IMG/VR virus record: IMGVR_UViG_3300045961_000282
Span: 124,001 to 188,000 of that record
Direction: 5' to 3' (one strand)
DNA: 64,000 nucleotides
This document shows positions 1 to 64,000 of this stretch, one piece after another. Numbering within the stretch: position 1 is the first letter of the stretch; each line of letters begins with the position of its first letter. The notes below the pieces were generated by a model that ran no database searches, was not told the origin of the DNA, and saw nothing but the letters and a program-made list of their open reading frames with translations. The translations under genes were made by a program, and so were the position numbers.

Positions 1-8
1 AGCCTCGC

Positions 9-233
9 GTGAAGAAGGCCGAACCGGCACCCGCCGCGAAGAAGCCTGCGCCCAAGCCCGAGCGGGCCGCCGTCCCCGCCACCCCGGCGTCACAGGCAAC
101 CCCCGCCACCCCGGCGTCACAGGCAACCCCCGCCACCCCGGCGACACCACCGCCGCCGCCCGAGCCGCCGAAGCCCCCGGTGACTCCGCCTGCTGGCGAG
201 CCGGTGTCCGACGAGGTCCCCCCGCTGCCCTGA
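9..233 (+). CDS. Pro/Ala-rich low-complexity C-terminus of a protein probably starting left of the window
   Basis: Open frame at the left edge; PATPASQAT repeats; TGATG stop/start overlap with the next ORF. Confidence 0.55.
   Translation: MKKAEPAPAAKKPAPKPERAAVPATPASQATPATPASQATPATPATPPPPPEPPKPPVTPPAGEPVSDEVPPLP
75..143 (+). repeat. 27-bp tandem repeat (~2.5 copies) encoding PATPASQAT
   Basis: cccgccaccccggcgtcacaggcaacc repeated directly. Confidence 0.9.
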
Positions 234-709
234 TGAGGCCGCGCCGTCCGCGGGGGATGGTGTTCCGGGCCGACCCGTCGTCGCAGATGGCGGCCTACAT
301 GGCCTACATGCGCTCCCCCGCGTGGCGGGCGTTCCGCGCCGCGTGGTTGGCGACGTACGACAGCAAGTACAAGGTGCGGCGGTGCTATGTCTGTCGCATC
401 TCACAGGCCGAGTTCGGGAAGTCGTTGGATCTGCATCACCGCACGTATGAGCGGGTGGGGGGCAACGAGAGGTTCACGGATCTCGTGTTGGTGTGCCGTC
501 CCTGCCATCGGCGCATCACCCGGGAGTGGCGCGCGCGGGGGAAGACCGGCCTCACCCTGACGCTGTGGGAACTGACGAGCCTGCACCGCGCGAGGGCGGG
601 TAGCCCAAAATCCGGCGGCACTCATCGTCGTTCTTCGGGTGCCCCTTCCCCCGCGGGATCCCCAGCGCGTCGCAGCAGTGGGCGCAGCGCGGGGCGGAAA
701 GCCGGGTGA
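233..709 (+). CDS. HNH endonuclease
   Basis: CYVC ... LHHRTY ... LVLVCRPCH zinc/HNH pattern; the C-terminal tail overlaps the convergent ORF. Confidence 0.75.
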   Translation: MRPRRPRGMVFRADPSSQMAAYMAYMRSPAWRAFRAAWLATYDSKYKVRRCYVCRISQAEFGKSLDLHHRTYERVGGNERFTDLVLVCRPCHRRITREWRARGKTGLTLTLWELTSLHRARAGSPKSGGTHRRSSGAPSPAGSPARRSSGRSAGRKAG

Positions 710-893
710 ACAGGCCGGGCAGCGTCAGGTGCCCTGAGCGCCCACAGACGGTCACGCCGGGGCCTGAGGTCCAGTAGTCATCGGGGTCGTAGTGGTAGTC
801 CTCGGCGCTGCGCACGGCGTGGATGGCACGCCAACTGGGCAGCATGGCCCACTCGGGCCACGTCGTGTCCCGGGCGGCGAGGAACGTGGCCAT
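552..893 (-). CDS. hypothetical Cys-containing protein (leaderless)
   Basis: TGC-TAACCT -10 element 6 nt upstream of the ATG; VCG..CAHC pattern. Confidence 0.5.
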   Translation of the reverse strand: MATFLAARDTTWPEWAMLPSWRAIHAVRSAEDYHYDPDDYWTSGPGVTVCGRSGHLTLPGLFTRLSAPRCAHCCDALGIPRGKGHPKNDDECRRILGYPPSRGAGSSVPTASG

Positions 894-923
894 GCCCAAA
901 GGTTAGCATGCTAAGATTCAAGA

Positions 924-1127
924 ATGGATCTGGTGCAGGAAGCCAAGGCTGCGGTCAAGGAACTGTGGGACCGCCACTGGGACGACAGGGACATCTATCC
1001 GCCGCCCACCGACCACGACATCGTTGTGGCAATTGTGCAACGGATCGAGCCGGTGATCCGTGCCAGCGAGCGGCAGCGGATCGTGGACGCGCAGTATGGG
1101 CCCGATGGGAGCCGGTGGAATGGCTGA
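924..1127 (+). CDS. hypothetical protein (leaderless)
   Basis: TGC-TAAGAT -10 element 6 nt upstream of the ATG; overlaps the next gene. Confidence 0.6.
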   Translation: MDLVQEAKAAVKELWDRHWDDRDIYPPPTDHDIVVAIVQRIEPVIRASERQRIVDAQYGPDGSRWNG

Positions 1128-1311
1128 GTACACGTGGAACCAGCCGATGTGCGATGCCTGCTGGCGGCGCGAGCGCGGCGAGCGCACCCCCGTGCGGGTC
1201 CGTGAGTCCGAACTGGAGCAGTGCGCCTTCTGTGGGTTCGGCACGTCGAGCGGCATCTACGTGCGACAGGACCCGCTGACCGTCAAGTATCCGCGGATCA
1301 AAGAGGACTGA
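1120..1311 (+). CDS. small zinc-ribbon-like protein
   Basis: CDAC and CAFC pairs; coupled start/stop overlaps on both sides. Confidence 0.6.
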   Translation: MAEYTWNQPMCDACWRRERGERTPVRVRESELEQCAFCGFGTSSGIYVRQDPLTVKYPRIKED

Positions 1312-1574
1312 TGATCGAGTTCTGGTGGGAGGTCTTTCTGGGAATGCTGCTGGTCGCCTCACCTTTCCTGCTCATCTACGGCGGCGTCGCCATCTGGGCA
1401 GTGGTCGACCTGATCATCCAGCGGCGCCGATGTCCCGCATGCAAGGGTCACACCGCCGCCGTTCTGGCGGTCGGCCCCGACCTCTCCCTGTTGTGCAGTT
1501 ACCACAGGACTCGCCTGCGCATCATCGAGCGCAAGGAGGCTGAGGTGCTCGGCGAGTGGCCGAACATCTCCTGA
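1311..1574 (+). CDS. small membrane protein with a CPAC motif
   Basis: Hydrophobic N-terminal segment; TGATG overlap. Confidence 0.6.
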   Translation: MIEFWWEVFLGMLLVASPFLLIYGGVAIWAVVDLIIQRRRCPACKGHTAAVLAVGPDLSLLCSYHRTRLRIIERKEAEVLGEWPNIS

Positions 1575-1575
1575 C

Positions 1576-2700
1576 CTACTCCATCGTCGCGGCGACGGCG
1601 TCCAACTGATCCGCCGAAGCCCGCAGCGCAGCCGCCTTGGCGCGCAGGTCCGCCACCGCTGGGTGCGGCTTGGACGTCTCCGGCTGCGGCTCGGGTTCCC
1701 ATGCGACCGAGCGCAGGAACTGGTCGCGGGCGATGACGCCCCATGAGGTCGGCTTGACGTTGCTCCCGTCGGTCAGGGCATTGACGTCGAACCACGGGCC
1801 GAACAGGAACGGGATGGCCCCGGCGAAGTTGGGTGAGTCCTTGAACCTGCTGGCGAAGAACGCACAGGCGTCCTTGGTCCACTGCTCGCTGACCGTGTCC
1901 GGCGTTCCGTTGTAGTTGCCGAACTCGCTCTCTTCCATGACGTGCTTGGTCGAGGTGCCGCCGTTGTCGGCGATCCACTTCGCCCGATCCCACTTCTTGT
2001 CCTTGAACTCGTTGGCGTAGTCATGGCGGCAGAACATCAGTTGGTGTGTGCCGTTCATCCCCGGCTGCGCTGCGTCGTGGGCCTCCAGTTCCGACATCCG
2101 CCCGTCGTCATAGGAGTGGCTCCAGTGAATCGTGTTGATTGCCAGCACGCCGCGGTAGCCGATACTGCGCCAGTGGCTGACGGCGGCCTTCATCGACGGC
2201 GTCCACTGAGCCCACGTCACGTTGTTGGGCTCATTGAAGGGCTCGTAGATGACCGCCGGGTTGTCCTTGAACAAGGCGTTCACCTTGGCCATCATGTCGA
2301 AAGCCTCGGTTGCTCGGCCGGGCCATGCCGACCCTTGGCTCAGGGAATCCCACCAGCAGATCTGCGTGTACATGCCCGCCTTGGTGGCCAGATCGACCCA
2401 CTCCTTGGTGCGGTCGAGGTACTGCTGCTTGGTCAGCCCCCACTTCTGCCCGTTGTAATCGGTCGCATCGAGGCGAAGTCGCACGAGGTTGGCACCCCAC
2501 GACCTGATGGTGTCGATGACCGTCGTGCGGCCCTTCCACTGATGCTCGGCGTGCTGCGCATGCCACTGGTCGTACCCGGGCACCCCCCACACGCAGACGC
2601 CCGCGACCTGCAGGCGGGGACCCTTGGCCGATCCACGGCGCAATGAAGCGGGCGAGGATGAGGTGGCGGGGACGATGACGGGGCGTTCGAGGGCTGCCAT
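1576..2700 (-). CDS. glycoside hydrolase family 5 (cellulase-type)
   Basis: NLVRL; IYEPFNEP acid/base motif; SEFG nucleophile motif; leaderless TACCGT promoter before MAALERP; no signal peptide. Confidence 0.8.
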   Translation of the reverse strand: MAALERPVIVPATSSSPASLRRGSAKGPRLQVAGVCVWGVPGYDQWHAQHAEHQWKGRTTVIDTIRSWGANLVRLRLDATDYNGQKWGLTKQQYLDRTKEWVDLATKAGMYTQICWWDSLSQGSAWPGRATEAFDMMAKVNALFKDNPAVIYEPFNEPNNVTWAQWTPSMKAAVSHWRSIGYRGVLAINTIHWSHSYDDGRMSELEAHDAAQPGMNGTHQLMFCRHDYANEFKDKKWDRAKWIADNGGTSTKHVMEESEFGNYNGTPDTVSEQWTKDACAFFASRFKDSPNFAGAIPFLFGPWFDVNALTDGSNVKPTSWGVIARDQFLRSVAWEPEPQPETSKPHPAVADLRAKAAALRASADQLDAVAATME

Positions 2701-2728
2701 GCGTCCACGGTAGCCCACGGGTCAACCG

Positions 2729-3727
2729 TCAGGAAGCAAGAGACGCCGCAGCCTGCGGCCACCACACTCCTGCGGGCGGCTCGCCCCGGCCGCACTCGCC
2801 ATCAGAGTTTCCGGGCTGCTTGATCCACAGGTAGGCGTCGGCGCCGGGCTCATCGGTGCCAGTGGTGGGGCTCTTCCCCAGCCGCGCCGTCATGCTGTTG
2901 CACCAGTCGCCCGGTTCGACGGGGGCGCCGTTGCGGCTGACGTCGATCACGTAGCGCGTGACGCCAACCCGACGGCCCATCTCGCGTGCATATTCGGCGC
3001 TGCGGGCCGTGGAAACGTGGTTGGACACGTTCACTGCGATGCCGGTGGCCCGACGAACTCCGGAACGCCCCAGCGCCCGCGCGAGTTCTGTGCGATCCAG
3101 TTTCCATGTCGCGTTTCCTGCGTCGAGGTAGACACGGGTTTCCCCCTCGGTCAACAACGTCACCGCCTCGGACAGCAGGGCGTACCGATTCTTCGTCCCA
3201 CCTTGGACCTGACATCCGTCGACGGCCTGCGCGACCGCATCTGGCTCAATGATCACGATGGCCCGACGACCCCCGATGCCAGCCGCGATCTGCTGAACCC
3301 AGCGCAGGTACTGCGCGTCCGTCCGAGCCCCGCCCTTGGAGTACAGGCCGCAGTCGCGATCAGGGATCCCGTAGACGACGATCATCGGGACCTGCCGGGC
3401 GACGGCAGCCTCATCGACCAAGCGATCCACGGCTGCGGTGGGATCTCGGAAGGGATCGGTGAACCATACGGCCGTCGGTTGGGCGGCTATCCGGGCAGTT
3501 GCTTGCACCAGTTCCGACGGCGCATCGTCGGGCAGGTTGTTCAGTGCCCAGACCGCCGAGCCCTGCGGACTTCGGTACAGCGTTGCCCCAGCCAGCGGAT
3601 TGCTGACCGACTCGGGAGCGTTGGCCACCTCCGCCGATGGGCGGCACGCCGTCATCGCGAGGGTGGCAACAACAACGAAGGGCACCCAGAAGGGTGCCCT
3701 TCGTTGGTTTCGATCAACTCTCGACAC
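2729..3727 (-). CDS. cslZ: GH6 endoglucanase lipoprotein, CslZ-like
   Basis: AQPTAVWF, VYGIPDRDC, IEPDA, YLDAGN, VIDVSRNG, DAYLWIKQPGNSDGEC; lipobox-like LAMTAC; GTG start overlapping the glxA stop. Confidence 0.85.
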   Translation of the reverse strand: MSRVDRNQRRAPFWVPFVVVATLAMTACRPSAEVANAPESVSNPLAGATLYRSPQGSAVWALNNLPDDAPSELVQATARIAAQPTAVWFTDPFRDPTAAVDRLVDEAAVARQVPMIVVYGIPDRDCGLYSKGGARTDAQYLRWVQQIAAGIGGRRAIVIIEPDAVAQAVDGCQVQGGTKNRYALLSEAVTLLTEGETRVYLDAGNATWKLDRTELARALGRSGVRRATGIAVNVSNHVSTARSAEYAREMGRRVGVTRYVIDVSRNGAPVEPGDWCNSMTARLGKSPTTGTDEPGADAYLWIKQPGNSDGECGRGEPPAGVWWPQAAASLAS

Positions 3728-5624
3728 GGACCCACTTCGCAATCGAGGGCACTCCGTTGCTGTCGATGGCGAACAGCATGTAGTAGCCGGAGGGCACCAT
3801 CCCGAGGGAGTCGGGCACGATGCCGGTGGCGATTCCATCCTTGACGGCAAGGTCCTCCAGCGCGATCGAGCGCTGCTCGGGGTCGGTCAGGTGAGTCACC
3901 GCGCTGGGGCGGATCAACCGCATCCGATCGATGTCGCCCGTGACCTCGACGCTGATCCGCTCCCCGCGCTCCACGCTGGCCGGGGCCGCAAGGATCTCGG
4001 GCCGCGGCGTCCCCGTGAACAGGTACGGCGGGCGGTAGACCTCGATGCGGGTCTCGAACGTGCCCGGCGTGTGATTGTGCTCGTCGCCGAACAGCGGGTC
4101 AGACCCAATCGTCATCACCGAGCCGTCAGGCAGCAGCGCCGCCGTCGAGTGGTAGTTGCGCCCGATGTGGTTCGGCGCCGCCTCGATCAGCGTGTTGGTC
4201 GCCGGGTCCAGCATCATGGTCAGGCGCAGGTCGGACAGGCTCCTGCCCCGGTAGTCCCGCGAGCCGCCCGTGAGCAGAGTCTTGTCGTCAGGCAGGGTCA
4301 CGGCGCTGATGTACCGGCCCGGCTCAGGGTAGTCCGGTCCCGGCTCGTAGCGCGGCGTGTCGCTGGCATCGAGGTCGACGATGTCGATCCGGTTGGTCGA
4401 CTTGTCGCTCTCGCCCACGCCGCCGCCGCCGATAATCGCCACGCGCTGATCCTGTGCTGGGGCGAGCATGACCGACGACGACGTCTCGTTCATCTCTGGA
4501 TCGCGCAGTCCATCGACGTCCTGCCATGAGTTGTCCGACACGTCCCACAGGCCGGGCTGGCGGCCCTCATCGGCAGCGCCGTAGCCCGTGCTCGACCCGG
4601 AGTAGAACAGCCGCCCATCGGCCATGCGGAACAGTGACGGGTAGGTCGGGAAGAACCGATCCACCTTCCCGTCGTAGTGCCACGTCCCGTCACCGACGTT
4701 GAAGACCTCGTTCTGCCCCTCAAGGATGTAGCCGTGCTCGTCGAGGCCGGACACCGCGATGATGTTGTCGCCGTTGAGCGACACGAGCGTCGGATACCAG
4801 CGGGCGAAGTTCATGTCCTCGGTCTTGATGTACTTGCGCTGCTCGACGGAGTAGATGTAGGACGAATCCAGCCCGGCGTAGTTCTGCTTGTCCATCGTGA
4901 TGACGTTCGACCAGCCGTACAGGTTCTGCTGCTCGGCGTTCGAGAGGCGGGTCAGGTCGATGCGCTCAGCGTGCTCGGTCATGGCGTATTCCTTGCCCTC
5001 TTCGACCGCCTCGACCCACACGTTGGCCTGCCCCGAGGTCCACTTCCCATCCACGTCGCGGGCAGCGGGGATCACCCGATCCTCGGTGGTCACGTACTCC
5101 ATGCCGTTGGCGCGGCGCCAGACGTCGCCCTTCTTGACCTCGAACGGCTCTCCGGACTCGTTCTTGATCCACAGCGCCCCCGCAGCCTTCTTGACGTTGT
5201 CGGGCAGCACCTCGTACTTGGAGGTTCCTCCGGCCACCAGTAGGTCGCCGTTGGGCAGGTAGGCGTGGCCACCGCAGAACAGGTCCTCGGGGGTGTCGAC
5301 CTTGGTCGTGTCTCCGGTGACCGGGTTCCACAGAACGGTCTCGAACGTGCCTGCCTCGAACGCCTTGCGGCTGTTCCCCGAGCCAGCCAGCAGCAGCACT
5401 TCGCCGGAATACAGCAGGGCCGTGTGGATCGCCCGCACGCGGTACTCGTCAGGCAGTTCGATGGTCTGCCACTGGCCGTGCTCGCGGATGTAGTCCGGGC
5501 GTCCCTCGCGGTAATCCTGATAGGCGCGGGCCCCTGCGGGCCCGATGACGACGGCGTTGATCGACAGAATTCCGACCACGGCGACCGCGGTCACTATCCG
5601 ATTTCTGGTCCGGGCTGAGATCAT
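3714..5624 (-). CDS. glxA: galactose oxidase-like copper radical oxidase (AA5), GlxA-like
   Basis: DLFCGGH (Cys), RWYPTL (Tyr), RNYHS (Tyr-His) and VTH (His) ligands; N-terminal membrane anchor; ATGA overlap with cslA. Confidence 0.9.
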   Translation of the reverse strand: MISARTRNRIVTAVAVVGILSINAVVIGPAGARAYQDYREGRPDYIREHGQWQTIELPDEYRVRAIHTALLYSGEVLLLAGSGNSRKAFEAGTFETVLWNPVTGDTTKVDTPEDLFCGGHAYLPNGDLLVAGGTSKYEVLPDNVKKAAGALWIKNESGEPFEVKKGDVWRRANGMEYVTTEDRVIPAARDVDGKWTSGQANVWVEAVEEGKEYAMTEHAERIDLTRLSNAEQQNLYGWSNVITMDKQNYAGLDSSYIYSVEQRKYIKTEDMNFARWYPTLVSLNGDNIIAVSGLDEHGYILEGQNEVFNVGDGTWHYDGKVDRFFPTYPSLFRMADGRLFYSGSSTGYGAADEGRQPGLWDVSDNSWQDVDGLRDPEMNETSSSVMLAPAQDQRVAIIGGGGVGESDKSTNRIDIVDLDASDTPRYEPGPDYPEPGRYISAVTLPDDKTLLTGGSRDYRGRSLSDLRLTMMLDPATNTLIEAAPNHIGRNYHSTAALLPDGSVMTIGSDPLFGDEHNHTPGTFETRIEVYRPPYLFTGTPRPEILAAPASVERGERISVEVTGDIDRMRLIRPSAVTHLTDPEQRSIALEDLAVKDGIATGIVPDSLGMVPSGYYMLFAIDSNGVPSIAKWVRVES

Positions 5625-7342
5625 GGAGCGGCCCTTTCAAGGCTTTGGGTGCTGATGATGTCGTCGTTGGACTTGCTGAGGTTCATGACCACCGGAGCAA
5701 GGCAGACGACGATCGCCAGCATCGCCCACATGCGCATCATGAAGTGGTCGTGGCCCAACGGAACGGATGCCACAAACGCGGAGGTCAGCAGTGCCCCCCA
5801 TGCCAGATGACGCGTCCGCCAGAACGTGGACATCCTCTCACGGCCCTGCGGTGCCGGTCCCTTCGGAGTGACATTGAACGCGCCGGGCTTGCGGCTGACT
5901 GCGTGCCACAGAGCCGTGACGTACAGCGGGGCCGACAGAATGGACACGGCCATCCCCGACATGCCGGACGAACCATGCTCCTCGTGCGGGGACACGTTGT
6001 GGCGGCGGTTCCAGAAGTAGATGCCCAACTGCAGTGCAGCGGCGTTGAGGTACAGCATCAGCCACAGACCCGCGGTGACCACGACGCTGCCGATGCCGGT
6101 GAGCAGGTACATCACGAGGTTGAAGGTGCCGATGATCCACGTCAGGGCGGCAGTCGGGTAGTAGGACATCAACATCATGTAGTGCACCCGGCGCCGCCAC
6201 GGCAGGGTAGGCATCAGGGTGCGGAACTGCCGGACCACCACGTCGTCGGTGCCGCGCGACCAGCGCACCTGCTGAGTGAAGTAATCGCCCCAAAGCGATG
6301 GACCTTCGCCGACTGCAAGCACGTCGGGGGTGTAGACCGACTTCCACTTGTTCCCTGTCGCCGGGTTGACCGACGCGTGCCAGACGATGCTGGTCGCGGC
6401 GTCCTCGGTGATGGAGTCCTGCAGCCCGCCGATCTCCATGAGTGCCGAGATCCGCACGGCGTTGTTGGTTCCGACGAACATTGCGCAGTCCCACGTGTTG
6501 GCCGCGCGCTGCAGCACGGAGTGGAACAGGTACTGCTGGCTCTCCGCGGCGCGGGTCACGAAGTTGTCGTAGTTGCCGTAGACCTGCGGGCCGACCACGA
6601 ACGCGACGTCGGGGTCACGGAAGTAGCCCAGCAACCGCTCGGCGAAGTTGGGCAGCGGCACGTGGTCAGTGTCGACCGAGATCCAGTAGTCGTAGTTGTA
6701 CCCGTGGGTGAACAGCCACGAGTTGTAGTTGCCGTGCTTGGTCTTGGCCTTGTACCGACCCTCAGCGGTGTTCCACTCCTCGATGCCCTTGCGCGAGAAG
6801 TGCCGCACGCCGATCTCGGCGCACATCGCCTTGACCTCGTCGTCGTCGCCCTCGTCGAGCACCCAGACGTCCAGAACACCGGAGTGCCTGATCTGCAGGG
6901 CGGCCTCGAGGGTCCGCCGCAGCATGTGCAGCGGTTCCTTGCCGGGCACGATTGTGGTGATAAAAGCCACTCGGCTGTCGGTTTCCGGCAGGACCGGAAT
7001 CGGGTCACGGGCGTGCACGGTGGCCATCGCCAACGTGCCGACGTTGATCAAGCGGAACGTCTCGATGGCTCCGATGAACACGATCATCGTGACGCTGACG
7101 GCGAGTTGCCAGCCACTCTGCCCCTGCGGGTAGTGACTGGGCCACATGAGCCAGATCAGGAACACCGACTGGAACAGCAGCGCTGCGCTGACCAGAAGGA
7201 TGGACCACAGGCGAGCCCTGCCGTGATTGAGTCGACGGTACTCAACAGTGTGCTCAGGACCTGCCTCAACGGGCTCACCGGCCAACTCGCTGTACCGGTC
7301 GTAGTCGTAGTGATACGTCTGCACGGTCCCCTCTTCCTGCAT
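5621..7342 (-). CDS. cslA: cellulose synthase-like processive GT2, CslA-like
   Basis: LDEG, KHGNYN, VDTDH, FVVGPQVYGN, ITED, QQVRW; multiple TM helices; N-terminal YDYDRYSELAG resembles Streptomyces CslA; start approximate. Confidence 0.9.
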   Translation of the reverse strand: MQEEGTVQTYHYDYDRYSELAGEPVEAGPEHTVEYRRLNHGRARLWSILLVSAALLFQSVFLIWLMWPSHYPQGQSGWQLAVSVTMIVFIGAIETFRLINVGTLAMATVHARDPIPVLPETDSRVAFITTIVPGKEPLHMLRRTLEAALQIRHSGVLDVWVLDEGDDDEVKAMCAEIGVRHFSRKGIEEWNTAEGRYKAKTKHGNYNSWLFTHGYNYDYWISVDTDHVPLPNFAERLLGYFRDPDVAFVVGPQVYGNYDNFVTRAAESQQYLFHSVLQRAANTWDCAMFVGTNNAVRISALMEIGGLQDSITEDAATSIVWHASVNPATGNKWKSVYTPDVLAVGEGPSLWGDYFTQQVRWSRGTDDVVVRQFRTLMPTLPWRRRVHYMMLMSYYPTAALTWIIGTFNLVMYLLTGIGSVVVTAGLWLMLYLNAAALQLGIYFWNRRHNVSPHEEHGSSGMSGMAVSILSAPLYVTALWHAVSRKPGAFNVTPKGPAPQGRERMSTFWRTRHLAWGALLTSAFVASVPLGHDHFMMRMWAMLAIVVCLAPVVMNLSKSNDDIISTQSLERAAP

Positions 7343-7445
7343 GACGTGAGTATGGACGGTTGCGCCAGCAGGCCTTCCCTGTCTGACGAGTTGCCAAACC
7401 CTACCACGATTTGGATCCCTGCTAGTCCGTGCTAGGGTTTGCCCC

Positions 7446-7658
7446 GTGAGTGACATGGACCGCGACGCAGCGGTGGCCGGGGCCCTGTTCCTTGGATTCG
7501 TCGGAACCATCAGCCTGACAGTGGGGATCGCCATACTGTTCGGAGCCGGGTGGGCGTTCGTCGCCTTCGGGGGGATCACCTTGGTCAATGCATGGCTCAT
7601 GGGGGTGCGGAAGAGCCGCAGCAACGAAACCCTGCTTTTCGCCAACACCAACAACTAG
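7446..7658 (+). CDS. small two-TM membrane protein (leaderless)
   Basis: TAGGGT -10 element 7 nt before the GTG; hydrophobic. Confidence 0.6.
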   Translation: MSDMDRDAAVAGALFLGFVGTISLTVGIAILFGAGWAFVAFGGITLVNAWLMGVRKSRSNETLLFANTNN

Positions 7659-7669
7659 GAGCAAGTCTC

Positions 7670-8020
7670 ATGGCACGTGAAGTTCAGATCATGACGTGGT
7701 GCGACCACTGTCTCAATGAGGAGAACCTGCAGGTCGAGGGCATGACGTACGTCGGGCTGAACAGCGCCGGGGCGCGCGTCGAGATCGACCTGTGCGCCGA
7801 GTGCGCCGAGTCCTTCCTCACCCCCGCCCTGTCGGCGCTGGACGCCTACGGGCGCGATGAGCCCAAGCCAAAGCGGCGCAAGCGCGTCGAGAGCCCGGCG
7901 CCCGCGGGCGGCCAGTGTCCCGACTGCGACAAGACCTTCCCGACCAAGCAGGCGCTGGGCATGCACCGCTGGCGTGCGCACAACGTCCCGGGCGAGGGTA
8001 AGGGCAAGAAGTCGGCCTGA
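7670..8020 (+). CDS. Lsr2-like dimerisation domain fused to a C2H2 zinc finger
   Basis: VEIDLCAEC..FL...LDAYGR resembles the Lsr2 N-domain; CPDCDKTFPTKQALGMHRWRAH is a canonical C2H2; RBS AGGAG. Confidence 0.7.
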   Translation: MAREVQIMTWCDHCLNEENLQVEGMTYVGLNSAGARVEIDLCAECAESFLTPALSALDAYGRDEPKPKRRKRVESPAPAGGQCPDCDKTFPTKQALGMHRWRAHNVPGEGKGKKSA

Positions 8021-8052
8021 CCAACACAACCACCACCTACAAGGGGGGATCT

Positions 8053-8670
8053 ATGCGTTTGATCGTTGCACCGCACGCCGATGACGAAGTGCTGGGATGT
8101 GGCGGCCTGCTGGCCAAGTACCCAGACGAGTGCTGGGTCGCCGTACTCTCGGACAAGAACGATGGTCGGATGACGGAGTTCTACCGGGCCAAGGGTGTTC
8201 TCAGGTACAAGCACAGCACCAAGGCTGACTTCGTCACCGGGGAACTGGCGGCACGGTCCCGTGAGGTCACGACGTGGCTGGATCAGTTGATCAAGCAGAT
8301 CAAGCCGAATGAGTTGTACCTGCCGACGCCGGGTGCACATCAGGACCACATCGCGGCCTACGAGTCGGGCGTCCGGGCGGCACGCCTGTCCTACACCAAT
8401 GGGGCGTGGTTCGTCCCCGCGGTGTTCCTGTACGAGATCCCGTCATACAGCACGGACCTGTACACGATCCCGTACCCGTGGAACCGCTTCGAGGTGCTCA
8501 CCGAGGAGCACATGGATGCCAAGGCGAAGGCCATCGAGGCCTACGCCTCACAGATGAACGGCGCGTTCAATCCTGCGCACTTCGCCCGCGAGCACGCTCG
8601 ATTCATCGGGGCGCAGCGCAATGTCGCTTATGCCGAACAGTTTGCGGTGGTCAGGGAGGTCCGCGCATGA
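8053..8670 (+). CDS. PIG-L/LmbE family N-deacetylase
   Basis: APHADDEVLGCGG and HQDH metal-binding motifs. Confidence 0.9.
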   Translation: MRLIVAPHADDEVLGCGGLLAKYPDECWVAVLSDKNDGRMTEFYRAKGVLRYKHSTKADFVTGELAARSREVTTWLDQLIKQIKPNELYLPTPGAHQDHIAAYESGVRAARLSYTNGAWFVPAVFLYEIPSYSTDLYTIPYPWNRFEVLTEEHMDAKAKAIEAYASQMNGAFNPAHFAREHARFIGAQRNVAYAEQFAVVREVRA

Positions 8671-9323
8671 TTCTTGCGGCACATCAGTTGAACTTCATGC
8701 CGTATTCCGGTTTCTGGTACAAGATGGAGAAGGCCGATCTGTTCGACCTTCGCTATCAGGCCCAGTACACCGAGAAGGGGTACATCCGCCGGGTCAAGAT
8801 GCGCGACGCGTGGTGCGCAGTTCCTGTTGTCGACAAGCCGAAGTACGAGCCGACCAATGAGGTCCGCATCGACATCGCCAAGGCGCGAACGCAGATCTGC
8901 AACACCATCAAGGGTCGGTACGCAGGCGCCCCGTACTACAAGCAGCGTGGCGGCGACCTGATCGATCGGATCCAGAGTCTGGACACCGGCTACCTGTGGG
9001 AGTTCAACCTCGAACTCATCCTGTACCTGCGCGATGTTCTCGGGATCCAAACCCCCCTGACACTTGGAGTGGATACCATCGGCGGCAAGGCCGAGGGGGT
9101 CCTGAGTTTCATGCGGGTTTACCCCGGGGTAGAGACTTACCTGTCAGGGATCGGCGCCAAGGCGTATATGGAGGACACGTCGATCTTCGACGAGGCGGGG
9201 ATCAAGATCGAGTGGTCGAGGCACCGCGCGGTCACGCACGATTCGGTCGTCACCCTTCTGATGGACTACGCCGACCCCATGGAAATCATCATGCTTGAGA
9301 ATGAAGGGGACCAGAATGTCTGA
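8667..9323 (+). CDS. WbqC-family protein
   Basis: AHQLNFMPYSGFWYKM..AD and YLSGIGAKAYM motifs; ATGA overlap. Confidence 0.8.
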   Translation: MILAAHQLNFMPYSGFWYKMEKADLFDLRYQAQYTEKGYIRRVKMRDAWCAVPVVDKPKYEPTNEVRIDIAKARTQICNTIKGRYAGAPYYKQRGGDLIDRIQSLDTGYLWEFNLELILYLRDVLGIQTPLTLGVDTIGGKAEGVLSFMRVYPGVETYLSGIGAKAYMEDTSIFDEAGIKIEWSRHRAVTHDSVVTLLMDYADPMEIIMLENEGDQNV

Positions 9324-9402
9324 TTCGTGCGCCCGTGGGTGCCGCGTGTTCTCGCGCAAGGAAAAGACGCAGGTGTGCATTGTCTGTGGAAAAGCAGAGT
9401 GA
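9316..9402 (+). CDS. 28-aa Cys-rich mini-ORF
   Basis: Overlaps the wbqC stop and the next GTG; CARGC and CIVC. Confidence 0.35.
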   Translation: MSDSCARGCRVFSRKEKTQVCIVCGKAE

Positions 9403-9536
9403 GTGATCGCCTGCACGTTTATGGTCACACTGAGGATTGCGCGTGTCTTGCGTGCTCCTTCCTGAATGCCATAGCCGCCGCGCCCGGGGAGCGGACGTCG
9501 GACAAGATCAAATACGTTTTAGGAGACAGTGAATGA
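9399..9536 (+). CDS. 45-aa Cys/His mini-ORF
   Basis: GTGA and ATGA overlaps bridge it to the dehydrogenase; HTEDCACLAC. Confidence 0.4.
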   Translation: MSDRLHVYGHTEDCACLACSFLNAIAAAPGERTSDKIKYVLGDSE

Positions 9537-10777
9537 GCAAGGTGCTGATAGTTGGGATGGGCTACGTCGGCCTGCCTATCGCCGTACGTGCCGCCGAGGT
9601 TGGCCACGAGGTCATCGGCGTGGACGTGAGTCAGGACAAGATCGACTCGATCGCCACTGGGATGTCCTACATCGAGGACGTCAGCGACGAGCGGCTGCAG
9701 GCCGTGGTTGCATCAGGGGCCCTGCGGGCCACCGACCTCAGTGAGCGACACTCCTTCGAGATCGCGCTGATCACCGTGCCGACGCCGGTCGACGCGATGA
9801 AGCGGCCCGACCTGCAGTTCATCGAGGCGGGGGCGAACTACGTCGCCTCCTGCATGAACGGCGGCGAGGTTGTAGTGCTGGAGTCCACCACGTACCCCGG
9901 CACCACCGAGGATGTCGTCGCCGAGCGCATTCGCCGGATCGCTGGGCTGGAGCCGGAGCGCGACTACATGCTCGGGTACTCGCCTGAGCGCATCAATCCC
10001 GGCGACTCGGTGAACACCTTCGACACGGTTCCCAAGATCGTGTCCGGCACCGATGCGGCCTCGCTGGCGAGGATCCAGTCGTTCTACGACACGCTGGTCC
10101 AGCGGACCGTCCCCGTGTCCTCGCCGCGCGCGGCCGAACTGGCCAAGGTGTTCGAGAACACGTTCGCTCAGGTCAACATCGCGCTGGTCAACGAACTGGC
10201 ATTGGTCTGCTCCGAGTTGGGCCTCGACGTCGATGAGGTTCTCGACGCCGCCGCCACCAAGGGGCACTCGATCATGCGGTTCCGTCCCGGCCCCGGTGTC
10301 GGTGGGCACTGCATCAGCGTCGACCCGCTGTACCTGACGTGGATGCGGCGCAACATGGCGGGCAAGGCGTTCCGGTTCGCCGAACTGGCCGATGAGATCA
10401 ACGGCGGCATGCCCGAGCACGTGGTTCACCGGGCCCGCTCGGTGCTCAACGACCACGGGGTTCCGATCTGGAACTCGCGCATCGGCGTGCTGGGGGTTGC
10501 CTACAAGCCCAACGTCGCCGACATCCGGGAGTCTCCGGCTCTGGTTCTGGTTGAGCGACTGCGCGAGACCGGCGCGGAAGTCTCCGTGTTCGATCCGCAC
10601 GTCAACACCGCTGAGGATGCTGAACTGGCGGCAAAGTCCGCGGGGTCGTTCGACCTGATGATCGTGGCCACCGATCACGACGACTTCGACTACGAGGCCA
10701 TCCACAAGGGTGCCCGTGTCATCCTCGACACACGCAACCGCTACCCTCGGGGCACGGCGCGGGTCCACAAGTTGTGA
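9533..10777 (+). CDS. nucleotide-sugar (UDP-HexNAc/UDP-Glc) 6-dehydrogenase, WecC/WbpA/TviB-type
   Basis: GMGYVG Rossmann motif, ESTTYPGTT, KVFENTF..VNIALVNE, GGHCI catalytic Cys. Confidence 0.92.
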   Translation: MSKVLIVGMGYVGLPIAVRAAEVGHEVIGVDVSQDKIDSIATGMSYIEDVSDERLQAVVASGALRATDLSERHSFEIALITVPTPVDAMKRPDLQFIEAGANYVASCMNGGEVVVLESTTYPGTTEDVVAERIRRIAGLEPERDYMLGYSPERINPGDSVNTFDTVPKIVSGTDAASLARIQSFYDTLVQRTVPVSSPRAAELAKVFENTFAQVNIALVNELALVCSELGLDVDEVLDAAATKGHSIMRFRPGPGVGGHCISVDPLYLTWMRRNMAGKAFRFAELADEINGGMPEHVVHRARSVLNDHGVPIWNSRIGVLGVAYKPNVADIRESPALVLVERLRETGAEVSVFDPHVNTAEDAELAAKSAGSFDLMIVATDHDDFDYEAIHKGARVILDTRNRYPRGTARVHKL

Positions 10778-10820
10778 CCGCTTCCAAGGGGGGGTGTCTG
10801 CTGTGACCCAAGAATTCCTC

Positions 10821-10931
10821 ATGTCCTACGGACAGATCACCATCATCGGCCTCGGGTCGTTGATAGGGCTGAGCGCGGTCCTGATCCATCGCGTGCGCAC
10901 TCGCCATCACAAGTACGGGAAGGGATCATGA
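10821..10931 (+). CDS. 36-aa single-TM peptide
   Basis: Hydrophobic segment followed by a basic tail; ATGA overlap with the GT2. Confidence 0.45.
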   Translation: MSYGQITIIGLGSLIGLSAVLIHRVRTRHHKYGKGS

Positions 10932-12265
10932 CTCCGATAGGTCGCAACACCCCGGCTCGCGGTCTGGGCATGGTGGCCAGCCTGATCTTCATCGGGCTGT
11001 TCATCGGCTACTTCTCATGGTCGGCCATGGGCTGGATCAACCAGAGCGGCGCATGGTTGCTGGTCGGTTTCTTTGCCTTCTTCGCCACCATCACGCTGGG
11101 GAACATGATCTCCGGGCTGTTCTGGAAGTCGTTCACCGACCTCCCGGTCCCCGACGCCCGCGTGGTGGCCATCGTGCCGATCTATGCGGAAAAGACCGAG
11201 CGGGTCCACAAGGTGGTGCTCTCGCTGATCCATCAGACTCGCCCGCCGGACCACATCTACGTGGTCGACGACGGCTCCGAGCCACCGCTGGTGGGCTTCG
11301 AGCACCCGCTGGTGACGTGGATCCGACAGGAGAACGCAGGCAAGCGCCACGCGCAGGCACGCGCACTGGCCGAGTTCGACCGCGATGAGTACGACCTGAT
11401 CCTCACTGTCGACTCGGATTCGGTGTTCGACGCCGATGCGGTTGAGCACCTGATGCGCCCGTTCAACCACTCGGACATCCATGCCTCGACGGCGATGATC
11501 TACACGTCGAACTGGCGGGCCAACCTGATGACCCGGTTCACCGACATCAACCTGCAGATCTCGTGCTTGCAGATGCGGATGCTCCGCTCGTGGATGGGTA
11601 TTGTTACGCCGACCTCGGGGGCCATCGCCATCTACCGGCCGTGGGTGTTCTTCGACAACCTCGACGACTACCTGACCTCAGGCAACATCGGCGACGACCG
11701 ACGGCTGTCGTTCTACGCGCTCATGAAGGGCCGTGTCGTCACGGTCAACGAGGCGGCCTGCGAGACGCACCTGCCCGAGACGCCGCGCGGCATTTTCAAG
11801 CAGCGCACCCGTTGGGCCAAGTCGGCATGGCTGGGAACTCCCTTCGTGTGGACCAACCTCAAGCCGCTGGTGGTGTTCTTCTACACCTACCCGCTGCTGT
11901 TCGCCCTGCTGTGGCCGCTGTCGGTGGCGTTCCTGTCGTGGATCTGGATCGCCTACGGCATCCCGTCGCTGATGTACGGCGTCGCCTTCTGGTTCGTCAC
12001 GTCGTTCACGATGACCGGGGCTGCCTATGCCCAGCGGCCCTCGATGCCGTTCGGGCAGAAGGTGCTGCAGGTCGGGCTGTCCCTGCTCTACCCGATCTGG
12101 GGTCTGATCCTGCTGCGTCCCGCGGCGTACAAGGCGCTGGCCACCGTCCGCGATCAGAGTTGGGGGACCCGTGGAGCCGATGCTCCTGAGCCTGAGATGG
12201 ACGGCGTGGCCCCGGCCCCATCTGGTGGGCGCGTGATCGGCCTGCCCAAGAGGACTGCCGCCTGA
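10928..12265 (+). CDS. processive GT2 of the hyaluronan synthase/NodC type
   Basis: DDGS, GKRHA, VDSDS, GDDRRL and QRTRW motifs; N- and C-terminal TM helices. Confidence 0.85.
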   Translation: MTPIGRNTPARGLGMVASLIFIGLFIGYFSWSAMGWINQSGAWLLVGFFAFFATITLGNMISGLFWKSFTDLPVPDARVVAIVPIYAEKTERVHKVVLSLIHQTRPPDHIYVVDDGSEPPLVGFEHPLVTWIRQENAGKRHAQARALAEFDRDEYDLILTVDSDSVFDADAVEHLMRPFNHSDIHASTAMIYTSNWRANLMTRFTDINLQISCLQMRMLRSWMGIVTPTSGAIAIYRPWVFFDNLDDYLTSGNIGDDRRLSFYALMKGRVVTVNEAACETHLPETPRGIFKQRTRWAKSAWLGTPFVWTNLKPLVVFFYTYPLLFALLWPLSVAFLSWIWIAYGIPSLMYGVAFWFVTSFTMTGAAYAQRPSMPFGQKVLQVGLSLLYPIWGLILLRPAAYKALATVRDQSWGTRGADAPEPEMDGVAPAPSGGRVIGLPKRTAA

Positions 12266-12323
12266 GCGCTCACGGGGCTACTGTGGACGTACCAGAACGG
12301 TCACCTCACCAAGGAGTACACCC

Positions 12324-13526
12324 ATGCCCTCATTTCGCGAGGTCATCACGTCCATCTCGGGCTTGACCCACTACTACGCGCTGGACGACAAGACCAAGGC
12401 CACTGACTTGGTCGGCAAGATCAACGGCAAGGTCAACGGCAACGTCATGTTCGGCGCCAACGGGGCGACGTTCGACGGCAAGTCCAGCATCGAACTGGCC
12501 AACAGCGCCGACTTCTCCCCGGCTGGCACGGCGTCCAAGGCCCTGACCATCATCGCCTTCCACACCGTCACCGACTGGAAGCGCCAGTCGCACAACAACG
12601 AGTACGTCCACTGGATGGGCAAGGGCCGCACAGGCGCCCACGAGTGGGTGTTCCGGTACTACATCGACGGTGGCAGCGGTGAGGCGGCGACCCGCAAGCG
12701 GCGCACCTCGTTCTACTCGTTCAACCCGGCGGGCGGTCTGGGCACCGGCTCGTACTTCCAAGACGACGACGCCGCGGGCGTCGAGCGGGTGATCGGCGGC
12801 ATGGTCTGGGGCAACTCAGCCAGTGGCTCGACGCAGATGTGGAAGAACGGCGTGATCCGCGACACCGACGCGCTGAGCACCTACTCGGTCAACCCCAAGC
12901 ACACCGACGCCCCCGTGTTCCTCGGGTCGCGTGGGGACAACACGGGCTTCCTCGTTGGTCGGCTGCGCCGGGTGGCCTTCTTCAACCGCCGCCTCACCGA
13001 GGCTGAGATGAAGAAGATCTACGACGCCCGCAACTTCGTCGAGGTCGAGGAGGCCGTGACGCCTCCGCCGGTCGTGACTCCTCCGGCGGTGCTCGGCGAT
13101 GTCTACGTCGGCGCCAGCAAGCGGGCGTACAACGGGAAGAACGCAGCGCGCGCCGCGGACACGCTGGTCGTCTTCGACGATGCGTATGGTTCGAAGACCG
13201 ACACCAACGAGTGGGGGGCCGAAGTCCTGATCGAGAAGGGCAAGGTCACCGCCGTCCTCGACCAGCGCACGGGCGCAGAGGGAGCCAAGAACCTCGCCAT
13301 CCCCAAGGGCGGGGTCGTGCTGTCCGGCCACGGAGAGGCTCGCACGTGGCTGCTGGAACACGCGAAGGTCGGTGTGGTGGCTTCGGTGGGGTCCCCGCCC
13401 GTGGCGCCCGCTCCTGACCTCTCCGCGCAGGCCAAGGCAATCCGGGCGCAGGCCGCCGCGCTGCGCAAAACCGCGGATGAACTGGATGCCACTGCGGCGT
13501 CCATCGAGAAGGAGACGAGTGGCTAG
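12324..13526 (+). CDS. LamG/concanavalin-A-like domain protein with a second carbohydrate-associated module and a coiled-coil tail
   Basis: YYALDD, FDGKSSI, FLVGRLRRVAFFNRRLT LamG pattern; IPKGGVVLSGHG module; no signal peptide. Confidence 0.65.
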   Translation: MPSFREVITSISGLTHYYALDDKTKATDLVGKINGKVNGNVMFGANGATFDGKSSIELANSADFSPAGTASKALTIIAFHTVTDWKRQSHNNEYVHWMGKGRTGAHEWVFRYYIDGGSGEAATRKRRTSFYSFNPAGGLGTGSYFQDDDAAGVERVIGGMVWGNSASGSTQMWKNGVIRDTDALSTYSVNPKHTDAPVFLGSRGDNTGFLVGRLRRVAFFNRRLTEAEMKKIYDARNFVEVEEAVTPPPVVTPPAVLGDVYVGASKRAYNGKNAARAADTLVVFDDAYGSKTDTNEWGAEVLIEKGKVTAVLDQRTGAEGAKNLAIPKGGVVLSGHGEARTWLLEHAKVGVVASVGSPPVAPAPDLSAQAKAIRAQAAALRKTADELDATAASIEKETSG

Positions 13527-14382
13527 GAGCACCATCCTGCGGGTGGGGGCGGCGACAGGCGCCGCCCTCGCCCTGCTGCTCACCCTGACCGCAGGCGTCT
13601 GGTCGCATCAGGACCGCACCGACGCCTTCAGCATCACGAACCTGTACCGCTCAGACCCCACAGGGCAGCGCTGGGCCGCCGACTGGACCCGGGAGTGGTC
13701 CAATGACCCATGGGTCGAGCGCGGCAGCAACAACGTGCGCTACCGCACCGAGAACGGTGTGCTGACCGTCACTGGGCCGACCAGTCGGCTCTACGTGCGC
13801 AATCCCGACATGAAGACCCAGTGGGGCAACGTCGAGGTGACCGTATACGGATACCGGGTCGCCGACGAGAACATCGGGTACTCCGGAATCGTCACATCGG
13901 CACGCACCAACCACGGCGTCTCGGATCCACTGGAATCCGCCCCGTGCGACTCTCGGGCCATCGCGGCACGGATGCGCTTCGATGGTTCCATTGACTTCGG
14001 AAAGGAAACCTCACATCCGACATGGGAGGCCGTTCCAGCCGGGATATTGTTCCCCGGCGGTCTGCCGTACAACAAGTGGATCGGCTACAAGCACGTCGTC
14101 TATGACATCCCCGGCGGGACCCGGCAGGAACTGTGGGTCGACCTCACCGAGGGCCGCAATGGCGGGACGTGGCGAAAGGTGGCGACCCACGACGACACCG
14201 GTCAGGTCGGCGAAGTCGCCTGTGCGCCCGACGTCGATCCCGCCCTGCCGCTGACCCTTGGCAAGCGCGACGGCTCCGAGAGTGGGCTGCCCAACCTCTC
14301 CGTGCTGTTGCGTGCCGATGGCGTGGATGACCTGCGCTACAAGTGGTTCTCCGTGCGCGACATCATTCCGCCGCGCGGCTGA
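13519..14382 (+). CDS. secreted Trp-rich beta-sandwich protein (possible carbohydrate-binding or lyase-like)
   Basis: Signal peptide; KWIGYKHVVY..ELWVD..WRKV; GTG start overlapping the previous stop. Confidence 0.55.
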   Translation: MARSTILRVGAATGAALALLLTLTAGVWSHQDRTDAFSITNLYRSDPTGQRWAADWTREWSNDPWVERGSNNVRYRTENGVLTVTGPTSRLYVRNPDMKTQWGNVEVTVYGYRVADENIGYSGIVTSARTNHGVSDPLESAPCDSRAIAARMRFDGSIDFGKETSHPTWEAVPAGILFPGGLPYNKWIGYKHVVYDIPGGTRQELWVDLTEGRNGGTWRKVATHDDTGQVGEVACAPDVDPALPLTLGKRDGSESGLPNLSVLLRADGVDDLRYKWFSVRDIIPPRG

Positions 14383-14392
14383 GATATGGGGC

Positions 14393-14428
14393 GGCCCCCC
14401 CTCGCATATCCGACGAGGAGGGGCCTTT
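14393..14428 (+). terminator. intrinsic terminator between convergent units
   Basis: ggccccccctcg..cgaggaggggcc followed by ttt. Confidence 0.6.
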
Positions 14429-14479
14429 GGTTATCCCATTAGCAGTGGGTTCCTGCTTCATCGTCCCGACGGCACTTGA

Positions 14480-14615
14480 AGTGACGGATCATTTTCAAGG
14501 TCGCGGCGCCCTGCCATTAGGCCACCGAGACATGGGGTGTTGCTGCGGTCGCACAGGGCAACCAGAGTCTCGGACAGGAATTGAACCTGCATCTCCGCGA
14601 GGAGAGTCCGTCACT
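14480..14615 (-). ncRNA. circularly permuted tRNA-like RNA #2 (YrlA/Y-RNA-like)
   Basis: Order is T-arm (GCAGG TTCAATT CCTGT), acceptor CCGAGAC/GTCTCGG closed by a loop, then D-arm; TCGCGG/CCGCGA stem; 9-bp terminal stem AGTGACGGA/TCCGTCACT. Confidence 0.75.
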
Positions 14616-14634
14616 ATTCGATTCGGGTCGTACA

Positions 14635-14797
14635 GGTGGTGCTAAGACTGGAGCGAGAGCCTGAATCTGATGGGGGTCGCTGCCTCTACCGATTGGGCTA
14701 CGGACCCATGTGGTGGGCCCCGCAGGATTCGAACCTGCACTGTCACGACGTGTCCCTGAGTCTGAGCCTCAGCCTGAGTCTGTGCTCCATACCCACC
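14635..14797 (-). ncRNA. circularly permuted tRNA-like RNA #1 (YrlA/Y-RNA-like)
   Basis: T-arm GCAGG TTCGAAT CCTGC; GGGGCCC-A-CCA-CAT-GGGTCCG acceptor hairpin; Leu-like D-arm TAGCCCAATCGGTAGAGGC; GTCGT/GCGAC stem; outer TGGAGC/GCTCCA pairing; ends approximate. Confidence 0.75.
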
Positions 14798-14842
14798 CCC
14801 CACGGCCCGTGCAATACGGCGCAGGGGGAGTCTGTGTAGTTG

Positions 14843-15139
14843 TTACTCGCCGCACCAACCGTTCGGCGCGTCCCATGAGGGTACCGGCTGCAGCGCCGCC
14901 GCGGAGGCATCGCGCGACGTGCTGATGAAGCCCGCCCCTTCGATGCACAGGGCGACCATGGTCGGGTGCAGGTTCACGTTGGCGACCATCCGCACCTTGT
15001 CCGGGTCGGTGATAGGGACGCCCTTGAGGTCGCGGGCCTCCTGCGCGCTGCCGATCGGGCCGCCATCAGCGCAGGCGGCCACAGTCAGGCCGACCAGAGC
15101 GATGAGGGCTCCCGCGGCGACCGTGCGTGCGCGGTTCAT
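14843..15139 (-). CDS. small lipoprotein
   Basis: Signal peptide with lipobox VAAC; ATGA overlap. Confidence 0.7.
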   Translation of the reverse strand: MNRARTVAAGALIALVGLTVAACADGGPIGSAQEARDLKGVPITDPDKVRMVANVNLHPTMVALCIEGAGFISTSRDASAAALQPVPSWDAPNGWCGE

Positions 15140-15873
15140 CAGGCGCCCAGCAGGTAGTCGAAGATCTTCTTGCCGACGTGCACGTCGGTGATCTCCATCG
15201 AGTTGGCCTGCTCGCGGGCGAACTTGACCGCGTCCATCAGGGTGTCGACGCGAACGAGCAGTTCGGCGACCCGATCGGCCGGAACGGCACCGGAGAACTT
15301 GGTGGTCGACCAGTAGCCGACGACCTGATCCTCGTAATACATCTCGACCTGCGCCGGGTGCTTGTCGGTGGCCGGGGCCTTGACGTGGTTCTGCGGCACC
15401 TTCTTGGTCCGGGTGGTCTCGGTGACCTCGGTCGCCCACGCGCCCGCGGCGGCGTCGTGGTGCCACTTCTCTGAGGGATCCAGCGTCGGCAACTTCGAGA
15501 TGAAGGTGCGGATGTCGGTGATCTGCTTCTCGAGGAACAGCAGGCCGGTCACCGGGACATCGGCCAGCACGACGGTGCCGTCGACGACCACGTCGGCGCG
15601 GGCCTGCTGATTGGCGGCCTCCTTGGTCATGGTGACGTCGAAGAGCCGGGTCAGGTCGCGGCCGAGGTTGGCGAGGATCGTCTCGGCGTTCAACTGCACC
15701 AGCGTGGACTCCGAGGGCAGCCGGTCGCCCTCGTCGTCCTTGGGCCGGTAGGTGCGCGAGATGCCCGCGAACCGGGCTTCCTTCTGCAGCGCGTGGTAGG
15801 CGTCGGAGACTGCGCGGTGCGCGTGGGCCCGCACGCCCTTCTCGACAGCGAGGATCTGGTTCAACTTGGTCAC
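15139..15873 (-). CDS. conserved hypothetical protein (KLNQI.AVEKG / KHPAQVE family, common in actinobacteria)
   Basis: Recognisable family motifs GISRTYRPKDDEG, LLFLEKQ, TKKVP.NHVKA.AT.KHPAQV; own promoter and RBS. Confidence 0.8.
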   Translation of the reverse strand: MTKLNQILAVEKGVRAHAHRAVSDAYHALQKEARFAGISRTYRPKDDEGDRLPSESTLVQLNAETILANLGRDLTRLFDVTMTKEAANQQARADVVVDGTVVLADVPVTGLLFLEKQITDIRTFISKLPTLDPSEKWHHDAAAGAWATEVTETTRTKKVPQNHVKAPATDKHPAQVEMYYEDQVVGYWSTTKFSGAVPADRVAELLVRVDTLMDAVKFAREQANSMEITDVHVGKKIFDYLLGA

Positions 15874-15917
15874 TGTGTCATTCCTCTTTCAGGTGGTGCT
15901 GGGAACTGTATCACGGC

Positions 15918-16520
15918 TCAGGGGGTGGCAATCACCGAGGTGTCCGTGGTGATCACCGAGGTGTCCACCGAGGCCGTCTCGCCCAGCACATAGGACGACA
16001 CCGAGCGGGTCAGCCCGGCATAGGTGCTCGACGTCTCCGTGGCGGAGTAGGACACCGGGGCGAACCCGACCGACGCGCCGGTCCGAACCGCCGAGAGGTC
16101 TGAGGCGAGGAACACGAACTCCCACCCGTCGGCCTTCGCGGCGTCGATCAGGTCGGACACGGACTCCTTGGTGTACTCCCGTGAGGCGTTCTCGCCGCCG
16201 TCGGTGACGATGACCATCACGACCTTCTCGGCCGGGTTCTTGGCCACGTGCTTGCGGGTGGAGGACACCGCCTTGCCGATCGCGTCCAGCAGCGCCGTGG
16301 CGCCGCGCGGCGTCAAGGTGTAGCCCGGCCACGCCGAGGCAACCACGGGCTTCACGGCTTCGGTGATCTTGTCGTCGAAGTCCCACAGGGCGATCGACAC
16401 GTCGTCGTTGCCCGCGAACTCCGCGACGAACGACTCGATGCCGCCCTGCGCGTCCTCGCGGGTCATCTGCATCGACCCAGAGCGATCGATCACCAAGCAC
16501 ACGTGCGCGGATGCTGTCAT
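15918..16520 (-). CDS. stand-alone von Willebrand factor A domain protein
   Basis: MIDAS DRSGS, TALLDAIG, TDGGENAS. Confidence 0.85.
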   Translation of the reverse strand: MTASAHVCLVIDRSGSMQMTREDAQGGIESFVAEFAGNDDVSIALWDFDDKITEAVKPVVASAWPGYTLTPRGATALLDAIGKAVSSTRKHVAKNPAEKVVMVIVTDGGENASREYTKESVSDLIDAAKADGWEFVFLASDLSAVRTGASVGFAPVSYSATETSSTYAGLTRSVSSYVLGETASVDTSVITTDTSVIATP

Positions 16521-16864
16521 TGCGTCTCCTCGAATATCTCCACTGGGATTCCCGCCTCGCGGGCCAGATCGATGGTCATGTTGGTCCCCCGGGAACCGGG
16601 GCGCGGGAAGGCCAGCACCACATCGGGGCGCAGGGCGACCATCTCTGCGTTGCGCAGGTAGCCCGCCCGCTTTCCGAACTGGTTCCAGTCTGCCGGATGA
16701 GGGTCCTCGGGGACCCCGGTCATCTCACACCACTCGTGGGCGTACTGGTCGGCGCCGGTCGGGCACCGGCCGTTGATCACCAGCGTCGGGCTCTTGGCAG
16801 CCAGCGCGTCGTGCACGGTCTGGATGTCCGTCCAGTCCCGTGAACCAGTCACCATCACCCGCAT
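16517..16864 (-). CDS. SLOG-family (DUF2493/YspA-like) protein
   Basis: VTGSRDW, TGAD, ADW..GKRAG.LRN.EM, SRGT. Confidence 0.85.
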   Translation of the reverse strand: MRVMVTGSRDWTDIQTVHDALAAKSPTLVINGRCPTGADQYAHEWCEMTGVPEDPHPADWNQFGKRAGYLRNAEMVALRPDVVLAFPRPGSRGTNMTIDLAREAGIPVEIFEETQ

Positions 16865-16920
16865 TTGCAATCCTTTTGAAATCACTACCCCCACTCACCC
16901 CACATGCTACGGGCCGTGTC

Positions 16921-16954
16921 AAACACCCCCGGCTCGGAGGAACCGGGGGTGTTT
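16921..16954. terminator. intrinsic terminator hairpin
   Basis: aaacacccccgg..ccgggggtgttt. Confidence 0.7.
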
Positions 16955-16967
16955 GGGTGGATCGAGG

Positions 16968-17243
16968 TCAGACGGGGCGATCCGGGGACTTCAGGGCGAT
17001 GTAGCCCGCCACCACCGAGGACAGGGTGACCCCTGCCCACGCGACAGCCGTGTAGACCACGGCGCCGAGTACGGCGAACAGGGCGGGCCACGCATCGCCG
17101 AAGCCGCGGTCGAACAGCACGCTCAGCCACGTGATCAGCCCACCGAGGATGAACAGTGCGCCCACCACGACGACGACGGTGGCCAGTGTGCGGAAGATCC
17201 GCGACACCGCCTCGGCGCGACTGGCCACATTCAGTTCTGCCAT
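16968..17243 (-). CDS. two-TM membrane protein
   Basis: Hydrophobicity pattern; RBS AGGAGG. Confidence 0.7.
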   Translation of the reverse strand: MAELNVASRAEAVSRIFRTLATVVVVVGALFILGGLITWLSVLFDRGFGDAWPALFAVLGAVVYTAVAWAGVTLSSVVAGYIALKSPDRPV

Positions 17244-17286
17244 GACAACCTCCTAGGGGAAATGTTGGTCACGACTTTATGGCATT

Positions 17287-18753
17287 TCAGCGCTTCAAGT
17301 ACACGGCTTCCGACACCACGCCGAGGTAGCCGTACTTGCCCTTGACCACCACGCGGTACGAGCCCTTGGGCAGATTGATGGTGCGCGTTTCCGCTGAGCC
17401 CTTCGTCCGGTAGGTGCCGCCGCGGTACTTCCACGTCGAGCCCGTCCACTTCTGGACCCGGAAGGTCCAGTAGCCCTTGCCCTTGTTGGGGTTCACGTCG
17501 ACGTACAACTTGCTGGCCTTCGATCGCGCCGCGACGTAGACCGATGCCTGAGGAGTCGGTGGAGTCGCCACGGGCGGCTGTGGGGCCGGTGGGGTCACTG
17601 TCACCGTCGGGGTCGGTGTTGGGGTCGGGGTGGGAGTCGGTGTCGGGGTTGGGGTCGGTGTGACCGTCGGAGTCGGAGTCGGGGTTGGGGTCGGTGCAAC
17701 CGCCCTGGTCCTCGCCAGAATCGAGGTCCTTGCGCTGCGACCATTCTCATTCACGGCTTCGATCCAGACCGTGTAATCAGTATCAGCAGCGAGTTTCGTG
17801 AACGTGAAAGGATCAGGCACACCATTGCTGGTCGGAAAGGAATCTTCCCATGCGGGAACTGGCTTGCCTGAGGGGGTGCTCCAACCGAATCGATAAGCCG
17901 AAATGGTTCCGTTTGGGTCAGCGGGAACCGACCAGTTCAACGAAATCGTGCTTGCTGTGGTATCGCTGATGAATGCGCTGGGCGCTGACGGGGGCTTGGT
18001 CATCACCGTCTTCGGGATGAGGTTGATCACCGCTGGGTTGCTGGCCTTCGCTGCTGCCCAGTCCGTCTGCTGGTAGTAGTACCGATAGTCCACCGATTTC
18101 GTCGGCTGGTAGATGAAGGAGAACTCGTCACCGTTGACATCGACCGTGTCCACAGTCTTCCACGTGGTGCTGTCCAGAACTTGTAGGTCGATCCTCTCTG
18201 CCTTCTCCAGAACGACAGACAGGTACCCAGTGAGTCCAACCTTGTCGCCCTCGTTGACGGTCTGGGTGGCAGGAGAAGGGTTCGACAAATAGGGGGTTGA
18301 TCGACTGTAGAAGGTAAATGCAGTTCCGGGGTACAGGTATTTCTCTACCAATCTCACGTCGGCTGACTTCTGCTTGTAGTACACGACGATGTATGGGTAG
18401 TAGAACTTTCCGTACTGATCCTTGTACAGAATCGAATTTCTTCCTGCCAATGTCGCAGTGATTCCGTTGTCTGAGGTTTTGAGCATCGGGACGGTGCTGT
18501 AGCCACCAGTGGAGGCGTTGTACGCGTAGGCGAGCGCTGATGTGATAACTCCACAGGTCGTTGTCACCGACGCGGTGCTGCTCATGGTGGGAGCACTTGT
18601 GCCCGCCCCAGCCACGGACCCGCTGGCTGCAGTCACGGTGAGCGTGGGGCTCTGGGTGGCATCACAGTCCGCCGCCGACGCAGGGGGAACCACCACCACC
18701 CCCACCATCACCAGAGCAGCGGACAGGGCAAGGGCAAGGCGGCGGCGGATCAT
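17287..18753 (-). CDS. secreted surface protein with a fibronectin type III domain and a Pro-Thr linker
   Basis: Signal peptide; ISLNWSVP..TDYTVWIEAVN FN3 pattern; PT repeat; compact C-terminal domain. Confidence 0.8.
   Translation of the reverse strand: MIRRRLALALSAALVMVGVVVVPPASAADCDATQSPTLTVTAASGSVAGAGTSAPTMSSTASVTTTCGVITSALAYAYNASTGGYSTVPMLKTSDNGITATLAGRNSILYKDQYGKFYYPYIVVYYKQKSADVRLVEKYLYPGTAFTFYSRSTPYLSNPSPATQTVNEGDKVGLTGYLSVVLEKAERIDLQVLDSTTWKTVDTVDVNGDEFSFIYQPTKSVDYRYYYQQTDWAAAKASNPAVINLIPKTVMTKPPSAPSAFISDTTASTISLNWSVPADPNGTISAYRFGWSTPSGKPVPAWEDSFPTSNGVPDPFTFTKLAADTDYTVWIEAVNENGRSARTSILARTRAVAPTPTPTPTPTVTPTPTPTPTPTPTPTPTPTVTVTPPAPQPPVATPPTPQASVYVAARSKASKLYVDVNPNKGKGYWTFRVQKWTGSTWKYRGGTYRTKGSAETRTINLPKGSYRVVVKGKYGYLGVVSEAVYLKR
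17585..17700 (-). repeat. (Pro-Thr)n hexanucleotide repeat
   Basis: Imperfect ggggtc/ggagtc/ggtgtc tandem units. Confidence 0.85.
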
Positions 18754-18809
18754 GGAACTCACGGTAGCCCACGAAGGGCCGTGAACCATACGGTACCGAC
18801 GAACTTTCT

Positions 18810-19238
18810 TCAGCAGCCGCCCACGGCTCCATCACCCAAGTACCCACTGCTGTACTGCTGGATGTCCGCGACGTCCACGCGCGTCCAGCCGATGGCCGTC
18901 ACATCCGGTGGCTCTCCGACGATGGGGTAGATCACGAACTCTGTCCCGTCGGGGAAGACCTCCTGCGTCCCTGCGGCGCGCGACCCGTCGATGGTCAACC
19001 ACTGCTGAACCGACTCGGAGAAGATCGTCCCAGTCAGACCATCGACGTTCTTCCCGCGAACGGCCCAGACCATGAAGTCAAACGAATGTTCGACAAACTC
19101 TCCGGGATGCTCCACGAGGTTGCTGATCATGTAGATGCACCGCAGATCCTCAACCACTGGTTCCGATGTCGGCTGCGGTGCTACGGGAACCACGGAGCAG
19201 CCGGTCAGCAGCAGCACGGCCACCCATGTCTCACGCAT
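18810..19238 (-). CDS. lipoprotein
   Basis: Lipobox LTGC after a short signal peptide. Confidence 0.65.
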   Translation of the reverse strand: MRETWVAVLLLTGCSVVPVAPQPTSEPVVEDLRCIYMISNLVEHPGEFVEHSFDFMVWAVRGKNVDGLTGTIFSESVQQWLTIDGSRAAGTQEVFPDGTEFVIYPIVGEPPDVTAIGWTRVDVADIQQYSSGYLGDGAVGGC

Positions 19239-19599
19239 CGCTGTCCATCCTCGGCAGGACGTAGAACTCCGTGCGCCGCAGCACCTCTTGGGCACGCAGC
19301 ACCTCGATGGAGATCCGCTGAGCGGTCTCCCGCTTCTCCCACATGAACAATTGCTTTCGCGCGACCCGGCACAGATCCATTGCCTTCGCCAGCGATTTCA
19401 GTGCTACAGCACGTACCTCATCCTCGACGTAGGTCGGACCAGCAATGAACGCCCCGCGGGAGATGGTGTCGCTGACTTCGGCCAGCATCATCTCCGCCGC
19501 CCACACCTGCGCGTCGGAGTCGGCCGTAGTCAGTTCACCGAAACTCAGCAGCCCAGTAGCCGTGTCCAACTGCGCCACCAGCGCTGCGCTGTCGTTCAC
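19231..19599 (-). CDS. hypothetical helical protein
   Basis: GTGA overlap chain. Confidence 0.55.
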   Translation of the reverse strand: MNDSAALVAQLDTATGLLSFGELTTADSDAQVWAAEMMLAEVSDTISRGAFIAGPTYVEDEVRAVALKSLAKAMDLCRVARKQLFMWEKRETAQRISIEVLRAQEVLRRTEFYVLPRMDSDA

Positions 19600-20093
19600 G
19601 CTCCACTCCTGAATGCCCGATGCGCTCCGCCGATCCCTGCACCCTTCCACGCCTGCACCACTGCAGCGACGGATTCGGAGTCCACCGTCAGTTGCTGGCC
19701 AGAGGAGGAGCGATCAAGGGCAGGCATCGGATGGAACTCCACCGAGGAGCAGCGCTCCAGAGCCATCTCAGTCCACGACGACAGCATCCGAATTCGACTG
19801 AACAACATCTCCCCGTTCCGCGGGTAGGTCGCCGCCGCCCGCGGAAGTTGCTCGATCTGCTCGATGATGGAGGCCAGCAGTTTGTCCATGTGCACCTCCG
19901 TCTCCCGCGGTGCTACGTGGTGTTCGGCCTGCCAGATCTGCTGCGCCTTGGAGGAGTCCACAGCCAGATGCACGGCGTGACGGGAGACCGCAGCGGCGAT
20001 GATTTCCTCAGCGGCCTGTGGATCATGGATGGTCGCCGACACCACTGCCAGCCGATCGCGCATGTCGTTCATCGCTCGATAGAAGGCGCTCAC
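19596..20093 (-). CDS. hypothetical protein
   Basis: Overlap chain with neighbours. Confidence 0.6.
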   Translation of the reverse strand: MSAFYRAMNDMRDRLAVVSATIHDPQAAEEIIAAAVSRHAVHLAVDSSKAQQIWQAEHHVAPRETEVHMDKLLASIIEQIEQLPRAAATYPRNGEMLFSRIRMLSSWTEMALERCSSVEFHPMPALDRSSSGQQLTVDSESVAAVVQAWKGAGIGGAHRAFRSGA

Positions 20094-20686
20094 AGGGCCA
20101 CCTTGTAGACGTGCCGGGTCCCGTCCGGCTCGGTCAGGATGTAGGTGATCGTCCCCGTTGCGGAAGAGGTCTGCACGTCACACGTGGTCCCGCGCGGCAA
20201 CTCCCTGCCGTCGAGGTGGTAGATCGGAACCGACGGCGGCAGGACCACAGCAGCCATGCCGTCGACGTCGATGACCCGTTCCTCCTCGTCGGAGAACGAC
20301 ACCATCAGCGACGGCGCAGCAGGCATCGGACGAGGCGCGGACTTCGGCGCCTGAGGCAGGGGGTAGGAATCCACATTCCTCAACAGGGCTTCAAGGGTGG
20401 CGATCTGCGCGACGATCGACCACAGCGACCGCCGGGCCACATCTGCGGGGACCACCGGCAGTTCGCGTGCGCAGGACAGGATCGAGTGCACCGCTGCATC
20501 GATGGAGTCGACCACCTCAGGATCGCCGACCATCACCACCCGAGCGCTGACGACCGGCGAGAGTCGGGCAACCAACGCATCCACCTCGTGGGTGATCGAC
20601 TCTCCAGAGATGATCCCCTGCACCATTCGTTGCGCATCCAGCGTTGCGCGATGCAGCACTGGTTGCCAGTCGATGGCAGCGGTCAT
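20090..20686 (-). CDS. hypothetical protein (leaderless)
   Basis: TAGGCT -10 element 6 nt upstream of the ATG. Confidence 0.65.
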   Translation of the reverse strand: MTAAIDWQPVLHRATLDAQRMVQGIISGESITHEVDALVARLSPVVSARVVMVGDPEVVDSIDAAVHSILSCARELPVVPADVARRSLWSIVAQIATLEALLRNVDSYPLPQAPKSAPRPMPAAPSLMVSFSDEEERVIDVDGMAAVVLPPSVPIYHLDGRELPRGTTCDVQTSSATGTITYILTEPDGTRHVYKVAL

Positions 20687-20699
20687 CGCCAAAGCCTAT

Positions 20700-21300
20700 C
20701 AACCTATCCACCCATGCCCCCTCCGGTGCTACGCAGCGTATCGGTGCGGGCACCCCCGCTAGGGGGTGGGTGGACCCGAGGGTTCGACAGCGACGAGGCG
20801 GCACCGCGGGTCCCGCGGGTTCCGCGGGTTCGACAGGCGGGGCGGGACTCTTCCCGGGGGCGGATACGTGGCAAAGGCGAAATCGCAGATTTCGGCTGAT
20901 GGTGGAGCCGTTCCGCAGGAACGGATACGTTACGTAGCAGGACTTGAATTTTTTGATAGGTGGGGAGGGGGGACCCCCTAGGTATCCCACCGCCCCCCCA
21001 AACGTTTCCTGAAAGTGCCGGGGGGGTTCGGTCCAACGGTGCGTTTCGGTCCAACGGTGGCAACGGTGCAACGGCCCCCACCGACCCCGGTCGCGCGCAC
21101 GGGAGGCGGGGGGATCGTTTCGGTTCGAGGGTTTCGGACGGTTCCGGTCCCCATCGGCCCAACGGGACAACCGGACGTCAATCGTGTTCGTCGAATCACG
21201 TCGGGGCCAATGGATGCATGGCCCCCAAGCCAAGGGGCAGGCAAGGGGGGCCTCAGGGGGGCGAGGGAGCCTAGGGGCAGGCACAGGGGCTGGGCAGGAC
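20700..21300. other. non-coding repeat-rich region; candidate packaging, terminus or origin site
   Basis: No credible ORF; ccgcgggtt x3, caacggt x4, G/C runs and a prominent AATTTTTT tract; lies near the gene strand switch. Confidence 0.4.
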
Positions 21301-21350
21301 AAGCAAAAGGCCCCTAGGACCTGTGGGGTCCTAGGGGCCTCTGCTGGGGG

Positions 21351-21506
21351 CTACCAGTCACTCTGGGGGGCGTTGGGGCTGCCCAGAACCCAGAACGTGG
21401 CTTCGCGATCACTCATGCCTGCCCTGCGCGCCCTGCGAATCGCGAACAAGTCGCGCCAGCGCACGTGGGGCCAGACCTCGCCAGTCGCGCTGTTGATGAT
21501 CTCCAT
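21351..21506 (-). CDS. 51-aa ORF in a class-II leader cassette (not in the ORF track)
   Basis: TATAGT -10, TGAGCAGGGGAGAGTCCCC leader, AAGGAG RBS, terminator at 21308-21340. Confidence 0.65.
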   Translation of the reverse strand: MEIINSATGEVWPHVRWRDLFAIRRARRAGMSDREATFWVLGSPNAPQSDW

Positions 21507-21729
21507 GGGGGCTATCTCCTTTGCGTGGGGGGTCAGGGGACTCTCCCCTGCTCACCTAGATAACTATACATGATTGGACTAGCAAAGGCTACCTTGGCAG
21601 GGGGCTGGGAGCCTGCGCCCCCACAGGAGTGGTGCTCACCTGAGGCAGGTTTGACACGTAACAATATCTAGTGCTAAGGTTGTACCAACAGCCCGGGGAA
21701 AGGCCCCGGGGACCTGAAAGGAAACACTC

Positions 21730-22056
21730 ATGGACTTCCTCGTCACCATCCTCGCGATCGTCGTTCTGTTCAAGGTTCTGGCGTGGATGTTCGACAAGGT
21801 GCTTGGCCCCTTCCTGCTGGCCATTCCGATTGGCATCGTGATCTACCCGTTCGTGCTGCTCTGGCAGTTCAGCCCCGTGCTGTTCGTGATCCTCGTTGTG
21901 GTCGTGCCCGCGCTGGTCGCCAAGCCCGCGTGGAACGCCTACAAGGAGAACCGCGAGATCAAGGCGCAGGCCAAGGCCATCGCATGGCGGCGCATGATGG
22001 AGAAGCATCAGGAGACCGTCCGCGAACTGGAGAGCAAGGGCATCCAGTTCAAGTGA
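21730..22056 (+). CDS. membrane protein
   Basis: TTGACA/TAAGGT promoter, GAAAGGA RBS, hydrophobic N-terminal two-thirds. Confidence 0.75.
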   Translation: MDFLVTILAIVVLFKVLAWMFDKVLGPFLLAIPIGIVIYPFVLLWQFSPVLFVILVVVVPALVAKPAWNAYKENREIKAQAKAIAWRRMMEKHQETVRELESKGIQFK

Positions 22057-22064
22057 TGCACCAA

Positions 22065-22103
22065 CAGAACCCCCACCGTCCACGGTCGACGGTGGGGGTT
22101 CTG
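22065..22103. terminator. intrinsic terminator hairpin
   Basis: cagaacccccaccgtc / gacggtgggggttctg perfect 16-bp stem. Confidence 0.8.
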
Positions 22104-22134
22104 CCGTCTCCACCGCGCTTGCTATGGTTCCCCC

Positions 22135-22635
22135 ATGAGCGACCTTCCCGTGACCCCGTACCCCGACCCGACCGGCATCAACACGGCGGGGTGGTCGGGA
22201 AGCGAGACCTCGCATGAGGCGGCATTGCATGCCGTGGTTTCCGGCGATGACCGTCGGGTGCAGGCCCGGGCCCTTCGCATGCTGGCCGCGGCCGGGCCCG
22301 ATGGGCTGACCTCGAAGGAGTTCGGCATCGCCACGGGCATCCATCACGGTCGCTCGTCCGGCGCGATGAGCGTGCTGCATCAGGCCGGACTGGTCGCCCG
22401 GCTCAGGGATCGCCGTGGCCGCTATGAGATCTACGTGCTGCCCGATGAGGTGCGAGGCCGCAAGGTGTCGACCCGGCGGCACAACAAACCCAAGAGCGCC
22501 GCGGACTACAAGCGGGGATGGGATGAAGGTCGCGCCGAACTGCTGTCGATCCTCGCCGGGATGTCTCAGGAGGAGCGGGACTTCATCATCGAGCGGGCCG
22601 CGGCGCTGCATGACTCCCAGCCGCCGCTGTTCTGA
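22135..22635 (+). CDS. winged-helix DNA-binding protein
   Basis: GLTSKEFGIATGIHHGRSSGAMSVLHQAG HTH-wing; leaderless TATGGT promoter. Confidence 0.7.
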   Translation: MSDLPVTPYPDPTGINTAGWSGSETSHEAALHAVVSGDDRRVQARALRMLAAAGPDGLTSKEFGIATGIHHGRSSGAMSVLHQAGLVARLRDRRGRYEIYVLPDEVRGRKVSTRRHNKPKSAADYKRGWDEGRAELLSILAGMSQEERDFIIERAAALHDSQPPLF

Positions 22636-22716
22636 GCGTTTTGATTCTGCGCACCGCTAGTGCTATGCTTGATCCATGAGCGAGGGAGAGTCCCCCGCCT
22701 AGCGAAAGGGAACCCG

Positions 22717-22806
22717 ATGAACCCGTACACGATGGACCGAAGCCTGATCCGCTGGCTGGAAGGCCGCGAGGAGCCCGCCGAAGTGGAGCAGGACTGGGAG
22801 GACTGA
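22717..22806 (+). CDS. 29-aa acidic peptide in a class-II leader cassette
   Basis: Own promoter, leader, RBS and terminator (22815-22849). Confidence 0.55.
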   Translation: MNPYTMDRSLIRWLEGREEPAEVEQDWED

Positions 22807-22876
22807 TTCCCCCGGAAAGCCCCGGTTCCCGAAAGGGACCGGGGCTTTCGTATGCCCACCGCCGTATGATTGCCTG

Positions 22877-23794
22877 ATGACCAACGACACCCCCCGCAAG
22901 GCGCCCAAGATTGCCGCGGCGCGCGAGATTCTCTGGAACGCGGGATACAGCGGCCTGACGTGGCGCGACTACGCCGATGCGACCGGCGCCCACCATGGTG
23001 CGGCCTCCGGGATGCTGTCCCGGCTGCATCGCGATGGCGATGCCCTGCGGCTGGCCGAGAAGCGGGGCGCGGATTCGGTCTACGTCGCGCCGGAGTTCCG
23101 AATCAACCGGGATATTGTTCCGCCGAAGAAGCGCGCCGCGGAGCCGATCGCTCCCCTCCCCGTGGCTTCCGAGACTCCCCCGGCCATCGACATGGACGCC
23201 GTGTGGCGCGATGCCTACGCCGAGGGCGTGGCCGCCGGTCGCGCGCACGAGCGGACGATGGCCGAGAACGCCCGGGCTGAGCACGATGAGGCGATCCGGC
23301 TGGCCGGGTTCGCCGAGGGCGTGGCGCAGGGGGTGGCCGACCTCGAGGCCGCCCGAAGCGCGGCGTTCGCCGACGGGGTGGCCAAGGGCCGAGCCGACGC
23401 CCCGCCAACCGAGGATGCCGAGGCGGCCCGCCGGGAAGGCTTCGAGGCCGGTCGCGCGCAGGCCGAGGCCGAGTGGCAGGCCGGGTATGACGAGGGCGTC
23501 AAGGTCGGCGGCGACATCGCAATCGCGGAGATGAAGCAGCGGATGGTCGACGCCGGGGGCGAGCCGTACCTCAAGGGCCGCGCCGTGGGGCGCAAGGAGG
23601 GCGAGGAGGCGCTTCGGCGCCATGCGACCAAGGTGGCTGCCGAGATCGCCCGGGCCATCCGGGCCAACGGGTCTCCGGTCAAGACGCACCACAGCACGTG
23701 CTGGATGCAGCACCCGGAGTGCGCCGTGAAGGCCGTGGTGCAGGGCATCGGGGTGACGCCGGATCGGTTCCGCTCCGAGGTCAATGTCGCCTGA
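22877..23794 (+). CDS. winged-helix protein (paralog of 22135) with AxxxG coiled-coil repeats
   Basis: GLTWRDYADATGAHHGAASGMLSRLHRDG; repeated YAEG/FAEG/FEAG. Confidence 0.7.
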   Translation: MTNDTPRKAPKIAAAREILWNAGYSGLTWRDYADATGAHHGAASGMLSRLHRDGDALRLAEKRGADSVYVAPEFRINRDIVPPKKRAAEPIAPLPVASETPPAIDMDAVWRDAYAEGVAAGRAHERTMAENARAEHDEAIRLAGFAEGVAQGVADLEAARSAAFADGVAKGRADAPPTEDAEAARREGFEAGRAQAEAEWQAGYDEGVKVGGDIAIAEMKQRMVDAGGEPYLKGRAVGRKEGEEALRRHATKVAAEIARAIRANGSPVKTHHSTCWMQHPECAVKAVVQGIGVTPDRFRSEVNVA

Positions 23795-23854
23795 CTTGAC
23801 GCCGTTCCAGGAGTCGTGCTAAGGTTGTACCAACACCACGACGAAGGGAACATC

Positions 23855-23983
23855 ATGAAGACCTGCTACAACTGCGACGAGGCCCTCACCGGCCCGGTCA
23901 AGACGATCGGCGACTACGTGTGGGACGAGGTGGACGGCGAGGTGCACGAGGAGTTCCTCGTGCACGTCACCTGCCCCGCCTAG
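23855..23983 (+). CDS. 42-aa CxxC peptide
   Basis: TTGACG/TAAGGT promoter, A/C leader, RBS and terminator (23991-24032). Confidence 0.6.
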   Translation: MKTCYNCDEALTGPVKTIGDYVWDEVDGEVHEEFLVHVTCPA

Positions 23984-24038
23984 CGGGCACGCAAAAGGCC
24001 CCGGAACCCGAAAGGGAACCGGGGCCTTTTGCGTTGCC

Positions 24039-24389
24039 TCAGGCCTCGACGTGCTCCGGGGCCGGGGGGTTGTTCACGATGTAGGCATCCATGACGTGCT
24101 TCGGGATGCGGCCCCGATCCGGGACCGGCAGGCCGTTGGCCCGTGCCCACTGCCGGACCTCGCTGCCACCCTTCGAGCGGCGCTTGCCCGTGCGTGCGCG
24201 ACCGGCGATCGGGGTGCTGGTGGTCGGGCGGCCCGCGGCGATGAACGGGGCCAGCGCGTTGGCCAGCATCTCGCGGTTCGCCGCGCCGAGGTCGATCTCG
24301 TAAGACTTCCCGTCAAGGGCGAACGTCACGAGACGAACGCCGTCCTCGCTTCCATCGAGGTCGTCGATCTTCACCTGTCGCATTGCCAT
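24039..24389 (-). CDS. lsr2: Lsr2 nucleoid-associated protein / xenogeneic silencer
   Basis: DDLDG, FALDGKSYEIDL, VRQWARANG..V.DRGRIP. Confidence 0.95.
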   Translation of the reverse strand: MAMRQVKIDDLDGSEDGVRLVTFALDGKSYEIDLGAANREMLANALAPFIAAGRPTTSTPIAGRARTGKRRSKGGSEVRQWARANGLPVPDRGRIPKHVMDAYIVNNPPAPEHVEA

Positions 24390-24884
24390 CGTCATTCTCC
24401 TGTCGCTTTTTGGTGGGTGGTGGAGAAACAATATCGGACCCCACTGACATCGCGCGAGATGACATCACCACTTCAGCAGGATTCCGAGGAACAGGAACAC
24501 CCCCCATCCGAGCAGGAACACGGTCAGCAGGGCCATGTCGTCCTCGTGGTCGCGCTTCATGGACCGGAACCCTACACGCGCTGCTATGCTGGTGCCTTAA
24601 TTTGATTGGTTGGGCGAACCGGGACAGGCTTGGCTCCGCGTGTAGGAAGCCGGAGCGCTTTGCAAGGTCAGAGCATTTGACGTTTGACCTAGATTCCCGC
24701 CGCTCCCCGGGGAGCCAAGGCCCCGGCGCCTCATTCGAACGAGGTTGCCGGGGCCGCCTCATGCGCGCGACCGGCCCCGGTGGGGCAAACAAGCATTGGA
24801 CACCGATCCCGAACCCTCCCTAGAGTGAGTGCTGCCCGCGCTGGAACGCGGGCAGCACGAGCCCACCTAGGCAGAGGTGAACTG

Positions 24885-25586
24885 ATGACCAGTATGACCT
24901 GTTCGATCGACGGGTGCGACAAGCAAGCGCAGAAGCGCGGGTGGTGTATGGCGCACTACTCTCGATGGCACCGTCACGGGGACCCGCTCAAAGGCGGTCC
25001 CTCTAGGCAGTCGAGCGATGCTGTGACCTGTTCGGTCGATGGATGCGAGAAGAAGGTCCAGAGGCGCGGGTGGTGCGCGGCGCACTACACGCGATGGCGT
25101 CGCCATGGTGACCCGCTCAAAGGTGGCCCGACGATGCGTCCCAAGGACGTGCTCATCGAGGAGTGGTTTTGGACGCAGACCAAACCAAACGGCGACTGCC
25201 TTGACTGGACGCTGGAGACGAACAATCAAGGCTACGGACACTTCACATGGGACGGCGAAAACTGGCGCACCCATGTGTTCTCATGGCTCGTCACCAACGG
25301 ATCTACCAACGGCCTACAGGTTCTCCATCGCTGTGACCGACCGATGTGCGTGAACCCCGATCACCTGTGGCTTGGCACCATCTCCGACAACATGCGGGAC
25401 AAGGTGGAAAAGGGGCTTCAAGCACGAGGTTTCGCCCTGCCTCACACCAAACTATCCGATGATGATGTGCGCGAACTTCGCCTGCTGTGGGCGACCGGAA
25501 CGCTGTCGCAACAAGAAATAGCCTCCCAGTTCAGGATAACCGCGCCCTACGTATCTTTGATCGTGAACATGAAGCGGCGCCGGTAA
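24885..25586 (+). CDS. HNH homing-type endonuclease with a duplicated N-terminal zinc module and a C-terminal HTH
   Basis: CSIDGC..RGWC..HY.RW.RHGDP x2; VLHRCDRPMCVNPDHLWLGT..DN. Confidence 0.9.
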   Translation: MTSMTCSIDGCDKQAQKRGWCMAHYSRWHRHGDPLKGGPSRQSSDAVTCSVDGCEKKVQRRGWCAAHYTRWRRHGDPLKGGPTMRPKDVLIEEWFWTQTKPNGDCLDWTLETNNQGYGHFTWDGENWRTHVFSWLVTNGSTNGLQVLHRCDRPMCVNPDHLWLGTISDNMRDKVEKGLQARGFALPHTKLSDDDVRELRLLWATGTLSQQEIASQFRITAPYVSLIVNMKRRR

Positions 25587-25587
25587 G

Positions 25588-27432
25588 TTACCGCCTGCCC
25601 TTGTACGGAGAACGTTTTCCGAGGTTCGCTGCCCCTAGTGGCGGCAACCGATAGGCAGACATTGAGCGGGCACGCAGATTAGAATTGACGGCAAATGAAG
25701 CGCCCTTGACCTTGGTGGTGAGGGCCAGCGACGCCCAGACCATCGCGTCGAGACGTCCCGGAGATACCTTGGATTCCGCGGGGACCCATGAGGTGATCTC
25801 GGATTCCAACAGCGGGTGGTAGTTCAGCATATGCAGGCGGCCCTGCTCAGCAAGGGCCGCCACCGGCTCGGCGCGGGTTGCCTTGCCTGCTCGGGCGTGC
25901 ACGATGTAGACCGGCACGTTGGCATTCACCTGTCCGATGGCCATGCGGACCAGTTCGCCGCCCTGATTCCCCTCGGCCACCACTGGGCCGCCCCACTTGA
26001 TCGCCATGTCCACGACCCGCTTGGCCCAGACCGCCGGGCTGCCCAGCACGGTCGCATCCTCCACGACGTAGAGTTGGCGGCGGTAGAAGTCCCGCTCGGC
26101 GGTTCCCTTCACCACCACGATGCCCGCCTCGTCCTTGGGGCGCTCAGCAACACTGGGATCGACCCCGATCACCGTGTGCATCTTGATCCCGCCCGGCAGT
26201 TCGGTCACCCGTGCCGCATCGAGGTCGGACTGCATGAACAGCGCGCCCTCGATGTCGTGCAGCATCTCGCCCATCAGTTCCTGCTGGCCGATCCGGGTCC
26301 CTTCGTACAGGCCGAGGATCGTGGCGCGGAAGGACTGCGCAAGGTTGGCGAGGTTGTCATATGTCGTTCCACGGGTGATGACGATGCCGAACTCAGGATT
26401 CTCGGATTCCTCCAGCAGTTGGAACATCGAGGGAACGCGTCGCGGCGTGGTCGTGGCAACCATACGCGGCATGTCGCCATCAACCGGAAGTCGTAGACCC
26501 AGCCGCAAGTTGGCGAACGCCGTCAGACCATCGGCGCCGGAGACCTGCGGGTAGGAAGCAAACTCGTCGCAGTTGTGAATCAAGACTCCGGCGGCATAGA
26601 ACTCCGGCGCTCCGTTGATCGTGAGGTCATAGACATTGGCTCGACCCGCCGGGCGCACGGAAGCAACAGGAAACAGGGTGGTGCTCGAGTCTGTGCTGAG
26701 GCGGACGTGAACCATATCCCCGGCCTCGAGGTCGGCGGCCTGAACCCACGTGTCCCGCCTCGATTCGCTCGCCACCAACACGAGGTGATCGGGGGTGCAG
26801 CGCAATGTCGTCGGCCCGGCCTCGATCTCCACCACCTCGCGGTCGGTTCCCGTGCGCTGTGCGCGCGCGACCGGCCAGAAGCCGGAACGGGTGAGCACTT
26901 TCATCCCCGGCTGGATCTGTTCGATGGGCAGCGGCCCCAGCGAGGTGAGTACCGGCTCCCCTTCGGCTACGCACCACGCGGTGTCGAACTGGGGACCACG
27001 CAACTGGTCCGGCTCGTCGGCGGAGAAGGCCAATGCATACGCGCCGTTCGGCCACGACACCCGGCGCTTGGATGGCTCCCAGACGGGTACCTCGCCGGGT
27101 CGGGAGGACTCGATGATCCCCGACGGGCCGTTGACCATGACATCGCGGACGTCAGCAGCGGTGCGGCCCAGCAGCGCGATTCGCCTGCCGTGGCCATCGC
27201 GGACCCGTTCATTGATCCACTCAGCGGCGGTTCTCGTTTTCCCCCAACCCCGCCCTGCCATCGCCAGCCAAAGCACCCAGTCTCCGGACGGAGGGGTCTG
27301 GGAGGGCCTCCTCCAGAAGGCCCAATCGTGTATCAGCGACTCGGCATCAACCCCTTCAAGGGTCGCCTCGCGCTCCTCAGGGGGAAGCAGGGCGATGCGT
27401 TGGGCCATCGAGAGTTCGTGGCCGTAGGTCAT
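25588..27432 (-). CDS. terL: terminase large subunit (intein-containing)
   Basis: Walker A AGRGWGKT; LRGPQF..W-[intein]-CDEFA Walker B; TTTP; nuclease GVDPS, DEAGIVV and DAMVWA; leaderless TATGGT promoter. Confidence 0.92.
   Translation of the reverse strand: MTYGHELSMAQRIALLPPEEREATLEGVDAESLIHDWAFWRRPSQTPPSGDWVLWLAMAGRGWGKTRTAAEWINERVRDGHGRRIALLGRTAADVRDVMVNGPSGIIESSRPGEVPVWEPSKRRVSWPNGAYALAFSADEPDQLRGPQFDTAWCVAEGEPVLTSLGPLPIEQIQPGMKVLTRSGFWPVARAQRTGTDREVVEIEAGPTTLRCTPDHLVLVASESRRDTWVQAADLEAGDMVHVRLSTDSSTTLFPVASVRPAGRANVYDLTINGAPEFYAAGVLIHNCDEFASYPQVSGADGLTAFANLRLGLRLPVDGDMPRMVATTTPRRVPSMFQLLEESENPEFGIVITRGTTYDNLANLAQSFRATILGLYEGTRIGQQELMGEMLHDIEGALFMQSDLDAARVTELPGGIKMHTVIGVDPSVAERPKDEAGIVVVKGTAERDFYRRQLYVVEDATVLGSPAVWAKRVVDMAIKWGGPVVAEGNQGGELVRMAIGQVNANVPVYIVHARAGKATRAEPVAALAEQGRLHMLNYHPLLESEITSWVPAESKVSPGRLDAMVWASLALTTKVKGASFAVNSNLRARSMSAYRLPPLGAANLGKRSPYKGRR
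26572..26973 (-). mobile_element. 134-aa mini-intein (no homing endonuclease)
   Basis: Starts CVAEG; block B CTPDH; ends VYDLT...IHN followed by Cys+1. Confidence 0.92.
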
Positions 27433-27504
27433 GGGGCGAACCATATCCCGCCGTCTCGGGTGTCAACCGCGGTTCATGCTCGATTCACGCGCGATGAATC
27501 CCGC

Positions 27505-28464
27505 TCACCAGTCCCGCACCGGCACCATCGCTCGCCCGATCAAGTAGGTCCCCGCCTCGGTGTGGATGTCGACGTACTCCTTGGGTTCGATGTCGGCGCT
27601 GGCATGGACGTAGTAGGCCGGGCGCACCTCGTTCGGGCGCTTGTTCGGCGCCGCCGCGCGGGCCACGGCGAGGTCGATGTCCCGCAGGTACATCCGCACC
27701 GGGTCGATCAGCACGCGGGTCAACGACTGGGTTGAGTTGTGCACCGCCGAGGACCGCCAGCCCAGTGAGGTCGCCACCTCGGCCAGTGCGTTGACGATCT
27801 CAGGGCGCCGGGAGCGGATCACGACGTGGCGGCGCAGGCCGCGGTTGAACACACCCTTGCCATCGAGCGCCCCGGCCATCAAGTCACGGCGCACCTCCAC
27901 AGGCGCCCGCCGGTACGCGAGCGCGACCGGCTCGGAGAAGGCGTCGATGCGATGCAGCCGCTCCAGCAGCCCATCGACGTAGAGGTAGGCGTGCTTGCCG
28001 TGGGCAGTGCGGCGGCGAACCTTCAGGCCGCGGGCCTCGATCATCTCGGCGGCCCGGTCGGCGAGATTGGCCGGAACCGACACCGCATCCTCGATGCCGG
28101 TGGTCCGCCACAAACCATACGTCCACGGATCGAGCGGCGGCCCGGCCTCGAGCCAGTCCTCGGGGATCTCCCCGATGAGCGCGATCCGCTCGGTCACCAC
28201 CGGGTCGCGGCGCTCGGCCTCGCCGGGCCACGCCTTCATCGACACCCACGCAGTTCCCAGCACGAGGTCGTGGTCGGTCGAGCAGCGGATCGGCGGGCCG
28301 GAGATCCGCAGTTCGGTGGCTCGGGGCGGGGTCTCGCGGGCTACGCGCGCGACCGGGGTCGGCTTGCCGGAGGAGTCATAGAGCAGGTCGCCGGGAGCCG
28401 CGCGCCACGCCTCGATCCATCCGGTCGGGGAGACCAGCGGGGTCTCGGGATGGATGCTCGGCAT
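27505..28464 (-). CDS. free-standing intein-like Hint + degenerate LAGLIDADG protein without exteins
   Basis: Block A SIHPETPLVSPTGW..GDLLYD..GKPT; block B STDH; LDPWTYGLW and RRDLMAGALDGKG; TYLIGRAMVP block F/G; own leaderless promoter. Confidence 0.75.
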   Translation of the reverse strand: MPSIHPETPLVSPTGWIEAWRAAPGDLLYDSSGKPTPVARVARETPPRATELRISGPPIRCSTDHDLVLGTAWVSMKAWPGEAERRDPVVTERIALIGEIPEDWLEAGPPLDPWTYGLWRTTGIEDAVSVPANLADRAAEMIEARGLKVRRRTAHGKHAYLYVDGLLERLHRIDAFSEPVALAYRRAPVEVRRDLMAGALDGKGVFNRGLRRHVVIRSRRPEIVNALAEVATSLGWRSSAVHNSTQSLTRVLIDPVRMYLRDIDLAVARAAAPNKRPNEVRPAYYVHASADIEPKEYVDIHTEAGTYLIGRAMVPVRDW

Positions 28465-28482
28465 GAGCGAACCATAGCAATG

Positions 28483-28641
28483 TCAGCCCAGCACGGCGTG
28501 GATGGTGTGCCTGTCTCCAACTGTCATTCGGCTGATCTTCACCACCTCGATGTCGCGGCGCGCGTTGAGGGACTCAAGGATGTCGCCCAGCGCGATCTCG
28601 GCCTGCGCCTCGGTCCCAGTGATGTCCACGTTGATCTGCAT
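28483..28641 (-). CDS. 52-aa hypothetical protein (not in the ORF track)
   Basis: Open frame MQINVDITG..HAVLG with GC3-rich codons. Confidence 0.45.
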   Translation of the reverse strand: MQINVDITGTEAQAEIALGDILESLNARRDIEVVKISRMTVGDRHTIHAVLG

Positions 28642-28743
28642 GAGGAAGGAGGCTACCTGCTCGTGTTGATTCTGTCAGCCCCCTTGTGCTATGCTTATTC
28701 CTGTGAGCGAGGGAAAGTCCCTCCCCAACGAAAGGAAACCCCC

Positions 28744-28923
28744 ATGCAGGTGAACGTCCCGGTCCCCTTCCCCGGCACTGCCGAGGAACGCGCCGCCAAC
28801 CGCGCGACCCACTTCTTCGGCGGGATCGACGGGCGGTGCTTCGACTGCGACAGCCGCCCCACTCACGTGGCCGCCGACTACCCGTGCTGTGTCGAGCCGC
28901 CACGGATGTGGATCACCCGCTGA
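28744..28923 (+). CDS. 59-aa Cys-containing peptide in a class-II leader cassette
   Basis: Promoter, leader, RBS and terminator; CFDCD. Confidence 0.6.
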   Translation: MQVNVPVPFPGTAEERAANRATHFFGGIDGRCFDCDSRPTHVAADYPCCVEPPRMWITR

Positions 28924-28998
28924 CCCGATAGAGAACCCCCTCGACCAGATACCGGTCGGGGGGGTTTTCTGTGCTCGCCTCCGTGAGCCGCCGCCAGC

Positions 28999-30042
28999 CT
29001 ACCGCCAGAACTCGGGCACGGAGTGGTCGTGGTCCGTGCGGCGACACCACGGCGACGCCTCGCGCCACTTGTGGGCGTAGGACAGCGGCTCGTCGGTGTA
29101 GTCGTCGTAGTCCATCCCTTGGTGCTCGCACCACGCTCGATGCGCCGCCCGCGTGCACTCGGGGCGGGTCCACTGGCCCAGCCCCCGCAGCAGCGCCCGC
29201 ACCTCACGTGCGCGCGACCGGTGGGCTGGGGTGAACGTGCACGCCTCGACCACCAGTTCGTGGTGCATCGACCCCGGGATGGGCCGGGTGTCGGATTCCT
29301 CCCAGTTATAGCAGTCCGGCGGCAGGGCGCCCTTGCGCCACATCGTCACCGCCGTCATCCGGCTCGGCCCCCACTCGTGGTGCAGCCGCATGAACAGGGC
29401 GTCCACCGCGTCGAACGTGTTGCGGTTGACCCACTTGTTCTCCTTGCGCGGGATGGTCATGCCCGCCCGCTCCTCGAGGATGTCCTCGGTCCAGCCCAGC
29501 GCCATCAGTGCGCGGACCTGCCACAGCGTCCACTCCGCCGGGAACCGCTTGGCGTCGCGAACCATAAGGGCCGGGTTGGACTTCACCTTCTCGACCGTCA
29601 GCAGCAGCGTGCGTTCCGTGCTGCGCGCGACGTTGACCCGGCCCGGCGTGAGCACGCGGTCCAGCGCCCGGCGCTCCATCCCGGAGATGGCCTCGATCTG
29701 GGTCCACCGCAGGCCCTGCCCCCGCAGCCACGTCAGGGCCTCGACCGACGTCGCTGCCGGAACCCGGTCGTAGTCGCTGGGTATCCCCGCCTTCAGGCGC
29801 GCCCGACGCGCTCGCCACGTTTCCGCGTGGGCGTCCTTGCAGGGGCGACAGCGGCAGCCAAGTGAGTAAGAACTCTGTGACGGTGCGCTACATGTAAAGT
29901 CTTCATCTGTGCTCAAAGTTCCCCAACCTACTTTCTCTGGTCTGAACTTGTGTACGCTATCGTTGCCGCTGTTCACAGTGAAACAGGAGGTCGGCCATGA
30001 GTTATCCATGCGAGGTCGAAGGTTGCCATCGGGGAGATGCAT
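28999..30042 (-). CDS. phage DNA-binding protein (GCRC..C zinc motif plus HTH-like segments); true start probably near 29.9 kb
   Basis: YSLGCRCRPCK, WTQIEAISG and QVRALMALGW pattern seen in actinophage proteins. Confidence 0.6.
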   Translation of the reverse strand: MHLPDGNLRPRMDNSWPTSCFTVNSGNDSVHKFRPEKVGWGTLSTDEDFTCSAPSQSSYSLGCRCRPCKDAHAETWRARRARLKAGIPSDYDRVPAATSVEALTWLRGQGLRWTQIEAISGMERRALDRVLTPGRVNVARSTERTLLLTVEKVKSNPALMVRDAKRFPAEWTLWQVRALMALGWTEDILEERAGMTIPRKENKWVNRNTFDAVDALFMRLHHEWGPSRMTAVTMWRKGALPPDCYNWEESDTRPIPGSMHHELVVEACTFTPAHRSRAREVRALLRGLGQWTRPECTRAAHRAWCEHQGMDYDDYTDEPLSYAHKWREASPWCRRTDHDHSVPEFWR

Positions 30043-30812
30043 CCCGCCTCAGGGGAACGGAGGGCCCCCGCTTGTGCACCACCCACAAGCGGCAAATCAA
30101 GACGCGGGGCGAGGTGTGGCTGGTGGAAAAGTGGGTGAAGCCGCCCACCTGCGAAGGACCGGAATGCGACCGGGAGCCGAGGTTGCGCATCAAGGAAAGC
30201 GGGATCTGGCTGTGCAACTCCCACCGAATGCAACTGGCGAACGGGAAGCCGCTGACTCCGATCGGATCGACAGTTCATCGCGCCCCTGCGCGACCGGAAC
30301 GCCTCGCCCGAGAGTCCGACAAGGATCTGGCCCTGCGGCAGATGGTGGTCACCCCCGAACTGATCGGGAGGTTCTGGAGCAAGGTGGACGTTCGGGGAAG
30401 GGATGAGTGCTGGGAATGGAAGGCGTCGTTGACGGCGAGCGGATATGGGCAGTTCAGCCTTCGCTTCAAAGGCAAGTCCGTTCCTGTACCCGCCCACCGC
30501 GTGGCCAGAAGGTTCACCGAGGACGTGTCGGGGAAATGGGTGCTCCACTCCTGCGACAACCCCCCGTGCGTGAATCCTCAACACCTGCGGGTGGGGACGT
30601 CGAGCGACAACAACTCGGACATGGTCAAACGTGATCGTCATGTCTACGGCTCACGCAATCCCGTGGCCAAGGTGTCCGAAGAGCAGGTCAGCGAGATCAA
30701 GGCGCGCATCCGTGCCGGAGAACAGTTCACGGTGATCGCCGAGGACTACCCGATCTCTGCAGCGGGAATCGGGCACATCGCCGCTGGTCGCTCGTGGCGC
30801 CACGTCGAGTGA
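29997..30812 (+). CDS. HNH homing-type endonuclease
   Basis: CEVEGC, RFWSKVD, VLHSCDNPPCVNPQHL..GT..DN, C-terminal HTH. Confidence 0.9.
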   Translation: MSYPCEVEGCHRGDASRLRGTEGPRLCTTHKRQIKTRGEVWLVEKWVKPPTCEGPECDREPRLRIKESGIWLCNSHRMQLANGKPLTPIGSTVHRAPARPERLARESDKDLALRQMVVTPELIGRFWSKVDVRGRDECWEWKASLTASGYGQFSLRFKGKSVPVPAHRVARRFTEDVSGKWVLHSCDNPPCVNPQHLRVGTSSDNNSDMVKRDRHVYGSRNPVAKVSEEQVSEIKARIRAGEQFTVIAEDYPISAAGIGHIAAGRSWRHVE

Positions 30813-30843
30813 CTGGGTTCCACACGCGGGCAACGGCGGCCTC

Positions 30844-31269
30844 CTACTGGGCGAAGGGCATGAAGTAGACCTCGATGAGTTCGTGCTCCAACAGGTGGAG
30901 GACCTGATCGAGAACCGAGAGCGTAGTGGACAGGTGAGCCCGGGCGCGCGACACGTCCATCGGGTTCGGGTTGCTTCCGTCGCGCATCAGCCGACCGATG
31001 GCGTCGTCGGCCTTGATCACCCGGATGCGCGCACGCGAGAAGGTGTCGGCGACGAACTGGGGATGGTGGCCCGCGGCGATCTCGAGGCTGTCGTCGCCCG
31101 CCTCCTCGAGTTTGGTCATCAGGGTCACCACCCCGGCCAGTCGGTACCCGGCGTCGGCGAGGATGCGCTCGTTGGCCAGCGCGGCGTAGGTGTCCAGATG
31201 CAGCAGGGCGCTGGTGATCCCCTCCACCGCCTCGCGGATCAACGGGAGGAGGATGCGGTTGTCGGTCAC
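30844..31269 (-). CDS. hypothetical helical protein
   Basis: Overlap chain of minus-strand ORFs. Confidence 0.6.
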   Translation of the reverse strand: MTDNRILLPLIREAVEGITSALLHLDTYAALANERILADAGYRLAGVVTLMTKLEEAGDDSLEIAAGHHPQFVADTFSRARIRVIKADDAIGRLMRDGSNPNPMDVSRARAHLSTTLSVLDQVLHLLEHELIEVYFMPFAQ

Positions 31270-31655
31270 CGCAGGGCAGTCCTCGGAAGTGCGTACACCT
31301 CGGATCCAGCGAGGAGCGTCCCGGCGTAGGCAACCGAGCGGGCGAGGATGTCGACCTCGTCGCGCAGCGATCCGACCGGGACGATGCGGTCGGTCAGGTG
31401 CCGATGCGCCATGTACGCGCGCGACCGGAGATCGGTGAGCAGCGAGGTCGGGTCGAACGGGCTGACCACGACCGCCCCGCCAAGGAGCACCACGACGTTC
31501 GACAGGGACTCATGGGCGATCTGTACCTGCTTGTGCGCTTCGGTCCAATCGGCCTCGTCACCGCGACGGGTGTAGGCGTTCAGCAGCGCTCCTGCCCCGC
31601 TCAGCCTGATCTCGGCGCGGGCCACCAGTTGCTCGATCTCGTCGCCGAGCCTCAT
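31266..31655 (-). CDS. hypothetical helical protein
   Basis: Overlap chain. Confidence 0.6.
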   Translation of the reverse strand: MRLGDEIEQLVARAEIRLSGAGALLNAYTRRGDEADWTEAHKQVQIAHESLSNVVVLLGGAVVVSPFDPTSLLTDLRSRAYMAHRHLTDRIVPVGSLRDEVDILARSVAYAGTLLAGSEVYALPRTALR

Positions 31656-32137
31656 CGCATCGGCCCCCAGACCTCGCGGACCGACCCGTCGGGCAACTCG
31701 ATGCGCTCGTGGGACATCCAGCGCACCGGGCAGCGCAGCGGGTAGTGCGGGATGGGGCGCCCCATGCTGTGCACGGCTCCTCGTGCGGTGTCGACGGAGA
31801 TCCACTCGGTGAACATCCCGTCGGGCATCAAGTGGACCTCGATCCGCTCGGCGGCGTGGATCGTGCCGTTCAGGTAGTGGCGCATGTCCCCGACGGTGAT
31901 CCTCCCGTGGATCACCGCGTCGATCTCGATCTTGGCCTGGGACAGGCCGAACCGGAAAAGCATCAGGTCGTTCGGGTAGCCGATGTAGGTCACACCCTGC
32001 GGATCACGCAGCACATCGAGGTCGTCGGCCAGTTGGACAAACTCCTCGTGGCGAGCCGGTCCGTTGGGCATCCGGAAGATCATGTCCATCCGCTCCAACA
32101 GCGGGACTGTGAAGTCCGCGGCGTTCAGCGCGCCCAT
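31652..32137 (-). CDS. hypothetical protein
   Basis: ATGA overlap; GC3 bias. Confidence 0.65.
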   Translation of the reverse strand: MGALNAADFTVPLLERMDMIFRMPNGPARHEEFVQLADDLDVLRDPQGVTYIGYPNDLMLFRFGLSQAKIEIDAVIHGRITVGDMRHYLNGTIHAAERIEVHLMPDGMFTEWISVDTARGAVHSMGRPIPHYPLRCPVRWMSHERIELPDGSVREVWGPMR

Positions 32138-32490
32138 ACGGGTCCCCCATCACTCAGCGTCGGGAACCGCGAATCCGGCGGCATGGCATGACCCTCGACC
32201 CGGCGCGCGAGGTTGAGGGCGGCTTGGACGAAGGTGAGCGCCCACACCCCGGTGGTGGGGTCGAAGCGGTTCTCGAGGATCGCGCGGATCTCCTCCTCGG
32301 CCCGGTACAGGTGCGCGCACATCTCCTCCAGCACCTCAGCCGGGGCGACGTAGTGCACCCGCCTCCCCTCGCGGACGCGCCGCAGGTCGTCGGCGATGGC
32401 GCGAAGTCGAACCGGGTCGTTGGGCAGGGTGTTCAGCGCCGCCTGCAGGTCGTCGGCCAGCGGCTCGATCTGCCGGTAGACGCTCGTCAT
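32125..32490 (-). CDS. hypothetical helical protein
   Basis: ATGA overlap with the upstream gene. Confidence 0.6.
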   Translation of the reverse strand: MTSVYRQIEPLADDLQAALNTLPNDPVRLRAIADDLRRVREGRRVHYVAPAEVLEEMCAHLYRAEEEIRAILENRFDPTTGVWALTFVQAALNLARRVEGHAMPPDSRFPTLSDGGPVWAR

Positions 32491-32870
32491 GCCCACTCCC
32501 GGCCCTTCTGGTCCACGGCGATGATCCAGTTCGTCCTCGGCAGGACATGGACCTCGATCTCGGTCGCGGCGGCGTACGCCTCGGTGAGGAAGTGCATCGC
32601 CCAGTGCTGGGCCTCCTCGACCTCAGTGCCGTTGCGGGCGGTCATCAGCAGGGAGATCTCTCTCTTGGTCCGATCGAGGTTGATCCGCAGGGTCCGCTCC
32701 CGACCGAGCGGCCCGACGTAGACGAAGGACGATCCCTGAGCCAGCCGGTAGAGGGTGTCAACAATGGCATACAGCGGAGTCTTATCGTTGTGGCACACCT
32801 TGAAGGCCGAGCGCAGGTCCTCGATGATCGGACCCACCATCGAGTCGGCAGTGGTAGTAGTGGTGATCAT
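32487..32870 (-). CDS. hypothetical protein (leaderless)
   Basis: TGC-TATGCT -10 element 6 nt before the ATG. Confidence 0.65.
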   Translation of the reverse strand: MITTTTTADSMVGPIIEDLRSAFKVCHNDKTPLYAIVDTLYRLAQGSSFVYVGPLGRERTLRINLDRTKREISLLMTARNGTEVEEAQHWAMHFLTEAYAAATEIEVHVLPRTNWIIAVDQKGREWA

Positions 32871-33500
32871 CCCCAAAGCATAGCAGGCCGGTCGCGCGCA
32901 CCCGGGGGGCTCGAATCCACGACCCGACATGACAGAGGCCCCGAACCGCTTGACACGGGTCGGGGCCTCTGAAAAGGTTTGGTCCGTCTACGACAACCTC
33001 TGGGTCCCATGGTAATCCCGAACCGTGGCGCACGTCAAGCGTATTGACGCCCTGAGCGCGATGATCTGGGGCAGACCGTGGATATGCAGAGAGACCCTCC
33101 TGCATACAGGGAGCCGGGGATAGCAAGGGACCTCCGTCTTTGATCGGGAGGCCCCCCTACGAAATAGGGGGAGAAGGCCGTCAGAGGGCTAGTCAAGTTG
33201 AGCGTCCACCCGAGCGGGTTTCAGGAGCACCATCCCGCCACAGGCACAGAGGTGGGCGCATTGTTATGGCCCCGCAGGGATGCGGGATCCCAGCAGACCG
33301 TGCTGGCAGGGAGTAATCGCCCTGTCTATGGGCGCACCCGAGAGGTGCGTGCGGAACATCCGCCCTTGAGAATCCTCAGTTGCCGTACCCAGTTCAACGA
33401 TTGCTAATCCGCGAACTGGGTCGGCTCCTTGAGGATCGACCAGAACCCGCAGATCAAGGCCTCCCATGGGTTCCACAGATACAGGGAACTGCGGGACCCG

Positions 33501-33737
33501 CTAGATCTGCAGGTGCTTCCTGATATTGCTTTCCGTAACAGCCTTCCCACTCATCTCAAGTTCCATCGCCGCCATCAGCACGGCTCGATCAAGTGGGTCC
33601 ATGGCGAGGAGCGCGTCCAAGGTTGGTCCTCCGCCCGCTTGAATGTCGGCTAGTAGCGCTCTGTTCCGCTCCTTGTTCGTCTCCATCCGAACCTCTCGGC
33701 TGGGTGGACGCTTGCGCTTCTTGCTCTTTGGACTCAC
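33501..33737 (-). CDS. hypothetical protein with a basic N-terminus
   Basis: 78-aa ORF with lower-GC codon usage. Confidence 0.45.
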   Translation of the reverse strand: MSPKSKKRKRPPSREVRMETNKERNRALLADIQAGGGPTLDALLAMDPLDRAVLMAAMELEMSGKAVTESNIRKHLQI

Positions 33738-33983
33738 GTGGAAATCTTATCAACCGACCCACCTCGCGTAGGGGCGCGCGACCGGAAAGCGATCGCTCGA
33801 GGTCCTCCGTCTTCACTGAACATCGGGATATGGTTCGCCCATGTCTTCTCCGCCGCGCCTGTCCATCCAGCGCCCCGGCCAGCAGCCGACCTACTGTGCT
33901 GGCTGCGGGAAGTGGCCAGCCGATCACAACGGCCCTGATGGCGCCCGCTACTGCGGCGACTGCCATAAGCGACTGTTCGGGTC

Positions 33984-34637
33984 CTAGGAGGAGAACAACT
34001 GCCCCTGCGCCACAGCCTCGCGGGCGGCGGCGTTGACCTGCTTGGCCAGTTTCCGCGCCTCAGCAGCCGTCAGGTGCAGCGGGCCGTTGGAGGTGTGCAC
34101 CAGAACCTCACCATCGACAGCAGCGGCGTGGAAGTGCGCCCGCCCCGGCAGCACCTCGAAGCAGGTGTCGGGGCCGTCGGGCACCACCACCCGCAGGCCG
34201 GTCGCGCGCAGGGCGGCGGCGATCTCCTCGGGGTCGCCGATCCAGTGCAGGAACAGCGAATCCACCAAGTCGTTGTAGACCGTCAGTCGGGCGGTGATGG
34301 AGTCGGCAGCAGCCTCCTCGGCGTGGGCCTCCATCCACTCCAGCGCCGCCTCATCGTCCTCGGGAAGGCGGTCCCAGAAGTCGTCGGTCTGCGGCATCGC
34401 ATCGGCGTCGCCCAAGAAGGCTCGGGAGTCCGTCTGCTCGTGCCACCAGATCGTCTTGAGGTCCTCGGGGAACTCGCCGTCGGCGCCGACCTGCCGGGCG
34501 ATCTCAGTCCATCCGCACGTCGCGCAGCACATCTCCCACGCGGCGGGCATGATCAGGTAGTCCCGAAGGGCCAGTTCCGCCAGCGCCGCGGCGAGACGCT
34601 CGCGGTCGTTCGCATGTTCGCGCGACCGGTTGCTCAT
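33984..34637 (-). CDS. hypothetical protein with a CCxxC motif (DUF6891-like)
   Basis: MCCATCG..WWHEQTD; leaderless TACCGT promoter. Confidence 0.6.
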   Translation of the reverse strand: MSNRSREHANDRERLAAALAELALRDYLIMPAAWEMCCATCGWTEIARQVGADGEFPEDLKTIWWHEQTDSRAFLGDADAMPQTDDFWDRLPEDDEAALEWMEAHAEEAAADSITARLTVYNDLVDSLFLHWIGDPEEIAAALRATGLRVVVPDGPDTCFEVLPGRAHFHAAAVDGEVLVHTSNGPLHLTAAEARKLAKQVNAAAREAVAQGQLFSS

Positions 34638-34754
34638 GGGCAGCACGGTAACCCAGCGTCGTGACCCAAGGGTTTGCTTTCTTGCAACCAGATTCCGTTG
34701 ACACGGGCGCGGCGAACTTGCAGTGCTGCACCAATTGGTCCAATCTGGTGTCCC

Positions 34755-35156
34755 ATGACGGTGACGGTTATGGTTGTTCAGCAGGATCTGACCCTCTGGC
34801 ACCTGCACAGTGCGTGCGCCGACCCGGACATCTCCGCCGACATATGGTTTGACGACGCCGACACCGCGCGCCGGATCTGTGGTCGCTGCCCCGTGCGCAA
34901 CGCCTGCCTGCAATATGCGATGGACGTCGAGGCTGACGGCGAACGGCTGCATGGAGTGTGGGGCGGATTGAGTCCCATCCAACGGCAGCGACTGCGCGAG
35001 AATCCCGAATCGCTGGATCGAATGCGCCGCGTGAGGTCCAAGACCCGGCTGCGCTCCCTGCCCTCACCGCGGATCAAAGCCGAGCAGCCACAACCGAAGC
35101 ACGAACTCCACCCCGTCCAACTGACCCTGATTGATTTGACTCAGCACACCGCCTAG
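34755..35156 (+). CDS. whiB: WhiB-family Fe-S transcription factor
   Basis: C...ARRICGRCPVRNACL.YA...GVWGG. Confidence 0.92.
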   Translation: MTVTVMVVQQDLTLWHLHSACADPDISADIWFDDADTARRICGRCPVRNACLQYAMDVEADGERLHGVWGGLSPIQRQRLRENPESLDRMRRVRSKTRLRSLPSPRIKAEQPQPKHELHPVQLTLIDLTQHTA

Positions 35157-35217
35157 CGTATAGTTGTTCCTGTGAGCGAGGGAAGGACCCTCGCCCGAAT
35201 GAAAGGGAACAACCACC

Positions 35218-35364
35218 ATGAGCAACAACAACCGCCGCCCGCAGGCCTCCAAGCGCAACCGCGACGAGGCCTACCACAAGGCCTACGACCTCTGGGCCGC
35301 CGAGCAGGCCTACCAGCAGATGCTGGAGGAGTGGGAGCAGGACCTGCTCTACACCGAGCACTGA
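35218..35364 (+). CDS. 48-aa peptide in a class-II leader cassette
   Basis: Promoter, leader, RBS and terminator (35373-35408). Confidence 0.6.
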   Translation: MSNNNRRPQASKRNRDEAYHKAYDLWAAEQAYQQMLEEWEQDLLYTEH

Positions 35365-35413
35365 GGCAAAAAGCGAACCCCCCGTACCGAACTGGTACGG
35401 GGGGTTCGTCGTC

Positions 35414-35809
35414 TCAGCGGTTCGGCGAGAAGTGCGGGTCCTCCGTGAGCAGCACGCCCGCCATCCACGCGGCCATCGCGCCGGGCTGGGGTTCGATGTA
35501 TCCCCGCCACGGCCTGTCGAAGATCATGGCATCTCCTTCATCGCGATAGCGGCTTGCCCCCATCAGCACTTCGCGCCGCCCGTCCGGCAGGCCGGTGCCC
35601 ACCTTGTCGAGCACGGCCACGACGTAGAAGCGCCCCGACCCCCGCATCGGCGAGCGAGCGCGCACGCCCACGTGGCCGTCGGAGAAGGTCTCGACCTTGG
35701 TGACCTCGGCGCCGGGGACCAGCAGCGGGATCAATCGCTTGAGCAGCCAGTAGGGCGGCTCCTCAGCATCCACCGGAGCAGCGGCGCGAAGATCGGCGAG
35801 AAGGCTCAT
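35414..35809 (-). CDS. hypothetical protein
   Basis: ORF with GC3 bias. Confidence 0.6.
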   Translation of the reverse strand: MSLLADLRAAAPVDAEEPPYWLLKRLIPLLVPGAEVTKVETFSDGHVGVRARSPMRGSGRFYVVAVLDKVGTGLPDGRREVLMGASRYRDEGDAMIFDRPWRGYIEPQPGAMAAWMAGVLLTEDPHFSPNR

Positions 35810-35970
35810 GGGTCCTCACGGGAAAAGGGGAGAGCCCCAGTCTACGGGGGGGTCGACTGGGGCTCTCAGGCCGGACGAACGAAGTGTCCCTGATCGACGG
35901 GGGAGCAGATCTGGGTCCTTCATGAGTTCGTGCCGAACAAAAGGAATGCTAACCGAACCCCGCGCTGGGG

Positions 35971-36216
35971 TCAAGCCAGCACGTCGCCGGGCAGCACGGG
36001 GCCAGCGATCCGCTCGCCGTTGACGTCGAGGATCACGATGGGGTTGGGCGCCTCGGAGAACATCGCCGGGCGCACAACGGTGACCAGCGTTCCCTCGATG
36101 GCGAAGTCGCCGCTGTTCAGCCGGATGTACGAACCGACCATCGTCTGGAGCAGGGCGAAGCGCGTCGCTGGGTCATGGGGAAGGACCAGCGGAGCCCGGC
36201 AAGCCGTGGTGCTCAT
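35971..36216 (-). CDS. hypothetical protein
   Basis: RBS GAGAGG before MSTTAC. Confidence 0.6.
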   Translation of the reverse strand: MSTTACRAPLVLPHDPATRFALLQTMVGSYIRLNSGDFAIEGTLVTVVRPAMFSEAPNPIVILDVNGERIAGPVLPGDVLA

Positions 36217-36320
36217 GGTTCCCACCTCTCTCCTTCTCGAGGCTCGAGTCTGATCTCGTGCCCGACAAACCATACTGTCACACAAGAAAAGACCCATGTC
36301 AAGAACAGGCGCGCCAACTT

Positions 36321-36527
36321 TCAACAATCCGATTCCGGCTCCTCGAGCCCCTTCTCAGGCGCGCGCGACCGGCGCCGATTCCACCAGAGACGGATCGGGA
36401 CGATGGCGAAAACGCCGATGGCTAGGGCGATCTCGGCCAGCAGCGACCACACAAGGGTTGCAAACTGATCTGGAGTCAGGGCCAAAGGAAAAGCCCCCTC
36501 GACCAGCAGGTCGAGGGGGCTTTCCAT
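36321..36527 (-). CDS. small membrane protein
   Basis: Hydrophobic helix; RBS GGAG. Confidence 0.5.
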   Translation of the reverse strand: MESPLDLLVEGAFPLALTPDQFATLVWSLLAEIALAIGVFAIVPIRLWWNRRRSRAPEKGLEEPESDC

Positions 36528-36539
36528 GCTTGCTCCGGG

Positions 36540-36689
36540 TTATCGCTCTTTCAGGCCGACGATTGCGAGGACTCCGGCGAACCCAAGGGTGAGCGCGGCG
36601 TCCATGTCGTCAATGACATCGAGGATGCCCAGAACGGATGCTCCAACGCCCATCACCACCGCGGAGATGGTGACGTAGGCAGGTCTCAC
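36540..36689 (-). CDS. small two-TM protein
   Basis: GTGA overlap; hydrophobic. Confidence 0.5.
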   Translation of the reverse strand: MRPAYVTISAVVMGVGASVLGILDVIDDMDAALTLGFAGVLAIVGLKER

Positions 36690-36868
36690 AGTTCTTCGTC
36701 CAGCGTCACCGAGACGACGCGCTGGATCGGGACGGCCAGAACGACGACCCCGACCTCGGGGTCGATGATCTTGGCCCACGCCGGATCAAGGCTGACCTTG
36801 CCCGGTGCGGACTCGGCGAGGATCTTTCCATCACCCTGCTCGTACTCGATGGTCCATGACTGATTCAT
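36686..36868 (-). CDS. 60-aa hypothetical protein
   Basis: A/C-rich leader and AAGGAG RBS. Confidence 0.65.
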   Translation of the reverse strand: MNQSWTIEYEQGDGKILAESAPGKVSLDPAWAKIIDPEVGVVVLAVPIQRVVSVTLDEEL

Positions 36869-37528
36869 TGGGGTGCTCCTTCGTTGGTAGTGGTTGTTGT
36901 TTCACGCAATAGTAGCACCCCGCGCGAGGTCAGGACGAGGAGGCCCTCGCCGCCAACCGTGCCGCGCGCTCAGCCAACTGCGCCTCTCGAGCCGCCCGGC
37001 GCGTCTCGCGCTCCTTCTGCTCGCGCAGTGCGGCGGACATCGATGGGGACTTGGGATCCCACGAACGGACATTGGGAGAGGTGCTGACGGCCATGTTCGA
37101 CTCCGATGCGTGGAAGGTGGGGCGTCCCTGCGTCAGGTCAAGGATACGGATGTCGGGGACGCTGCACCCGGCGATTCCCTACCCTGCCGTGCATGAAGCC
37201 ACAGGATCTGGCCGCCGATGTCCTGTACCTGTCCCTTGCCGTCCCGGTCGCGCTCGCGATGCACGTGGCCATCGGCGCAGTGGAGGGGATCGAGTGGCTC
37301 AAGAGCCTGCGTCCCTGACTGCCGCCGGGGTCGGCGCGCTGGCCGGAGTGATCGCCGCCGCCCTCGCTGGGTACGTCGTGGCCGAGCGGGTGACGACGTG
37401 GATGAGTTCTGTCATGTCCCCGTCGCAGACTGGTTCCAGCACGGATTAGGTGATCCGCACTAGTTCGTGTAGTCTTATTCCTGTGAGCGAGGGAAGTGCC
37501 CCGCTCCTGATCCCTGAGGAGGGACCCC

Positions 37529-37801
37529 ATGTACGAGACCTACGAGGCCGCGATCGACGCGATTCAGGCGCTCATCGACGAGCCGTCCGTCCGTGACGAC
37601 GAGGTTGCCCAGTGCGAGGACTGCCTCCGCTACGGCGACGCTGAGAGCGACGACATGCGCTACGAGGACGAGCCGGGCGTCTGGCAGTGCGAGGAGTGCG
37701 CCGAGGCGTGGCACCGCCAGTGCATCGCGGACGCGCTCTACGACGTGCGCGGTCGCCTCGACTGGCAGGAGCGCACGGGGCGGCTGACTCTCTCCGTCTG
37801 A
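37529..37801 (+). CDS. acidic zinc-ribbon protein in a class-II leader cassette
   Basis: CEDC and CEEC; promoter, leader, RBS and terminator. Confidence 0.7.
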   Translation: MYETYEAAIDAIQALIDEPSVRDDEVAQCEDCLRYGDAESDDMRYEDEPGVWQCEECAEAWHRQCIADALYDVRGRLDWQERTGRLTLSV

Positions 37802-37886
37802 CCCCCCACGGCCCCCCGCTTCGGCGGGGGGCTTTCCCGTGCCCGCCTCGCGTGTGTGCGCGACCGGCGTTGCTAGGCTGCCGAGC

Positions 37887-38117
37887 ATGGCGCACCTCGA
37901 ATACTCCGAGCACTGGGCACGGCTGACTGAGCAGCGGCACGACGCCTACATGGACGCCCTGTACCAAGCGGCGCAGGACGGCGAGGACATGGAAACCCTG
38001 AGCGGCATCCCGTTCTGCGGCGAATGCTCAGAGTGCGAGCGCAGGGAGTCATGGGTGTTCCTGATGATGGAAGCCGTGAAGGCGCACCGCTGCGGGATAT
38101 TGAATCTCGTCGAATAG
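37887..38117 (+). CDS. hypothetical CxxCxxC protein (leaderless)
   Basis: TGC-TAGGCT 7 nt before the ATG. Confidence 0.6.
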   Translation: MAHLEYSEHWARLTEQRHDAYMDALYQAAQDGEDMETLSGIPFCGECSECERRESWVFLMMEAVKAHRCGILNLVE

Positions 38118-38136
38118 GCGTGCTAATATTGTTCCC

Positions 38137-38598
38137 ATGACCACCACCACCATCACCCTCGTCGACGCACCCGAGGTCACCTTCATCTCCGTCGGGGCGC
38201 CCGACGAGGACCTCGTGCAGCCGCTGAAGAACGCCTACTGGCACAAGCCTGAGGGCGGGATCTGGACCTGCCCCGCTGGCGCCGAGGAGAACTGGGCCAA
38301 CTGGTGCGCCACCGAGATGCCCGAGTGGATCGAGGGCACGGACACCTACCGCCTGACGCCGCGCGCCGGGACGCAGGTGGCGGTCATCGACTCGTTCGAT
38401 GACCTGCGCGCCCTGATCGAGGCCTACCCGCTGCGCGACGCGCTGAGCGGGACTGGCCTGAACTTCGAGGCCATGGCCCGCGACTTCGATGGGATCTGGC
38501 TGACCGCCCGTGGCCAGTGGGCCACCCGGTTCACGACCCCCGGCCTGTACGGGTGGGACGTCGAGACCGTGCTTTTCTTCCGGTGGAGTTTCCAGTGA
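38137..38598 (+). CDS. hypothetical protein (leaderless)
   Basis: TGC-TAATAT 7 nt before the ATG; GGIWT and FDGIWLT..G motifs. Confidence 0.7.
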   Translation: MTTTTITLVDAPEVTFISVGAPDEDLVQPLKNAYWHKPEGGIWTCPAGAEENWANWCATEMPEWIEGTDTYRLTPRAGTQVAVIDSFDDLRALIEAYPLRDALSGTGLNFEAMARDFDGIWLTARGQWATRFTTPGLYGWDVETVLFFRWSFQ

Positions 38599-38810
38599 TC
38601 CGCCCTGAGCAGCCCGAGCCCATCGAGGGGCTCTACGACGCCTTCTACGCCGTTGCCCTGCGCGGCAGGGAACTGGGCTCCGGCCCCTTCGATGGCGCGC
38701 TGTCCACCCTGCCCGATGGAGTGGTGGAGTACCTCGTTGCCATGAACATCCCCGTCGAGAACGCCAAGGGGATCGCCATGGGCATCGCCATCGGGCGGCT
38801 GCTTCCATAG
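38595..38810 (+). CDS. hypothetical protein
   Basis: GTGA overlap. Confidence 0.55.
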   Translation: MIRPEQPEPIEGLYDAFYAVALRGRELGSGPFDGALSTLPDGVVEYLVAMNIPVENAKGIAMGIAIGRLLP

Positions 38811-38993
38811 GCGCACACACGCGCGCACCACCGTCAAGAGCGCCCGCACCGTCAAGGTGAAGTGACCCTGAACCTTCCCAAGAAGGCCCCCGCTTCGGCG
38901 GGGGCCTTCGTCGTCTCCGAGAGTTGCTGTTCCTGAGGTTCCTGTGCTATGGTTTACCTACCAACACAACCACCACCACGAAAGGAGGCCCTC

Positions 38994-39443
38994 ATGAGGG
39001 ACGCAGTGATCATCGACGTTGATGGCACCCTTGCGAACGTCTCCGGCATTCGACATCACGTTCGTAAAACTGCGGATCATCCCTTCAAGGACTTCTCGAA
39101 GTTCCATGCCGAGAGCGTCGATTGCCCGCCGAACGAGCAGGCCGTGGCCATCGCCCGCGAGGCGCACGAGGCCGGGCTGGCCGTGCTGATCGTCACCGCC
39201 CGCCGAGCGATGTGGCGCCACCACACCGCGTGGTTCCTCGCCCTGCACGACATCCCCAGCGACGCGCTGTTCATGCGCGGCAACGACGACCACCGCCGCG
39301 ATGTCGAGGTCAAACGCGACATCCTCGCCCAGATCCGCACCCGGTGGAACCCGGTGCACGCCGTGGACGACAATCCAAGCATTTTGGCGCTCTGGGCCTC
39401 CGAGGGGATTCCGACCACCGTGATCCCCGGCTGGGAGGACTGA
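38994..39443 (+). CDS. HAD-family phosphatase (PseT/polynucleotide 3'-phosphatase-like)
   Basis: IIDVDGTLA, IVTAR, LFMR..D.R.D..VK, AVDDNP. Confidence 0.85.
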   Translation: MRDAVIIDVDGTLANVSGIRHHVRKTADHPFKDFSKFHAESVDCPPNEQAVAIAREAHEAGLAVLIVTARRAMWRHHTAWFLALHDIPSDALFMRGNDDHRRDVEVKRDILAQIRTRWNPVHAVDDNPSILALWASEGIPTTVIPGWED

Positions 39444-39456
39444 GTACCATATCTTT

Positions 39457-40029
39457 ATGGACCGAGTCGTTATGTGTTCCTACTGTGGCGAAAAGCCAAT
39501 AAAGGCTAATGGTCTGTGCTCTGGACATGCAGAGCAAATGCGATTAGGCAAGGAACTTAGGCCACTAGGCCGCAGGCGGCTCTGGTGGAATCCTGAATCC
39601 GTTCTGATCGACTACTCCAAACGCGATGCAGAAACAGGTTGTCTCATCTGGACCGCTGTCAAGAATCAGGCTGGATATGGCCTCTGCACCCTCGGCCTCG
39701 CTCACCGCGTCTCCTACAGAACATGGGTTGGCCCGATCCCCGAGGGCCTCTACGTCCTTCATCACTGCGACAACCCGCCATGCATCGAGCCGACTCACCT
39801 CTACGCCGGAACGCAGGCCGACAACATGCGGGACATGTACGCGCGCGACCGGCAACGACACTCTCCCCGACCCGGCGAAGCGAACCCCGCCGCGAAACTG
39901 ACCGAGGCGCAGGTGCTTGCCATCCGTGCCGACACCCGACCACAGCGCGCCATCGCGAAGGACTACAGGATCACGCAAGCGATGGTCAGTCTCATCAAGC
40001 GTCGAGAGAAGTGGACACACCTGCCATAG
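39457..40029 (+). CDS. HNH homing-type endonuclease
   Basis: AHRVSY, VLHHCDNPPCIEPTHL.AGT.ADN, KLTEAQV.AIR. Confidence 0.9.
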   Translation: MDRVVMCSYCGEKPIKANGLCSGHAEQMRLGKELRPLGRRRLWWNPESVLIDYSKRDAETGCLIWTAVKNQAGYGLCTLGLAHRVSYRTWVGPIPEGLYVLHHCDNPPCIEPTHLYAGTQADNMRDMYARDRQRHSPRPGEANPAAKLTEAQVLAIRADTRPQRAIAKDYRITQAMVSLIKRREKWTHLP

Positions 40030-40082
40030 ACGTGCTATGGTTTACCTACCAACACAACAACCACCAGAAAGAAGGAACTTCA

Positions 40083-40217
40083 ATGAAGTGGACTGGGGCA
40101 GATGATGTCCTTGCCGAGATACGCCGCGTCAACATCGCCTACCTCGAACACGAACTGCTCGACCCCCCGTACCTGCACACGGACCTGTGCAGGATCTGCT
40201 TCCCGCGCATCCGCTGA
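40083..40217 (+). CDS. 44-aa peptide
   Basis: Promoter and leader nearly identical to those at 38945; RBS. Confidence 0.55.
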   Translation: MKWTGADDVLAEIRRVNIAYLEHELLDPPYLHTDLCRICFPRIR

Positions 40218-40236
40218 CTCGACTGAGAGGAGTGAC

Positions 40237-40431
40237 ATGAAAACCGGCTTCGAGAACTACCACACCGATGCCCTCGCGTGGTGGGTGTGGCACATGGACA
40301 ACGACGGCTGCGAACGCTGCCCGGACGGCACCTCCCCCGAGGTCGCCGAGCGGGTCCGCGCCGAGTGGGCCACCCGCTCACAGGTCCTGCCCCGGCACCT
40401 GCGGGACGGGCGGTTCGACCGCATCCGCTGA
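40237..40431 (+). CDS. 64-aa hypothetical protein
   Basis: RBS GAGGAG. Confidence 0.55.
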   Translation: MKTGFENYHTDALAWWVWHMDNDGCERCPDGTSPEVAERVRAEWATRSQVLPRHLRDGRFDRIR

Positions 40432-40612
40432 CCAGCGCCCCGGCTTCCTCACGGAGGTCGGGGCGCTCTCGTGTGTACGTGCGCGCGACCGGCTCGTCGA
40501 TCGCTCGAGCCCCACCTCGACGACTTCGGGGGTCGTATGGTTCGGTTTGCATTAGGGCACCGCGGTCTGTATAGTTGTAGCCATCACCACCACCACGACG
40601 AAAGGAACTGAC

Positions 40613-40843
40613 ATGGTGAAGATTGAGTTCGAGACGAACAACGAGGCGTTCGCCGACGCCCCCGGCATCGAGATCGCCCGCATCCTGCGGCGGCTCGCCG
40701 ACACGCTGGAGCCTGCCATGGGCGGCGACTGGGGACCCCTGCTCATCAAGGACACCCTCGGCAACACGGTGGGCGCCGCGCGGGTGCAGGTGTGCCGCTC
40801 CGACTGCCTGCTGGCCGACGGTCACCCCGGCGAGTGCGTCTGA
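40613..40843 (+). CDS. hypothetical protein
   Basis: TTGCAT/TATAGT promoter, A/C leader, RBS; NEAFAD..EIARIL..D.LGNTVG pattern. Confidence 0.7.
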   Translation: MVKIEFETNNEAFADAPGIEIARILRRLADTLEPAMGGDWGPLLIKDTLGNTVGAARVQVCRSDCLLADGHPGECV

Positions 40844-40918
40844 GTTTGACATGGGCAGGCGATAGGCGTAATGTTAGTCATGTAAGAACAACAACACCAC
40901 AGAGAGAGCGAGAATGAG

Positions 40919-41146
40919 ATGACGTTCACGATGGACCTGCGCGGTTCGGGGGTCTACTCCTACGACGAGGAAGTCGCCATCGAGTGTGAGTGCGGCTCCA
41001 CGGAGGGCACCCGGTTCGTTGACGACTGGAAGGTCGCAGTAGTCACCTGCGACAACTGCCAGATGGAGCAGCCCGAGGAGGACGACGAGGACCCCGACTA
41101 CGCGCGGGACCTTTGGTTGGAGCAGGAGTACGAGGACCGCTACTGA
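40919..41146 (+). CDS. acidic zinc-ribbon protein
   Basis: CECG and CDNC; TTGACA promoter. Confidence 0.65.
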   Translation: MTFTMDLRGSGVYSYDEEVAIECECGSTEGTRFVDDWKVAVVTCDNCQMEQPEEDDEDPDYARDLWLEQEYEDRY

Positions 41147-41256
41147 CCCCGAAGGCCCCCGGGAAACCGGGGGCCTTCGTCATTGCCGCGTTTGACGTTT
41201 GACACAACGGGCATACTGGAATGAGCACGACCACCAACAACACGAAAGGACCACCT

Positions 41257-42222
41257 ATGAGCATCCGCACTGACACCTATGCGCTGGCCACGTCGGCTGG
41301 CCGCAAGCCCGGCACGCCGGGCCACGACGACGCGGTGGCCTACCTGCGCTGCCGCTTCGCCGACCTCGACCTGCTTCCCTACAGGGACACCGACGACTGG
41401 GAGCACTCCTACACCGCCAAGGCGCGCGGCAGGCGCGTCACCATGACCAACCTGATCGGCGTGATCCCCGGCACCGACCGCACGCTGGCGCCCATCGTGA
41501 TCGGCGCGCACTATGACTCGGTGATCGAGTCCTACTGCGCCGACGACAACGCCTCGTCCGTGGCAGTCGTCCTCAACGTGGCCGAGCGCCTGAGCGCCGC
41601 GCCCCTGCGCCGCGACGTGGTGATCGCCGCGTTCGATGGTGAGGAACCGCCGTTCTTCCACTCTCCCGCGATGGGATCGACCCGTCTGGTGGAGGACGTG
41701 CTGGGCGAGGTCCACCTTGCCATCGTCATGGACCTGATCGGCCACCCGACCACACTACCCGGCACCGACCCGCACCTGTCCGTGGTGACCGGCGTCGAGT
41801 CGCACCCGAACCTGCGCAGCGCGCTGATCGGGGTTGACCTGCCGCTGCTGGTCGTGGACAACAAGCGGGTCGGCGACATGAGCGACCACCACGCCTTCCG
41901 GCTGGCGGGCAAGCCGTTCCTGTTCCTGTCCTCCGGCGAGTGGGAGCACTACCACACCGAGGACGACCTGCCCGAGTACCTCGACTACACGAAGTTGCAG
42001 CGGGTCGCCGATGCTGTCGAGCGGTTCGCCCGCAACGCCGACGTGGTGGAACTGGGCGCTGCGCAGCCGCACGACATTGAGGACTTGGAGGCGGCGCGCT
42101 TCGACACCCACCTGCCCGCCGACCTCATCGAGCCGCTGCGCCACGGGGTGTCCACCCGCGAGGCCCTGCCGTACATCATCGGCGGACTGCGGGCGTCGAT
42201 GTGGGGCGAGCGGTTCGCCTAA
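41257..42222 (+). CDS. M28-family metallopeptidase
   Basis: GAHYDS, ADDNASS, FDGEE, MDLIG, SDH..F, YHT.DD. Confidence 0.88.
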   Translation: MSIRTDTYALATSAGRKPGTPGHDDAVAYLRCRFADLDLLPYRDTDDWEHSYTAKARGRRVTMTNLIGVIPGTDRTLAPIVIGAHYDSVIESYCADDNASSVAVVLNVAERLSAAPLRRDVVIAAFDGEEPPFFHSPAMGSTRLVEDVLGEVHLAIVMDLIGHPTTLPGTDPHLSVVTGVESHPNLRSALIGVDLPLLVVDNKRVGDMSDHHAFRLAGKPFLFLSSGEWEHYHTEDDLPEYLDYTKLQRVADAVERFARNADVVELGAAQPHDIEDLEAARFDTHLPADLIEPLRHGVSTREALPYIIGGLRASMWGERFA

Positions 42223-42301
42223 CTTGCTCTCTGCCACTGGCAGCGGTATAGTTGTCGGTGTGAGCGAGGGAGAGTCCCCCGCCGAACCGGAAGGAAACCT
42301 C

Positions 42302-42466
42302 ATGGCGAAGAACAGGGTGCCCGCGGGCGCCACGGCCAAGACGCCCGCGCAGGTGCAGGCCACTCTGGCCCTGCGCACCAGCGGAGCCAGCGGGCGGCAC
42401 GACTCGCGCCCGAAGCGGGCCAGAACCCGCGCCGCCAGCAAGCGTGCGGCCCTGCGGGAGTTCTAG
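42302..42466 (+). CDS. 54-aa basic peptide in a class-II leader cassette
   Basis: Promoter, leader, RBS and terminator; R/K-rich. Confidence 0.6.
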   Translation: MAKNRVPAGATAKTPAQVQATLALRTSGASGRHDSRPKRARTRAASKRAALREF

Positions 42467-42579
42467 TCCCCCCAGCCAGAAGCCCCAGCGAAACCCGCTG
42501 GGGCTTCTTGACTTTTGGGGCCAGAATCGGTATCGTAGATACGCGATAGAGAACACGACCAACACGAAAGGACAACGAC

Positions 42580-43326
42580 ATGACGACGACTGAACGCAAC
42601 GAGCGGATCGTTCAACTGGCCGCTGACGGCTGGACCCTAGCAGCGATCGGCACCGAGGTCGGGCTGACTCGCGAACGAGTGCGCCAGATCCTCAACGACC
42701 ACGGCACGCGCACCCTGCGCCACGACGACCTGCTGGCCAAGGCAGCCGCCGACTGGCGGGCGAGCGGGCAGGTCAGGCACGCGCACGACGTGCTGCGCGA
42801 GCACCGCCTCGCAGCCAACAGCCGCAACATCGCGATGCTGCGCCGGGCCGTGCCGGAACTGTGCCTGCCCGCCAGCCGCGAGCAGGCCACGACATGGACC
42901 GAGGGCGCCATCGTCTCCGCGGTGCGTGACCTCGCCCGCCAGCACGGGTTCGACTTCGCGGGCGGCTGGATGCGGCTGAAGGACTACACCCGCCTGCGCG
43001 GCCCGCACGACCCCGCCCCGGCGACCATCGGTGCGAACTTCCTGTGGAGCGATATCGCGGTGAAGGCGGGCTTCAACCCGGCCAACGCCCCGCGGCGCGG
43101 GCGGCGCGGCGGCACGCGGCCCCGGCAGATCGCGCAGGCCGACCTCGACAACGCCGTGCTGGACTACATCGGCAGCGGCGAGCGGCTGAGCGCGGCGGGC
43201 TTTGAGCAGTACCTGAAGGACCGCCCCCACCTGCCGTCGATGGCCACGATCCGCAACCGCTTCCGCGCGGAGGGGATCAACACCATCGCCGGAATCTTCA
43301 CCGACGTGCAGGAACGGCTCGGCTGA
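42580..43326 (+). CDS. DNA-binding protein: sigma70 region-4-like HTH plus homing-endonuclease-associated repeats
   Basis: TLAAIGTEVGLTRERVRQI; WTEGAIVSAV..PATI..W..AG; PSMATIRNRF. Confidence 0.65.
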   Translation: MTTTERNERIVQLAADGWTLAAIGTEVGLTRERVRQILNDHGTRTLRHDDLLAKAAADWRASGQVRHAHDVLREHRLAANSRNIAMLRRAVPELCLPASREQATTWTEGAIVSAVRDLARQHGFDFAGGWMRLKDYTRLRGPHDPAPATIGANFLWSDIAVKAGFNPANAPRRGRRGGTRPRQIAQADLDNAVLDYIGSGERLSAAGFEQYLKDRPHLPSMATIRNRFRAEGINTIAGIFTDVQERLG

Positions 43327-43565
43327 TCCGAACCGAACGCCCCCGACTCCGGTGAGAAGTCGGGGGCGTTCGCGTATACGCGCGCGACCGGCGCTCGAGG
43401 ACGTCCGGCCGCCGAAGTCGACGAGTTCGGCGGCCGTATGGTTTGCGGACCCTTCGGCCCTTCAGGGCCCTTCGGTCCTTTGGGACCCTTTTTGACAGGG
43501 CCAGCCGCATCCCGTATTGTTGTAGTCACAACAGCACGACCAACAACACCACAGAGGAGAACGAC

Positions 43566-43808
43566 ATGGCACGCATCACGTGCGCCCACTGCAAGCAGAC
43601 CCACGCCACGGTGGCCGAGGTTCGCGAATGCGCCTACGAGCAGTACGAGGGCGAGGCACAGGCCCGCGCCGAGCACGAGGCCGAGATGGCCATCGAGCGG
43701 TACTTCGAGGATCGCGGGTGGTACGAGGCGGCGTTGCAGGAGGAGATGGAGGCCCGCATGGGCGTCATCGGATTCGCCGAAGCAATGGCCTTGGCCGAAG
43801 GCCGCTGA
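43566..43808 (+). CDS. hypothetical zinc-binding protein
   Basis: CAHC..H...EVREC; promoter and RBS. Confidence 0.65.
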   Translation: MARITCAHCKQTHATVAEVRECAYEQYEGEAQARAEHEAEMAIERYFEDRGWYEAALQEEMEARMGVIGFAEAMALAEGR

Positions 43809-43903
43809 ACAGCACGGAGCCCCGGTTCCCCATCAAGGGAACCGGGGCTTCGTCGTTGGTGCAGGAGCCCGGCACTGTCGCTTCAATGCCGGGCTCCTGC
43901 GGC

Positions 43904-44230
43904 CTACTTGGCGAACAGCCGCAGGATGTTGGTGCGGCGCATCAGCGCCTTGTCGTCGCGGTCCATCCGCCCCAAGCCGGTGAAGGTGTAACCCTTCTCG
44001 TAGGCGTAGGTGCCAGTCACGATGTAGCCATTGCGATCCAGAATCTGCTTGCGCCGCGACTCGCACACGGTGCAGACCAGCACGCGCTCAACGTCGCCGC
44101 CCGGCAGCCATGCCGCCGAGTCAGGCTTCCAGTTGTGGCCCATGTCCCGACAGGCGAGGAATGGATCGGGGTAGCGCTTGAGAATGTCAGCGACCTTCTG
44201 CGAATGCAGGTTCTTCTTCGGGGAAGCCAT
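43904..44230 (-). CDS. hypothetical zinc-binding protein (leaderless)
   Basis: CRD.GH.W and CTVC; TAGCAT -10. Confidence 0.65.
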   Translation of the reverse strand: MASPKKNLHSQKVADILKRYPDPFLACRDMGHNWKPDSAAWLPGGDVERVLVCTVCESRRKQILDRNGYIVTGTYAYEKGYTFTGLGRMDRDDKALMRRTNILRLFAK

Positions 44231-44254
44231 GAGCGTGATGCTATCACAGGCCTA

Positions 44255-45037
44255 TCAAGGCTCCACGCTGGTCAGCCACGCCCACGACTTGCCGTTCTTG
44301 ATGTTGCTAACCGTCGCCTGAGATACCTCGAAGTTCCTTGCGATGACGGGTTGTAGGTCCGTCGAACGATAGATCGCCAGAACCACATCTTCAGTCAGTT
44401 TTGCCCGACTGCGCTTCGGCTTCGGTGCACCGGTCGGTCTGGTCAAGTGTGCCCACGTGTTTCCGTAACGGATGTTTTTGACCGTTGATAATCCAATCCC
44501 GTAGGACTGCGCGATGTTTGCATGAGAGTCGGGCGAGTGATAAATCGCCAGCACGATCTCATCGGTGAGTTTGGCCCGAGGGCTGCGTCCGCCTCTCAGG
44601 ATGTTTCCATCAGCCTCTCGGTCCGCCATGTTCTCAAGGACTGTCCCCCACGCGAGATGGTTCGGATTGACGCACCAGCGGGTCTCGGACCCGCACTTGT
44701 GTAACGCCTGCTTGCCTTCCGGGCAGGGCCCATTGAGGAGAGTGCATGCATACCGGTGGGCGCGATGCTTCTCGTTCTTATAGGAGAAGGACGAGTACCC
44801 ATCCTGATCCACCTTGCCGGTCCAAACCCAATGGTCCTCGGGCTCATCACCGGGCTGCGCGTAGAACCAGAATGCCTCCTCGATGGAGGTAAACGCGGGA
44901 TGGAGCCGCTCGAAACCATCTCCCTCATGCCATCGCCACCGCTGGTAGTGCTTCTTGCACATCCCCCGAGCCTCGTGCGGCAGCGCGCAGGGCCGTCCAT
45001 CTGTAACAACCTCACATGCACGGGATGCTCTCGCCAT
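44255..45037 (-). CDS. HNH homing-type endonuclease with a duplicated C-terminal HTH
   Basis: GMCKKHYQRW, AHRY, ALHKC..WCVNPNHL.WGT..EN, KLT..V.AIY x2. Confidence 0.9.
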   Translation of the reverse strand: MARASRACEVVTDGRPCALPHEARGMCKKHYQRWRWHEGDGFERLHPAFTSIEEAFWFYAQPGDEPEDHWVWTGKVDQDGYSSFSYKNEKHRAHRYACTLLNGPCPEGKQALHKCGSETRWCVNPNHLAWGTVLENMADREADGNILRGGRSPRAKLTDEIVLAIYHSPDSHANIAQSYGIGLSTVKNIRYGNTWAHLTRPTGAPKPKRSRAKLTEDVVLAIYRSTDLQPVIARNFEVSQATVSNIKNGKSWAWLTSVEP

Positions 45038-45079
45038 GGGCTCTACCGTACATTACAGTCCGATGGATCGCCAGAACCA

Positions 45080-45361
45080 CTAAAGCCCAATGATGCCTCC
45101 TGCTCCCCGCAGTTCCACTGTCGCGACTCCGACTGCGACTCCTTGGAAGCCCATCTCATTCACCACGTCTGCAAGCGATTGGACGACTTGATACGGGTCC
45201 ACGTCATTGCCGTGGGCCACCGTCATGGTGATGGTGGTGACATACGCCTCGACGTTCGGGTCGGCAACGAACTCCCCGCCCTCGTACCCGCGCGCGACCG
45301 GCTCGTGCTCGTGCGGCTCGCCGCTGTCGTGACTGTGCTCGTGCTGCCAGTTCTTCGTCAT
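45080..45361 (-). CDS. hypothetical protein with a His-rich N-terminus
   Basis: Leaderless TAGGCT promoter. Confidence 0.55.
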   Translation of the reverse strand: MTKNWQHEHSHDSGEPHEHEPVARGYEGGEFVADPNVEAYVTTITMTVAHGNDVDPYQVVQSLADVVNEMGFQGVAVGVATVELRGAGGIIGL

Positions 45362-45370
45362 GGTCGCAGC

Positions 45371-45859
45371 CTAGAACTTCGTGCCCGGCGCCCACGCCGC
45401 CGACAGGCGCAAACAGAACTCGACGGCGGGCGACATCGGCCAGACTTCGGAGGGGGCGAACCATATGTCGGTCGCCAACGGGCTGCGAACGTGGTCGACC
45501 GGCACCTCGGGCAGCGCAGGCCCCGGCCCCTCGGGCGCGAAGGCGTGCGGGCGGCCCCACATGTCGAGCACCGCCTCGACGTTGCGCGGGTCGCCCGTCT
45601 GGAAGGTCACGCCGCTCGGCTTGGCGTAGAGCCACGCATAGCGCTCGCCCGGCACCGCGCAGGTGACGTAGTGCGTCTTGAAGCCCGGCTGGACGTTGAA
45701 CTTCAGGTCCGGCTCGTACTCGGGCAGCCAGCACAGGAAGTCCCGCACCTCACTGGGCAGGGACTCGACCCCCTCGACGCGGTTGGCCTCGAAGAACTCG
45801 ATGGCTTCCTCGGGGGTGTCGAACAGGTGGGGGGTGCGGAACAAACGTGGCTTGCTCAT
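45371..45859 (-). CDS. hypothetical protein
   Basis: AAGGA RBS; GC3 bias. Confidence 0.6.
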   Translation of the reverse strand: MSKPRLFRTPHLFDTPEEAIEFFEANRVEGVESLPSEVRDFLCWLPEYEPDLKFNVQPGFKTHYVTCAVPGERYAWLYAKPSGVTFQTGDPRNVEAVLDMWGRPHAFAPEGPGPALPEVPVDHVRSPLATDIWFAPSEVWPMSPAVEFCLRLSAAWAPGTKF

Positions 45860-45966
45860 GGGAAACATCCTTTCTGTCGATGGCAGGACCCCTTTGGTCC
45901 CGTCCGTGTGTGAAGGGTACGCGAAAGGCCCGACCCCCCATAGGGAGCCGGGCCGTGACGAGGCCG

Positions 45967-46479
45967 TCAGGCGGCTGCGTGCACGCGGCGCAGACGCGCC
46001 TCGCACACCGGGCCGATCCCCCGCGCCGCGCTCTGCGTCGCAGTCAGGGACCGCCCGCAGACCACGCAGAAGCCGTAGCCGTTGGACAGCCGCCCAGCCT
46101 CCTCGACCGTCAGGGGCGTGAGGCCCTCGGCGGCGAGGTTGCGCCCGGCACCCGGGGCGTAGACCCACCGGCCCCGGCGAGCGCCGGACTCGGTGACGTG
46201 GGCCTCCAGCCGCTTGGCGTAGGTGGCCGTGCCCGCCTTGTTGGGCACGACGACGAACACCTCCTCGCCGCGGACGTAGTAGCCCTCGGTCGCGGCCTGC
46301 GCCGGGGCGGCAGCCACGCGCGGCGCGGCCATCAGGCGGTCGATGAACCGGCTCGCGTTGCGAGCAGTCATGTCGGCACGGGCGTCGAACAGCACCTGAG
46401 CCTCGGCGTCGAGCACGCGCTCGGTGGCGAGGCGCTCAAGAAAAGCGAGTTGGCGGGGGGTGATCATCTTGACGGGCAT
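45967..46479 (-). CDS. DUF6011-like zinc-finger protein
   Basis: C-terminal CVVCGRSLT...S.ARGIGPVC; A/C leader and RBS. Confidence 0.75.
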   Translation of the reverse strand: MPVKMITPRQLAFLERLATERVLDAEAQVLFDARADMTARNASRFIDRLMAAPRVAAAPAQAATEGYYVRGEEVFVVVPNKAGTATYAKRLEAHVTESGARRGRWVYAPGAGRNLAAEGLTPLTVEEAGRLSNGYGFCVVCGRSLTATQSAARGIGPVCEARLRRVHAAA

Positions 46480-46740
46480 TGTCAGTTCCTTTCGGTTGGT
46501 GGTGGTGGTGGCTGACAGACCTAAGCATAGCACCAGAATCAGGGGGAGTTCAAATCGACAGACTCGGCGGAGCGGGGTCCCGGGCGGCCCTCGAGGTCGT
46601 CGACCGAACCATACGGACCCCCGGCGGCCCTCGAGGGCGGGCCTACGACTTTCCTCGGCGAGCACTTCGAGCCCGGCCCGCCGGTCGCGCGCACACACGA
46701 GAAGGCCCCGACCCCCGAAGGGGCCGGGGCCTCCCCCCGA

Positions 46741-47088
46741 TCAGAACGAGAAGTCGAAGAACTTGTCCCGGTAACCGATGGCCAGCGTGCCGCCGTTGCC
46801 CTCGAAGCGCCCGCTCTTGCGCAGCGCGAAACGCTCGACCGAACGGTTCGGGTTCGGCAGGAACACGTACTCCTGCGACTCCGACATGCCGTTGCGGTCC
46901 ACCCGCTGGGTGTCGTCGCGCTGGGCGAGCACGGCCTTGACCTGCCCGGCGCAGGCACCGGACTTGAACCGCTCGACCCCGACGATCGTGTACGGGAGAC
47001 GGTCGGACCACATCAGCAGCGTGGCGCCCATGCCCACCTCGGGCTCGGGGGCGCCGATGGTGCTGGCGGCGAGAATGTTGTTGATCAC
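46741..47088 (-). CDS. conserved phage hypothetical protein
   Basis: PEVGMGAT..WSDR motif; promoter and RBS. Confidence 0.7.
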   Translation of the reverse strand: MINNILAASTIGAPEPEVGMGATLLMWSDRLPYTIVGVERFKSGACAGQVKAVLAQRDDTQRVDRNGMSESQEYVFLPNPNRSVERFALRKSGRFEGNGGTLAIGYRDKFFDFSF

Positions 47089-47367
47089 TTGCTTCCTCCT
47101 TGGTGGTCGTCGTTGTGGTACAACCATACCACCGCATTAGTAGTGATGTCCAACTGGCTGGGTGATCGCAGACCCTCGCGCCTCACGTGTGCGCGCGACC
47201 GGCGGGCCGGGCTACGGACTAGCCCGCCGAGTTTGTGTCAGACCCCCGTCGCATGATGGAGGCACAACAGAACAGGGAGCACGGATTATGCGATCCGCAC
47301 TAGGTTGTGTATTGTTATCCATGTGAACAGGGACAGGCCCTGATCCGCTCAGTAGGAAGGACTCGCC

Positions 47368-47601
47368 ATGAGGCCCCGTCGCACGATCACCTTCTCCACC
47401 CACACGCCGATCCGCGTGAACGCCTTGGAGGCGTACATGCCCTTCGTCGTCGAGACCTCGCCCATCGGCCCGGCCTACGCCGTGACCATGGCGCCGACCG
47501 CGACCCTCAACGGACTCGACGATGAGGACACCCGTCGCGGGATCGTCTGCCCGCTCTGCTTCGTGGAGCAGGGACTCACGGGAGTCTGCGACTCCCACTA
47601 G
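47368..47601 (+). CDS. hypothetical protein with a C-terminal CPxC..CD motif
   Basis: RBS GAAGGA. Confidence 0.6.
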   Translation: MRPRRTITFSTHTPIRVNALEAYMPFVVETSPIGPAYAVTMAPTATLNGLDDEDTRRGIVCPLCFVEQGLTGVCDSH

Positions 47602-47685
47602 GGGGGAGGGGCCGGTTTGACAAAGGCCGGCCCCAACCCTCATACTTGAACTACTACCGAACACCACCACTAGGAGGAACCCAGA

Positions 47686-48213
47686 ATGACCGAGAACACC
47701 ACCACCACCCCCGCCGTCGCTGACGCCCTTGTCGCCGCGGCCACCGCCCCCACGACCCCCGTGGTCGTCCCCACCGCCCTGTCGCCCGAGGCGCAGGCGT
47801 ACCTCGACGCGATCAACGCGCCGGGCGTGAACGTCCTGCACGTCGCGTGGGTGTCGCCCGAGAAGAAGGTCGCTGCCGCGTTCCGTGGGCACGTCCTGAC
47901 CAAGGAGTCCACCGCGACGGTCATGACCGGCGTGGAGTACCAGAGCCTGTCGGTCAACAACGACCGCGAAACGGGGGAACTCCCGTGGGGCGAGTGGGTG
48001 CCCGAGCACTACCCGTACCTGATCCAGCACAAGGGATCGTTCTACGCCCGGCTCTACACGGTGGACGGCACGATCCGCACCACCTACAAGATCGACGGGC
48101 GGATCGTGAAGCGCGAGGACTACCTCGCCATGCTGGTGCCCAGCGCCCGCGAGCCCAAGCGCCCGAACGGCGGGTGCATCACGGTTCACGTTGAGGGCTT
48201 GACCGTTTTGTAG
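47686..48213 (+). CDS. hypothetical protein
   Basis: Hairpin promoter, RBS; GELPWGEW..YPYLI.HKG..Y.R. Confidence 0.7.
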   Translation: MTENTTTTPAVADALVAAATAPTTPVVVPTALSPEAQAYLDAINAPGVNVLHVAWVSPEKKVAAAFRGHVLTKESTATVMTGVEYQSLSVNNDRETGELPWGEWVPEHYPYLIQHKGSFYARLYTVDGTIRTTYKIDGRIVKREDYLAMLVPSAREPKRPNGGCITVHVEGLTVL

Positions 48214-48299
48214 CGGGATGGCACGGGGGGCCGATTGCCACGGCGTCGGCCCCCCGTGCTATGATTCACCCATCACCACCACCACGAAGGAGAATGACC

Positions 48300-48647
48300 A
48301 TGGGAAACACAACCACGCAAGGACTGGCCGAGGCTGTGGCCGAGGGCATCGCGTCGCGGCGACAGGCCCTGACGGCCCACGTCACGACCGGCTTCTTTCC
48401 ACCGCTTCCCCGCGAGTACGTCGCCGTGGCCGAGGCCGTGCTCGACGCGCTGGAGGACGCCGGGGTCGTTGAGGACGACGACTTGGGATGGGACGTGATC
48501 GACCCGAGCGTCTGGCAGCGCGATATCGACCTGCCCGCGCTGAACCCGATGCCGCGCGAGGCGCGCGTCTACGACGACGGCACGGGCACCGCCACGGTCG
48601 CCGCCCTGTTCCGCGCCCTGCGGCTGGAGTACCTCGTCGGCGTCTGA
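48300..48647 (+). CDS. hypothetical protein
   Basis: Hairpin promoter, A/C leader, RBS. Confidence 0.65.
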   Translation: MGNTTTQGLAEAVAEGIASRRQALTAHVTTGFFPPLPREYVAVAEAVLDALEDAGVVEDDDLGWDVIDPSVWQRDIDLPALNPMPREARVYDDGTGTATVAALFRALRLEYLVGV

Positions 48648-48701
48648 CCGGCCCAAGGAACGCCCTCACCACGGTGGGGGCGTTTCTGCATGTCTGGACC
48701 C

Positions 48702-48992
48702 ATGACGGCCACTAGCCTGCCGCCTATGGACACCCCCAACGTCGTCAAAACCGTTGTCGCCGCCGTCATGGCCGCGGGCGGCGCCTTCCTGCTGGCATGG
48801 GAGGACGGCGTGATTGAGCCGTCCGAGTGGAGCACGATCCTGCTGGCGGGCTTCTCTGTGCTCACGGGCGGCGCCGCGCTAGCCGAACGATCCCGCGCCG
48901 AGAACGCCGAGGGCGAGGTGCTGCGCCTACGGATGCGCGAGGTGGCAGACTCGCCCATGCCCGAGGACACCGAGACGAAGGAAGCCCAATGA
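48702..48992 (+). CDS. two-TM holin-like membrane protein
   Basis: Two TM helices joined by DGVIEPSEW, resembling actinophage holin-like proteins; no endolysin nearby. Confidence 0.4.
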   Translation: MTATSLPPMDTPNVVKTVVAAVMAAGGAFLLAWEDGVIEPSEWSTILLAGFSVLTGGAALAERSRAENAEGEVLRLRMREVADSPMPEDTETKEAQ

Positions 48993-49336
48993 CCGACGAC
49001 ACGACGACCACTGAGGCCCCCGAGGCCCCCGCAGGCGACTCCTTCGAGGTGTCCATGCGCGCCGGAGACGACACGCGCACCGTCGCCTTCGCGGGGCGTG
49101 CGCTGTTCCGCGACGTGCGCCTGACGTGGGTGGCCGAGGTGCGTTCCGATGGCATCGCCATCCACCCGACCTATGACGGCGAGGCCCCCGAGGGCGCCGA
49201 GGCGCTGCTCGACGGCATGGCCGACATTCTGGGCCGCACCGTGGCGCAGGCCAACGCAAGCGCCGCCAACGCCTACCGGGCCGCCATCACCGAGTCGCTG
49301 GGCGAACTCACGGTGCAGCGGGCGCTGTTCCTGTGA
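48989..49336 (+). CDS. hypothetical protein
   Basis: ATGA overlap. Confidence 0.6.
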   Translation: MTDDTTTTEAPEAPAGDSFEVSMRAGDDTRTVAFAGRALFRDVRLTWVAEVRSDGIAIHPTYDGEAPEGAEALLDGMADILGRTVAQANASAANAYRAAITESLGELTVQRALFL

Positions 49337-49632
49337 GCCGCTCCATGCTGCTTGCCATGCTGATCGGCGCGCTTCTGGCCGTCACGGTCTCCATCGTGCT
49401 GGTGCGCGTCCTCGCGTAACGCGCGCGCGACCGGCGGCCCTCGAGGGTCCCGAGGATTTGGGGATCCCTAAACTCGACGAGTTCGAGGCTTCGTATGGTT
49501 CGCGCCGAGTTGTGTCATGCCCTCGATGCACACTGGTGGAACAACAGAACAGCGGGACGGTCGATTGGACTTGCATCACCCCATCCCGTAAACTAGTTGC
49601 TACAACAACCACCACAACAGAAAGGCGCTGAC

Positions 49633-49920
49633 ATGAACGAGCCGACCATCACCGGAGTCATCTCCGAGGGCACCCTGCGCAACTCCGACCTGATCCCGGC
49701 GTTCGCCCGTGTGCTGGCCACACTGGACCCCAACCACCCGAGCGGGCCGGAGTTCGTGGTCCAGATCGAGAAGATCGCCCGCACGGCGGCGTGGGACTCC
49801 GAGGAGGCTGACTTCCTCCTCGCTGACCTGCAGGACGGAATCGCCGAGGCGATGCCCGAGGGCTGGCACTTCGGTACCCACGAGGGCGACGGGGCGTGCT
49901 TCGGGATCTTTCAGGACTGA
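49633..49920 (+). CDS. conserved phage hypothetical protein
   Basis: GTLR..DLIPAF and FGTHEGDGA.FG motifs. Confidence 0.7.
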   Translation: MNEPTITGVISEGTLRNSDLIPAFARVLATLDPNHPSGPEFVVQIEKIARTAAWDSEEADFLLADLQDGIAEAMPEGWHFGTHEGDGACFGIFQD

Positions 49921-50009
49921 TCCCCACCACAGCGGGCCGATCTGACAAGGGTCGGCCCGCTGTGGTATGCTTGATCCACAACAACCACCACTACCGAAAG
50001 GAATCACTC

Positions 50010-50270
50010 ATGCAGTTCACTGACACCTACTTCGAGGGGCGCATCGGCACCACGCTCGTCATCTTCGACTCGATCTACGAGGTCGAGTTCGACATCTCCA
50101 CGGGTGACGTGGAAGGCCTGCGCTTGCAGGGGGAGTCCGTCGACTTCGACCACGCCCTGCTCGCCATCCTGTCCGAGACGGTCGACTTCGAGCGGATCGG
50201 CGACCGGCTGATCGACGCACTGGAAGCAGCCAAGGCCGATATCGAGGCCGCGCTCAACGAGGGCGACTGA
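50010..50270 (+). CDS. acidic hypothetical protein
   Basis: Hairpin promoter, leader, RBS. Confidence 0.65.
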   Translation: MQFTDTYFEGRIGTTLVIFDSIYEVEFDISTGDVEGLRLQGESVDFDHALLAILSETVDFERIGDRLIDALEAAKADIEAALNEGD

Positions 50271-50272
50271 CC

Positions 50273-50635
50273 ATGCTCAACACTCCGAGCGACCGCGCCA
50301 TCGCGGCCAACGCGATGCTGCACTGCGCCCTGTGGTCATCCACGGACGAGGACAGTGAGCCGCTGGATGCGTCCTACGACCCGCGCGACATCGCGCCCGC
50401 CACGGTGGCGGCGCTGACGGGCGACCTGTTCGACTTCATCGACGCCGAGATTGCCGACCTGATCGACCTTGACGCCAGTCAGGTCGGCCATGACTTCTGG
50501 CTCACGCGGAACCACCACGGAGCCGGATTCTGGGACCGTGGACTGGGCGAGGTCGGCAAGCGCCTGACCACGGCCGCGCAGGCGTTCGGCGAGGTCACCC
50601 TCTACATCGGCGACGACGGCTGGATCTACGCCTGA
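50273..50635 (+). CDS. conserved phage hypothetical protein
   Basis: GHDFWLTRNHHGAGFWDR motif. Confidence 0.75.
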   Translation: MLNTPSDRAIAANAMLHCALWSSTDEDSEPLDASYDPRDIAPATVAALTGDLFDFIDAEIADLIDLDASQVGHDFWLTRNHHGAGFWDRGLGEVGKRLTTAAQAFGEVTLYIGDDGWIYA

Positions 50636-50700
50636 CTTGACGAAACTCGGGCTGACAAGGTAAGGTTGTACCAACACCACAACGACGAAAGGAAACAACA

Positions 50701-51033
50701 GTGATTCTTCCCGAGATCAACAAGAGGCGCCGCGGCCATCGGTTCTACCCGATCTGGACCGACGAGGTGCCCGCCCTACGCAGCACCGAGGGTCAGGATG
50801 ACCCGATGGTCCGCGCCCACTACTTCGTGGGCTCGTGGGACTGGTACGTCGTCGAGTGGGACCCCGAGACGGGCGAGGCGTTCGGCTTCGTCAAGGGCCT
50901 CGATGAGGAACTGGGCTACTTCTCGCTGGTCGAGATGGAGGCCACCCTCGCCCGCGGCCTGTTCCCCATCGAGCGTGACCTCTACTGGGACCCGGTGCCG
51001 CTGAGCACCATCACCCGAACGGTGCGTGCCTGA
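50701..51033 (+). CDS. DUF2958-like protein
   Basis: WDWYVVE.DP....FG.V.G...ELGYFSL.E. Confidence 0.75.
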   Translation: MILPEINKRRRGHRFYPIWTDEVPALRSTEGQDDPMVRAHYFVGSWDWYVVEWDPETGEAFGFVKGLDEELGYFSLVEMEATLARGLFPIERDLYWDPVPLSTITRTVRA

Positions 51034-51090
51034 CCCCACGCGCAAAGGCCCCCCGCATCCGACATGGGATGCGGGGGGCCTTTGCCGTGC

Positions 51091-51258
51091 CTAACCCTTG
51101 GGCAGGATGCGGGTCATCTTCGTGCCGCACGCCGGACAGGTCCCCTTGGCCAAGCGAGTGGTCCGGTTGCCCTTCACCGACAACTCGATGGCACCCGTGA
51201 ACTCCCGCTTCGCCTTGCACTTCACGCAGTAGGCCTCGCCTGTGTAGGTGTCGCTCAT
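51091..51258 (-). CDS. DUF5679-like zinc-ribbon protein
   Basis: AYCVKCKAKRE...KGTCPACGTKM.RI. Confidence 0.75.
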   Translation of the reverse strand: MSDTYTGEAYCVKCKAKREFTGAIELSVKGNRTTRLAKGTCPACGTKMTRILPKG

Positions 51259-51413
51259 CAGCATCTCCTTCGTGTGTGCGTGCACACTACACGCGCGCGC
51301 GACCGGCTCGAGCCGCCGCCGGAGCCTCACCAGACCTCGATTGGGTGGGTGTCCTAGCGGCGTGCTATGCTTTGCAGGCAACAACCACCAACACAACCTG
51401 AAAGGAGAACAAC

Positions 51414-51605
51414 ATGACTCGACTTCCCGCAGGAGGAGAAACTCCCGCAGAGCGCATCGCCGTCCTTGAGGAGTTCATGGCGCTGGAGGAGCAGATTGCT
51501 CCCGCCGCGGACCCTGCCGCTCGCATGGAGGCGCTGCTGCTACTCGATGCCATGTCCGGGGGACTACCCCGGCACCCCAATGCCGCTGGCCCCCTGAACG
51601 TCTGA
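51414..51605 (+). CDS. 63-aa hypothetical protein
   Basis: Promoter, A/C leader, RBS. Confidence 0.6.
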   Translation: MTRLPAGGETPAERIAVLEEFMALEEQIAPAADPAARMEALLLLDAMSGGLPRHPNAAGPLNV

Positions 51606-51703
51606 GAGCACGACGCAGCGGATTTGCAAGATTTCGCTGCGTCGTGCTAGTGTTATTCCATAACCACCTAGCAACACCACCACCACCTGAAAGGATCACC
51701 ACC

Positions 51704-54226
51704 ATGACCACTGCTGCTGACCGCGCCAAGGCGCTCGCCGCGAAGTACGCCGCCACCACGAGTGAGCGCCAGCATGACCAGAACTTCATCCGCGACTTCG
51801 TGGGCGTGTTCACCGACCGCGACCCCGCGGACATCTTCCGGTTCCAGTACCCCGTCGAGACCCCGCGCGGCACGACTGGCGCGATCGACGCCCTGTGGGA
51901 GAGCCACATCCTGTTCGAGATGAAGTCGGCGGGCAAGGACCTGCACGCAACCCTCAAGGATCAGGTGCGCCCCTACGTCGCCCATCTGGCCCCGGCGAAG
52001 CACCCGCAGATGTACATCATCAGCGACTTCCAGAACTTCCTCGTCGTGGACCCCGACGGCACCAAGCACGAGTTCCCACTGGCGGACCTGCACGCCCACG
52101 TGTCCCTGTTCACCCCGATCTTCGACGGCCTCCCGGCCTACCTGCGCAGCCACGGCACCGTGAACGAGCAGGCGGCATCGCTGCTGAGCGCGGTCCTCAA
52201 GGGCCTGCGGAAGAACGGCTACTCCGAGACGGACCTGCCCGCGCTGGCCACCCGGTTGCTGTTCGCCCTGTACGCCGACGACAACTACGTCTGGAAGAAC
52301 GGCACGTTCCACGGCGACGTGCTGGGCACCCCGGCTGACGGGGCCACCCTTGGCCGTGTGATCGACGGCATCTTCCGACTGCTCGACAGCCCGAACGCCG
52401 ACGCAACAGACTACTGCTACATCAACGGCAGCATGTTCGCCGGGGACATCGCGGTGCCCGTGTTCGACGCGGATACCCGTGAGGCGCTGCTGGAGGCCTG
52501 CGAGTACGACTGGCGCGGCTTGGACCCGATGATCTTCGGGACGATCTACCAGTCAGCGATGGACGCCGACGAGCGCCACGCGGAGGGCGCGCACTACACC
52601 CACGAGCAGGACATCCTCGACGTGCTGGGTCCGGCGTTCCTCGACAACCTGAAGGCGCAGTATGCCGCCGCACAGGGGAGCGCGACCAAGTTGCGCAACT
52701 TCCTCAAGCGCCTGTCGGAGATCGAGGTCCTCGACCCGTCGTGTGGATCGGGCAACTTCCTCATGGTGGCCTACCGCGAGTTGCGCGCGCTGGAGACCGC
52801 CGCGTCGCTCGACCTCGCGGCGGGCGGCGCCAAGACGATCCCGGCGCAGCGCGTGTCACTGGCGCAGTTCCACGGCATCGAGTACAACGCCCTGTCGGCA
52901 TCGGTGGCCCGCACGAGCCTGTGGCTCACGCTGCACGCCGCCGATCAGCGGCACACCGAGGCAATGGGCGAGTTGATGTGGGACACGTTCCCGCTCAAGG
53001 ACGTGGCCGACATCCGGCACGCGAACGCGGTCACGACCGACTGGAACGCCGAGTTCCCGAACCTGACGGCCATCGTCGGCAACCCGCCGTACATCAGCGC
53101 GAAGAAGGAGCGCGACGGCGGACAGAATGCCCAGCAGGTCGCGGAACGCAAGGCGCTGGGCATCAAGGGCGGGATGATGGACTACGCCCACATCTGGATG
53201 GTCAAGTCTGCGCAGTACATCGCCGAGTTCCCCGATACCCGGTCAGGTCTCGTGGTGACGGATTCCGTCGCACAGGGCACGCAGGCATCGGGCCTGTGGT
53301 CACACCCGGCCATGCAGGACGTGTACCCGATCTTCGGGCGGCAGTCCTACGTCTGGCCCGGCGATGCATCGGTGCGCGTGGTGAACTACGGCCTTGGCTC
53401 CAAGCCTGAGGCAGTCGAGTTGCGCGCCGAGGATCGCAGCATGATCCCGGCTGCCTACCTGACCCCCTACCTCACGCCGACCGACATCCCCTCGCGGGCC
53501 ACGGCCAACGTGTCGCGCACGGCCCCGGCGTGGATGGTGAACCTGAAGAACGGTACTTCGTATGCCGACTTCGGCCACTACGCCAAGTTGGGCGACGACC
53601 TCGCGGTCATCCAGCGCGACCATCCCGAGATGCTGGTGAACAAGGTGTCATCCTCGAACCTGCTGTCAGGCAAGGATGATCCGGTGCTGTGGTTCGGAAA
53701 CCGAACCTCGAAGGCTGTGGCTCACAAGGCCATCGCGCCACGGCGCGAGGCTGTGCGGATCAAGCGTGGCGCCGGGCACCCGAAGGGACCGGAGTGGGTT
53801 CCGTCGTCCGTGGTCACCGGGACGTTCATGGTGGTGCCCGCGACGTTCAGCAAGAGTTACGAGCGCACGCCCGTCGTGATCCTGTCGGGCACGAACTACA
53901 TGACCCAGAAGGTCTACTACGCCCCGGTGGATTGGTTCATGGCCGGGCTGGTCATGTCCAAGCGCGCGATGGACGCCCAGATCGCAGGCGGCAGCAAGAT
54001 GGGCAAGGGCGGCGACGTTCAGTACGGCACCGGCTACCTGTACGGGATGCCTGCCCCGACCAACGACACCCCCGAGTTGCGGGCCAAGATCGCGGCCAAG
54101 GCACAGGAGTGCATCGCCGCCCGGCCCGGCCCGGCAGCCGAGTGCATGAAGGTCACCAACATGCCCGAGTCGCTGGCGAAGTTGCACCGCGAGTTGGACG
54201 CGCTGGTCGATGAGTGGTGGGGCTGA
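51704..54226 (+). CDS. MmeI-like type IIL restriction-modification enzyme (endonuclease-m6A methyltransferase fusion)
   Basis: IDALWESHILFEMKSAGKDL (PD-ExK), YINGSMF, DPMIFG, GAHYT, LDPSCGSGNFL, GIE, IVGNPPY. Confidence 0.88.
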   Translation: MTTAADRAKALAAKYAATTSERQHDQNFIRDFVGVFTDRDPADIFRFQYPVETPRGTTGAIDALWESHILFEMKSAGKDLHATLKDQVRPYVAHLAPAKHPQMYIISDFQNFLVVDPDGTKHEFPLADLHAHVSLFTPIFDGLPAYLRSHGTVNEQAASLLSAVLKGLRKNGYSETDLPALATRLLFALYADDNYVWKNGTFHGDVLGTPADGATLGRVIDGIFRLLDSPNADATDYCYINGSMFAGDIAVPVFDADTREALLEACEYDWRGLDPMIFGTIYQSAMDADERHAEGAHYTHEQDILDVLGPAFLDNLKAQYAAAQGSATKLRNFLKRLSEIEVLDPSCGSGNFLMVAYRELRALETAASLDLAAGGAKTIPAQRVSLAQFHGIEYNALSASVARTSLWLTLHAADQRHTEAMGELMWDTFPLKDVADIRHANAVTTDWNAEFPNLTAIVGNPPYISAKKERDGGQNAQQVAERKALGIKGGMMDYAHIWMVKSAQYIAEFPDTRSGLVVTDSVAQGTQASGLWSHPAMQDVYPIFGRQSYVWPGDASVRVVNYGLGSKPEAVELRAEDRSMIPAAYLTPYLTPTDIPSRATANVSRTAPAWMVNLKNGTSYADFGHYAKLGDDLAVIQRDHPEMLVNKVSSSNLLSGKDDPVLWFGNRTSKAVAHKAIAPRREAVRIKRGAGHPKGPEWVPSSVVTGTFMVVPATFSKSYERTPVVILSGTNYMTQKVYYAPVDWFMAGLVMSKRAMDAQIAGGSKMGKGGDVQYGTGYLYGMPAPTNDTPELRAKIAAKAQECIAARPGPAAECMKVTNMPESLAKLHRELDALVDEWWG

Positions 54227-54497
54227 CCTACCCCACGCCCCCGAAACCCCCCGGTTCCCCTGTGGAGCCGGGGGGTTTTGCGTGCTCGCCTCACGCGTAC
54301 GCGCGCGCGACCGGCAACCCTCGAGCGTTGATCGAGACTCCTCGAGACTCCTCCGGGAGGCCGTATGGTTCGCCGCCGGTGTTTGTGTCAGACCCCTGCC
54401 GCACACTGCCTGCACCAAACAGGATTTGGCGCAGGCAGGAAACTGCTGCTATGCTTGACCCACAACAGCACGACCACCACTACCGAAAGGACACACC

Positions 54498-54893
54498 ATG
54501 ACCACACATGCCGTTGCCCTCCCCGATGCGACCCTCGACCGGATCGCCGACGACCGCTCGATTGCCTACCGCTGGGAGCGCCCCGACGTTGACGTGCCCG
54601 ACAAGATGGACGACCACGGCGTCCGGTACGCGGAGTTGTACGTCTACCACTCCAAGCACAGCAAGGAGTACGTCGCGATGCTGCACATCATCGACGTGTT
54701 CCCGGGGTGGATCCAGTCGCACATCTCCCCGCGCCACGGCATCACGATCCTCAAGCGCCCCGTTGCGCGTCACAGCGCCAAGGCGCTGCAGCAGCACGCC
54801 AACGAGGCCATGCAGGTGATGATCGACCACATGGACGACAGCCGCGTGGCGACCCTGTTCAGCGGCCACCCGCTGCCGGACTCCCGCGCCTGA
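54498..54893 (+). CDS. hypothetical protein
   Basis: A/C leader and RBS. Confidence 0.65.
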   Translation: MTTHAVALPDATLDRIADDRSIAYRWERPDVDVPDKMDDHGVRYAELYVYHSKHSKEYVAMLHIIDVFPGWIQSHISPRHGITILKRPVARHSAKALQQHANEAMQVMIDHMDDSRVATLFSGHPLPDSRA

Positions 54894-54977
54894 TCCCACC
54901 ACGGAGGGCCGATTCGACAAGGGTCGGCTCCCCGTGGTAAGGTTCTACCAACACCACAACGACGAAAGGACACCGAC

Positions 54978-55304
54978 ATGAGCACGACGATCATCACGTT
55001 CGGCCCCGACCAGCGCCCCGAGCCCGGCGCCTACTTCGTGATTCGCGGCTGCGACCACGAGGCCGCCCGTGCCATCGCGTTCGCCCTGTTCGGCCCCGAG
55101 TTCTGCACGTCCTACGACGGCGACTCCGAGCGCGGGGCGAACATCCTCGACAACCCCGAGCGCACCATGATCGGCGGCGTCGAGGTTCACCTGCCCCCGA
55201 CCGGCGACCTGCCCGGCGAGTCCTCGCCGCTCATCGACGCCATGCGCCGCGGCGAGGCCCTGTTCATCGACGAGGCTGTCCTGACTGACGGGGACGACCA
55301 GTGA
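54978..55304 (+). CDS. hypothetical protein
   Basis: Hairpin promoter, leader, RBS. Confidence 0.65.
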   Translation: MSTTIITFGPDQRPEPGAYFVIRGCDHEAARAIAFALFGPEFCTSYDGDSERGANILDNPERTMIGGVEVHLPPTGDLPGESSPLIDAMRRGEALFIDEAVLTDGDDQ

Positions 55305-55867
55305 CCCGCCGCCTGAGCGAGTTCGCCAGCAACGGCGCCAACCGCTCGTGGAAGGTCGAGGACGACGGGCGGACCACGACGGTCACCCTGTGGACCATCG
55401 CGCTGCACGAGCCGACGTGTCGGTTCGCCAAGACCAACAGCCGCGGCGGGCCGTATCAGGTCCACGACTACCTGCCCAACTACGGGCAGGACAACCTGAA
55501 CTGGCTCAAGGTGCGCGGCGTGGACGGCCCGGCAGCCAGCGACCGCACCGTCGCGTGGACCGGCTGCAAGGTGTGCGGCACCGCCTCCATTCCCCGCGCT
55601 GAGTGGGGGGCGATGGTCGACGTCATGCGCGACGAGTGGGCCGAGGCCGACCGCCGCGAGCGGCTCGAGTACGCGGCCAAGCGAGCCGTCGAGGATGCCC
55701 GCGACGCCCGCAACCGCTACATCGCTGAGGCCGAGGCCGATGCCTACGACGCGGAGTTCCGCGACACAGTGGAGGCCCGCATGGCCGTGGTCCGTGCTGC
55801 CGCCCGCGCCAAGTGGGAGGCCGACAACGCCGAACTGGCGATGCTGCTGGGGGGCGACCATGCGTGA
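55301..55867 (+). CDS. hypothetical protein (Cys/His motifs, coiled-coil tail)
   Basis: GTGA overlap. Confidence 0.6.
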   Translation: MTRRLSEFASNGANRSWKVEDDGRTTTVTLWTIALHEPTCRFAKTNSRGGPYQVHDYLPNYGQDNLNWLKVRGVDGPAASDRTVAWTGCKVCGTASIPRAEWGAMVDVMRDEWAEADRRERLEYAAKRAVEDARDARNRYIAEAEADAYDAEFRDTVEARMAVVRAAARAKWEADNAELAMLLGGDHA

Positions 55868-56060
55868 GCGCCCCGGCCCGTCGTGGCCGTCGTTCTCCTT
55901 CGGCCTGCTGGTGCTGGTCGCCCTGCTCGTCACGGCGATGTACCGCGCTGAGCAGCGGCACCTGACCGAGACCCGCGACATGTGTCTGGCCGCAGCGGAC
56001 ACCGAGTACCAGAAGGACTCGTGCATCCGCGAGTACGAGATCAACTCCGGCTGGTTCTGA
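55860..56060 (+). CDS. small membrane protein
   Basis: TM helix; overlaps the previous stop. Confidence 0.55.
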   Translation: MRERPGPSWPSFSFGLLVLVALLVTAMYRAEQRHLTETRDMCLAAADTEYQKDSCIREYEINSGWF

Positions 56061-56118
56061 GTCCCGACGGGGATTTGACAGAACCGACGGGGAGCGCATA
56101 TGCTTTTACTAGAAGCGG

Positions 56119-56190
56119 ATCCGAGAGCGCAGGTTGAGCCGGACGGTCTCCAAAACCGTCTTCGTGAGAGTTCGAATCTCTCCTCGGGTG
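56119..56190 (+). tRNA. trnW: tRNA-Trp(CCA), short atypical D-arm, no encoded CCA
   Basis: Acceptor ATCCGAG/CTCGGGT, G73, anticodon arm ACGGT-CTCCAAA-ACCGT, T-arm GAGAG-TTCGAAT-CTCTC; TTGACA/TATGCT promoter. Confidence 0.8.
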
Positions 56191-56325
56191 CTGGCGCGAG
56201 TCAGGCGCGGAATCGGCAGCGAATGAGTCTGCAACGGCGCTGAAAGCCGAGAAAAGGGTCCCCTCGACCGCAGACCGGGGGGACCTGCCTGACACCACCA
56301 TCACCATCACGACGAAAGGAGCGAC

Positions 56326-56529
56326 ATGATGAAGGTCACGCACGGGATCCCCGTGCTCAACGGCAGGATCGAACTGAGCATCGACGAGTTCGACGGCACG
56401 CCGATCATCAAGATCCGCAGCGATGAGGACTGCTGCGACGACCAGACCATCCTGCACCTGAACGACAGTCAGGCTCGAATCCTGCTGGCGAGCCTGCGGA
56501 TGGCGCTGCGCGACCTGAAGGAGGGCTGA
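56326..56529 (+). CDS. hypothetical protein
   Basis: Leader and RBS. Confidence 0.6.
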   Translation: MMKVTHGIPVLNGRIELSIDEFDGTPIIKIRSDEDCCDDQTILHLNDSQARILLASLRMALRDLKEG

Positions 56530-56532
56530 GCA

Positions 56533-57141
56533 GTGGGTCAGTATTGGACCCCTGTGCTGAGTTCCGCCGCGTCCGCCGCCGACTTCACCGAGCGCATCGA
56601 CGGCTGGGCCTACTCCCACGACTGGAAGAACGGCCTCAAACTCATGGAGCACTCATGGGTCGGCAACAAGTTCGTGGACGCCATCGTGCGCGATCTGGTG
56701 TCCCGCCCGCGGCGCCTCGTGTGGGCGGGCGACTACGCAGACCCTGAGCCGGGCGTGCTCGTCAACGGAGATCTCGCGACCCTGTACCACTACGTCTACG
56801 AGACGGTGCACCTCGCGCCGTACCAGATCAAGCCCGCCGACCACGACAGGGTCTACCCGGCGCGCTATCTGGTCAATCACGACCTGAAGGTGTTCGTGGA
56901 CATGAAGAACCTGCCCGAGGACCGCGAGGGCTGGCAGATCCACCCGCTGCCGCTGCTGACCGCCGAAGGCAACGGGCGCGGCGGCGGCGACTTCGGCGGT
57001 CATGGCGGGCGGCACTCCAAGGATGCGGTCGGCTCATGGGCGCGCCACGAGATCAGCGTGCTCCCTGCGTCATCGTGGAAGCGCTTCGAGAGCCTGAAGC
57101 GCATGGGGTACGCCGAGGTCGTCCCCGAGTTCATGGAGTAA
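56533..57141 (+). CDS. conserved phage hypothetical protein
   Basis: MGQY, GLKLMEHSWVGN.FV, VWAGDYAD, HPLPLLTAEGNGRGGGD. Confidence 0.75.
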   Translation: MGQYWTPVLSSAASAADFTERIDGWAYSHDWKNGLKLMEHSWVGNKFVDAIVRDLVSRPRRLVWAGDYADPEPGVLVNGDLATLYHYVYETVHLAPYQIKPADHDRVYPARYLVNHDLKVFVDMKNLPEDREGWQIHPLPLLTAEGNGRGGGDFGGHGGRHSKDAVGSWARHEISVLPASSWKRFESLKRMGYAEVVPEFME

Positions 57142-57357
57142 TCCCCCGAACAAGAACCCCCGGCGTGCCCCTCGCGTCGGGGGTTCTTCGTGTGTACGCG
57201 CGCGCGACCGGCGGCTCGAGGTGAGGCTATGACTTTCTCGAGCCTCCTCCGGTGGGCCGTATGGTTCGCCCCGTTCCCTCGATTTGTTACGTTCCGAATC
57301 CACGTGCTATGCTTGGGGCAACACCGCACCACCACCACTACGACGAAAGGACTTCTC

Positions 57358-57666
57358 ATGGCACTCACCACCCTGCACACCGAGTACGGTCGGATGGACC
57401 AGTCGCTCGTGATGACCACCGTGGCCCGCCGCTCGGACGACAAGCGCTTCCGCGTGCGGATCAGGCGCAACGCCTACGACCACCAGAGCCACGCCATCGC
57501 TGAGGTCTGGACGGCCAACGGCTGGACCGAGGTCACCCGGCGGCTGGACTTCGCCTCCCTGAAGGTGGCGGAGTTCTCCTACGTCCACAAGGGCGAGACG
57601 TGGCACTACGCCGCAGACACCGACGCCCGCGCCCTCATGAAACTCGCGATGGAGTTGGTCCCGTGA
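57358..57666 (+). CDS. hypothetical protein
   Basis: Leader and RBS; NAYD.QS.A.AEVW. Confidence 0.7.
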   Translation: MALTTLHTEYGRMDQSLVMTTVARRSDDKRFRVRIRRNAYDHQSHAIAEVWTANGWTEVTRRLDFASLKVAEFSYVHKGETWHYAADTDARALMKLAMELVP

Positions 57667-57890
57667 CGCCCGATGAACTGTTGCAGCGGATCAACTACCC
57701 CCTGCTGCGCCAGCAGCGGGCCACCCTGAGCCAGATCATCGACGTCCTCGACGAGGCCGACCAGAACCCCGCAGCGATGGAGGCGGCGGTCAACCTGACC
57801 GGCCTGCGCTCCCTGATCTACGCGATCATGGACGTGGCCGACGACGCGGGCTACATGCCCGAGGACGACGATTTGGCGGACTCCGCATAG
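57663..57890 (+). CDS. hypothetical protein
   Basis: GTGA overlap. Confidence 0.6.
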   Translation: MTPDELLQRINYPLLRQQRATLSQIIDVLDEADQNPAAMEAAVNLTGLRSLIYAIMDVADDAGYMPEDDDLADSA

Positions 57891-57939
57891 CCGTGCTATG
57901 CTTCTGCTACCACCACAACAACGACGAAAGGAAGCGACT

Positions 57940-58383
57940 ATGACCTTCACGATCAAGAATGTCCGCGACACGGCGGGCGGGGCGTACTCGTTCTCGCTCT
58001 ACGAGGACGGCGAGCGCGTCGCCGTCATCACCAACGACGGGCGCGGCGGGCCTGACAACATCGAGCCCGTCCTGACCGAGGGCAAGGTCTGGCGCGATGA
58101 GGTCGCCCGCTTGGAGGCCACGCTGACCGCGTGGGCCGAGGCCGTCGTGCCCGAGTGGTACCTGACCGACCACGGCAACTACCCGCGCCTGACCCCCAGT
58201 TGGGAGTTGGCTCTGGGCTACCTGAGCGAGTCGGCGGAGTACGACCGCATGGCCCGCACCGCCGGGCCGGGGCGCTACCTGCTCCGCCTGCCCGACGGGC
58301 GCATGGGCTACGGCCTGCCCAACCACCCCAGCAACCGCGCTGCGCTGCGCTGGGAGGCAGGGGATTGGATTCCCGCCGCCTGA
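57940..58383 (+). CDS. hypothetical protein
   Basis: Leader and RBS; NDGRGG motif. Confidence 0.7.
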   Translation: MTFTIKNVRDTAGGAYSFSLYEDGERVAVITNDGRGGPDNIEPVLTEGKVWRDEVARLEATLTAWAEAVVPEWYLTDHGNYPRLTPSWELALGYLSESAEYDRMARTAGPGRYLLRLPDGRMGYGLPNHPSNRAALRWEAGDWIPAA

Positions 58384-58475
58384 CCATCGTGACCCCCGTC
58401 GGGTTGATTTGACAGATTGATCCGACGGGGATTGTGATTCCATCACCACCACAACAACGACAGAAAGGAACCGAC

Positions 58476-58940
58476 ATGCTGAACCCCATCGTGCTCGACG
58501 AGGCCGCGCTGCGTGCCCGCTTCGAGCAGACCGACGACTACGACGGCTTCTCGGAGTTCGACCCGATCAACTCGGGGGAGTTCGACTCCATGCTGGTCGC
58601 CATCATGACCGCGGTCAACGAGGCGCTGCCGGTGACCAACGCCGACCGGGCAGGCACCCGCCAGCACCCGTGGAGCAACTCGCTCGACCCGGTGCTGCCC
58701 ACCGAGAGCATCGACGTGTGCCTGATCGCTGACCTCGACGGCACGGTCGCTGGGTACATGTGGACCTACGACCTGTACGGCGCGCGACGCCTGTCGCTGG
58801 CCACCGGCTTCACGGAGTGGAAGAACATGCAACCCGAGGGCGAGGGCATCGACGCCTGCGTCGAGATCGCGAAGATCGTGATCGGCCACGTCAACCGCGC
58901 CATCGCCGACTTCACCGAGTTCGTCGGGGGTGCCAAGTGA
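58476..58940 (+). CDS. hypothetical protein
   Basis: Hairpin promoter, leader, RBS. Confidence 0.65.
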   Translation: MLNPIVLDEAALRARFEQTDDYDGFSEFDPINSGEFDSMLVAIMTAVNEALPVTNADRAGTRQHPWSNSLDPVLPTESIDVCLIADLDGTVAGYMWTYDLYGARRLSLATGFTEWKNMQPEGEGIDACVEIAKIVIGHVNRAIADFTEFVGGAK

Positions 58941-59497
58941 CCGAGATCATCGAGCGCGTGCTCGTGTCCGAGGGCTCGACGCTGACCGTGTGCGACCCCT
59001 GCTACCTGATCGACAGGTCCGATCCGAACGACCGGCTGGTCTACGGCCACACCGAGGCCCTGCCCGACCACGGACCGTTCGCCCTGTCGGCGATCACCGA
59101 GGCGCCGCTGCACCCCGGAACGTGGGAGGTCTACGCCCACGAGGCCGTGGAGGGTGGATGGGGACCGCGCATCTGGCACGCCGGGCTGCGTATGGTTCGC
59201 CCCCCGGCGGCGGACGACGCGACGACCACCGAGCAGGGCGTCGATGCGGGGATGGTTGGCTTCTTCGTCAACCGCCCCCGCATGACGTACAACGACACGT
59301 GGACCACCGACGACGGGGCGACCACGCTGGAACTGACCCGTCTGTTCCAGAAGGGTCACACCTTCGCGTGGATCACCGACTCGGGCTACGGCGACGGCGC
59401 CTACCCGGTCACGGCCATCTGGTCGCAGGGCCGGATCATTCAGGTCGAAGCCACCTACATCGGCTTCGACGGGGATGACGATAACGACGGGATTTGA
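58937..59497 (+). CDS. DUF4241-like protein
   Basis: DPCY, GVDAGM.GFF, SGYGDG.YPV. Confidence 0.6.
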   Translation: MTEIIERVLVSEGSTLTVCDPCYLIDRSDPNDRLVYGHTEALPDHGPFALSAITEAPLHPGTWEVYAHEAVEGGWGPRIWHAGLRMVRPPAADDATTTEQGVDAGMVGFFVNRPRMTYNDTWTTDDGATTLELTRLFQKGHTFAWITDSGYGDGAYPVTAIWSQGRIIQVEATYIGFDGDDDNDGI

Positions 59498-59557
59498 CCT
59501 AGATCCGACGGGGATGCTAGGCTTCTACCAACACCACCACAACAGGAAGGAACAGCC

Positions 59558-59827
59558 ATGCAGAAGATCATCTACGGGACCGACACGGGTTCCATCGAGG
59601 CATACGACCAATGCGTCGTGCTGCTCGTCTCCGACGACGCCGCGATGGACGACCTCATGGAGGGGGCCGATCCCGACATGCTGGAGGGCGTCACCGAGCA
59701 GAGCCTCGTGACGTGGGAGGACGTGCGCGACGCGCTCGTCCTCGCCATGCGGGCCGAGGGCATCGACCCCGTGACGCAGGCCAAGGTCGTGCTCACAGTT
59801 CTCGACGCAATCGACAACAACGACTGA
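59558..59827 (+). CDS. acidic hypothetical protein
   Basis: Promoter, leader, RBS. Confidence 0.6.
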   Translation: MQKIIYGTDTGSIEAYDQCVVLLVSDDAAMDDLMEGADPDMLEGVTEQSLVTWEDVRDALVLAMRAEGIDPVTQAKVVLTVLDAIDNND

Positions 59828-59836
59828 GGGGGAACC

Positions 59837-59992
59837 ATGGCGACATACCTTCGTGAGGACGACGGCTCGCTGAGCCTGCTGTCGAGGACCTTCCCCATGG
59901 GCAAGTCCGAGTTCGTCTGCTGCGTCCGCGAGGACGGCACGGTCATCATCGCCGCGCCCGAGGATGTGTTGGAGAAGGAGGACGTGGCATGA
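59837..59992 (+). CDS. 51-aa hypothetical protein
   Basis: RBS; ATGA overlap with the next ORF. Confidence 0.5.
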   Translation: MATYLREDDGSLSLLSRTFPMGKSEFVCCVREDGTVIIAAPEDVLEKEDVA

Positions 59993-60141
59993 GCGACAAG
60001 ATCAAGGTCGAGTACGCGGATGGCACCACGGGCGAGTTGTCCGTGCCGTCCGGTCCGCCGGACCGCAGCGCGTTCGATGCGGTCATGAGCATGTTCGGCG
60101 CGCTCGGCGCGTTCGATGTCATCCGCGAGGAGGAGGAGTGA
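59989..60141 (+). CDS. 50-aa hypothetical protein
   Basis: Overlap chain. Confidence 0.5.
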   Translation: MSDKIKVEYADGTTGELSVPSGPPDRSAFDAVMSMFGALGAFDVIREEEE

Positions 60142-60326
60142 GCGAGTACCGAACCCTTGGGTTCTACCTGCGGCTCGACTTCGCGCCCGACGGCGTGCTG
60201 GCGCGGCTGTTCGACATTGACGACGTGAGCGAGTCCGACCCGCTGGCCGAGGCCACCGGACCCACCGCTGACGCGGCGGTCGCCGAACTGGTCAGCACCA
60301 TCACCTTCGACACCACCGACTTGTAG
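60138..60326 (+). CDS. 62-aa hypothetical protein
   Basis: GTGA overlap. Confidence 0.5.
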   Translation: MSEYRTLGFYLRLDFAPDGVLARLFDIDDVSESDPLAEATGPTADAAVAELVSTITFDTTDL

Positions 60327-60337
60327 AGAGGAACGAC

Positions 60338-60601
60338 ATGACCACCAACGACGACAAGGGGCCGATCAACCTCGTGTGTCCCCGCTGCTCGAGGTTTGTC
60401 CCCAACAACGAGACGCCCGGCGCCTACCCCGGCGCGATGACCCGGTGGGGTGGCCGTCAGATCGAGATCTGCTCGCAGTGCGGGCAGGACGAGGCGATGG
60501 CCCAGTTCACCGTCATCGGCACGAACACCGACCCCATGCTGGTCGTCCACCCGACCAAGGGCGTGCGCCCGTGGGACAACCCGCCCAAGGGGCTGACGTG
60601 A
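60338..60601 (+). CDS. zinc-binding protein
   Basis: CPRC..PGA..R....ICSQCGQDEA. Confidence 0.65.
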   Translation: MTTNDDKGPINLVCPRCSRFVPNNETPGAYPGAMTRWGGRQIEICSQCGQDEAMAQFTVIGTNTDPMLVVHPTKGVRPWDNPPKGLT

Positions 60602-60834
60602 TGCCGTGGACCGTCATCTCCTATGACGACGACACCGGGCAGGTGATGGGCGACTGGGTGATGGCGCAGGACCAGTGGGAGGCGTTCGCCGTCGCGCGAG
60701 GCATGCGCAGCGACGTTCTCACCTTCATCACCTTCGTCGCTGCCGTGCCGGGCCACGTCACGGTCGACCCGCCCACGGAGACGGGCGTCGTCTGCGCCGC
60801 CGTGGACTACCCGGATTGGACAGTACCCGCCTAG
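60601..60834 (+). CDS. hypothetical protein
   Basis: TGATG overlap. Confidence 0.55.
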   Translation: MPWTVISYDDDTGQVMGDWVMAQDQWEAFAVARGMRSDVLTFITFVAAVPGHVTVDPPTETGVVCAAVDYPDWTVPA

Positions 60835-60884
60835 GTGTTATACACTTGGGCTACCAACATCACCACTACGAAAGGAGAACGACG

Positions 60885-61277
60885 ATGCAAGCACGACTCA
60901 TCGACCACGACGTTCGCGCCCTCGCCGAGTTCGAGGGGGTGCGCGTCGAGACGGTGCGTACCTCGCGCGGCTACGACAACGGGTTCGAGGTTGATCGCGT
61001 CGAGGTGCACGCCTTCTGGTGCGCAGCCAACCCGCAGTGGGACGAGCCCGAGGGCTGGTCCGTTCGGGTCAACGTCAAGGGCTGGCCCCTGACGGCCAAG
61101 GGAACCCGCGACAAGCGGGTCAGCGATCGCACGCTCGTCCACGACGTGCCCTCGTGGCCCGAGGTCGTCCACGAGGCCGCCCGCGCTGCCTACGATCTGG
61201 CGCTGAGCCGGGGCATCGCGTGGCGGGAGGTCCTCGGCGACGACGGCCAGCCCGGCACCACCCTGACCCTGCTCTGA
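60885..61277 (+). CDS. hypothetical protein
   Basis: Leader and RBS. Confidence 0.65.
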   Translation: MQARLIDHDVRALAEFEGVRVETVRTSRGYDNGFEVDRVEVHAFWCAANPQWDEPEGWSVRVNVKGWPLTAKGTRDKRVSDRTLVHDVPSWPEVVHEAARAAYDLALSRGIAWREVLGDDGQPGTTLTLL

Positions 61278-61386
61278 CAGCGCAGGGGGCGGATTCGACA
61301 CGGGTCCGCTCCCTGTGCTAGGCTTCTACCAACACAACCACCACCTCTGCTAGAAAAACTGGCAGACCCAAGAAAGGAGCAAGATC

Positions 61387-62118
61387 ATCGGACTCGACAT
61401 CTACCTGCACAGCCGCGGCTACGCCGCCGCCTCCCGCAAGGAGGCTGCGCTCTGGGAGGACTGGAAGGAGGGTGACCCCCATCCGGAGGTCGCCTACCCC
61501 GAGGAGCCCGCCTCCCGCGCCAGCGCGCTGCACCCGGGCAACATCTGCACGCCGACCTACCTGCGCTCGTCCTACAACGAGGGCGGGTTCAATCGGGCGG
61601 TGCCGCGGTTCCTCAAGGACAACGGCACGTCGCTGTACGGCATCTTCGAGCCGCTGATCGGCGGCGAGGATGGCGAGTACCTGTTCGAGGTCACCGACCC
61701 CGGCAAGGTGCTCATGGTCCGCGACCGTGCCCGCGACGTGGCCAAGCGACTGCGTGCGCTGGAAGCGCCGCTGACCACGATGAAGTTCCGCAACTGGCAC
61801 AACCCGTCCATGTCGGAGTTCGATGCCATCGAGTGGACCGAGAAGAACCTCGACAAGGCGAAGAAGGGGACCACCGAGTTCGACAAGATGGCCTTCACGG
61901 CCAAGGAGGGCTTCTTCGACCCCACCGGGGTCAGGGTCCACGGTGTGACGTTCGACCCGAGCGGCGAGGTCATCCTCGTGATCCGCGCGGAGACGGACGG
62001 AAAGCCGTGGTCCACGTCCTACGCCGACTCCGCAGAGATCCTCGCTGAGGAGTTCTGCCAGACCATGCTCGACCTCATCGAGTCCGAGGGCGGCGCAACG
62101 CTCGTCTGGAGCGCCTAG
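61387..62118 (+). CDS. conserved-type phage protein (GLDIYL N-terminus) with an ATC start codon
   Basis: Frame open 213 nt upstream of the annotated GTG; AAGGAG RBS 7 nt before ATC-GGA-CTC-GAC-ATC-TAC-CTG. Confidence 0.6.
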   Translation: MGLDIYLHSRGYAAASRKEAALWEDWKEGDPHPEVAYPEEPASRASALHPGNICTPTYLRSSYNEGGFNRAVPRFLKDNGTSLYGIFEPLIGGEDGEYLFEVTDPGKVLMVRDRARDVAKRLRALEAPLTTMKFRNWHNPSMSEFDAIEWTEKNLDKAKKGTTEFDKMAFTAKEGFFDPTGVRVHGVTFDPSGEVILVIRAETDGKPWSTSYADSAEILAEEFCQTMLDLIESEGGATLVWSA

Positions 62119-62121
62119 GTC

Positions 62122-62317
62122 GTCGTGGTCCGCACGGGGCGCGCCTGACCCGGCGTCCGAGTACGGGAACTTCCATGCCTCGTCATGCCGCGCATGACGT
62201 GACGAGGTATCCCGTGCTCAACCTATCCGCCGGGCGAACGACGCCCTCGACGCCTCCCGTTGGACATGCGGGGCACGGCGGGGAAAGGGTGCATCCGGCC
62301 CCCGTGCGGACCACGAC
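62122..62317 (+). ncRNA. candidate structured RNA (18-bp terminal stem, two long internal arms, U-tract)
   Basis: gtcgtggtccgcacgggg / ccccgtgcggaccacgac perfect pairing; nested stems; followed by TTTT. Confidence 0.55.
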
Positions 62318-62385
62318 TTTTCTTGCACAGGATTCCTGTGCTAGGATTTGAATACAACCACCACAACGACACGAAAGGAATCACA

Positions 62386-62592
62386 ATGACCACCATGAAT
62401 GTGACCCGCGAGCCCCTGCTCACGAAGGCGGACCGCTGCGAGGCCTGTGCTGCCGCTGCGATGGTGCGCGTGCGCACCGAGAACCTCGGCGTCTGGCTGT
62501 TCTGCGGCTCGCACTGGGACCGCAGCAAGGACGCCCTGCCCGGCGTGGTGCACGTCCACGACGAGCGCAACCCCTTGGGGGTGCGGTCATGA
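62386..62592 (+). CDS. small actinobacterial zinc-binding protein (DUF7455-like)
   Basis: LTKADRCEACAAAAMVRV..LFCGSH. Confidence 0.7.
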   Translation: MTTMNVTREPLLTKADRCEACAAAAMVRVRTENLGVWLFCGSHWDRSKDALPGVVHVHDERNPLGVRS

Positions 62593-62942
62593 TCCCGTTC
62601 TCGGTCGCCCGCGGGGCGGCCCAGTTCGTCATCGACCTCGTTGTCGTGGCCAACGAACTGCGCAAGCAGGACAACGAGCCTGAGCACGTCCACAAGTCCC
62701 TGACCCGCCACGAGGCCGGGCGCATCGGGCTGGAGATGGTCATGGTCATGCGGCAGTCCCGCGAGAACCCGGGCACCTTCCAGCCCATGATGCAGGCCAT
62801 CATGGACGACCTCGACTGCACCGAGCAGATCGTGGACGTGGCCATGTCGCTGGCGGGCATGGTCGCGGTTCTGGCCAAGGATGAGGACATGACCCGGTTC
62901 GGCGAGTTCATCCTTCGCCACGAAGTGCAGGAGATGCCATGA
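62589..62942 (+). CDS. hypothetical protein
   Basis: ATGA overlaps. Confidence 0.65.
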   Translation: MIPFSVARGAAQFVIDLVVVANELRKQDNEPEHVHKSLTRHEAGRIGLEMVMVMRQSRENPGTFQPMMQAIMDDLDCTEQIVDVAMSLAGMVAVLAKDEDMTRFGEFILRHEVQEMP

Positions 62943-63409
62943 GCGAGCGGCCCACGGCGGTGCAGATGCTGGAGCCCGCGCGCATCACGCGCGAGCGGGT
63001 GGAGCACTTCGTGCCCCAGATCCTGTACGTCCCGCGCAACGGCAGGCCACAGTTCGTCGCCGCCGATGGTGAGGGCTCTGCGCCCGAGGCTGTCGGCGCG
63101 GTGCTGGCCCAAGTGCGTGCGGCGCACGGCCCCGCCGAGTGGATCGCGGTGACTGTCGATGCCTACGCCAAGAACTTCGCTGAGGACCCCGGCTTCATCG
63201 CGCGCGGCGAACTCAGCGAGGCGTTCGCCGAAGGTGACCCCGCGGTGGTCGAGCAGATGATCGTCATTCTGGTCGACCGCTATAAGGGGGTCGAGGTCGC
63301 CTCGCAGAACTACCGCTACCTGCCCTCCGAGGGCTGGGAGTGGAGTGAGCCGGACACGCGGGGCGAGTTCGATGGCGACCTCATGAAGACCATCAAGTTC
63401 TACATGTAG
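62939..63409 (+). CDS. hypothetical protein
   Basis: ATGA overlap; GC3 bias. Confidence 0.65.
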   Translation: MSERPTAVQMLEPARITRERVEHFVPQILYVPRNGRPQFVAADGEGSAPEAVGAVLAQVRAAHGPAEWIAVTVDAYAKNFAEDPGFIARGELSEAFAEGDPAVVEQMIVILVDRYKGVEVASQNYRYLPSEGWEWSEPDTRGEFDGDLMKTIKFYM

Positions 63410-63551
63410 ATATCCCGAAACGTCCGCGCCTCGCGCGGAGCGCGCTTGTGGTGGGCGCGCGAAGGCCCCGAGCCGGGTTGAGTTTTCCTTTCCTCCCCGG
63501 CCTCGGGGCCTTCCCATGTCTCACGCGCCTACGCGCGCGCGACCGGTGTAG

Positions 63552-63623
63552 AGGCGGAAAAGAGAGTCGAACTCTTGTATGCAGATTTGCAGTCTGCCGC
63601 CTGTGCCGCTCGGCCATTCCGCC
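63552..63623 (-). tRNA. trnC: tRNA-Cys(GCA), no encoded CCA
   Basis: GGCGGAA/TTCCGCC acceptor, U73, GCAGA-CTGCAAA-TCTGC, AAGAG-TTCGACT-CTCTT. Confidence 0.93.
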
Positions 63624-63934
63624 GCTGATCATGATAATGCTGCGCTACCACCACGCCCAAGCCGGTGAACGGTGATTCGTATCACGGAAGGAAAGCCTCG
63701 CCTGCGCGCGCGACCGGCCCCGGCGCGCGCGCTATCTCCCGAACCTTTGGCGAACCATACGAGATATGGTTTATGACCCTGACACCGGCGAGGCCCCCCC
63801 TGCTTCGCCGGACAGACCCCCACCTCGTCAGCGGAGAGACCCCCCTTCGTAACCATAGATTTGACATGTGTCAGGGCTTGGGCTTACTCTTGTGTCAACA
63901 ACGCAACACCACCACCAACCGAAAGGGGAACGAC

Positions 63935-64000
63935 ATGAGCACGATGAGCATCGAGTCCGAGGGCCGCATGTGGGTCCACGCCGAACTGCCCGAGGGCGTC
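63935..64000 (+). CDS. N-terminus of a gene running off the window
   Basis: TTGACA promoter, A/C leader, GAAAGGGG RBS. Confidence 0.6.
   Translation, partial: MSTMSIESEGRMWVHAELPEGV

Follow-up and report, generated by a model that had tools for sequence, protein, structure and literature searches.

The window analysed here is a 64,000-nt stretch (positions 124,001 to 188,000) of the 206-kb IMG/VR contig IMGVR_UViG_3300045961_000282. Four co-directional minus-strand genes are found at positions 1576-7342: cslA (GT2 synthase), glxA (radical copper oxidase), a gene for a GH6 lipoprotein, and a GH5 gene, all with catalytic residues intact. The initial annotation had described this cluster as a cslA-glxA-cslZ locus plus a GH5, and that observation is confirmed by our analysis, with some corrections to the gene boundaries and orientation given below.

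The cslA gene (5621-7342, minus strand) encodes a multi-TM, processive GT2 that is beta-1,4-glucan (cellulose) synthase-like. It matched Pfam GT2 families and aligned to BcsA (5EJ1/4HG6, E 2e-18). The D, DxD, TED and QxxRW motifs (LDEGDD, VDTDHVP, SITEDAAT, and QQVRWSRG) and the FxVTxK gating loop (FNVTPKG) are all present, and these are conserved in phage and cellular copies. Five hydrophobic segments were detected. Comparison with a diverged phage-like contig carrying the same genes (L002) showed a 1-nt indel upstream of GTG 7321, which suggests that the true start is GTG 7321 rather than ATG 7342.

The glxA gene (3714-5624, minus strand) encodes a membrane-anchored radical copper oxidase, the partner of CslA, and its ATG overlaps the cslA stop codon (ATGA). 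It matched Streptomyces lividans GlxA (4UNM) at E 2.9e-154. The Cys of the Tyr-Cys cofactor (DLFCGGHA), the W-Y, the Y-H, and the second His are all conserved in the alignment. The GlxA-specific beta-barrel and GO-like E-set domains (PF21110 and PF09118) were hit and a TM segment lies at residues 10-28, consistent with an N-terminal anchor. The score against the NCBIfam equivalog for radical copper oxidase GlxA (NF052501) was 770.4 bits (E 1.3e-231, over the full length), just below the cut-off of 800 bits; the model appears to be tuned to Streptomyces sequences.

The GH6 gene (2729-3727, minus strand), the CslZ equivalent, matched Pfam GH6 at 1.9e-56 and Mycobacterium tuberculosis Cel6 (1UOZ) at 2.4e-54, with the catalytic motifs PDRDC, EPD, and SDGEC present. 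The N-terminus, MSRVDRNQRRAPFWVPFVVVATLAMTAC, has an Arg-rich n-region and a lipoprotein signal ending in LAMTAC, as read directly from the sequence. The initial annotation had stated that the three genes are joined by overlapping start and stop codons. However, glxA and GH6 overlap (by 14 nt) only if GH6 starts at GTG 3727, whereas database gene calls use GTG 3685. GH6 is co-directional with glxA here, while in Streptomyces it lies on the opposite strand (PMC9040799).

The GH5 gene (1576-2718, minus strand), encoding an endo-beta-1,4-glycanase, follows after a gap of 10-28 nt; the database gene call starts at ATG 2700 (374 aa). It matched Pfam cellulase at 4.7e-22 and contains the NEP and ESEFG glutamates, and E157 and E259 are invariant in 40 homologues. 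The AF2 model (pLDDT 88.9) predicts a (beta/alpha)8 barrel. PDB sequence hits were endoglucanases, whereas the top Foldseek matches to the model were a mixture of GH5 glucanases and mannanases, so the fold cannot separate the two. No signal peptide is possible, because the ORF opens 10 nt after the GH6 stop. Cellular homologues carry a lipoprotein signal that both phage copies (the second is 74% identical) have specifically lost, and a C-terminal linker plus helix was found only in the phage copies. This remodelling was missed in the initial annotation.

Adjacent glycan module and phage-type genes

The cassette abuts a second, divergently transcribed glycan module, also missed in the initial annotation, which changes the picture from one captured operon to a phage glycan island. 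The intergenic region (7343-7445) contains sequence blocks conserved in L002, including the inverted repeat CCAAA-N11-TTTGG. A scan for sigma-70 promoters and terminators was at chance level. The module begins with two small plus-strand genes (7446-8020) encoding a ∼67-70-aa membrane protein and a ∼116-aa Cys/His-rich (zinc-finger-like) protein, conserved in L002 at 61 and 71%. They are followed by a PIG-L (CE14-type) de-N-acetylase and a WbqC-family protein (8053-9323, plus strand; PF02585 and PF08889), which are conserved in L002, in a second diverged phage-like contig (L001), and in L123 and L124, related phages without cslA. A UDP-sugar 6-dehydrogenase (9533-10777, plus strand) has all three Pfam domains and scored 388 bits against TIGR03026. 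The nearest curated families are UDP-ManNAc and UDP-GlcNAc dehydrogenases; WecC and TviB were the best equivalogs, both below their cut-offs.

The next gene (10928-12265, plus strand) encodes a compact, membrane-integrated, processive GT2 that is hyaluronan-synthase/NodC-like. Pfam GT2 and a weak Chitin_synth_2 were detected, with four TM segments. A PDB sequence search was empty, and the best NCBIfam hit was NodC (9e-28), at 97 bits against a cut-off of 550, so that sequence-level membership is not supported. The AF2 model (pLDDT 89.1) has Chlorella virus HAS (7SP8) as its best PDB fold match (E 5.8e-17, TM 0.65), and cellulose and chitin synthases scored lower. A LamG/ConA-like 400-aa protein and a membrane-anchored or secreted ORF follow (12324-14382, plus strand). 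They are conserved in L002, L123, and L124; a weak Laminin_G_3 match was the only Pfam evidence, and a PDB sequence search with the LamG-like protein gave no hit.

The phage hallmark gene of the window is a terminase large subunit interrupted by an intein (25588-27444, minus strand), identified by PHROG and by Pfam Terminase_6N/6C and Intein_splicing. The best tblastn hits were Actinomycetia phage DSL-LC01 (52%) and large Microbacterium and Gordonia phages (42-48%). Lsr2-like and PNK PHROG hits, an MmeI-type restriction-modification system, an HNH endonuclease, and a 3,976-aa ORF on the left flank were also found, and most remaining genes are ORFans. No homologue of any gene flanking 80 cellular cslA loci was present, apart from the cassette itself. 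No portal, capsid, or tail gene was recognized among about 55 ORFs scanned in the window and the 14 kb to its left (roughly 78 kb in total). Viral status rests on the terminase, the other phage-type genes, the relatives, and the IMG/VR label.

A nucleotide search of window positions 1-25000 against deposited phages gave no match. Gene-by-gene comparison with the first 98 kb of the 129-kb genome of DSL-LC01, the nearest terminase relative, indicated that only the terminase is shared with the window, and this phage thus gives no backbone synteny; the 3,976-aa ORF has no match in it. A portal-based scan of IMG/VR returned only DSL-LC01 relatives. No GlxA homologue and no close CslA homologue was found in 50,697 deposited phage records, and no paper in the literature searched reports one. 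An IMG/VR scan with a CslA alignment returned only the window's own contig and one distant GT2, and a scan of JGI metagenomes found no further phage-clade CslA.

Integrity and origin of the cassette

The initial annotation had named misassembly or a host-prophage junction among the outcomes that would overturn it, and we examined both. The GC content of the cassette is 0.652, compared with 0.655 for the rest of the window and 0.67-0.745 for cellular relatives. A Logan contig from a second assembler (L098) is 100% identical over 9.65 kb and spans both junctions, although it may derive from the same reads as the JGI assembly and is not necessarily an independent sample. L002 together with contig L096 is syntenic with the window, including flanking ORFans (CslA 79%, GH6 72%, and GH5 74% identity). 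In L001 the terminase is directly followed by module 2, CslA, GlxA, and GH6. Phage-type genes lie on both sides of the cassette, for at least 14 kb to the left and 56 kb to the right. We concluded that an artefact is very unlikely, even though the locus is otherwise chromosomal in all named genomes and virion genes were not seen in the stretch scanned; identity to any named genome is only 60-65%.

All catalytic motifs are intact in every phage copy. The dN/dS between phage copies is 0.17-0.24 for CslA and 0.32 for GlxA, indicating purifying selection. The dN/dS of GH5 against its cellular homologue is high (0.68), and GH6 sits on a long branch.

The description of the locus as Streptomyces-type was not supported. 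CslA (placed inside the actinobacterial CslA clade in a tree of 48 sequences), GlxA, and GH6 all branch within a Geodermatophilaceae/Nocardioidaceae/Kineosporiaceae assemblage at 60-73% identity, vs. about 55% to Streptomyces, and an AU test rejected grouping with Streptomyces (p 0.0003). The GH6 orientation also matches the non-Streptomyces form. The three trees agree in placing the phage clade as sister to an environmental clade (L006-L009) inside this assemblage, consistent with capture as one block. We considered whether L006-L009 are also phage-borne; their flanks (IS fragments, an L,D-transpeptidase, and a Macro domain; GC 0.67-0.69) look cellular, but this is not settled. A GH5 homologue (45%) lies beside the GH6 in a Nocardioidaceae MAG. 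The possibility that PIG-L, WbqC, and the rest of module 2 belong to the ancestral cellular cslA locus was rejected, since only one cellular-looking contig (L010) has a distant PIG-L nearby.

Possible roles of the phage glycan island

The explanation we favor, with moderate confidence, is that the window belongs to a ∼206-kb uncultivated actinobacteriophage. An ancestor of a small subclade of this phage group would have captured cslA-glxA-GH6 in one piece, with a GH5 that is also adjacent in at least one cellular locus, from a non-Streptomyces actinobacterium near the Geodermatophilaceae, Nocardioidaceae, and Kineosporiaceae, and placed it back-to-back with an older phage glycan module. Our analysis establishes that the genes are intact, compositionally assimilated into the phage genome, conserved in at least three diverged phage genomes, and under purifying selection; enzyme activity, expression during infection, the polymer, and its benefit are inferred. 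In this view CslA, with its obligatory partner GlxA, would polymerize UDP-glucose into beta-1,4-glucan and extrude it through the membrane, as the S. lividans pair alone does in vitro (PMC11022532). The exported GH6 lipoprotein would trim the chain or help it cross the wall as CslZ does, which is needed for deposition of a glycan that protects against lysozyme (PMC9040799). The infected cell would become coated with cellulose and probably with a second amino- or uronic-sugar polymer from module 2. The GH5 would accumulate in the cytoplasm and reach the glucan only when the membrane is breached at lysis, acting as a coat-opening accessory lysis enzyme, or alternatively it travels with the virion. 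Its presumed co-transcription with the synthase fits timing by compartment but does not prove it. The likely benefit, the least certain step, is shielding of the infected cell from further phage adsorption, from muralytic enzymes, and from osmotic or desiccation stress during a long infection cycle. GlxA needs copper loading and maturation factors (Sco and DtpA in Streptomyces) that are not encoded in the window, so activity would depend on the host.

The interpretation in the initial annotation was thus partly supported. The phage-like genome, the complete triad plus GH5, and the absence of a known phage copy held, whereas the proposed coat, and its suggested purposes of receptor masking or superinfection exclusion, protection from lytic enzymes, or aggregation, remain inference. 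Its suggestion that the signal-less GH5 removes the layer at lysis or entry gains indirect support from the loss of the signal in both phage copies.

Among the alternatives, lysogenic conversion is possible but unlikely: a temperate element or phage-plasmid would express the island from the prophage state and give its host extra matrix, aggregation, or stress tolerance, rather than coat a cell about to lyse. The cassette reads like accessory cargo, a self-contained divergent operon pair with a conserved intergenic region; an Lsr2-like silencer and the MmeI-type system are present; and in Streptomyces the polymer serves attachment, pellet formation, and lysozyme protection (PMC9040799; PMC11022532). 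However, no integrase, repressor, or partition gene was found among the roughly 55 ORFs scanned, which leave out most of the contig; the IMG/VR name carries no provirus coordinates; and loss of the GH5 export signal makes more sense in a lytic setting. Somewhat less likely, the phage copies may replace or boost the host's own CslA-GlxA machinery, keeping polar wall growth and envelope integrity going during a long infection by a large phage without creating a new barrier. The genes are close orthologues of a host morphogenesis and wall-protection system, taken from the probable host clade, and replacement of host bottleneck functions is common for phage auxiliary genes. This does not explain the remodelled cytoplasmic GH5, or the tight linkage to a second, non-host-like synthase module that exists in related phages without cslA.

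Equally doubtful is that CslA-GlxA and module 2 act together on a mixed or decorated beta-glycan, in which case GH6 and GH5 would have a different substrate. The two modules stay adjacent although their order and orientation differ between the window/L002 and L001, GH6 and GH5 families include enzymes active on other beta-1,4-glycans (PMC9040799; mannanase fold matches above), and the role of GlxA oxidase chemistry in the polymer is still unresolved (PMC11022532). On the other hand, module 2 occurs alone in L123 and L124, so it works without CslA, and the Streptomyces pair makes unmodified cellulose in vitro. An assembly or prophage-border artefact is very unlikely for the reasons given above.

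Compared with the actinobacterial cslA-glxA-cslZ system (S. coelicolor SCO2836-2838; S. lividans CslA-GlxA complex), the three protein families, the catalytic and cofactor residues, the translational coupling of cslA and glxA, the GlxA anchor, and the GH6 lipoprotein are the same. The differences are carriage by a phage, the phylogenetic placement, the co-directional GH6, the extra GH5, and the absence of lpmP, stlP, and SCO2835 neighbors; the cassette lacks the LPMO and stomatin-like partner of the Streptomyces system. Chloroviruses are also large dsDNA viruses encoding membrane-integrated processive synthases plus a sugar-nucleotide dehydrogenase (PBCV-1 hyaluronan synthase with UDP-glucose dehydrogenase; CVK2 chitin synthase); some carry two different synthases, and they cover infected cells with hyaluronan or chitin (PMC5408694), although a benefit of the coat has never been demonstrated. 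Here the host is bacterial, the cellulose system needs a copper-oxidase partner, the genes sit in operons with cognate hydrolases, and the polymer is only predicted. Mycobacteriophage LysB, a mycolylarabinogalactan esterase without an export signal, cuts an outer, non-peptidoglycan envelope layer at lysis, as we propose for the GH5. The GH5 is instead a glycanase encoded in the synthase operon, not in a lysis cassette, its target would be made by the phage's own operon, and its role is inferred only. Phage seroconversion glycosyltransferases (Gtr-type O-antigen modification) alter the host surface, classically to block superinfection, but are single transferases that modify existing glycans. 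The annotated "cellulose synthase" of Synechococcus phage S-CBWM1 is an uncharacterized lone GT2 (31% identity over 38% of CslA), whereas here a complete synthase, partner, and hydrolase system is present.

A broader reading, which we consider only tentatively, is that a lineage of large actinophages routinely rebuilds the surface of the infected cell with virus-encoded extracellular polysaccharides. All members would carry a hyaluronan-synthase-like system, and a subclade would have added the captured cellulose synthase complex and turned a host lipoprotein glucanase into a cytoplasmic enzyme, timed by its compartment, that opens the self-made coat at lysis. This would be a bacterial counterpart of the chlorovirus coat and a new class of accessory lysis function.

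Viruses that make their hosts spin an extracellular polysaccharide coat are known only from algal chloroviruses, where the purpose is still unsettled. A bacteriophage with a complete cellulose synthase complex, its hydrolases, and a second HAS-like synthase offers a genetically simpler system for asking what such coats do. The finding also shows that the CslA-GlxA system, described as conserved in streptomycetes, is widespread outside Streptomyces and mobile. The remodelled GH5 suggests a new kind of lysis accessory enzyme, and the phage proteins, as compact and diverged variants of CslA-GlxA, could help define which parts of this unusual synthase-oxidase pair are essential.

A cslA-glxA-GH6-GH5 cassette in a phage-like contig

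Four co-directional genes were found on the minus strand of window positions 1576-7342. CslA (5621-7342) is a multi-TM GT2 that aligned to the BcsA structures 5EJ1/4HG6 at E about 2e-18, and the D, DxD, TED and QxxRW motifs as well as the FxVTxK gating loop are all present. GlxA (3714-5624) was a very strong match to the known enzyme: it matched S. lividans GlxA (4UNM) at E 2.9e-154 and the NCBIfam GlxA model at 770 bits, slightly below the cut-off of 800 bits. The cofactor Cys, the Trp-Tyr, the Tyr-His and the second His are conserved, and an N-terminal membrane anchor was identified. The GH6 (2729-3727), a predicted exported glucanase, gave a Pfam E-value of 1.9e-56 and matched M. tuberculosis Cel6 (1UOZ) at 2.4e-54. 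It keeps the catalytic Asp motifs and begins with an Arg-rich lipoprotein signal read from the sequence. The GH5 (1576-2718) is a predicted glycanase that carries the NEP and nucleophile glutamates. Its AF2 model (pLDDT 88.9) had GH5 endoglucanases and mannanases as the best PDB neighbours. No signal peptide is possible for the GH5 because the ORF opens 10 nt after the GH6 stop. The gene set described in the initial annotation was thus confirmed, with small corrections. The cslA and glxA genes overlap by ATGA, the glxA/GH6 overlap depends on the start chosen (3727 or 3685), and comparison with a related contig points to GTG 7321 as the real cslA start. A purine-rich block just upstream of GTG 7321 looks like the cslA ribosome-binding site.

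The window corresponds to positions 124,004-188,003 of IMGVR_UViG_3300045961_000282, which is JGI contig Ga0484968_0000006 (206,257 bp). Its phage-type genes include a large terminase subunit (25588-27444, minus strand) split by an intein, with Pfam Intein_splicing located between the N and C terminase domains. The best relatives of this terminase are Actinomycetia phage DSL-LC01 (52%) and 100-195-kb Microbacterium and Gordonia phages. An Lsr2-like nucleoid protein (24039-24431, minus strand) and a polynucleotide kinase (38949-39443, plus strand) gave PHROG hits. The window also contains two tRNAs and an 860-aa MmeI-family type IIL restriction-modification enzyme (51644-54226, plus strand) with the N-terminal, helicase-spacer and methyltransferase domains. 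A DUF7873 protein (E 9e-110) next to a vWA-domain protein (15139-16520, minus strand) and an M28 peptidase (41221-42222, plus strand) were found as well, whereas most of the remaining genes are small ORFs with no family match. To the left of the cassette lie an HNH endonuclease, ORFans and a 3,976-aa ORF rich in acidic residues and Ala (contigs L097, 16763-21125, and L099; ∼108-120 kb of the viral contig). This giant ORF had no Pfam or PHROG match and no match in DSL-LC01. None of the genes that flank 80 cellular cslA loci has a homologue in the window, apart from the cassette itself. Portal, capsid or tail genes were not seen in the sequence that was read, which left out about 128 kb of the contig, and the viral status is therefore well supported but not closed.

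Four lines of evidence indicated that the cassette is part of the phage. First, its GC content is 0.652, compared with 0.655 for the rest of the window and 0.67-0.745 for cellular relatives. Second, a Logan assembly (contig L098, 9.65 kb) is 100% identical and spans both cassette borders; it may derive from the same reads, so it counts as a second assembler and not as a second sample. Third, a second phage from run SRR31012057 (contigs L002 plus L096) is 76-78% identical at the DNA level and is syntenic through a neighbouring glycan module (module 2, described below), the two small genes, CslA (79%), GlxA, GH6 (72%), GH5 (74%) and the ORFans beyond. Fourth, a more distant contig (L001) runs WhiB ... 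terminase, PIG-L, WbqC, dehydrogenase, GT2, CslA (71%), GlxA (70%) and GH6, all on one strand. All catalytic motifs are intact in every phage copy. The dN/dS between phage copies is 0.17-0.24 for CslA and 0.32 for GlxA. We concluded from these sequence data that the genes have been kept working through substantial phage divergence.

Origin of the cassette outside Streptomyces

CslA homologues are common in Actinomycetota. The nearest named ones are from Nocardioidaceae, Geodermatophilus, Modestobacter and Kineococcus at 60-65% identity, while Streptomyces is at about 55%. The cslA-glxA-GH6 triad is widespread in Geodermatophilaceae, Kineosporiaceae, Nocardioidaceae, Thermoleophilaceae and Actinoplanes, not only in Streptomyces. 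Maximum-likelihood trees of CslA, GlxA and GH6 were in agreement: the phage sequences form a clade sister to an environmental clade (contigs L006-L009; CslA 71-73%), inside the Geodermatophilaceae/Nocardioidaceae/Kineosporiaceae assemblage. An AU test rejected a phage-plus-Streptomyces clade at p 0.0003 (note that the group was named after the tree had been seen).

Gene order supports the same origin. In that assemblage the GH6 is co-directional with glxA, as it is here, whereas in Streptomyces and Actinoplanes it is on the opposite strand, as the literature states for this locus (PMC9040799). A GH5 homologue (45%) lies next to the GH6 in a Nocardioidaceae MAG. Among cellular cslA loci, a GH5 beside the GH6 was found in L012 (5214-6221), and a distant PIG-L gene divergent from cslA was found in L010 (2586-3203). 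We concluded that the operon was captured as one block from a non-Streptomyces actinobacterium. The interpretation in the initial annotation was partly supported; its label "Streptomyces-type" is imprecise.

A remodelled GH5 and a second glycan module

Two features had been missed in the initial annotation. The first is that the phage has remodelled the GH5. Cellular homologues (about 47% identical) carry a lipoprotein or Sec signal directly before a conserved RPVVVPS...GPRL...GVNVWG segment. Both phage copies (window 1576-2718, minus strand, and P0122 on L096) start exactly at that segment, and both end in a Pro/Glu-rich linker plus an amphipathic helix that cellular homologues lack.

The second is that the cassette sits back-to-back with another glycan module. 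The two are separated by a 103-nt divergent region (7343-7445; L002 6073-6198) with conserved blocks, including an inverted repeat CCAAA-N11-TTTGG, which is a candidate operator. Module 2 spans 7446-14382 on the plus strand and contains a small membrane protein, a Cys/His-rich protein, a PIG-L (CE14) deacetylase, a WbqC-family protein, a UDP-sugar 6-dehydrogenase whose nearest curated families are the UDP-ManNAc and UDP-GlcNAc dehydrogenases, a compact four-TM GT2, a LamG-like protein and an anchored ORF. The predicted structure of the GT2 (pLDDT 89) had Chlorella virus hyaluronan synthase as its best PDB match (7SP8, E 5.8e-17, TM 0.65), ahead of the cellulose and chitin synthases.

Module 2 is conserved in L001 and L002, and it is present without cslA-glxA in other large phage-like contigs. 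L123 (105 kb) also carries RecA and DUF3310. In this contig the HAS-like GT2 is followed by a protein (11332-12375) with a weak lysyl-oxidase (copper amine oxidase) hit; this pair may be another synthase paired with a copper oxidase. L124 (31.5 kb) also carries an RNA ligase, a methyltransferase, Acb5, a CE4 deacetylase and a Hint/LAGLIDADG intein in the UDP-sugar dehydrogenase. Its giant ORF (3,137 aa) shares 48% identity over 188 aa with the N-terminal part of the giant ORF on the contig studied here. Module 2 is therefore the older and wider trait of this phage group, and the cellulose cassette was inserted beside it in a subclade. WbqC-family genes also occur in isolated phages: they lie next to BshB1/PIG-L-like deacetylase genes in Vibrio phages, and near glycosyltransferase and hydrolase genes in Arthrobacter phage DanielleIgnace.

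Novelty and inferred mechanism

No GlxA homologue was found in 50,697 deposited phage records. The closest phage CslA-like hit was a lone GT2 of a cyanophage, 31% identical over 38% of the protein, and IMG/VR holds only this contig and one distant case. No paper in the literature searched links cslA or glxA to phages. A different synthase-plus-hydrolase island with no GlxA was found on another viral contig (L005, IMGVR_UViG_3300047576_000046, 95.7 kb; 7211-13578), where GH16, a CslA-like GT2 (39%), GH16, a second GT2 and GH26 lie in a row next to Ro60/TROVE and DUF932 genes. The enzymes themselves are known, and virus-made surface polysaccharides are known in algal viruses; what differs here is that the synthase, its partner and the hydrolases are carried by a phage.

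The analysis established that the phage carries an intact, conserved and selected synthase, partner and hydrolase set, whereas polymer synthesis, the action of the hydrolases and any benefit to the phage are inferred. The benefit, which is unproven, could be superinfection exclusion, protection from muralytic enzymes or stress, or aggregation. In the chlorovirus precedent the benefit is still unknown after decades (PMC5408694). Other explanations remain possible, although each was considered unlikely: lysogenic conversion by a temperate element, followed by simple maintenance of host wall growth or a mixed polymer made jointly with module 2. An artefact is now very unlikely.

In this family, CslA and GlxA alone make cellulose of at least 80 residues in vitro (PMC11022532). 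CslZ is needed to deposit the glycan, and the glycan protects against lysozyme (PMC9040799). By analogy, infected cells would extrude beta-1,4-glucan and a second polymer from module 2, and the lipoprotein GH6 would assist passage through the wall. The GH5, which is predicted to be cytoplasmic, would meet its substrate only when the membrane fails at lysis. It would then free virions from the coat in the way LysB-type enzymes deal with the mycolic layer, or alternatively it may be delivered with the particle.

Follow-up and report, generated by a model that had tools for sequence, protein, structure and literature searches.

A large phage of actinobacteria carries a conserved gene set, shared with its likely host group, that looks built to make infected cells secrete a modified, acidic, chitin- or hyaluronan-like sugar polymer, and one enzyme pair in this set resembles the deacetylase and cysteine ligase of bacterial thiol synthesis. 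To examine this gene set we analysed a stretch of 64,000 nucleotides (IMGVR_UViG_3300045961_000282:124001-188000, hereafter the window), which belongs to a 206-kb viral contig from freshwater sediment. The six genes described in an earlier note were confirmed: all six open reading frames lie on the + strand with the high-GC coding pattern (GC3 0.82-0.90), and their coordinates and those of the neighbouring features are given in Table 1. Some details had to be corrected, however. The note had described the run as largely translationally coupled, but coupling is only partial: PIG-L and WbqC overlap by 4 nt, the mini-ORF and GT2 by 4 nt, and LamG and the last gene by 8 nt, whereas 209 bp separate WbqC from the dehydrogenase and 58 bp separate GT2 from LamG. 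Moreover, the 42-aa single-helix ORF had been missed, the last gene starts at the GTG at 13519 rather than at 13372, the phage LamG protein has no signal peptide, and the dehydrogenase is not of the HasB (UDP-glucose) type.

Table 1. Features of the glycan gene set and its borders (positions in the window)
Position	Strand	Feature	Remarks
7670-8020	+	116-aa protein with a Zn-ribbon-like region and a C2H2 zinc finger	Directly upstream of PIG-L; AGGAG ribosome-binding site; may be co-transcribed
8053-8670	+	PIG-L/LmbE-family zinc de-N-acetylase, 205 aa	Cytoplasmic
8667-9323	+	WbqC-family protein, 218 aa	Start overlaps the PIG-L stop (ATGA); predicted HUP/class I aminoacyl-tRNA-synthetase-like fold
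9324-9532		Non-coding gap, 209 bp	Possible internal promoter (not shown)
9533-10777	+	NAD-dependent nucleotide-sugar 6-dehydrogenase, 414 aa	UDP-N-acetylhexosamine clade (WecC/Cap5O/TviB-like)
10803-10931	+	Mini-protein, 42 aa: one transmembrane helix plus a basic HRxRTRxxKY tail	GTG start; GGGGGG ribosome-binding site; stop overlaps the GT2 ATG; proposed accessory subunit of the synthase
10928-12265	+	Integral-membrane GT2 synthase, 445 aa	2 N-terminal and about 3 C-terminal helices; HAS/NodC/chitin-synthase clade
12324-13526	+	LamG jelly-roll protein, 400 aa	LamG domain (residues 1-240), ~90-aa module (residues ~259-350, window 13098-13373), C-terminal amphipathic helix
13519-14382	+	287-aa protein, N-terminal signal peptide or anchor helix and predicted ConA/galectin-like beta-sandwich	GTG start
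14391-14430	+	GC-rich hairpin (GGCCCC..GGGGCC) followed by UUUGGUU	Just after the last stop codon; terminator-like end of the unit

To assign the proteins to families, we first compared them with Pfam and TIGRFAM profiles. The deacetylase matched PIG-L (PF02585) at 44.2 bits against a cut-off of 28.2, and its motifs P7-H8-x-D10-D11-E12 and H96-Q97-D98-H99 are invariant in 13 copies. Its closest specific models are those of the thiol pathways, but all scored well below their equivalog cut-offs (BshB1, TIGR04001, 34.5 bits against 182.5, E-value 1.7e-8 over the full length; BshB2 24 against 195; MshB 19 against 224), indicating that these are its nearest relatives and not the same family. The WbqC protein matched PF08889 at 100.1 bits against 21.3. 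The dehydrogenase matched TIGR03026 at 388 bits against 189.8 and its three Pfam domains at 1e-37, 2e-25 and 6e-21, and contains the catalytic-Cys motif GGHCISVDP. It scored 249 bits on the archaeal UDP-ManNAc dehydrogenase model (cut-off 750), 236 on WecC (459) and 218 on TviB (592), compared to 143 bits (TuaD) and 29 bits for UDP-glucose dehydrogenase models. The PDB ranking agreed, with 4r16 at 2e-62 and Cap5O at 5e-58 against about 1e-36 for UDP-glucose dehydrogenase. The clade is thus clear, but since every equivalog cut-off was missed the scores do not fix the substrate.

With regard to the synthase, the Pfam models Glyco_tranf_2_3 and Glyco_trans_2_3 scored above cut-off. The motifs GDDR and QRTRW are invariant among 17 homologues, and VVDDGS, TVDSDS, GDDRRLSFY, QRTRW and the C-terminal SWGTRG are invariant or nearly so, which places the enzyme in the HAS/NodC/chitin-synthase clade. 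The best specific models were NodC (TIGR04242, 97.3 bits against 550) and PgaC (TIGR03937, 52.2 bits against 422.3), both far below their cut-offs. The single sequence found nothing in the PDB, while a profile of the 17 sequences matched Xenopus HAS1 (8smm) at 7e-16 through the WGT motif, but only over residues 134-421.

The LamG match was weak but was confirmed by an atlas search. In contrast to its cellular orthologues, which carry a Tat signal, the phage protein has none; its ~90-aa module recurs in the CE4 and lysyl-oxidase-like proteins of related loci. The last protein gave no family match, but its AF2 model (pLDDT 91) matched YesU (1oq1, Z 16.9), CBM66, ERGIC-53, phage receptor-binding proteins and GH16/PL7/PL14 enzymes (Z 12-13) in Foldseek and VIA-align searches, suggesting either a glycan-binding or a glycan-cleaving partner; it has 559 homologues, many as a domain of larger proteins. 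The mini-protein is homologous to the C-terminal membrane anchor of the CE4 deacetylase of cellular cassettes, and equivalent mini-ORFs precede the GT2 in three of the phage contigs introduced below (L002, L021 and L022), although a complex prediction for mini-protein and GT2 gave no support for an interaction. The zinc-finger protein upstream matched zf-C2H2_6 at 3e-5, just below cut-off, and is not conserved upstream of the cassette in relatives, as L021 and L022 have different genes there. The gap between WbqC and the dehydrogenase showed no exceptional folding (z -1.5) and no Rfam hit, and is absent in L021 and L022, where the two genes overlap. The folding energy of the terminal hairpin was -27.8 kcal/mol (z -1.8, which is modest).

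Next we examined how the gene set is distributed. It is not private to this virus: the same order, at 40-55% identity, occurs in chromosomes of Kineococcus, Nocardioides, Marmoricola and Aeromicrobium, and in at least four other large actinophage contigs (designated L002, L020, L021 and L022). The order PIG-L-WbqC-DH-CE4-GT2-LamG-ConA-like is conserved in 12+ cellular loci with ordinary chromosomal flanks, and the order of the gene set recurs in more than 20 independent loci, which is far beyond chance. In the GT2 tree, two deep clades contain phage and metagenome sequences but no cellular ones, while one phage nests among cellular sequences. One relative carries an intein in the dehydrogenase. 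Relatives also add a secreted CE4 deacetylase; the phage of the window encodes one about 108 kb away on its own contig. The CE4 enzymes have signal peptides and intact motifs, and one relative carries a LysM-bearing CE4 paralogue, all of which points to an exported GlcNAc-type polymer.

The AF2 model of WbqC (pLDDT 94.9) was then aligned structurally with VIA-align. The best match was BshC (4wbd, Z 13.2, rmsd 3.4, 209 of 218 residues or 96% of the length), followed by LysRS-I (Z 10.7), GluRS (Z 7-8) and MshC (Z 6.0), and an atlas shape search returned the WbqC cluster at TM 0.92. It should be underlined that this link is at the level of predicted fold only: no PDB chain was hit by sequence at E<=1, Foldseek found nothing, and BshC's own ligase activity is not known to have been reconstituted in vitro. 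The invariant H6-Q7 lies at the strand-1/helix-A junction, where HIGH sits in class I enzymes, but this is a positional inference. In line with an amino-acid ligase acting after a deacetylase, the PIG-L-WbqC pair is a coupled module in other glycan clusters, and WbqC-GNAT fusions exist that mirror the step from MshC to MshD. However, one such pair lies in a phage replication-module neighbourhood without any synthase, so its substrate need not be the polymer precursor.

Together, these results are best explained by a synthase-dependent extracellular glycan pathway that large actinophages share with Actinomycetota such as Kineococcus and Nocardioides, although we consider this explanation no more than about as likely as not. 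In this view, the dehydrogenase would oxidise a UDP-N-acetylhexosamine (UDP-GlcNAc or UDP-ManNAc) to its uronic acid, and the cytoplasmic PIG-L enzyme would remove the N-acetyl group from a GlcNAc-type precursor. The translationally coupled WbqC enzyme would then use ATP to ligate an amino acid onto the freed amine, parallel to BshB then BshC, or MshB then MshC. The membrane GT2, together with the one-helix mini-subunit, would polymerise and export a GlcNAc-containing acidic chain, and outside the cell the secreted CE4 deacetylase, the anchored ConA-like protein and LamG/90-aa-module proteins would trim or bind the polymer. Expressed during infection, the pathway would re-coat the host surface. 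Whereas the gene identities, motifs, folds (predicted for WbqC and the ConA-like protein), synteny and phylogeny follow directly from our analysis, the substrates, amino-acid activation by WbqC, the order of the steps, the structure of the polymer, the processivity of the synthase, its role in infection and the benefit to the phage are inferred in the absence of biochemical or expression data, and the sequence was found only in the source DNA run.

The interpretation given in the earlier note, an undescribed acidic amino-sugar polymer that is N-deacetylated and then re-acylated, is therefore supported only in part. The clade of the synthase, the WecC-type dehydrogenase and the viral nature of the contig held, and the idea of deacetylation followed by re-acylation gained independent support from the predicted WbqC fold, the affinity of PIG-L to BshB/MshB and the WbqC-GNAT fusions. 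In contrast, the operon is not a virus-specific, divergent one but a conserved actinobacterial cassette also found in several phages, and the proposed hasA/hasB logic holds only loosely because there is no UDP-glucose dehydrogenase. The proposed two-polymer capsule rests on an adjacency to the csl operon (cslA-glxA-cslZ) that none of the other phage or cellular loci shares, and the phage LamG protein lacks an export signal.

Among the alternatives, the one that survives best, although we regard it as rather unlikely, is that the functions are split. The GT2, dehydrogenase and CE4 would make an acidic chitin- or chitosan-like polymer on their own, as proposed for the chlorovirus and fungal CHSL-UNGD-CDA cluster, while PIG-L-WbqC would be a separate module acting on another GlcNAc-bearing molecule, such as a lipid-linked wall precursor or a mycothiol-type small molecule. 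The pair indeed occurs without the synthase or dehydrogenase in three further loci (L023, L024 and L025), the algal-virus and fungal analogue has no PIG-L or WbqC (PMC4059230), and the 209-bp gap separates the pair from the rest in the window. However, the pair accompanies the dehydrogenase and GT2 in every one of more than 20 cassette loci across cellular and phage lineages, it overlaps the dehydrogenase start in L021 and L022, and no GT4 (BshA/MshA-like) gene is present in the cassette.

Less likely still, the GT2 may be a non-processive NodC-type synthase, with PIG-L in the role of NodB, deacetylating the terminal residue, and WbqC in that of NodA, re-acylating it, to give a short decorated oligosaccharide rather than a capsule. 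NodC is the best-scoring specific model and aligns over nearly the full length (residues 78-415), all three enzymes are cytoplasmic or membrane-bound, and the deacetylase-plus-acyl-adding logic is the same. Against this, the NodC score is far below its cut-off, no NodIJ-type exporter is present, the conserved secreted CE4, ConA-like, LysM and module proteins imply an extracellular polymer substrate, and the best solved relative is a processive HAS.

Plain hyaluronan production by a HasA/HasB pair seems improbable. It is suggested by the automatic JGI label of hyaluronan synthase on many homologues, the profile match to Xenopus HAS1 and the chlorovirus precedent, but the dehydrogenase scores far better against UDP-N-acetylhexosamine dehydrogenases than against UDP-glucose dehydrogenases, and the extra PIG-L, WbqC and CE4 genes have no role in hyaluronan synthesis. 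Finally, modification of virion proteins or phage DNA, an alternative raised in the note itself, is very unlikely: although the phage LamG copies lack export signals and carry a new C-terminal helix, LamG and ConA-like folds occur in phage receptor-binding proteins and one PIG-L-WbqC pair sits near phage replication genes, the GT2 is a polytopic membrane synthase, the identical cassette sits in bacterial chromosomes with no phage genes around it, and the CE4 and ConA-like proteins carry signal peptides or anchors.

The closest published analogue is the uncharacterised cluster of a CHS-like synthase, a UDP-GlcNAc 6-dehydrogenase (UNGD) and a polysaccharide deacetylase in chloroviruses, phaeoviruses and fungi (PMC4059230, PMC5122149, PMC7053769). 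The three-gene core is the same in kind (a HAS/chitin-synthase-like GT2, a UDP-N-acetylhexosamine dehydrogenase and a CE4 deacetylase), it is carried by large DNA viruses and shared horizontally with cellular genomes, and its product is likewise unknown. The gene content matches in L020, L022 and all cellular loci, while in the phage of the window the CE4 is unlinked. That cluster belongs to a eukaryotic and algal-virus lineage, and has no PIG-L, WbqC, LamG, ConA-like or mini-TM partners. The resemblance noted here is one of gene content and not of established orthology.

With class I hyaluronan synthase and HasB (the streptococcal has operon; chlorovirus A98R and UDP-glucose dehydrogenase) the cassette shares a single membrane GT2 with GDDR, QxxRW and WGT(R/S) motifs, which in the has system both polymerises and exports, its pairing with a nucleotide-sugar dehydrogenase, and a viral precedent for coating the host. 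It differs in the type of dehydrogenase, in the extra precursor-editing and extracellular enzymes, and in the merely partial profile match to HAS. In the NodABC lipochitooligosaccharide and PgaABCD/IcaADBC PNAG systems, a GlcNAc-polymerising membrane GT2 likewise works with a CE4 deacetylase (NodB, PgaB, IcaB), and the small membrane partner of the synthase (PgaD, IcaD) is a possible analogue of the 42-aa mini-protein; however, no NodA is present here, CE4 is found only in relatives or elsewhere on the contig, and the dehydrogenase implies an acidic sugar that is absent from PNAG and Nod factors.

In bacillithiol and mycothiol biosynthesis, a PIG-L/LmbE deacetylase frees the 2-amino group of a GlcNAc moiety and a class I aaRS-like enzyme then ligates an amino acid to it. 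The cassette lacks a BshA/MshA glycosyltransferase, WbqC has no sequence hit to BshC or MshC and is, at 218 aa, a bare catalytic domain, and the context is a polysaccharide synthase and not thiol metabolism. The WbqC of E. coli O121 and Shigella dysenteriae 7, from which the family takes its name, belongs to a Wzx/Wzy O-antigen context with a Qui4N acceptor and is not known to have been characterised biochemically either. Both proteins nevertheless belong to PF08889, and that O-unit carries an N-acetyl-glycyl amino sugar, which fits an aminoacyl-ligase role.

To define the cassette at sequence level, we first examined the base composition of the window, which has 61-69% G+C and in which true genes stand out by very high third-position G+C. 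Six such ORFs lie on the + strand within the cassette (see the table below). Searches with Pfam and NCBIfam models named the first four as PIG-L (44 bits, cut-off 28), WbqC (100 bits, cut-off 21), a nucleotide-sugar dehydrogenase (TIGR03026, 388 bits, cut-off 190) and a family-2 glycosyltransferase (GT2), for which the best specific models, NodC (97 bits) and PgaC (52 bits), both scored far below their cut-offs. The fifth ORF is a LamG jelly roll, for which the Pfam hit was weak but was confirmed by an atlas feature and shape search, whereas the sixth had no family match. The observation made in the earlier note, that of a glycan gene run at this position, is thus confirmed, although reading of the junctions led to several corrections. 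PIG-L and WbqC overlap by ATGA, but WbqC and the dehydrogenase are separated by 209 non-coding bases, a gap that is specific to this phage. A 42-codon ORF with a GTG start and a GGGGGG ribosome-binding site encodes one transmembrane helix and a basic tail, and ends in the ATGA that starts the synthase. The gap from the synthase to the LamG gene is 58 bp, and the last gene, which begins with a signal peptide or anchor helix, overlaps the LamG stop by 8 nt. A GC-rich hairpin followed by UUUGGUU comes after the last stop codon, and a zinc-finger ORF precedes PIG-L. A scan for promoters and terminators gave nothing above the shuffled expectation, the fold of the 209-bp gap was unremarkable, and ARAGORN found no tRNA next to the cassette. 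An independent assembly of the source run matched positions 7500-9764, 10153-11338 and 11341-13400 without any difference.

Coordinates of the cassette, its neighbours and related features
Sequence	Position	Strand	Feature
Window	1576-7654	-	Divergent operon comprising the next four genes
Window	5621-7654	-	CslA-like GT2
Window	3714-5624	-	GlxA-like radical copper oxidase
Window	2729-3850	-	GH6
Window	1576-2718	-	GH5 cellulase
Window	7670-8020		116-aa C2H2 zinc-finger ORF
Window	8053-14382	+	Six ORFs of the cassette, PIG-L to last protein
Window	10803-10931		42-codon ORF, mini-protein
Window	13098-13373		~90-aa module of the LamG protein
Window	13519		GTG start of the last gene
Window	14478-14614	-	Weak Y-RNA-like (YrlA) match
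Window	~14700-14790		tRNA-like T-arm/acceptor stretch
Window	15139-16894	-	Convergent block: DUF7873 (367 bits), small vWA protein, SLOG/YAcAr protein
Window	51644-54226	+	860-aa MmeI-type fused restriction-modification enzyme or methyltransferase (MmeI_N, helicase spacer and MTase domains)
L011 (Aeromicrobium sp. Root472D3)	17124-20654		Second partial copy: PIG-L, WbqC, dehydrogenase, CE4
L022 (phage-type contig)	7486-9864		Dehydrogenase with intein (Hint plus LAGLIDADG domains, 792 aa in total)
L024 (phage replication-gene neighbourhood)	5762-7002		Coupled PIG-L-WbqC pair
L026 (same contig as the window, about 108 kb upstream)	8001-9401		CE4 polysaccharide deacetylase (P0309)

The window is part of the IMG/VR contig UViG_3300045961_000282, which is 206 kb long and derives from a freshwater sediment metagenome. 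Its large terminase is 52% identical to that of Actinomycetia phage DSL-LC01 and about 42% identical to those of ~190-kb Microbacterium phages, and the host is therefore an actinobacterium, although nothing more precise can be said. A search of sequencing runs returned only the source DNA sample and no RNA, so that expression of the cassette is inferred. Directly downstream of the cassette lies the convergent block with DUF7873. The same flank contains a YrlA match of 29 bits (E 0.0045, below the gathering score) and a second, tRNA-like stretch in which ARAGORN calls no tRNA. No Ro60 gene is present in the window, whereas in the relative L021 (see below) a Ro60/TROVE gene sits right next to the cassette.

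To determine whether the gene set occurs elsewhere, a point that the earlier note had proposed to check in other phages, we searched for homologues of the synthase and compared their surroundings. Megablast of the 6.3-kb region against 50,697 phage records found no match, and tblastn of the GT2 found only one distant Streptomyces phage glycosyltransferase. In contrast, the synthase has homologues at 58-88% identity on metagenome contigs and at about 50% identity in Kineococcus, Cryptosporangium, Nocardioides and Marmoricola. Seventeen genome loci and three viral loci were retrieved and searched with all window proteins. They share one order, namely PIG-L, WbqC, dehydrogenase, an extra ~345-aa gene, synthase, LamG and last protein, with identities of 40-55%. 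The extra gene encodes a CE4 polysaccharide deacetylase with a signal peptide and a C-terminal membrane anchor ending in YRxxTRGxRY. The flanks of the Aeromicrobium and Kineococcus loci are ordinary chromosomal genes, and the partial copy in Aeromicrobium sp. Root472D3 lies about 4 kb downstream of the full cassette. Four more phage-type contigs carry the cassette: L002 (105 kb), L020 (177 kb, with Dit, a tail lysozyme and PolA nearby), L021 (196 kb) and L022, a close phage relative with an intein inside the dehydrogenase. In the source run of the window, the independent assembly breaks inside this same gene at 9765-10152, which may reflect strain variation there.

A maximum-likelihood tree of 41 synthases gave three well-supported groups. 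Clade A contains the window, L022, L002 and 11 metagenome sequences, clade B contains L021 and 5 metagenome sequences, and clade C contains all 12 cellular sequences with the phage L020 nested inside. One contig, L012, is labelled as a Sphingomonas paucimobilis MAG, but its synthase is sister to that of Nocardioides rubriscoriae on very short branches, and it is probably a mis-binned actinobacterial contig. The phage copies therefore come from at least two origins, and two lineages appear to be old phage residents, which argues for a function selected during infection.

In clades A and B, the position between the dehydrogenase and the synthase holds only an ORF of 42-64 aa, whose helix and basic tail align with the C-terminal anchor of the cellular CE4. 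In L022, a CE4 without that anchor follows the synthase. We first concluded that the phage of the window had lost the CE4 deacetylase, but this was rejected after a profile scan found one on the same contig, outside the window. This enzyme, which stands alone among small hypothetical genes, has a signal peptide, intact TFDD/HSxxH motifs and two copies of a ~90-aa module, and is 62% identical to the L022 enzyme. Thus, the anchor has been kept as a separate gene that is translationally coupled to the synthase. We infer that it is an accessory subunit of the synthase, comparable to IcaD or PgaD, although a complex prediction of the GT2 with the mini-protein scored 0.00, which is no evidence either way.

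The synthase carries every signature of the HAS/NodC/chitin-synthase clade (VVDDGS, TVDSDS, GDDRRLSFY, QRTRW and a C-terminal SWGTRG), all of which are invariant or nearly so. A phmmer search of the PDB with the GT2, WbqC and the last protein found nothing, but a profile of 17 synthase sequences returned Xenopus hyaluronan synthase 1 as the best solved relative (7e-16), aligned through the WGT motif. The synthase is thus a member of the clade but not of any characterised subfamily. The dehydrogenase clearly belongs with the UDP-N-acetylhexosamine dehydrogenases, as judged by scores of 249 and 236 bits on UDP-ManNAc DH models, 218 bits on TviB, and E-values of 2e-62 for PDB 4r16 and 5e-58 for Cap5O, whereas UDP-glucose dehydrogenases scored much lower (143 bits and about 1e-36). 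However, it reached no equivalog cut-off, so that these scores do not decide between UDP-GlcNAc and UDP-ManNAc, and no epimerase is part of the cassette. PIG-L keeps both zinc/catalytic motifs in all 13 copies aligned, and its nearest specific models are BshB1, BshB2 and MshB.

For WbqC a confident structural model was obtained (pLDDT 94.9). Foldseek against the PDB gave no hit better than E 0.3, and only an exhaustive structural alignment against 48,161 chains produced a match, with BshC of Bacillus subtilis first (Z 13.2, 209 of 218 residues aligned), followed by class I lysyl-tRNA synthetase (Z 10.7), glutamyl-tRNA synthetases (Z 7-8) and MshC (Z 6.0). For comparison, typical best scores for unmatched models are Z 7-8. 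An atlas shape search showed a WbqC cluster of about 1,000 members, many of them from phages, and a second cluster in which WbqC is fused to a GNAT acetyltransferase. In thiol biosynthesis, BshB and MshB are PIG-L-family enzymes that free the amine of a GlcNAc moiety, BshC and MshC are class I aaRS-like enzymes that ligate cysteine to that amine, and MshD, a GNAT, then acetylates it. The coupled PIG-L-WbqC pair is therefore best read as catalysing de-N-acetylation followed by ATP-dependent amino-acid ligation, an activity inferred from the predicted fold and from this parallel. The same coupled pair was also found in a bacterial glycan cluster with GT2, GT11 and ABC-transporter genes, next to GT87 genes, and in the phage replication-gene neighbourhood of L024 (SSB, PD-(D/E)XK, HNH, ParB), where no synthase is nearby. 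It is thus a portable two-enzyme module.

The last protein is predicted to be a ConA/galectin-like sandwich (pLDDT 91), with best matches to YesU (Z 16.9), CBM66 and ERGIC-53, and to GH16, PL7 and PL14 at Z 12-13. A lyase or hydrolase assignment was considered, but the fold cannot separate a lectin from an enzyme. The protein has 559 homologues, often as one domain of a larger protein. In the LamG protein, the C-terminal ~90-aa module (..VLSGHGxAxxWL..) recurs in the CE4 and in the lysyl-oxidase-like proteins of related loci, being shared among these clusters in L002, L020, L021, L022 and cellular loci. Lysyl-oxidase-like genes accompany the cassette in many relatives but not in the window. 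The module has no Pfam family or recognisable structural relative, and is probably a targeting or binding module. Kineococcus LamG orthologues start with a Tat signal (SRRxFL), whereas all phage copies lack it, and the clade A and B copies add a conserved C-terminal amphipathic helix. The phage LamG may therefore be cytoplasmic until lysis, or attached to something else.

Both PIG-L and WbqC lack export signals, and synthases of this clade extrude their product as it is made. The editing pair should therefore act on a cytoplasmic precursor, most simply the UDP-sugar, in a logic like that of LpxC/LpxD, which deacetylate and then re-acylate a UDP-sugar. The dehydrogenase would supply the uronic acid, and the synthase with its mini-subunit would polymerise and export the chain, while the secreted CE4, the anchored ConA-like protein and the module-bearing proteins would act outside the cell. 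A LysM-bearing CE4 paralogue in L020 fits a GlcNAc-type polymer. It should be underlined that the gene content, motifs, gene order and tree come directly from the analysis, whereas the order of steps, the amino acid used, the sugar sequence and the chain length, as well as the enzymatic activities, export and expression during infection, are all inferred. The benefit to the phage is speculation, possibilities including surface masking against superinfection, aggregation and protection. Among the alternatives, it is possible, though not likely, that the PIG-L-WbqC pair serves another acceptor, and it is more doubtful that the product is a short Nod-factor-like oligosaccharide. Plain hyaluronan, and even more so modification of virions or DNA, are unlikely.

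A further-reaching reading, which we consider only a tentative possibility, is that large actinophages have long maintained a complete pathway, as suggested by the two deep clades with no cellular members, that makes infected cells export an N-aminoacylated, uronic-acid-containing chitin-like polymer not yet described chemically. In this view, WbqC would define a new, minimal family of ATP-dependent aminoacyl-sugar ligases descended from the class I aaRS/BshC fold, which would give this widespread but uncharacterised family, common in phages, its first mechanistic assignment, and the pathway would be a bacterial-virus counterpart of the chlorovirus hyaluronan and chitin coats. Virus-directed synthesis of a host surface polymer is established for chloroviruses but hardly documented for phages. 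Here, a whole synthase-dependent pathway is conserved across several lineages of large actinophages and their probable host phylum, which makes it a tractable candidate for studying how phages remodel the infected cell surface, for example to exclude other phages, cause aggregation or resist desiccation. The BshB/BshC-like reading of the PIG-L-WbqC pair also gives a testable function to WbqC, a family found in many O-antigen and envelope clusters and in many phages.

The interpretation in the earlier note is partly supported. The neighbouring cslA-glxA-GH6-GH5 genes are real and represent the Streptomyces cslA-glxA-cslZ arrangement carried by a phage, but none of the other cassette loci has them within 10 kb, and the proposed two-polymer capsule is therefore a feature of this one phage at most. 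Literature searches on WbqC, on phage cslA/glxA and on actinophage polysaccharide synthases found no paper describing the actinobacterial or actinophage cassette, a fold assignment for WbqC, or a phage-borne cslA-glxA operon. Synthase-dependent exopolysaccharide pathways are as such already known, and what the present one adds is its long-standing carriage by large phages and a mechanistic lead for the WbqC family. The closest published analogue is the cluster of a CHS-like synthase, a UDP-GlcNAc dehydrogenase and a polysaccharide deacetylase that is shared by chloroviruses, phaeoviruses and fungi and whose product is still unknown (PMC4059230, PMC5122149, PMC7053769), a product that the present cassette may also explain. 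In gene content, the cassette has the same three-gene core, with the CE4 gene of this phage lying about 108 kb away, and adds to it the PIG-L-WbqC pair, the mini-subunit, and the LamG and ConA-like partners.

What the first reader, a model, noticed from the sequence alone, without database searches (positions are those of the whole stretch)
14480..14797. Two tandem circularly permuted, anticodon-less tRNA mimics
Seen: on the minus strand each element reads stem, T-arm (TTCRA), acceptor 3' strand, loop, acceptor 5' strand, D-arm, stem. The acceptor strands pair only in the permuted order (GGGGCCC with the downstream GGGTCCG; CCGAGAC with the downstream GTCTCGG), so this is not an ordinary tRNA tandem. 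The anticodon loop is replaced by a long closing stem. Element 1 keeps A73-CCA inside a 7-nt loop and has a tRNA-Leu(UAA)-like D-arm. Known: bacterial YrlA Y RNAs have this T-acceptor-D topology and usually sit beside a Ro60/TROVE gene, but no TROVE gene is visible here. Inference: these are Ro-independent Y-like RNAs, or decoys for tRNA-targeting defence nucleases. Element 1 might be cut into a two-piece RNA chargeable by LeuRS, which does not read the anticodon.
Basis: partly seen in the sequence, partly recalled or inferred. Interest (0 to 1): 0.88.

Follow-up and report, generated by a model that had tools for sequence, protein, structure and literature searches.

The report
Tandem tRNA-mimic RNA beside DUF7873
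The two elements are real: they belong to one ~440-base non-coding RNA with two tRNA-shaped modules of the bacterial Y-RNA (YrlA) type, and this RNA follows an uncharacterised protein gene (DUF7873) in many phages and in at least 590 bacterial species, which points to an undescribed RNA-protein particle.

Summary
On the minus strand, window 14815-14444 holds two modules in the order T-arm, 7-bp acceptor hairpin, D-arm, each closed by a stem in place of the anticodon arm.

Covariance models built here find both modules directly downstream of Pfam DUF7873 genes:
- in about 65-73 distinct viral loci
- in 79 of 80 bacterial chromosomal loci sampled, out of at least 590 species that carry the gene

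Covariation is strong. E2 is 92.5% paired against 41-45% in slid controls, and all 35 pairs show compensatory changes. The Levitt 15:48 pair switches between A:U and G:C.

Rfam's YrlA is the only family that matches, and it scores far below its gathering score (29 and 17 bits against 69). The flanking helices, conserved internal loops and 6-nt YUSAR repeats are specific to this family.

The window has no TROVE/Ro60 gene, but 7 related viral loci carry one next to DUF7873. "Ro-independent" is therefore plausible but unproven.

Encoded NCCA, U-1 and G+1 are common in phage copies and rare in bacterial ones. This fits RNase P cleavage, as shown for M. smegmatis YrlA. The decoy and LeuRS-charging ideas are not supported.

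Best reading: a new Y-RNA-like RNP whose partner is DUF7873.

The parts
15139..15873 (-).
   Evidence: Pfam PF25283, E 8.6e-110. AlphaFold2 pLDDT 93.6. No PDB or BFVD fold match with E<1e-3. No PHROG, NCBIfam or PADLOC family. Homologues in 75 phage records, 89 IMG/VR loci and at least 590 bacterial species.
14795..14830 (-). 5' leader hairpin of the RNA (C-run pairing with G-run, with an inner hairpin)
   Evidence: Read directly. Relatives have one or two hairpins at this place, in several with loop UUGAGCR. Not tested for covariation.
14629..14815 (-). E1 unit as a whole: outer helix, hexamer repeats, closing stem and tRNA-like module 1
   Evidence: Covariance model R2: 143.9 bits, E 3e-32, full length. 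On 89 aligned matches, 92% of cells are paired against 40-52% in slid controls.
14756..14779 (-). Four tandem hexamers ACUCAG GCUGAG GCUCAG ACUCAG (YUSAR motif, period 6)
   Evidence: The motif occurs 2.44 times per 5' flank against 0.43 in shuffles. A spacing of exactly 6 is seen 107 times against 0.3 expected, over 107 distinct units.
14784..14788 (-). GGAGC, 5' strand of the outer helix of the E1 unit; pairs with GCUCC at 14650-14654
   Evidence: Helix 1 of A8: 81% paired, all 4 pairs with compensatory changes.
14745..14749 (-). GUCGU, 5' strand of the stem that replaces the anticodon arm of module 1; pairs with GCGAC at 14676-14680
   Evidence: Helix 2 of A8: 72.8% paired, 24-29 sequences per pair changed on both sides. 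Sequence checked.
14681..14740 (-). tRNA-like module 1: T-arm 14722-14738, acceptor 14715-14721 with 14701-14707, loop A-CCA-CAU 14708-14714, D-arm 14682-14698
   Evidence: RNAalifold on 28 sequences: T and acceptor stems have up to 13 compensatory sequences per pair, and the D-arm is invariant. R1 core match 14681-14740, 37.2 bits. Rfam YrlA partial match, 16.6 bits.
14641..14671 (-). 3' strand of the E1 unit with the conserved motif YCAGAUUCAGGCUCUCGCUCCAGUCUUAGC (includes GCUCC 14650-14654)
   Evidence: Conserved block in A4. Two YUSAR motifs 19 nt apart in 68 of 107 units.
14444..14636 (-). E2 unit as a whole: P1 14623-14627/14465-14469; internal loop AUCGAAUA / UUCAAGUGCCG; P2 14607-14614/14481-14488; P3 14595-14599/14502-14506; tRNA-like module 2
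   Evidence: Covariance model R1: 115.6 bits, E 3.6e-26, full length. On 66 sequences, 92.5% paired against 41-45% slid, 35 of 35 pairs with compensatory changes, covariation score 0.906 against 0.12-0.15. Rfam YrlA full-length match 14478-14614, 29 bits.
14508..14590 (-). tRNA-like module 2: T-arm 14574-14590, acceptor 14567-14573 with 14525-14531, 35-nt insert loop 14532-14566, D-arm 14508-14522
   Evidence: Acceptor helix 99.8% paired and T-arm 99.4% paired across 66 sequences. Levitt pair A15:U48 in 28 and G15:C48 in 18 of 47 phage copies.
14393..14464 (-). 3' tail with the conserved AAUGGGAUAAC (14430-14440) and a final G+C-rich hairpin 14393-14425 with loop UCGGAUAUG; probable 3' end or terminator
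   Evidence: Read directly. AAUGGGYGGCA and a hairpin loop CGGNUAYG recur in phage and Streptomyces copies. Not tested statistically. The simple terminator scan does not call it, because it has no U-run.

Best explanation
The region encodes one structured non-coding RNA of about 440 nt (window about 14830 to 14393, minus strand).

It is built from two units. Each unit carries a tRNA-like three-way junction: T-arm, 7-bp acceptor hairpin and D-arm, held in an L-shape by the usual tertiary pairs. A stem closes each junction where a tRNA has its anticodon arm. The modules are homologous in kind to the tRNA-like domain of bacterial Y RNAs (YrlA).

The RNA is the cognate partner of the protein encoded just upstream, DUF7873. 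The two most likely form a ribonucleoprotein.

Shown here:
- the fold, by covariation
- the family-specific conserved non-tRNA parts: 6-nt YUSAR repeats, the internal loops AUCRAC/CUUAAACGY, and the tail
- the near-invariable gene-RNA synteny across phages and several bacterial phyla

Inferred:
- DUF7873 binds the family-specific parts.
- The tRNA-like modules are handled by tRNA enzymes. In phage copies such as this one, RNase P would cut 5' of G+1 of module 1, leaving an ...ACCA end and a nicked two-piece RNA, as shown for M. smegmatis YrlA.
- The modules serve as handles that bring an RNA-processing or RNA-decay activity to the particle, by analogy with Ro60-Y RNA-PNPase.

My probabilities: a real RNA gene with this fold, above 0.95; a functional DUF7873-RNA pair, about 0.6-0.7; a Y-RNA-like tethering or quality-control role, about 0.3.
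For: Fold:
- Searches give compensatory changes in all helices, well above slid and shuffled controls.
- One search shows the Levitt 15:48 covariation (A:U 28, G:C 18, one mismatch in E2).

Kinship with YrlA:
- RF02553 is the only Rfam match, and it is full length.

Synteny:
- The E2 unit is full length downstream of DUF7873 in 64 distinct viral or phage loci and in 79 of 80 bacterial loci.
- The E1 unit is full length in about 73 of 100 loci.
- Both modules are also present in Klebsiella, Ralstonia, Pseudanabaena, Rhizobium and Vibrio phages.
- In a Streptomyces chromosome the locus stands alone among housekeeping genes.

Specificity:
- In Ro-linked loci the models match almost only the tRNA-like core. 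The only full-length alignments there are two low-scoring ones, L192 at 48.7 bits and L185 at 27.9 bits.
- L084 has core modules upstream of its Ro60 gene as well as the DUF7873-type RNA downstream of DUF7873.

Processing:
- NCCA follows the acceptor 3' strand in 21 of 39 E1 and 21 of 47 E2 phage copies. U-1 is present in 22 of 39 and 35 of 47, and G+1 in 35 of 39 and 41 of 47.

Repeats.
Against: - There are no expression data, so the transcript ends are inferred.
- The protein-RNA contact rests on synteny alone.
- DUF7873 has no detectable similarity to any RNA-binding fold and is not basic (pI 6.1).
- NCCA is rare in bacterial copies (6 of 59 and 9 of 78), so cleavage and a CCA end cannot be the family's general mechanism.
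- TROVE genes lie next to DUF7873 in 7 viral loci, so Ro60 may be the real RNA binder at least there.
- It is unresolved whether the hexamer repeats are paired or single-stranded. Native against non-native duplex energies differ only moderately.
Confidence: 0.6

Rival explanations
1. It is an ordinary Ro60-dependent Y RNA. The RNA binds a Ro60/TROVE protein encoded elsewhere in the phage genome or by the host, and DUF7873 is an accessory or unrelated neighbour.
For: - The tRNA-like modules are of the YrlA type.
- TROVE genes lie within 3 kb of DUF7873 on the same strand in 7 of about 70 distinct viral loci, whereas only about 0.7% of phage records have any TROVE gene.
- Tandem modules are also common upstream of Ro genes.
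- Only 64 kb of a 206-kb contig could be searched.
Against: - No TROVE in the window, in the 80 bacterial loci, or within 8 kb in a Streptomyces chromosome.
- No Arthrobacter, Rhizobium, Klebsiella or Serratia phage appears among the ten genera named for the Ro hits, and the unnamed remainder is at most two single records, although 28 records from those genera carry DUF7873.
- The GNCGAAN0-1G motif proposed for Ro binding is absent.
- L084 has its own core modules next to Ro in addition to the DUF7873-type RNA.
- Ro loci lack DUF7873.
Confidence: 0.2
2. It is a phage decoy or sponge. The anticodon-less tRNA mimics titrate host defence enzymes that attack tRNAs (nucleases, or nucleotidyl- and acetyl-transferase toxins acting on the acceptor end).
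For: - In phages the locus sits inside tRNA/tmRNA gene arrays.
- Phage copies keep NCCA far more often than bacterial ones.
Against: - The same gene-RNA pair is a stand-alone chromosomal locus in at least 590 bacterial species from several phyla, so the ancestral role is cellular.
- There is no anticodon loop for anticodon nucleases.
- DUF7873 does not match any PADLOC defence model.
- The family-specific flanks are as conserved as the tRNA-like parts, which a simple decoy would not need.
Confidence: 0.08
3. Module 1 is a circularly permuted, chargeable tRNA-like RNA. After RNase P cleavage it is aminoacylated (by LeuRS) and donates or sequesters an amino acid.
For: - 7-bp acceptor stem, A73-CCA, U-1, G+1 and the A15:U48 Levitt pair.
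- A D-loop AAUYGGUAGA like that of tRNA-Leu. The neighbouring Phendrix tRNA-Leu has the same D-arm.
- From established knowledge: E. coli LeuRS does not read the anticodon.
Against: - A73 is not conserved. The top discriminator tetramers give A in at least 20 of 39 phage E1 copies and U or G in at least 15 of the rest.
- NCCA is missing in half of the phage copies and in about 90% of the bacterial ones.
- Some loci lack the tRNA-like cap of unit 1 altogether (L011).
- There is no long variable arm.
- Chen et al. did not detect cleavage of the Salmonella or Deinococcus Y RNAs at the analogous site and judged aminoacylation unlikely to be a general feature of Y RNAs.
Confidence: 0.05
4. It is not a functional RNA of its own. 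It would be decayed tRNA gene remnants, or a cis-acting 3' UTR or terminator region of the upstream gene.
For: - It always lies downstream on the same strand as DUF7873.
- No sigma-70-like promoter was found between gene and RNA in the window.
- The single-sequence folding energy is not better than that of shuffles.
Against: - Compensatory changes in every helix over about 150 loci, with conserved unpaired motifs.
- In the window and in L006 an extra small gene separates DUF7873 from the RNA, yet the RNA is intact.
- Pseudogenes would not keep the Levitt-pair covariation.
Confidence: 0.03

Closest known systems
YrlA / YrlB Y RNAs of Mycobacterium smegmatis and mycobacteriophages (Rfam RF02553; Chen et al. 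2014, PMC4201824)
   Same: - A tRNA-like domain in the order T-arm, acceptor hairpin, D-arm, closed by a stem.
- Levitt-pair covariation.
- A 7-bp acceptor stem, as in the M. smegmatis RNA that RNase P cuts and that receives CCA.
- Two RNAs or modules in tandem from one locus.
- Presence in actinophages among tRNA genes.
   Different: - It scores 29 and 17 bits against a gathering score of 69.
- The flanking helices and conserved loops differ, and in Ro-linked loci my models match almost only the tRNA-like core.
- No GNCGAAN0-1G motif.
- The linked gene is DUF7873, not Ro60/TROVE.
- Both modules belong to one larger conserved RNA with 6-nt repeats.
Ro60 (Rsr)-Y RNA-PNPase particle (RYPER) of Deinococcus and Salmonella
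   Same: A dedicated protein gene next to a structured RNA with a tRNA-like handle. TROVE genes are neighbours of DUF7873 in about 10% of the viral loci.
   Different: DUF7873 (244 aa, mixed alpha/beta, no fold match) is unrelated to the HEAT-repeat ring plus vWA of Ro60. No binding or effector data exist.
Two-piece (circularly permuted) tmRNA
   Same: The gene order is T-arm, acceptor 3' strand, CCA, intervening segment, acceptor 5' strand. Maturation would give two base-paired pieces.
   Different: - No G3:U70 alanine identity (only 1 of 39 and 1 of 47 copies have a G.U pair at position 3:70).
- A full D-stem is present.
- No tag reading frame or pseudoknots.
- ARAGORN calls no tmRNA.
Permuted tRNA genes of Cyanidioschyzon merolae and other algae
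   Same: The 3' half of the cloverleaf is encoded upstream of the 5' half, with the acceptor ends joined by a short loop.
   Different: Those genes keep a complete anticodon arm and mature into normal tRNAs. Here the anticodon arm is replaced by long helices that continue into a larger RNA.
Large phage-associated ncRNAs near tRNA genes (GOLLD, ROOL)
   Same: Large conserved structured RNAs of unknown function, found in phages and bacteria and often beside tRNA arrays (my own knowledge of the Rfam literature).
   Different: No sequence or structure match. Those RNAs have no dedicated adjacent protein gene and no tandem YrlA-type modules.

Membership tests
YrlA / bacterial Y RNA (RF02553) | tRNA-like domain with T-arm, acceptor-like hairpin and D-arm in that order, closed by a stem | tested here: met
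YrlA / bacterial Y RNA (RF02553) | Tertiary Levitt pair 15:48 kept by compensatory change (G:C or A:U), as reported by Chen et al. 2014 | tested here: met
   E2: A:U 28, G:C 18, one mismatch of 47. E1: A:U 37 of 39. Bacterial copies: A:U 77 of 78 and 55 of 59.
YrlA / bacterial Y RNA (RF02553) | Score at or above Rfam's gathering threshold (69 bits) | tested here: not met
   29.0 bits (element 2) and 16.6 bits (element 1). Relatives score 21-37 bits. A Ro-linked phage YrlA scores 52 bits.
YrlA / bacterial Y RNA (RF02553) | Encoded within about 4 kb of a Ro60/TROVE gene, on the same strand | tested here: not met
   No TROVE in the 64-kb window. Met in 7 related viral loci. Not met in 80 bacterial loci or in L179 (+-8 kb).
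YrlA / bacterial Y RNA (RF02553) | GNCGAAN0-1G motif near the 5' end (proposed Ro60 contact) | tested here: not met
   No match to the motif anywhere in 14385-14835 on the minus strand. Only CGAAU occurs, within CCCGAAUCGAAU.
YrlA / bacterial Y RNA (RF02553) | Bound by Ro60/Rsr in vivo | not testable with these tools
   Needs immunoprecipitation.
tRNA (RF00005) | Contiguous cloverleaf with anticodon arm | tested here: not met
   ARAGORN and Rfam call only tRNA-Trp and tRNA-Cys elsewhere in the window. No anticodon stem-loop is present.
Two-piece (permuted) tmRNA | Alanine identity pair G3:U70, tag reading frame and pseudoknots | tested here: not met
   The 3:70 pair is C:G or G:C in 35 of 39 and 38 of 47 copies, and G.U only once in each set. 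ARAGORN finds no tmRNA. The Rfam beta_tmRNA and tmRNA models give no match at the locus.
Permuted tRNA gene (algal type) | Complete anticodon arm, so that processing yields a standard tRNA | tested here: not met
   The closing stems continue into long helices and conserved loops.
Pfam DUF7873 (PF25283), the upstream protein | Full-length match above the gathering score | tested here: met
   366.6 bits against a cut-off of 27; residues 1-242 match profile positions 1-242 of 244.

The most novel reading that the evidence does not exclude
DUF7873 and its downstream about 400-nt RNA form a previously unrecognised, widespread ribonucleoprotein, present in at least 590 bacterial species of several phyla and in phages from actinophages to Klebsiella and Ralstonia jumbo phages. 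It would be a second, Ro60-independent class of Y-RNA-like particle. A protein of novel fold, possibly as an oligomer, would read the 6-nt YUSAR repeats and conserved internal loops. The two tRNA mimics would recruit tRNA-processing or RNA-decay enzymes. Phages would have tuned the mimics (encoded CCA) for cleavage into two-piece RNAs.
Probability: 0.4. Interest if true: 0.85.

Novelty: new variant of a known kind. Interest (0 to 1): 0.72.

Why it matters
Bacterial Y RNAs have so far been defined by their link to Ro60. This finding has four consequences.

- It shows a large, strongly conserved relative of these RNAs tied to a different, uncharacterised protein family. That gives DUF7873 its first functional lead.
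- It adds a major family to the small list of bacterial tRNA mimics.
- It offers tractable systems for testing what tRNA-like handles do in RNA surveillance: Streptomyces, and SEA-PHAGES phages of Gordonia and Arthrobacter.
- Phage copies encode CCA and bacterial copies do not. This contrast gives a ready-made comparison for asking whether nicking by RNase P matters.

It also explains the unannotated 400-1100-nt gaps in many deposited phage genomes.

Tried and rejected
- Single-sequence folding gave z-scores of +0.6 and -0.8, which is uninformative in this G+C-rich DNA.
- Megablast of the locus against phage records found nothing.
- For DUF7873, phmmer against PDB sequences and Foldseek against PDB and BFVD gave no hit better than E 5e-3. 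The weak PUR-alpha and ring-protein matches were not used. PHROGs, NCBIfam and PADLOC gave nothing useful.
- I considered that the window's VWA gene (15918-16520) might be a remnant of the Ro60 vWA domain. I rejected this because BLASTP against eight TROVE proteins gave E above 0.5, and it recurs in only one other locus.
- RNAalifold on the MAFFT alignment of the E1 unit found only the core. Column voting on base-pair probabilities recovered only the innermost stem. Fixed-register counts of that stem were blurred by register shifts. A covariance model was needed.
- Whether the hexamer regions pair with each other stays unresolved. The native duplex is -26.7 against -22.8 kcal/mol for non-native partners, and the native partner has a median rank of about 8 of 39.
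- A scan of IMG/VR for Ro60 found only 17 loci with the two peptide patterns used, so it is a weak test of co-occurrence.
- Literature searches for DUF7873, for YrlA after 2015, for Y RNA with phage, for permuted tRNA with phage, and for Streptomyces tRNA-like sRNAs found no description of this RNA. The Sim et al. 2020 review could not be read.
Full report
**What is in the window.** On the minus strand, downstream of a 244-aa gene (15873-15139), lies a short lipoprotein-like ORF (15139-14843). After it comes about 440 nt with no credible ORF. I read this stretch directly and checked all coordinates by script.

- Module 1: T-arm 14738-14722; acceptor 3' strand GGGGCCC; loop A-CCA-CAU (14714-14708); acceptor 5' strand GGGUCCG; UA; D-arm GCCC AAUCGGUA GAGGC. 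It is closed by GUCGU/GCGAC.
- Module 2: T-arm 14590-14574; acceptor CCGAGAC/GUCUCGG with a 35-nt insert loop; D-arm 14522-14508. It is closed by three successive helices.

ARAGORN and the Rfam tRNA model do not call either module. With permissive thresholds the only Rfam family that matches is YrlA (RF02553). It matches element 2 full length (29 bits, E 5e-4 for the 900 bases searched) and element 1 in part (16.6 bits). Both are far below the gathering score of 69.

**The upstream gene and its relatives.**
- The upstream gene is Pfam DUF7873 (E 8.6e-110).
- The window is part of IMG/VR contig 3300045961_000282, 206 kb long.
- DUF7873 homologues occur in 75 deposited phage genomes, from hosts Arthrobacter, Gordonia, Rhodococcus, Rhizobium, Vibrio, Klebsiella, Serratia, Ralstonia and cyanobacteria.
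- They also occur in 9 + 80 IMG/VR loci, some of them the same contigs fetched twice.
- I had not expected them in at least 590 bacterial species genomes.
- In the annotated phages the gene is followed by an unannotated gap of 400-1100 nt, often inside a tRNA/tmRNA array.

**The RNA recurs with the gene.** A simple scanner for the permuted arrangement found the two modules downstream of DUF7873 in nearly all loci. I then built two covariance models.

R1 models the E2 unit (165 positions, 35 pairs).
- It finds a full-length match just downstream of DUF7873 in 64 distinct viral or phage loci and in 79 of 80 bacterial loci.
- It scores the window at 115.6 bits (14444-14636).

R2 models the E1 unit (188 positions).
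- It finds full-length matches in about 73 of 100 loci searched.
- It scores the window at 143.9 bits (14629-14815).

With filters off, the distant Klebsiella, Ralstonia, Pseudanabaena, Rhizobium and Vibrio phage loci also show the modules after the gene.

In Streptomyces sp. NBC_00057 the gene and a 435-nt non-coding gap sit alone among housekeeping genes. No prophage genes and no TROVE gene lie within 8 kb.

**The fold is supported by covariation.**
- On a plain MAFFT alignment of 24 E2 units, my six-helix structure is 87% paired against 41-45% when partners are slid. 33 of 35 pairs show double changes.
- On 66 model-aligned sequences it is 92.5% paired against 41-45%. All 35 pairs have compensatory changes, and the covariation score is 0.906 against 0.12-0.15. 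An alignment fitted to the model leans towards the model.
- For the E1 unit the T-arm and acceptor covary strongly. The D-arm UAGCCCAAnnGGYAGAGGC is essentially invariant.
- The stem replacing the anticodon arm is 73% paired, with 24-29 double changes per pair. An outer helix GGAGC/GCUCC is 81% paired.
- The tertiary Levitt pair switches between A15:U48 (28) and G15:C48 (18), with one exception among 47 phage E2 copies. Chen et al. used the same signature to argue for an L-shaped fold in YrlA (PMC4201824).

**Features specific to this family.**
- 5' of module 1 there are tandem hexamers of the form YUSAR (window: ACUCAG GCUGAG GCUCAG ACUCAG). They occur 2.44 times per flank against 0.43 in shuffles. 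A spacing of exactly 6 is seen 107 times against 0.3 expected.
- The 3' strand carries UCUCGCUCCAG and two more motifs 19 nt apart.
- Unit 2 has an internal loop AUCRAC opposite CUUAAACGY between P1 and P2.
- By eye I also see a further helix between the linker (GCCRYC) and the tail (GGYGGC), a tail motif AAUGGGYGGCA, and a final hairpin whose loop CGGNUAYG is conserved from phages to Streptomyces. I did not test these three features statistically.
- Some loci (L011, L009) keep the hexamer stem but lack the tRNA-like cap of unit 1. The scaffold, not module 1, is therefore the constant part of unit 1.
- Whether the hexamer strands pair with each other is unresolved.

**Relation to Ro60.**
- The window has no TROVE gene. 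30 large ORFs were scanned with Pfam, and tblastn with eight TROVE proteins found nothing.
- The VWA gene just upstream (15918-16520) is not Ro-like.
- Ro60 homologues occur in 356-369 phage records, almost all from Mycobacterium, Streptomyces, Gordonia and Microbacterium phages. No Arthrobacter, Rhizobium, Klebsiella or Serratia phage is among the genera listed, and at most two single records are not named.
- However, 7 distinct viral DUF7873 loci do have a TROVE gene within 3 kb on the same strand. L084 has a canonical Ro60. L011, L071, L065, L070, L080 and L072 have divergent ones. This is far more than the about 0.7% of phage genomes that have any TROVE gene.
- Ro loci themselves lack DUF7873.
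- In Ro loci my models match almost only the tRNA-like core, often twice in tandem upstream of Ro. The exceptions are two low-scoring full-length alignments, L192 at 48.7 bits and L185 at 27.9 bits.
- L084 has core modules upstream of its Ro gene and also the DUF7873-type RNA after DUF7873.
- Gordonia phages Forza (Ro plus YrlA) and Phendrix (DUF7873 plus this RNA) have near-identical tRNA/tmRNA arrays.

I read this as two related but separable modules, Ro60 with YrlA and DUF7873 with this RNA, that sometimes travel together.

**Processing signals.**
- In phage copies NCCA directly follows the acceptor 3' strand in 21 of 39 (E1) and 21 of 47 (E2). By my own estimate, chance would give a few per cent.
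- The base before the 5' strand is U in 22 of 39 and 35 of 47. The first base is G in 35 of 39 and 41 of 47.
- In bacterial copies NCCA is rare (6 of 59, 9 of 78). E2 is mostly closed by GCUCGA or GCUUCGA.
- M. smegmatis YrlA also has a 7-bp acceptor stem. It is cut by RNase P in vivo and in vitro and receives CCA, and YrlA and YrlB come from one precursor (PMC4201824).
- Nicking of module 1 in this phage RNA is therefore a reasonable inference. It cannot be the general mechanism of the family.
- Charging by LeuRS remains speculation. The D-loop is tRNA-Leu-like and the window copy has A73. But by the top discriminator tetramers, A73 is present in at least 20 of the 39 phage E1 copies and is U or G in at least 15 of the rest, so it is not conserved.

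**The protein.**
- AlphaFold2 with a 60-sequence alignment gives a confident model (pLDDT 93.6, pTM 0.70). It has long helices and a long beta-hairpin that carries the conserved KKVPRNH and HPAQVEMYYED segments.
- Foldseek finds nothing with E<1e-3 in PDB or BFVD.
- No family library names a function.
- No paper in the searchable library mentions DUF7873 or this RNA.

**Verdict.**
- The RNA is best described as a new, large and widespread variant of the YrlA/Y-RNA kind. Its defining partner is DUF7873 rather than Ro60.
- It fails three of the tested membership criteria for YrlA proper: the score, Ro adjacency and the GNCGAA motif.
- Function is inferred only by analogy.
- The decoy idea is weakened by the chromosomal distribution.

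Noticed in passing
window 14843-15139 (-): A 98-aa ORF with a signal peptide and lipobox (LTVAAC) lies between DUF7873 and the RNA, and its start overlaps the DUF7873 stop. Most relatives lack it. L006 has a different small secreted-protein ORF at the same place.
   Followed up: partly
window 1576-7654 and 9533-12265: GH5 cellulase, GH6, a galactose-oxidase/GlxA-like protein and a large GT2 lie side by side. This resembles the Streptomyces cslA-glxA-cslZ glycan cluster. A UDP-glucose dehydrogenase and another GT2 follow. This is unusual cargo for a contig that IMG/VR calls viral, so part of the contig may be host DNA.
   Followed up: no
window 25588-27444 (-): The large terminase subunit (Terminase_6N and 6C) has an intein-splicing-domain hit between the two domains.
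   Followed up: no
window 51644-54226 (+): A complete MmeI-type (type IIL) restriction-modification enzyme: the N-terminal, helicase-spacer and methyltransferase domains are all present.
   Followed up: no
window 15918-16520 (-) and 16517-16894 (-): A stand-alone 200-aa VWA-domain gene and a 125-aa protein matching phrog_289 lie directly upstream of DUF7873. The VWA protein is not similar to the Ro60 vWA domain, and it recurs next to DUF7873 in only one other locus (L046).
   Followed up: partly
L140:4560-5481: A Ktedonobacterales MAG carries two complete copies of the two-unit RNA in tandem after one DUF7873 gene.
   Followed up: no
L011:2780-6003: The order is: divergent TROVE+vWA gene; a lone permuted tRNA-like module with an ACCAU loop (4738-4794, not called by ARAGORN); DUF7873; a hexamer stem without a tRNA-like cap; then a normal E2 unit. 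It is a natural variant that separates the scaffold from module 1.
   Followed up: partly
L094 (Gordonia phage Forza) compared with L002 (Gordonia phage Phendrix): The two phages have almost the same tRNA/tmRNA array. Forza has Ro60 plus a YrlA (Rfam 52 bits). Phendrix has DUF7873 plus the two-module RNA at the other end of the array.
   Followed up: partly
L072:5131-5561: Three further matches to the permuted core lie downstream of the RNA, near a divergent TROVE gene. ARAGORN calls only one of the underlying sequences, as tRNA-Pro.
   Followed up: no
window 14393-14425 (-); L001, L002, L005, L007, L008, L009, L170: The final G+C-rich hairpin has a conserved loop, CGGNUAYG (CGGAUAUG in the window), in phage and Streptomyces copies. 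An ordinary terminator would not need this.
   Followed up: no
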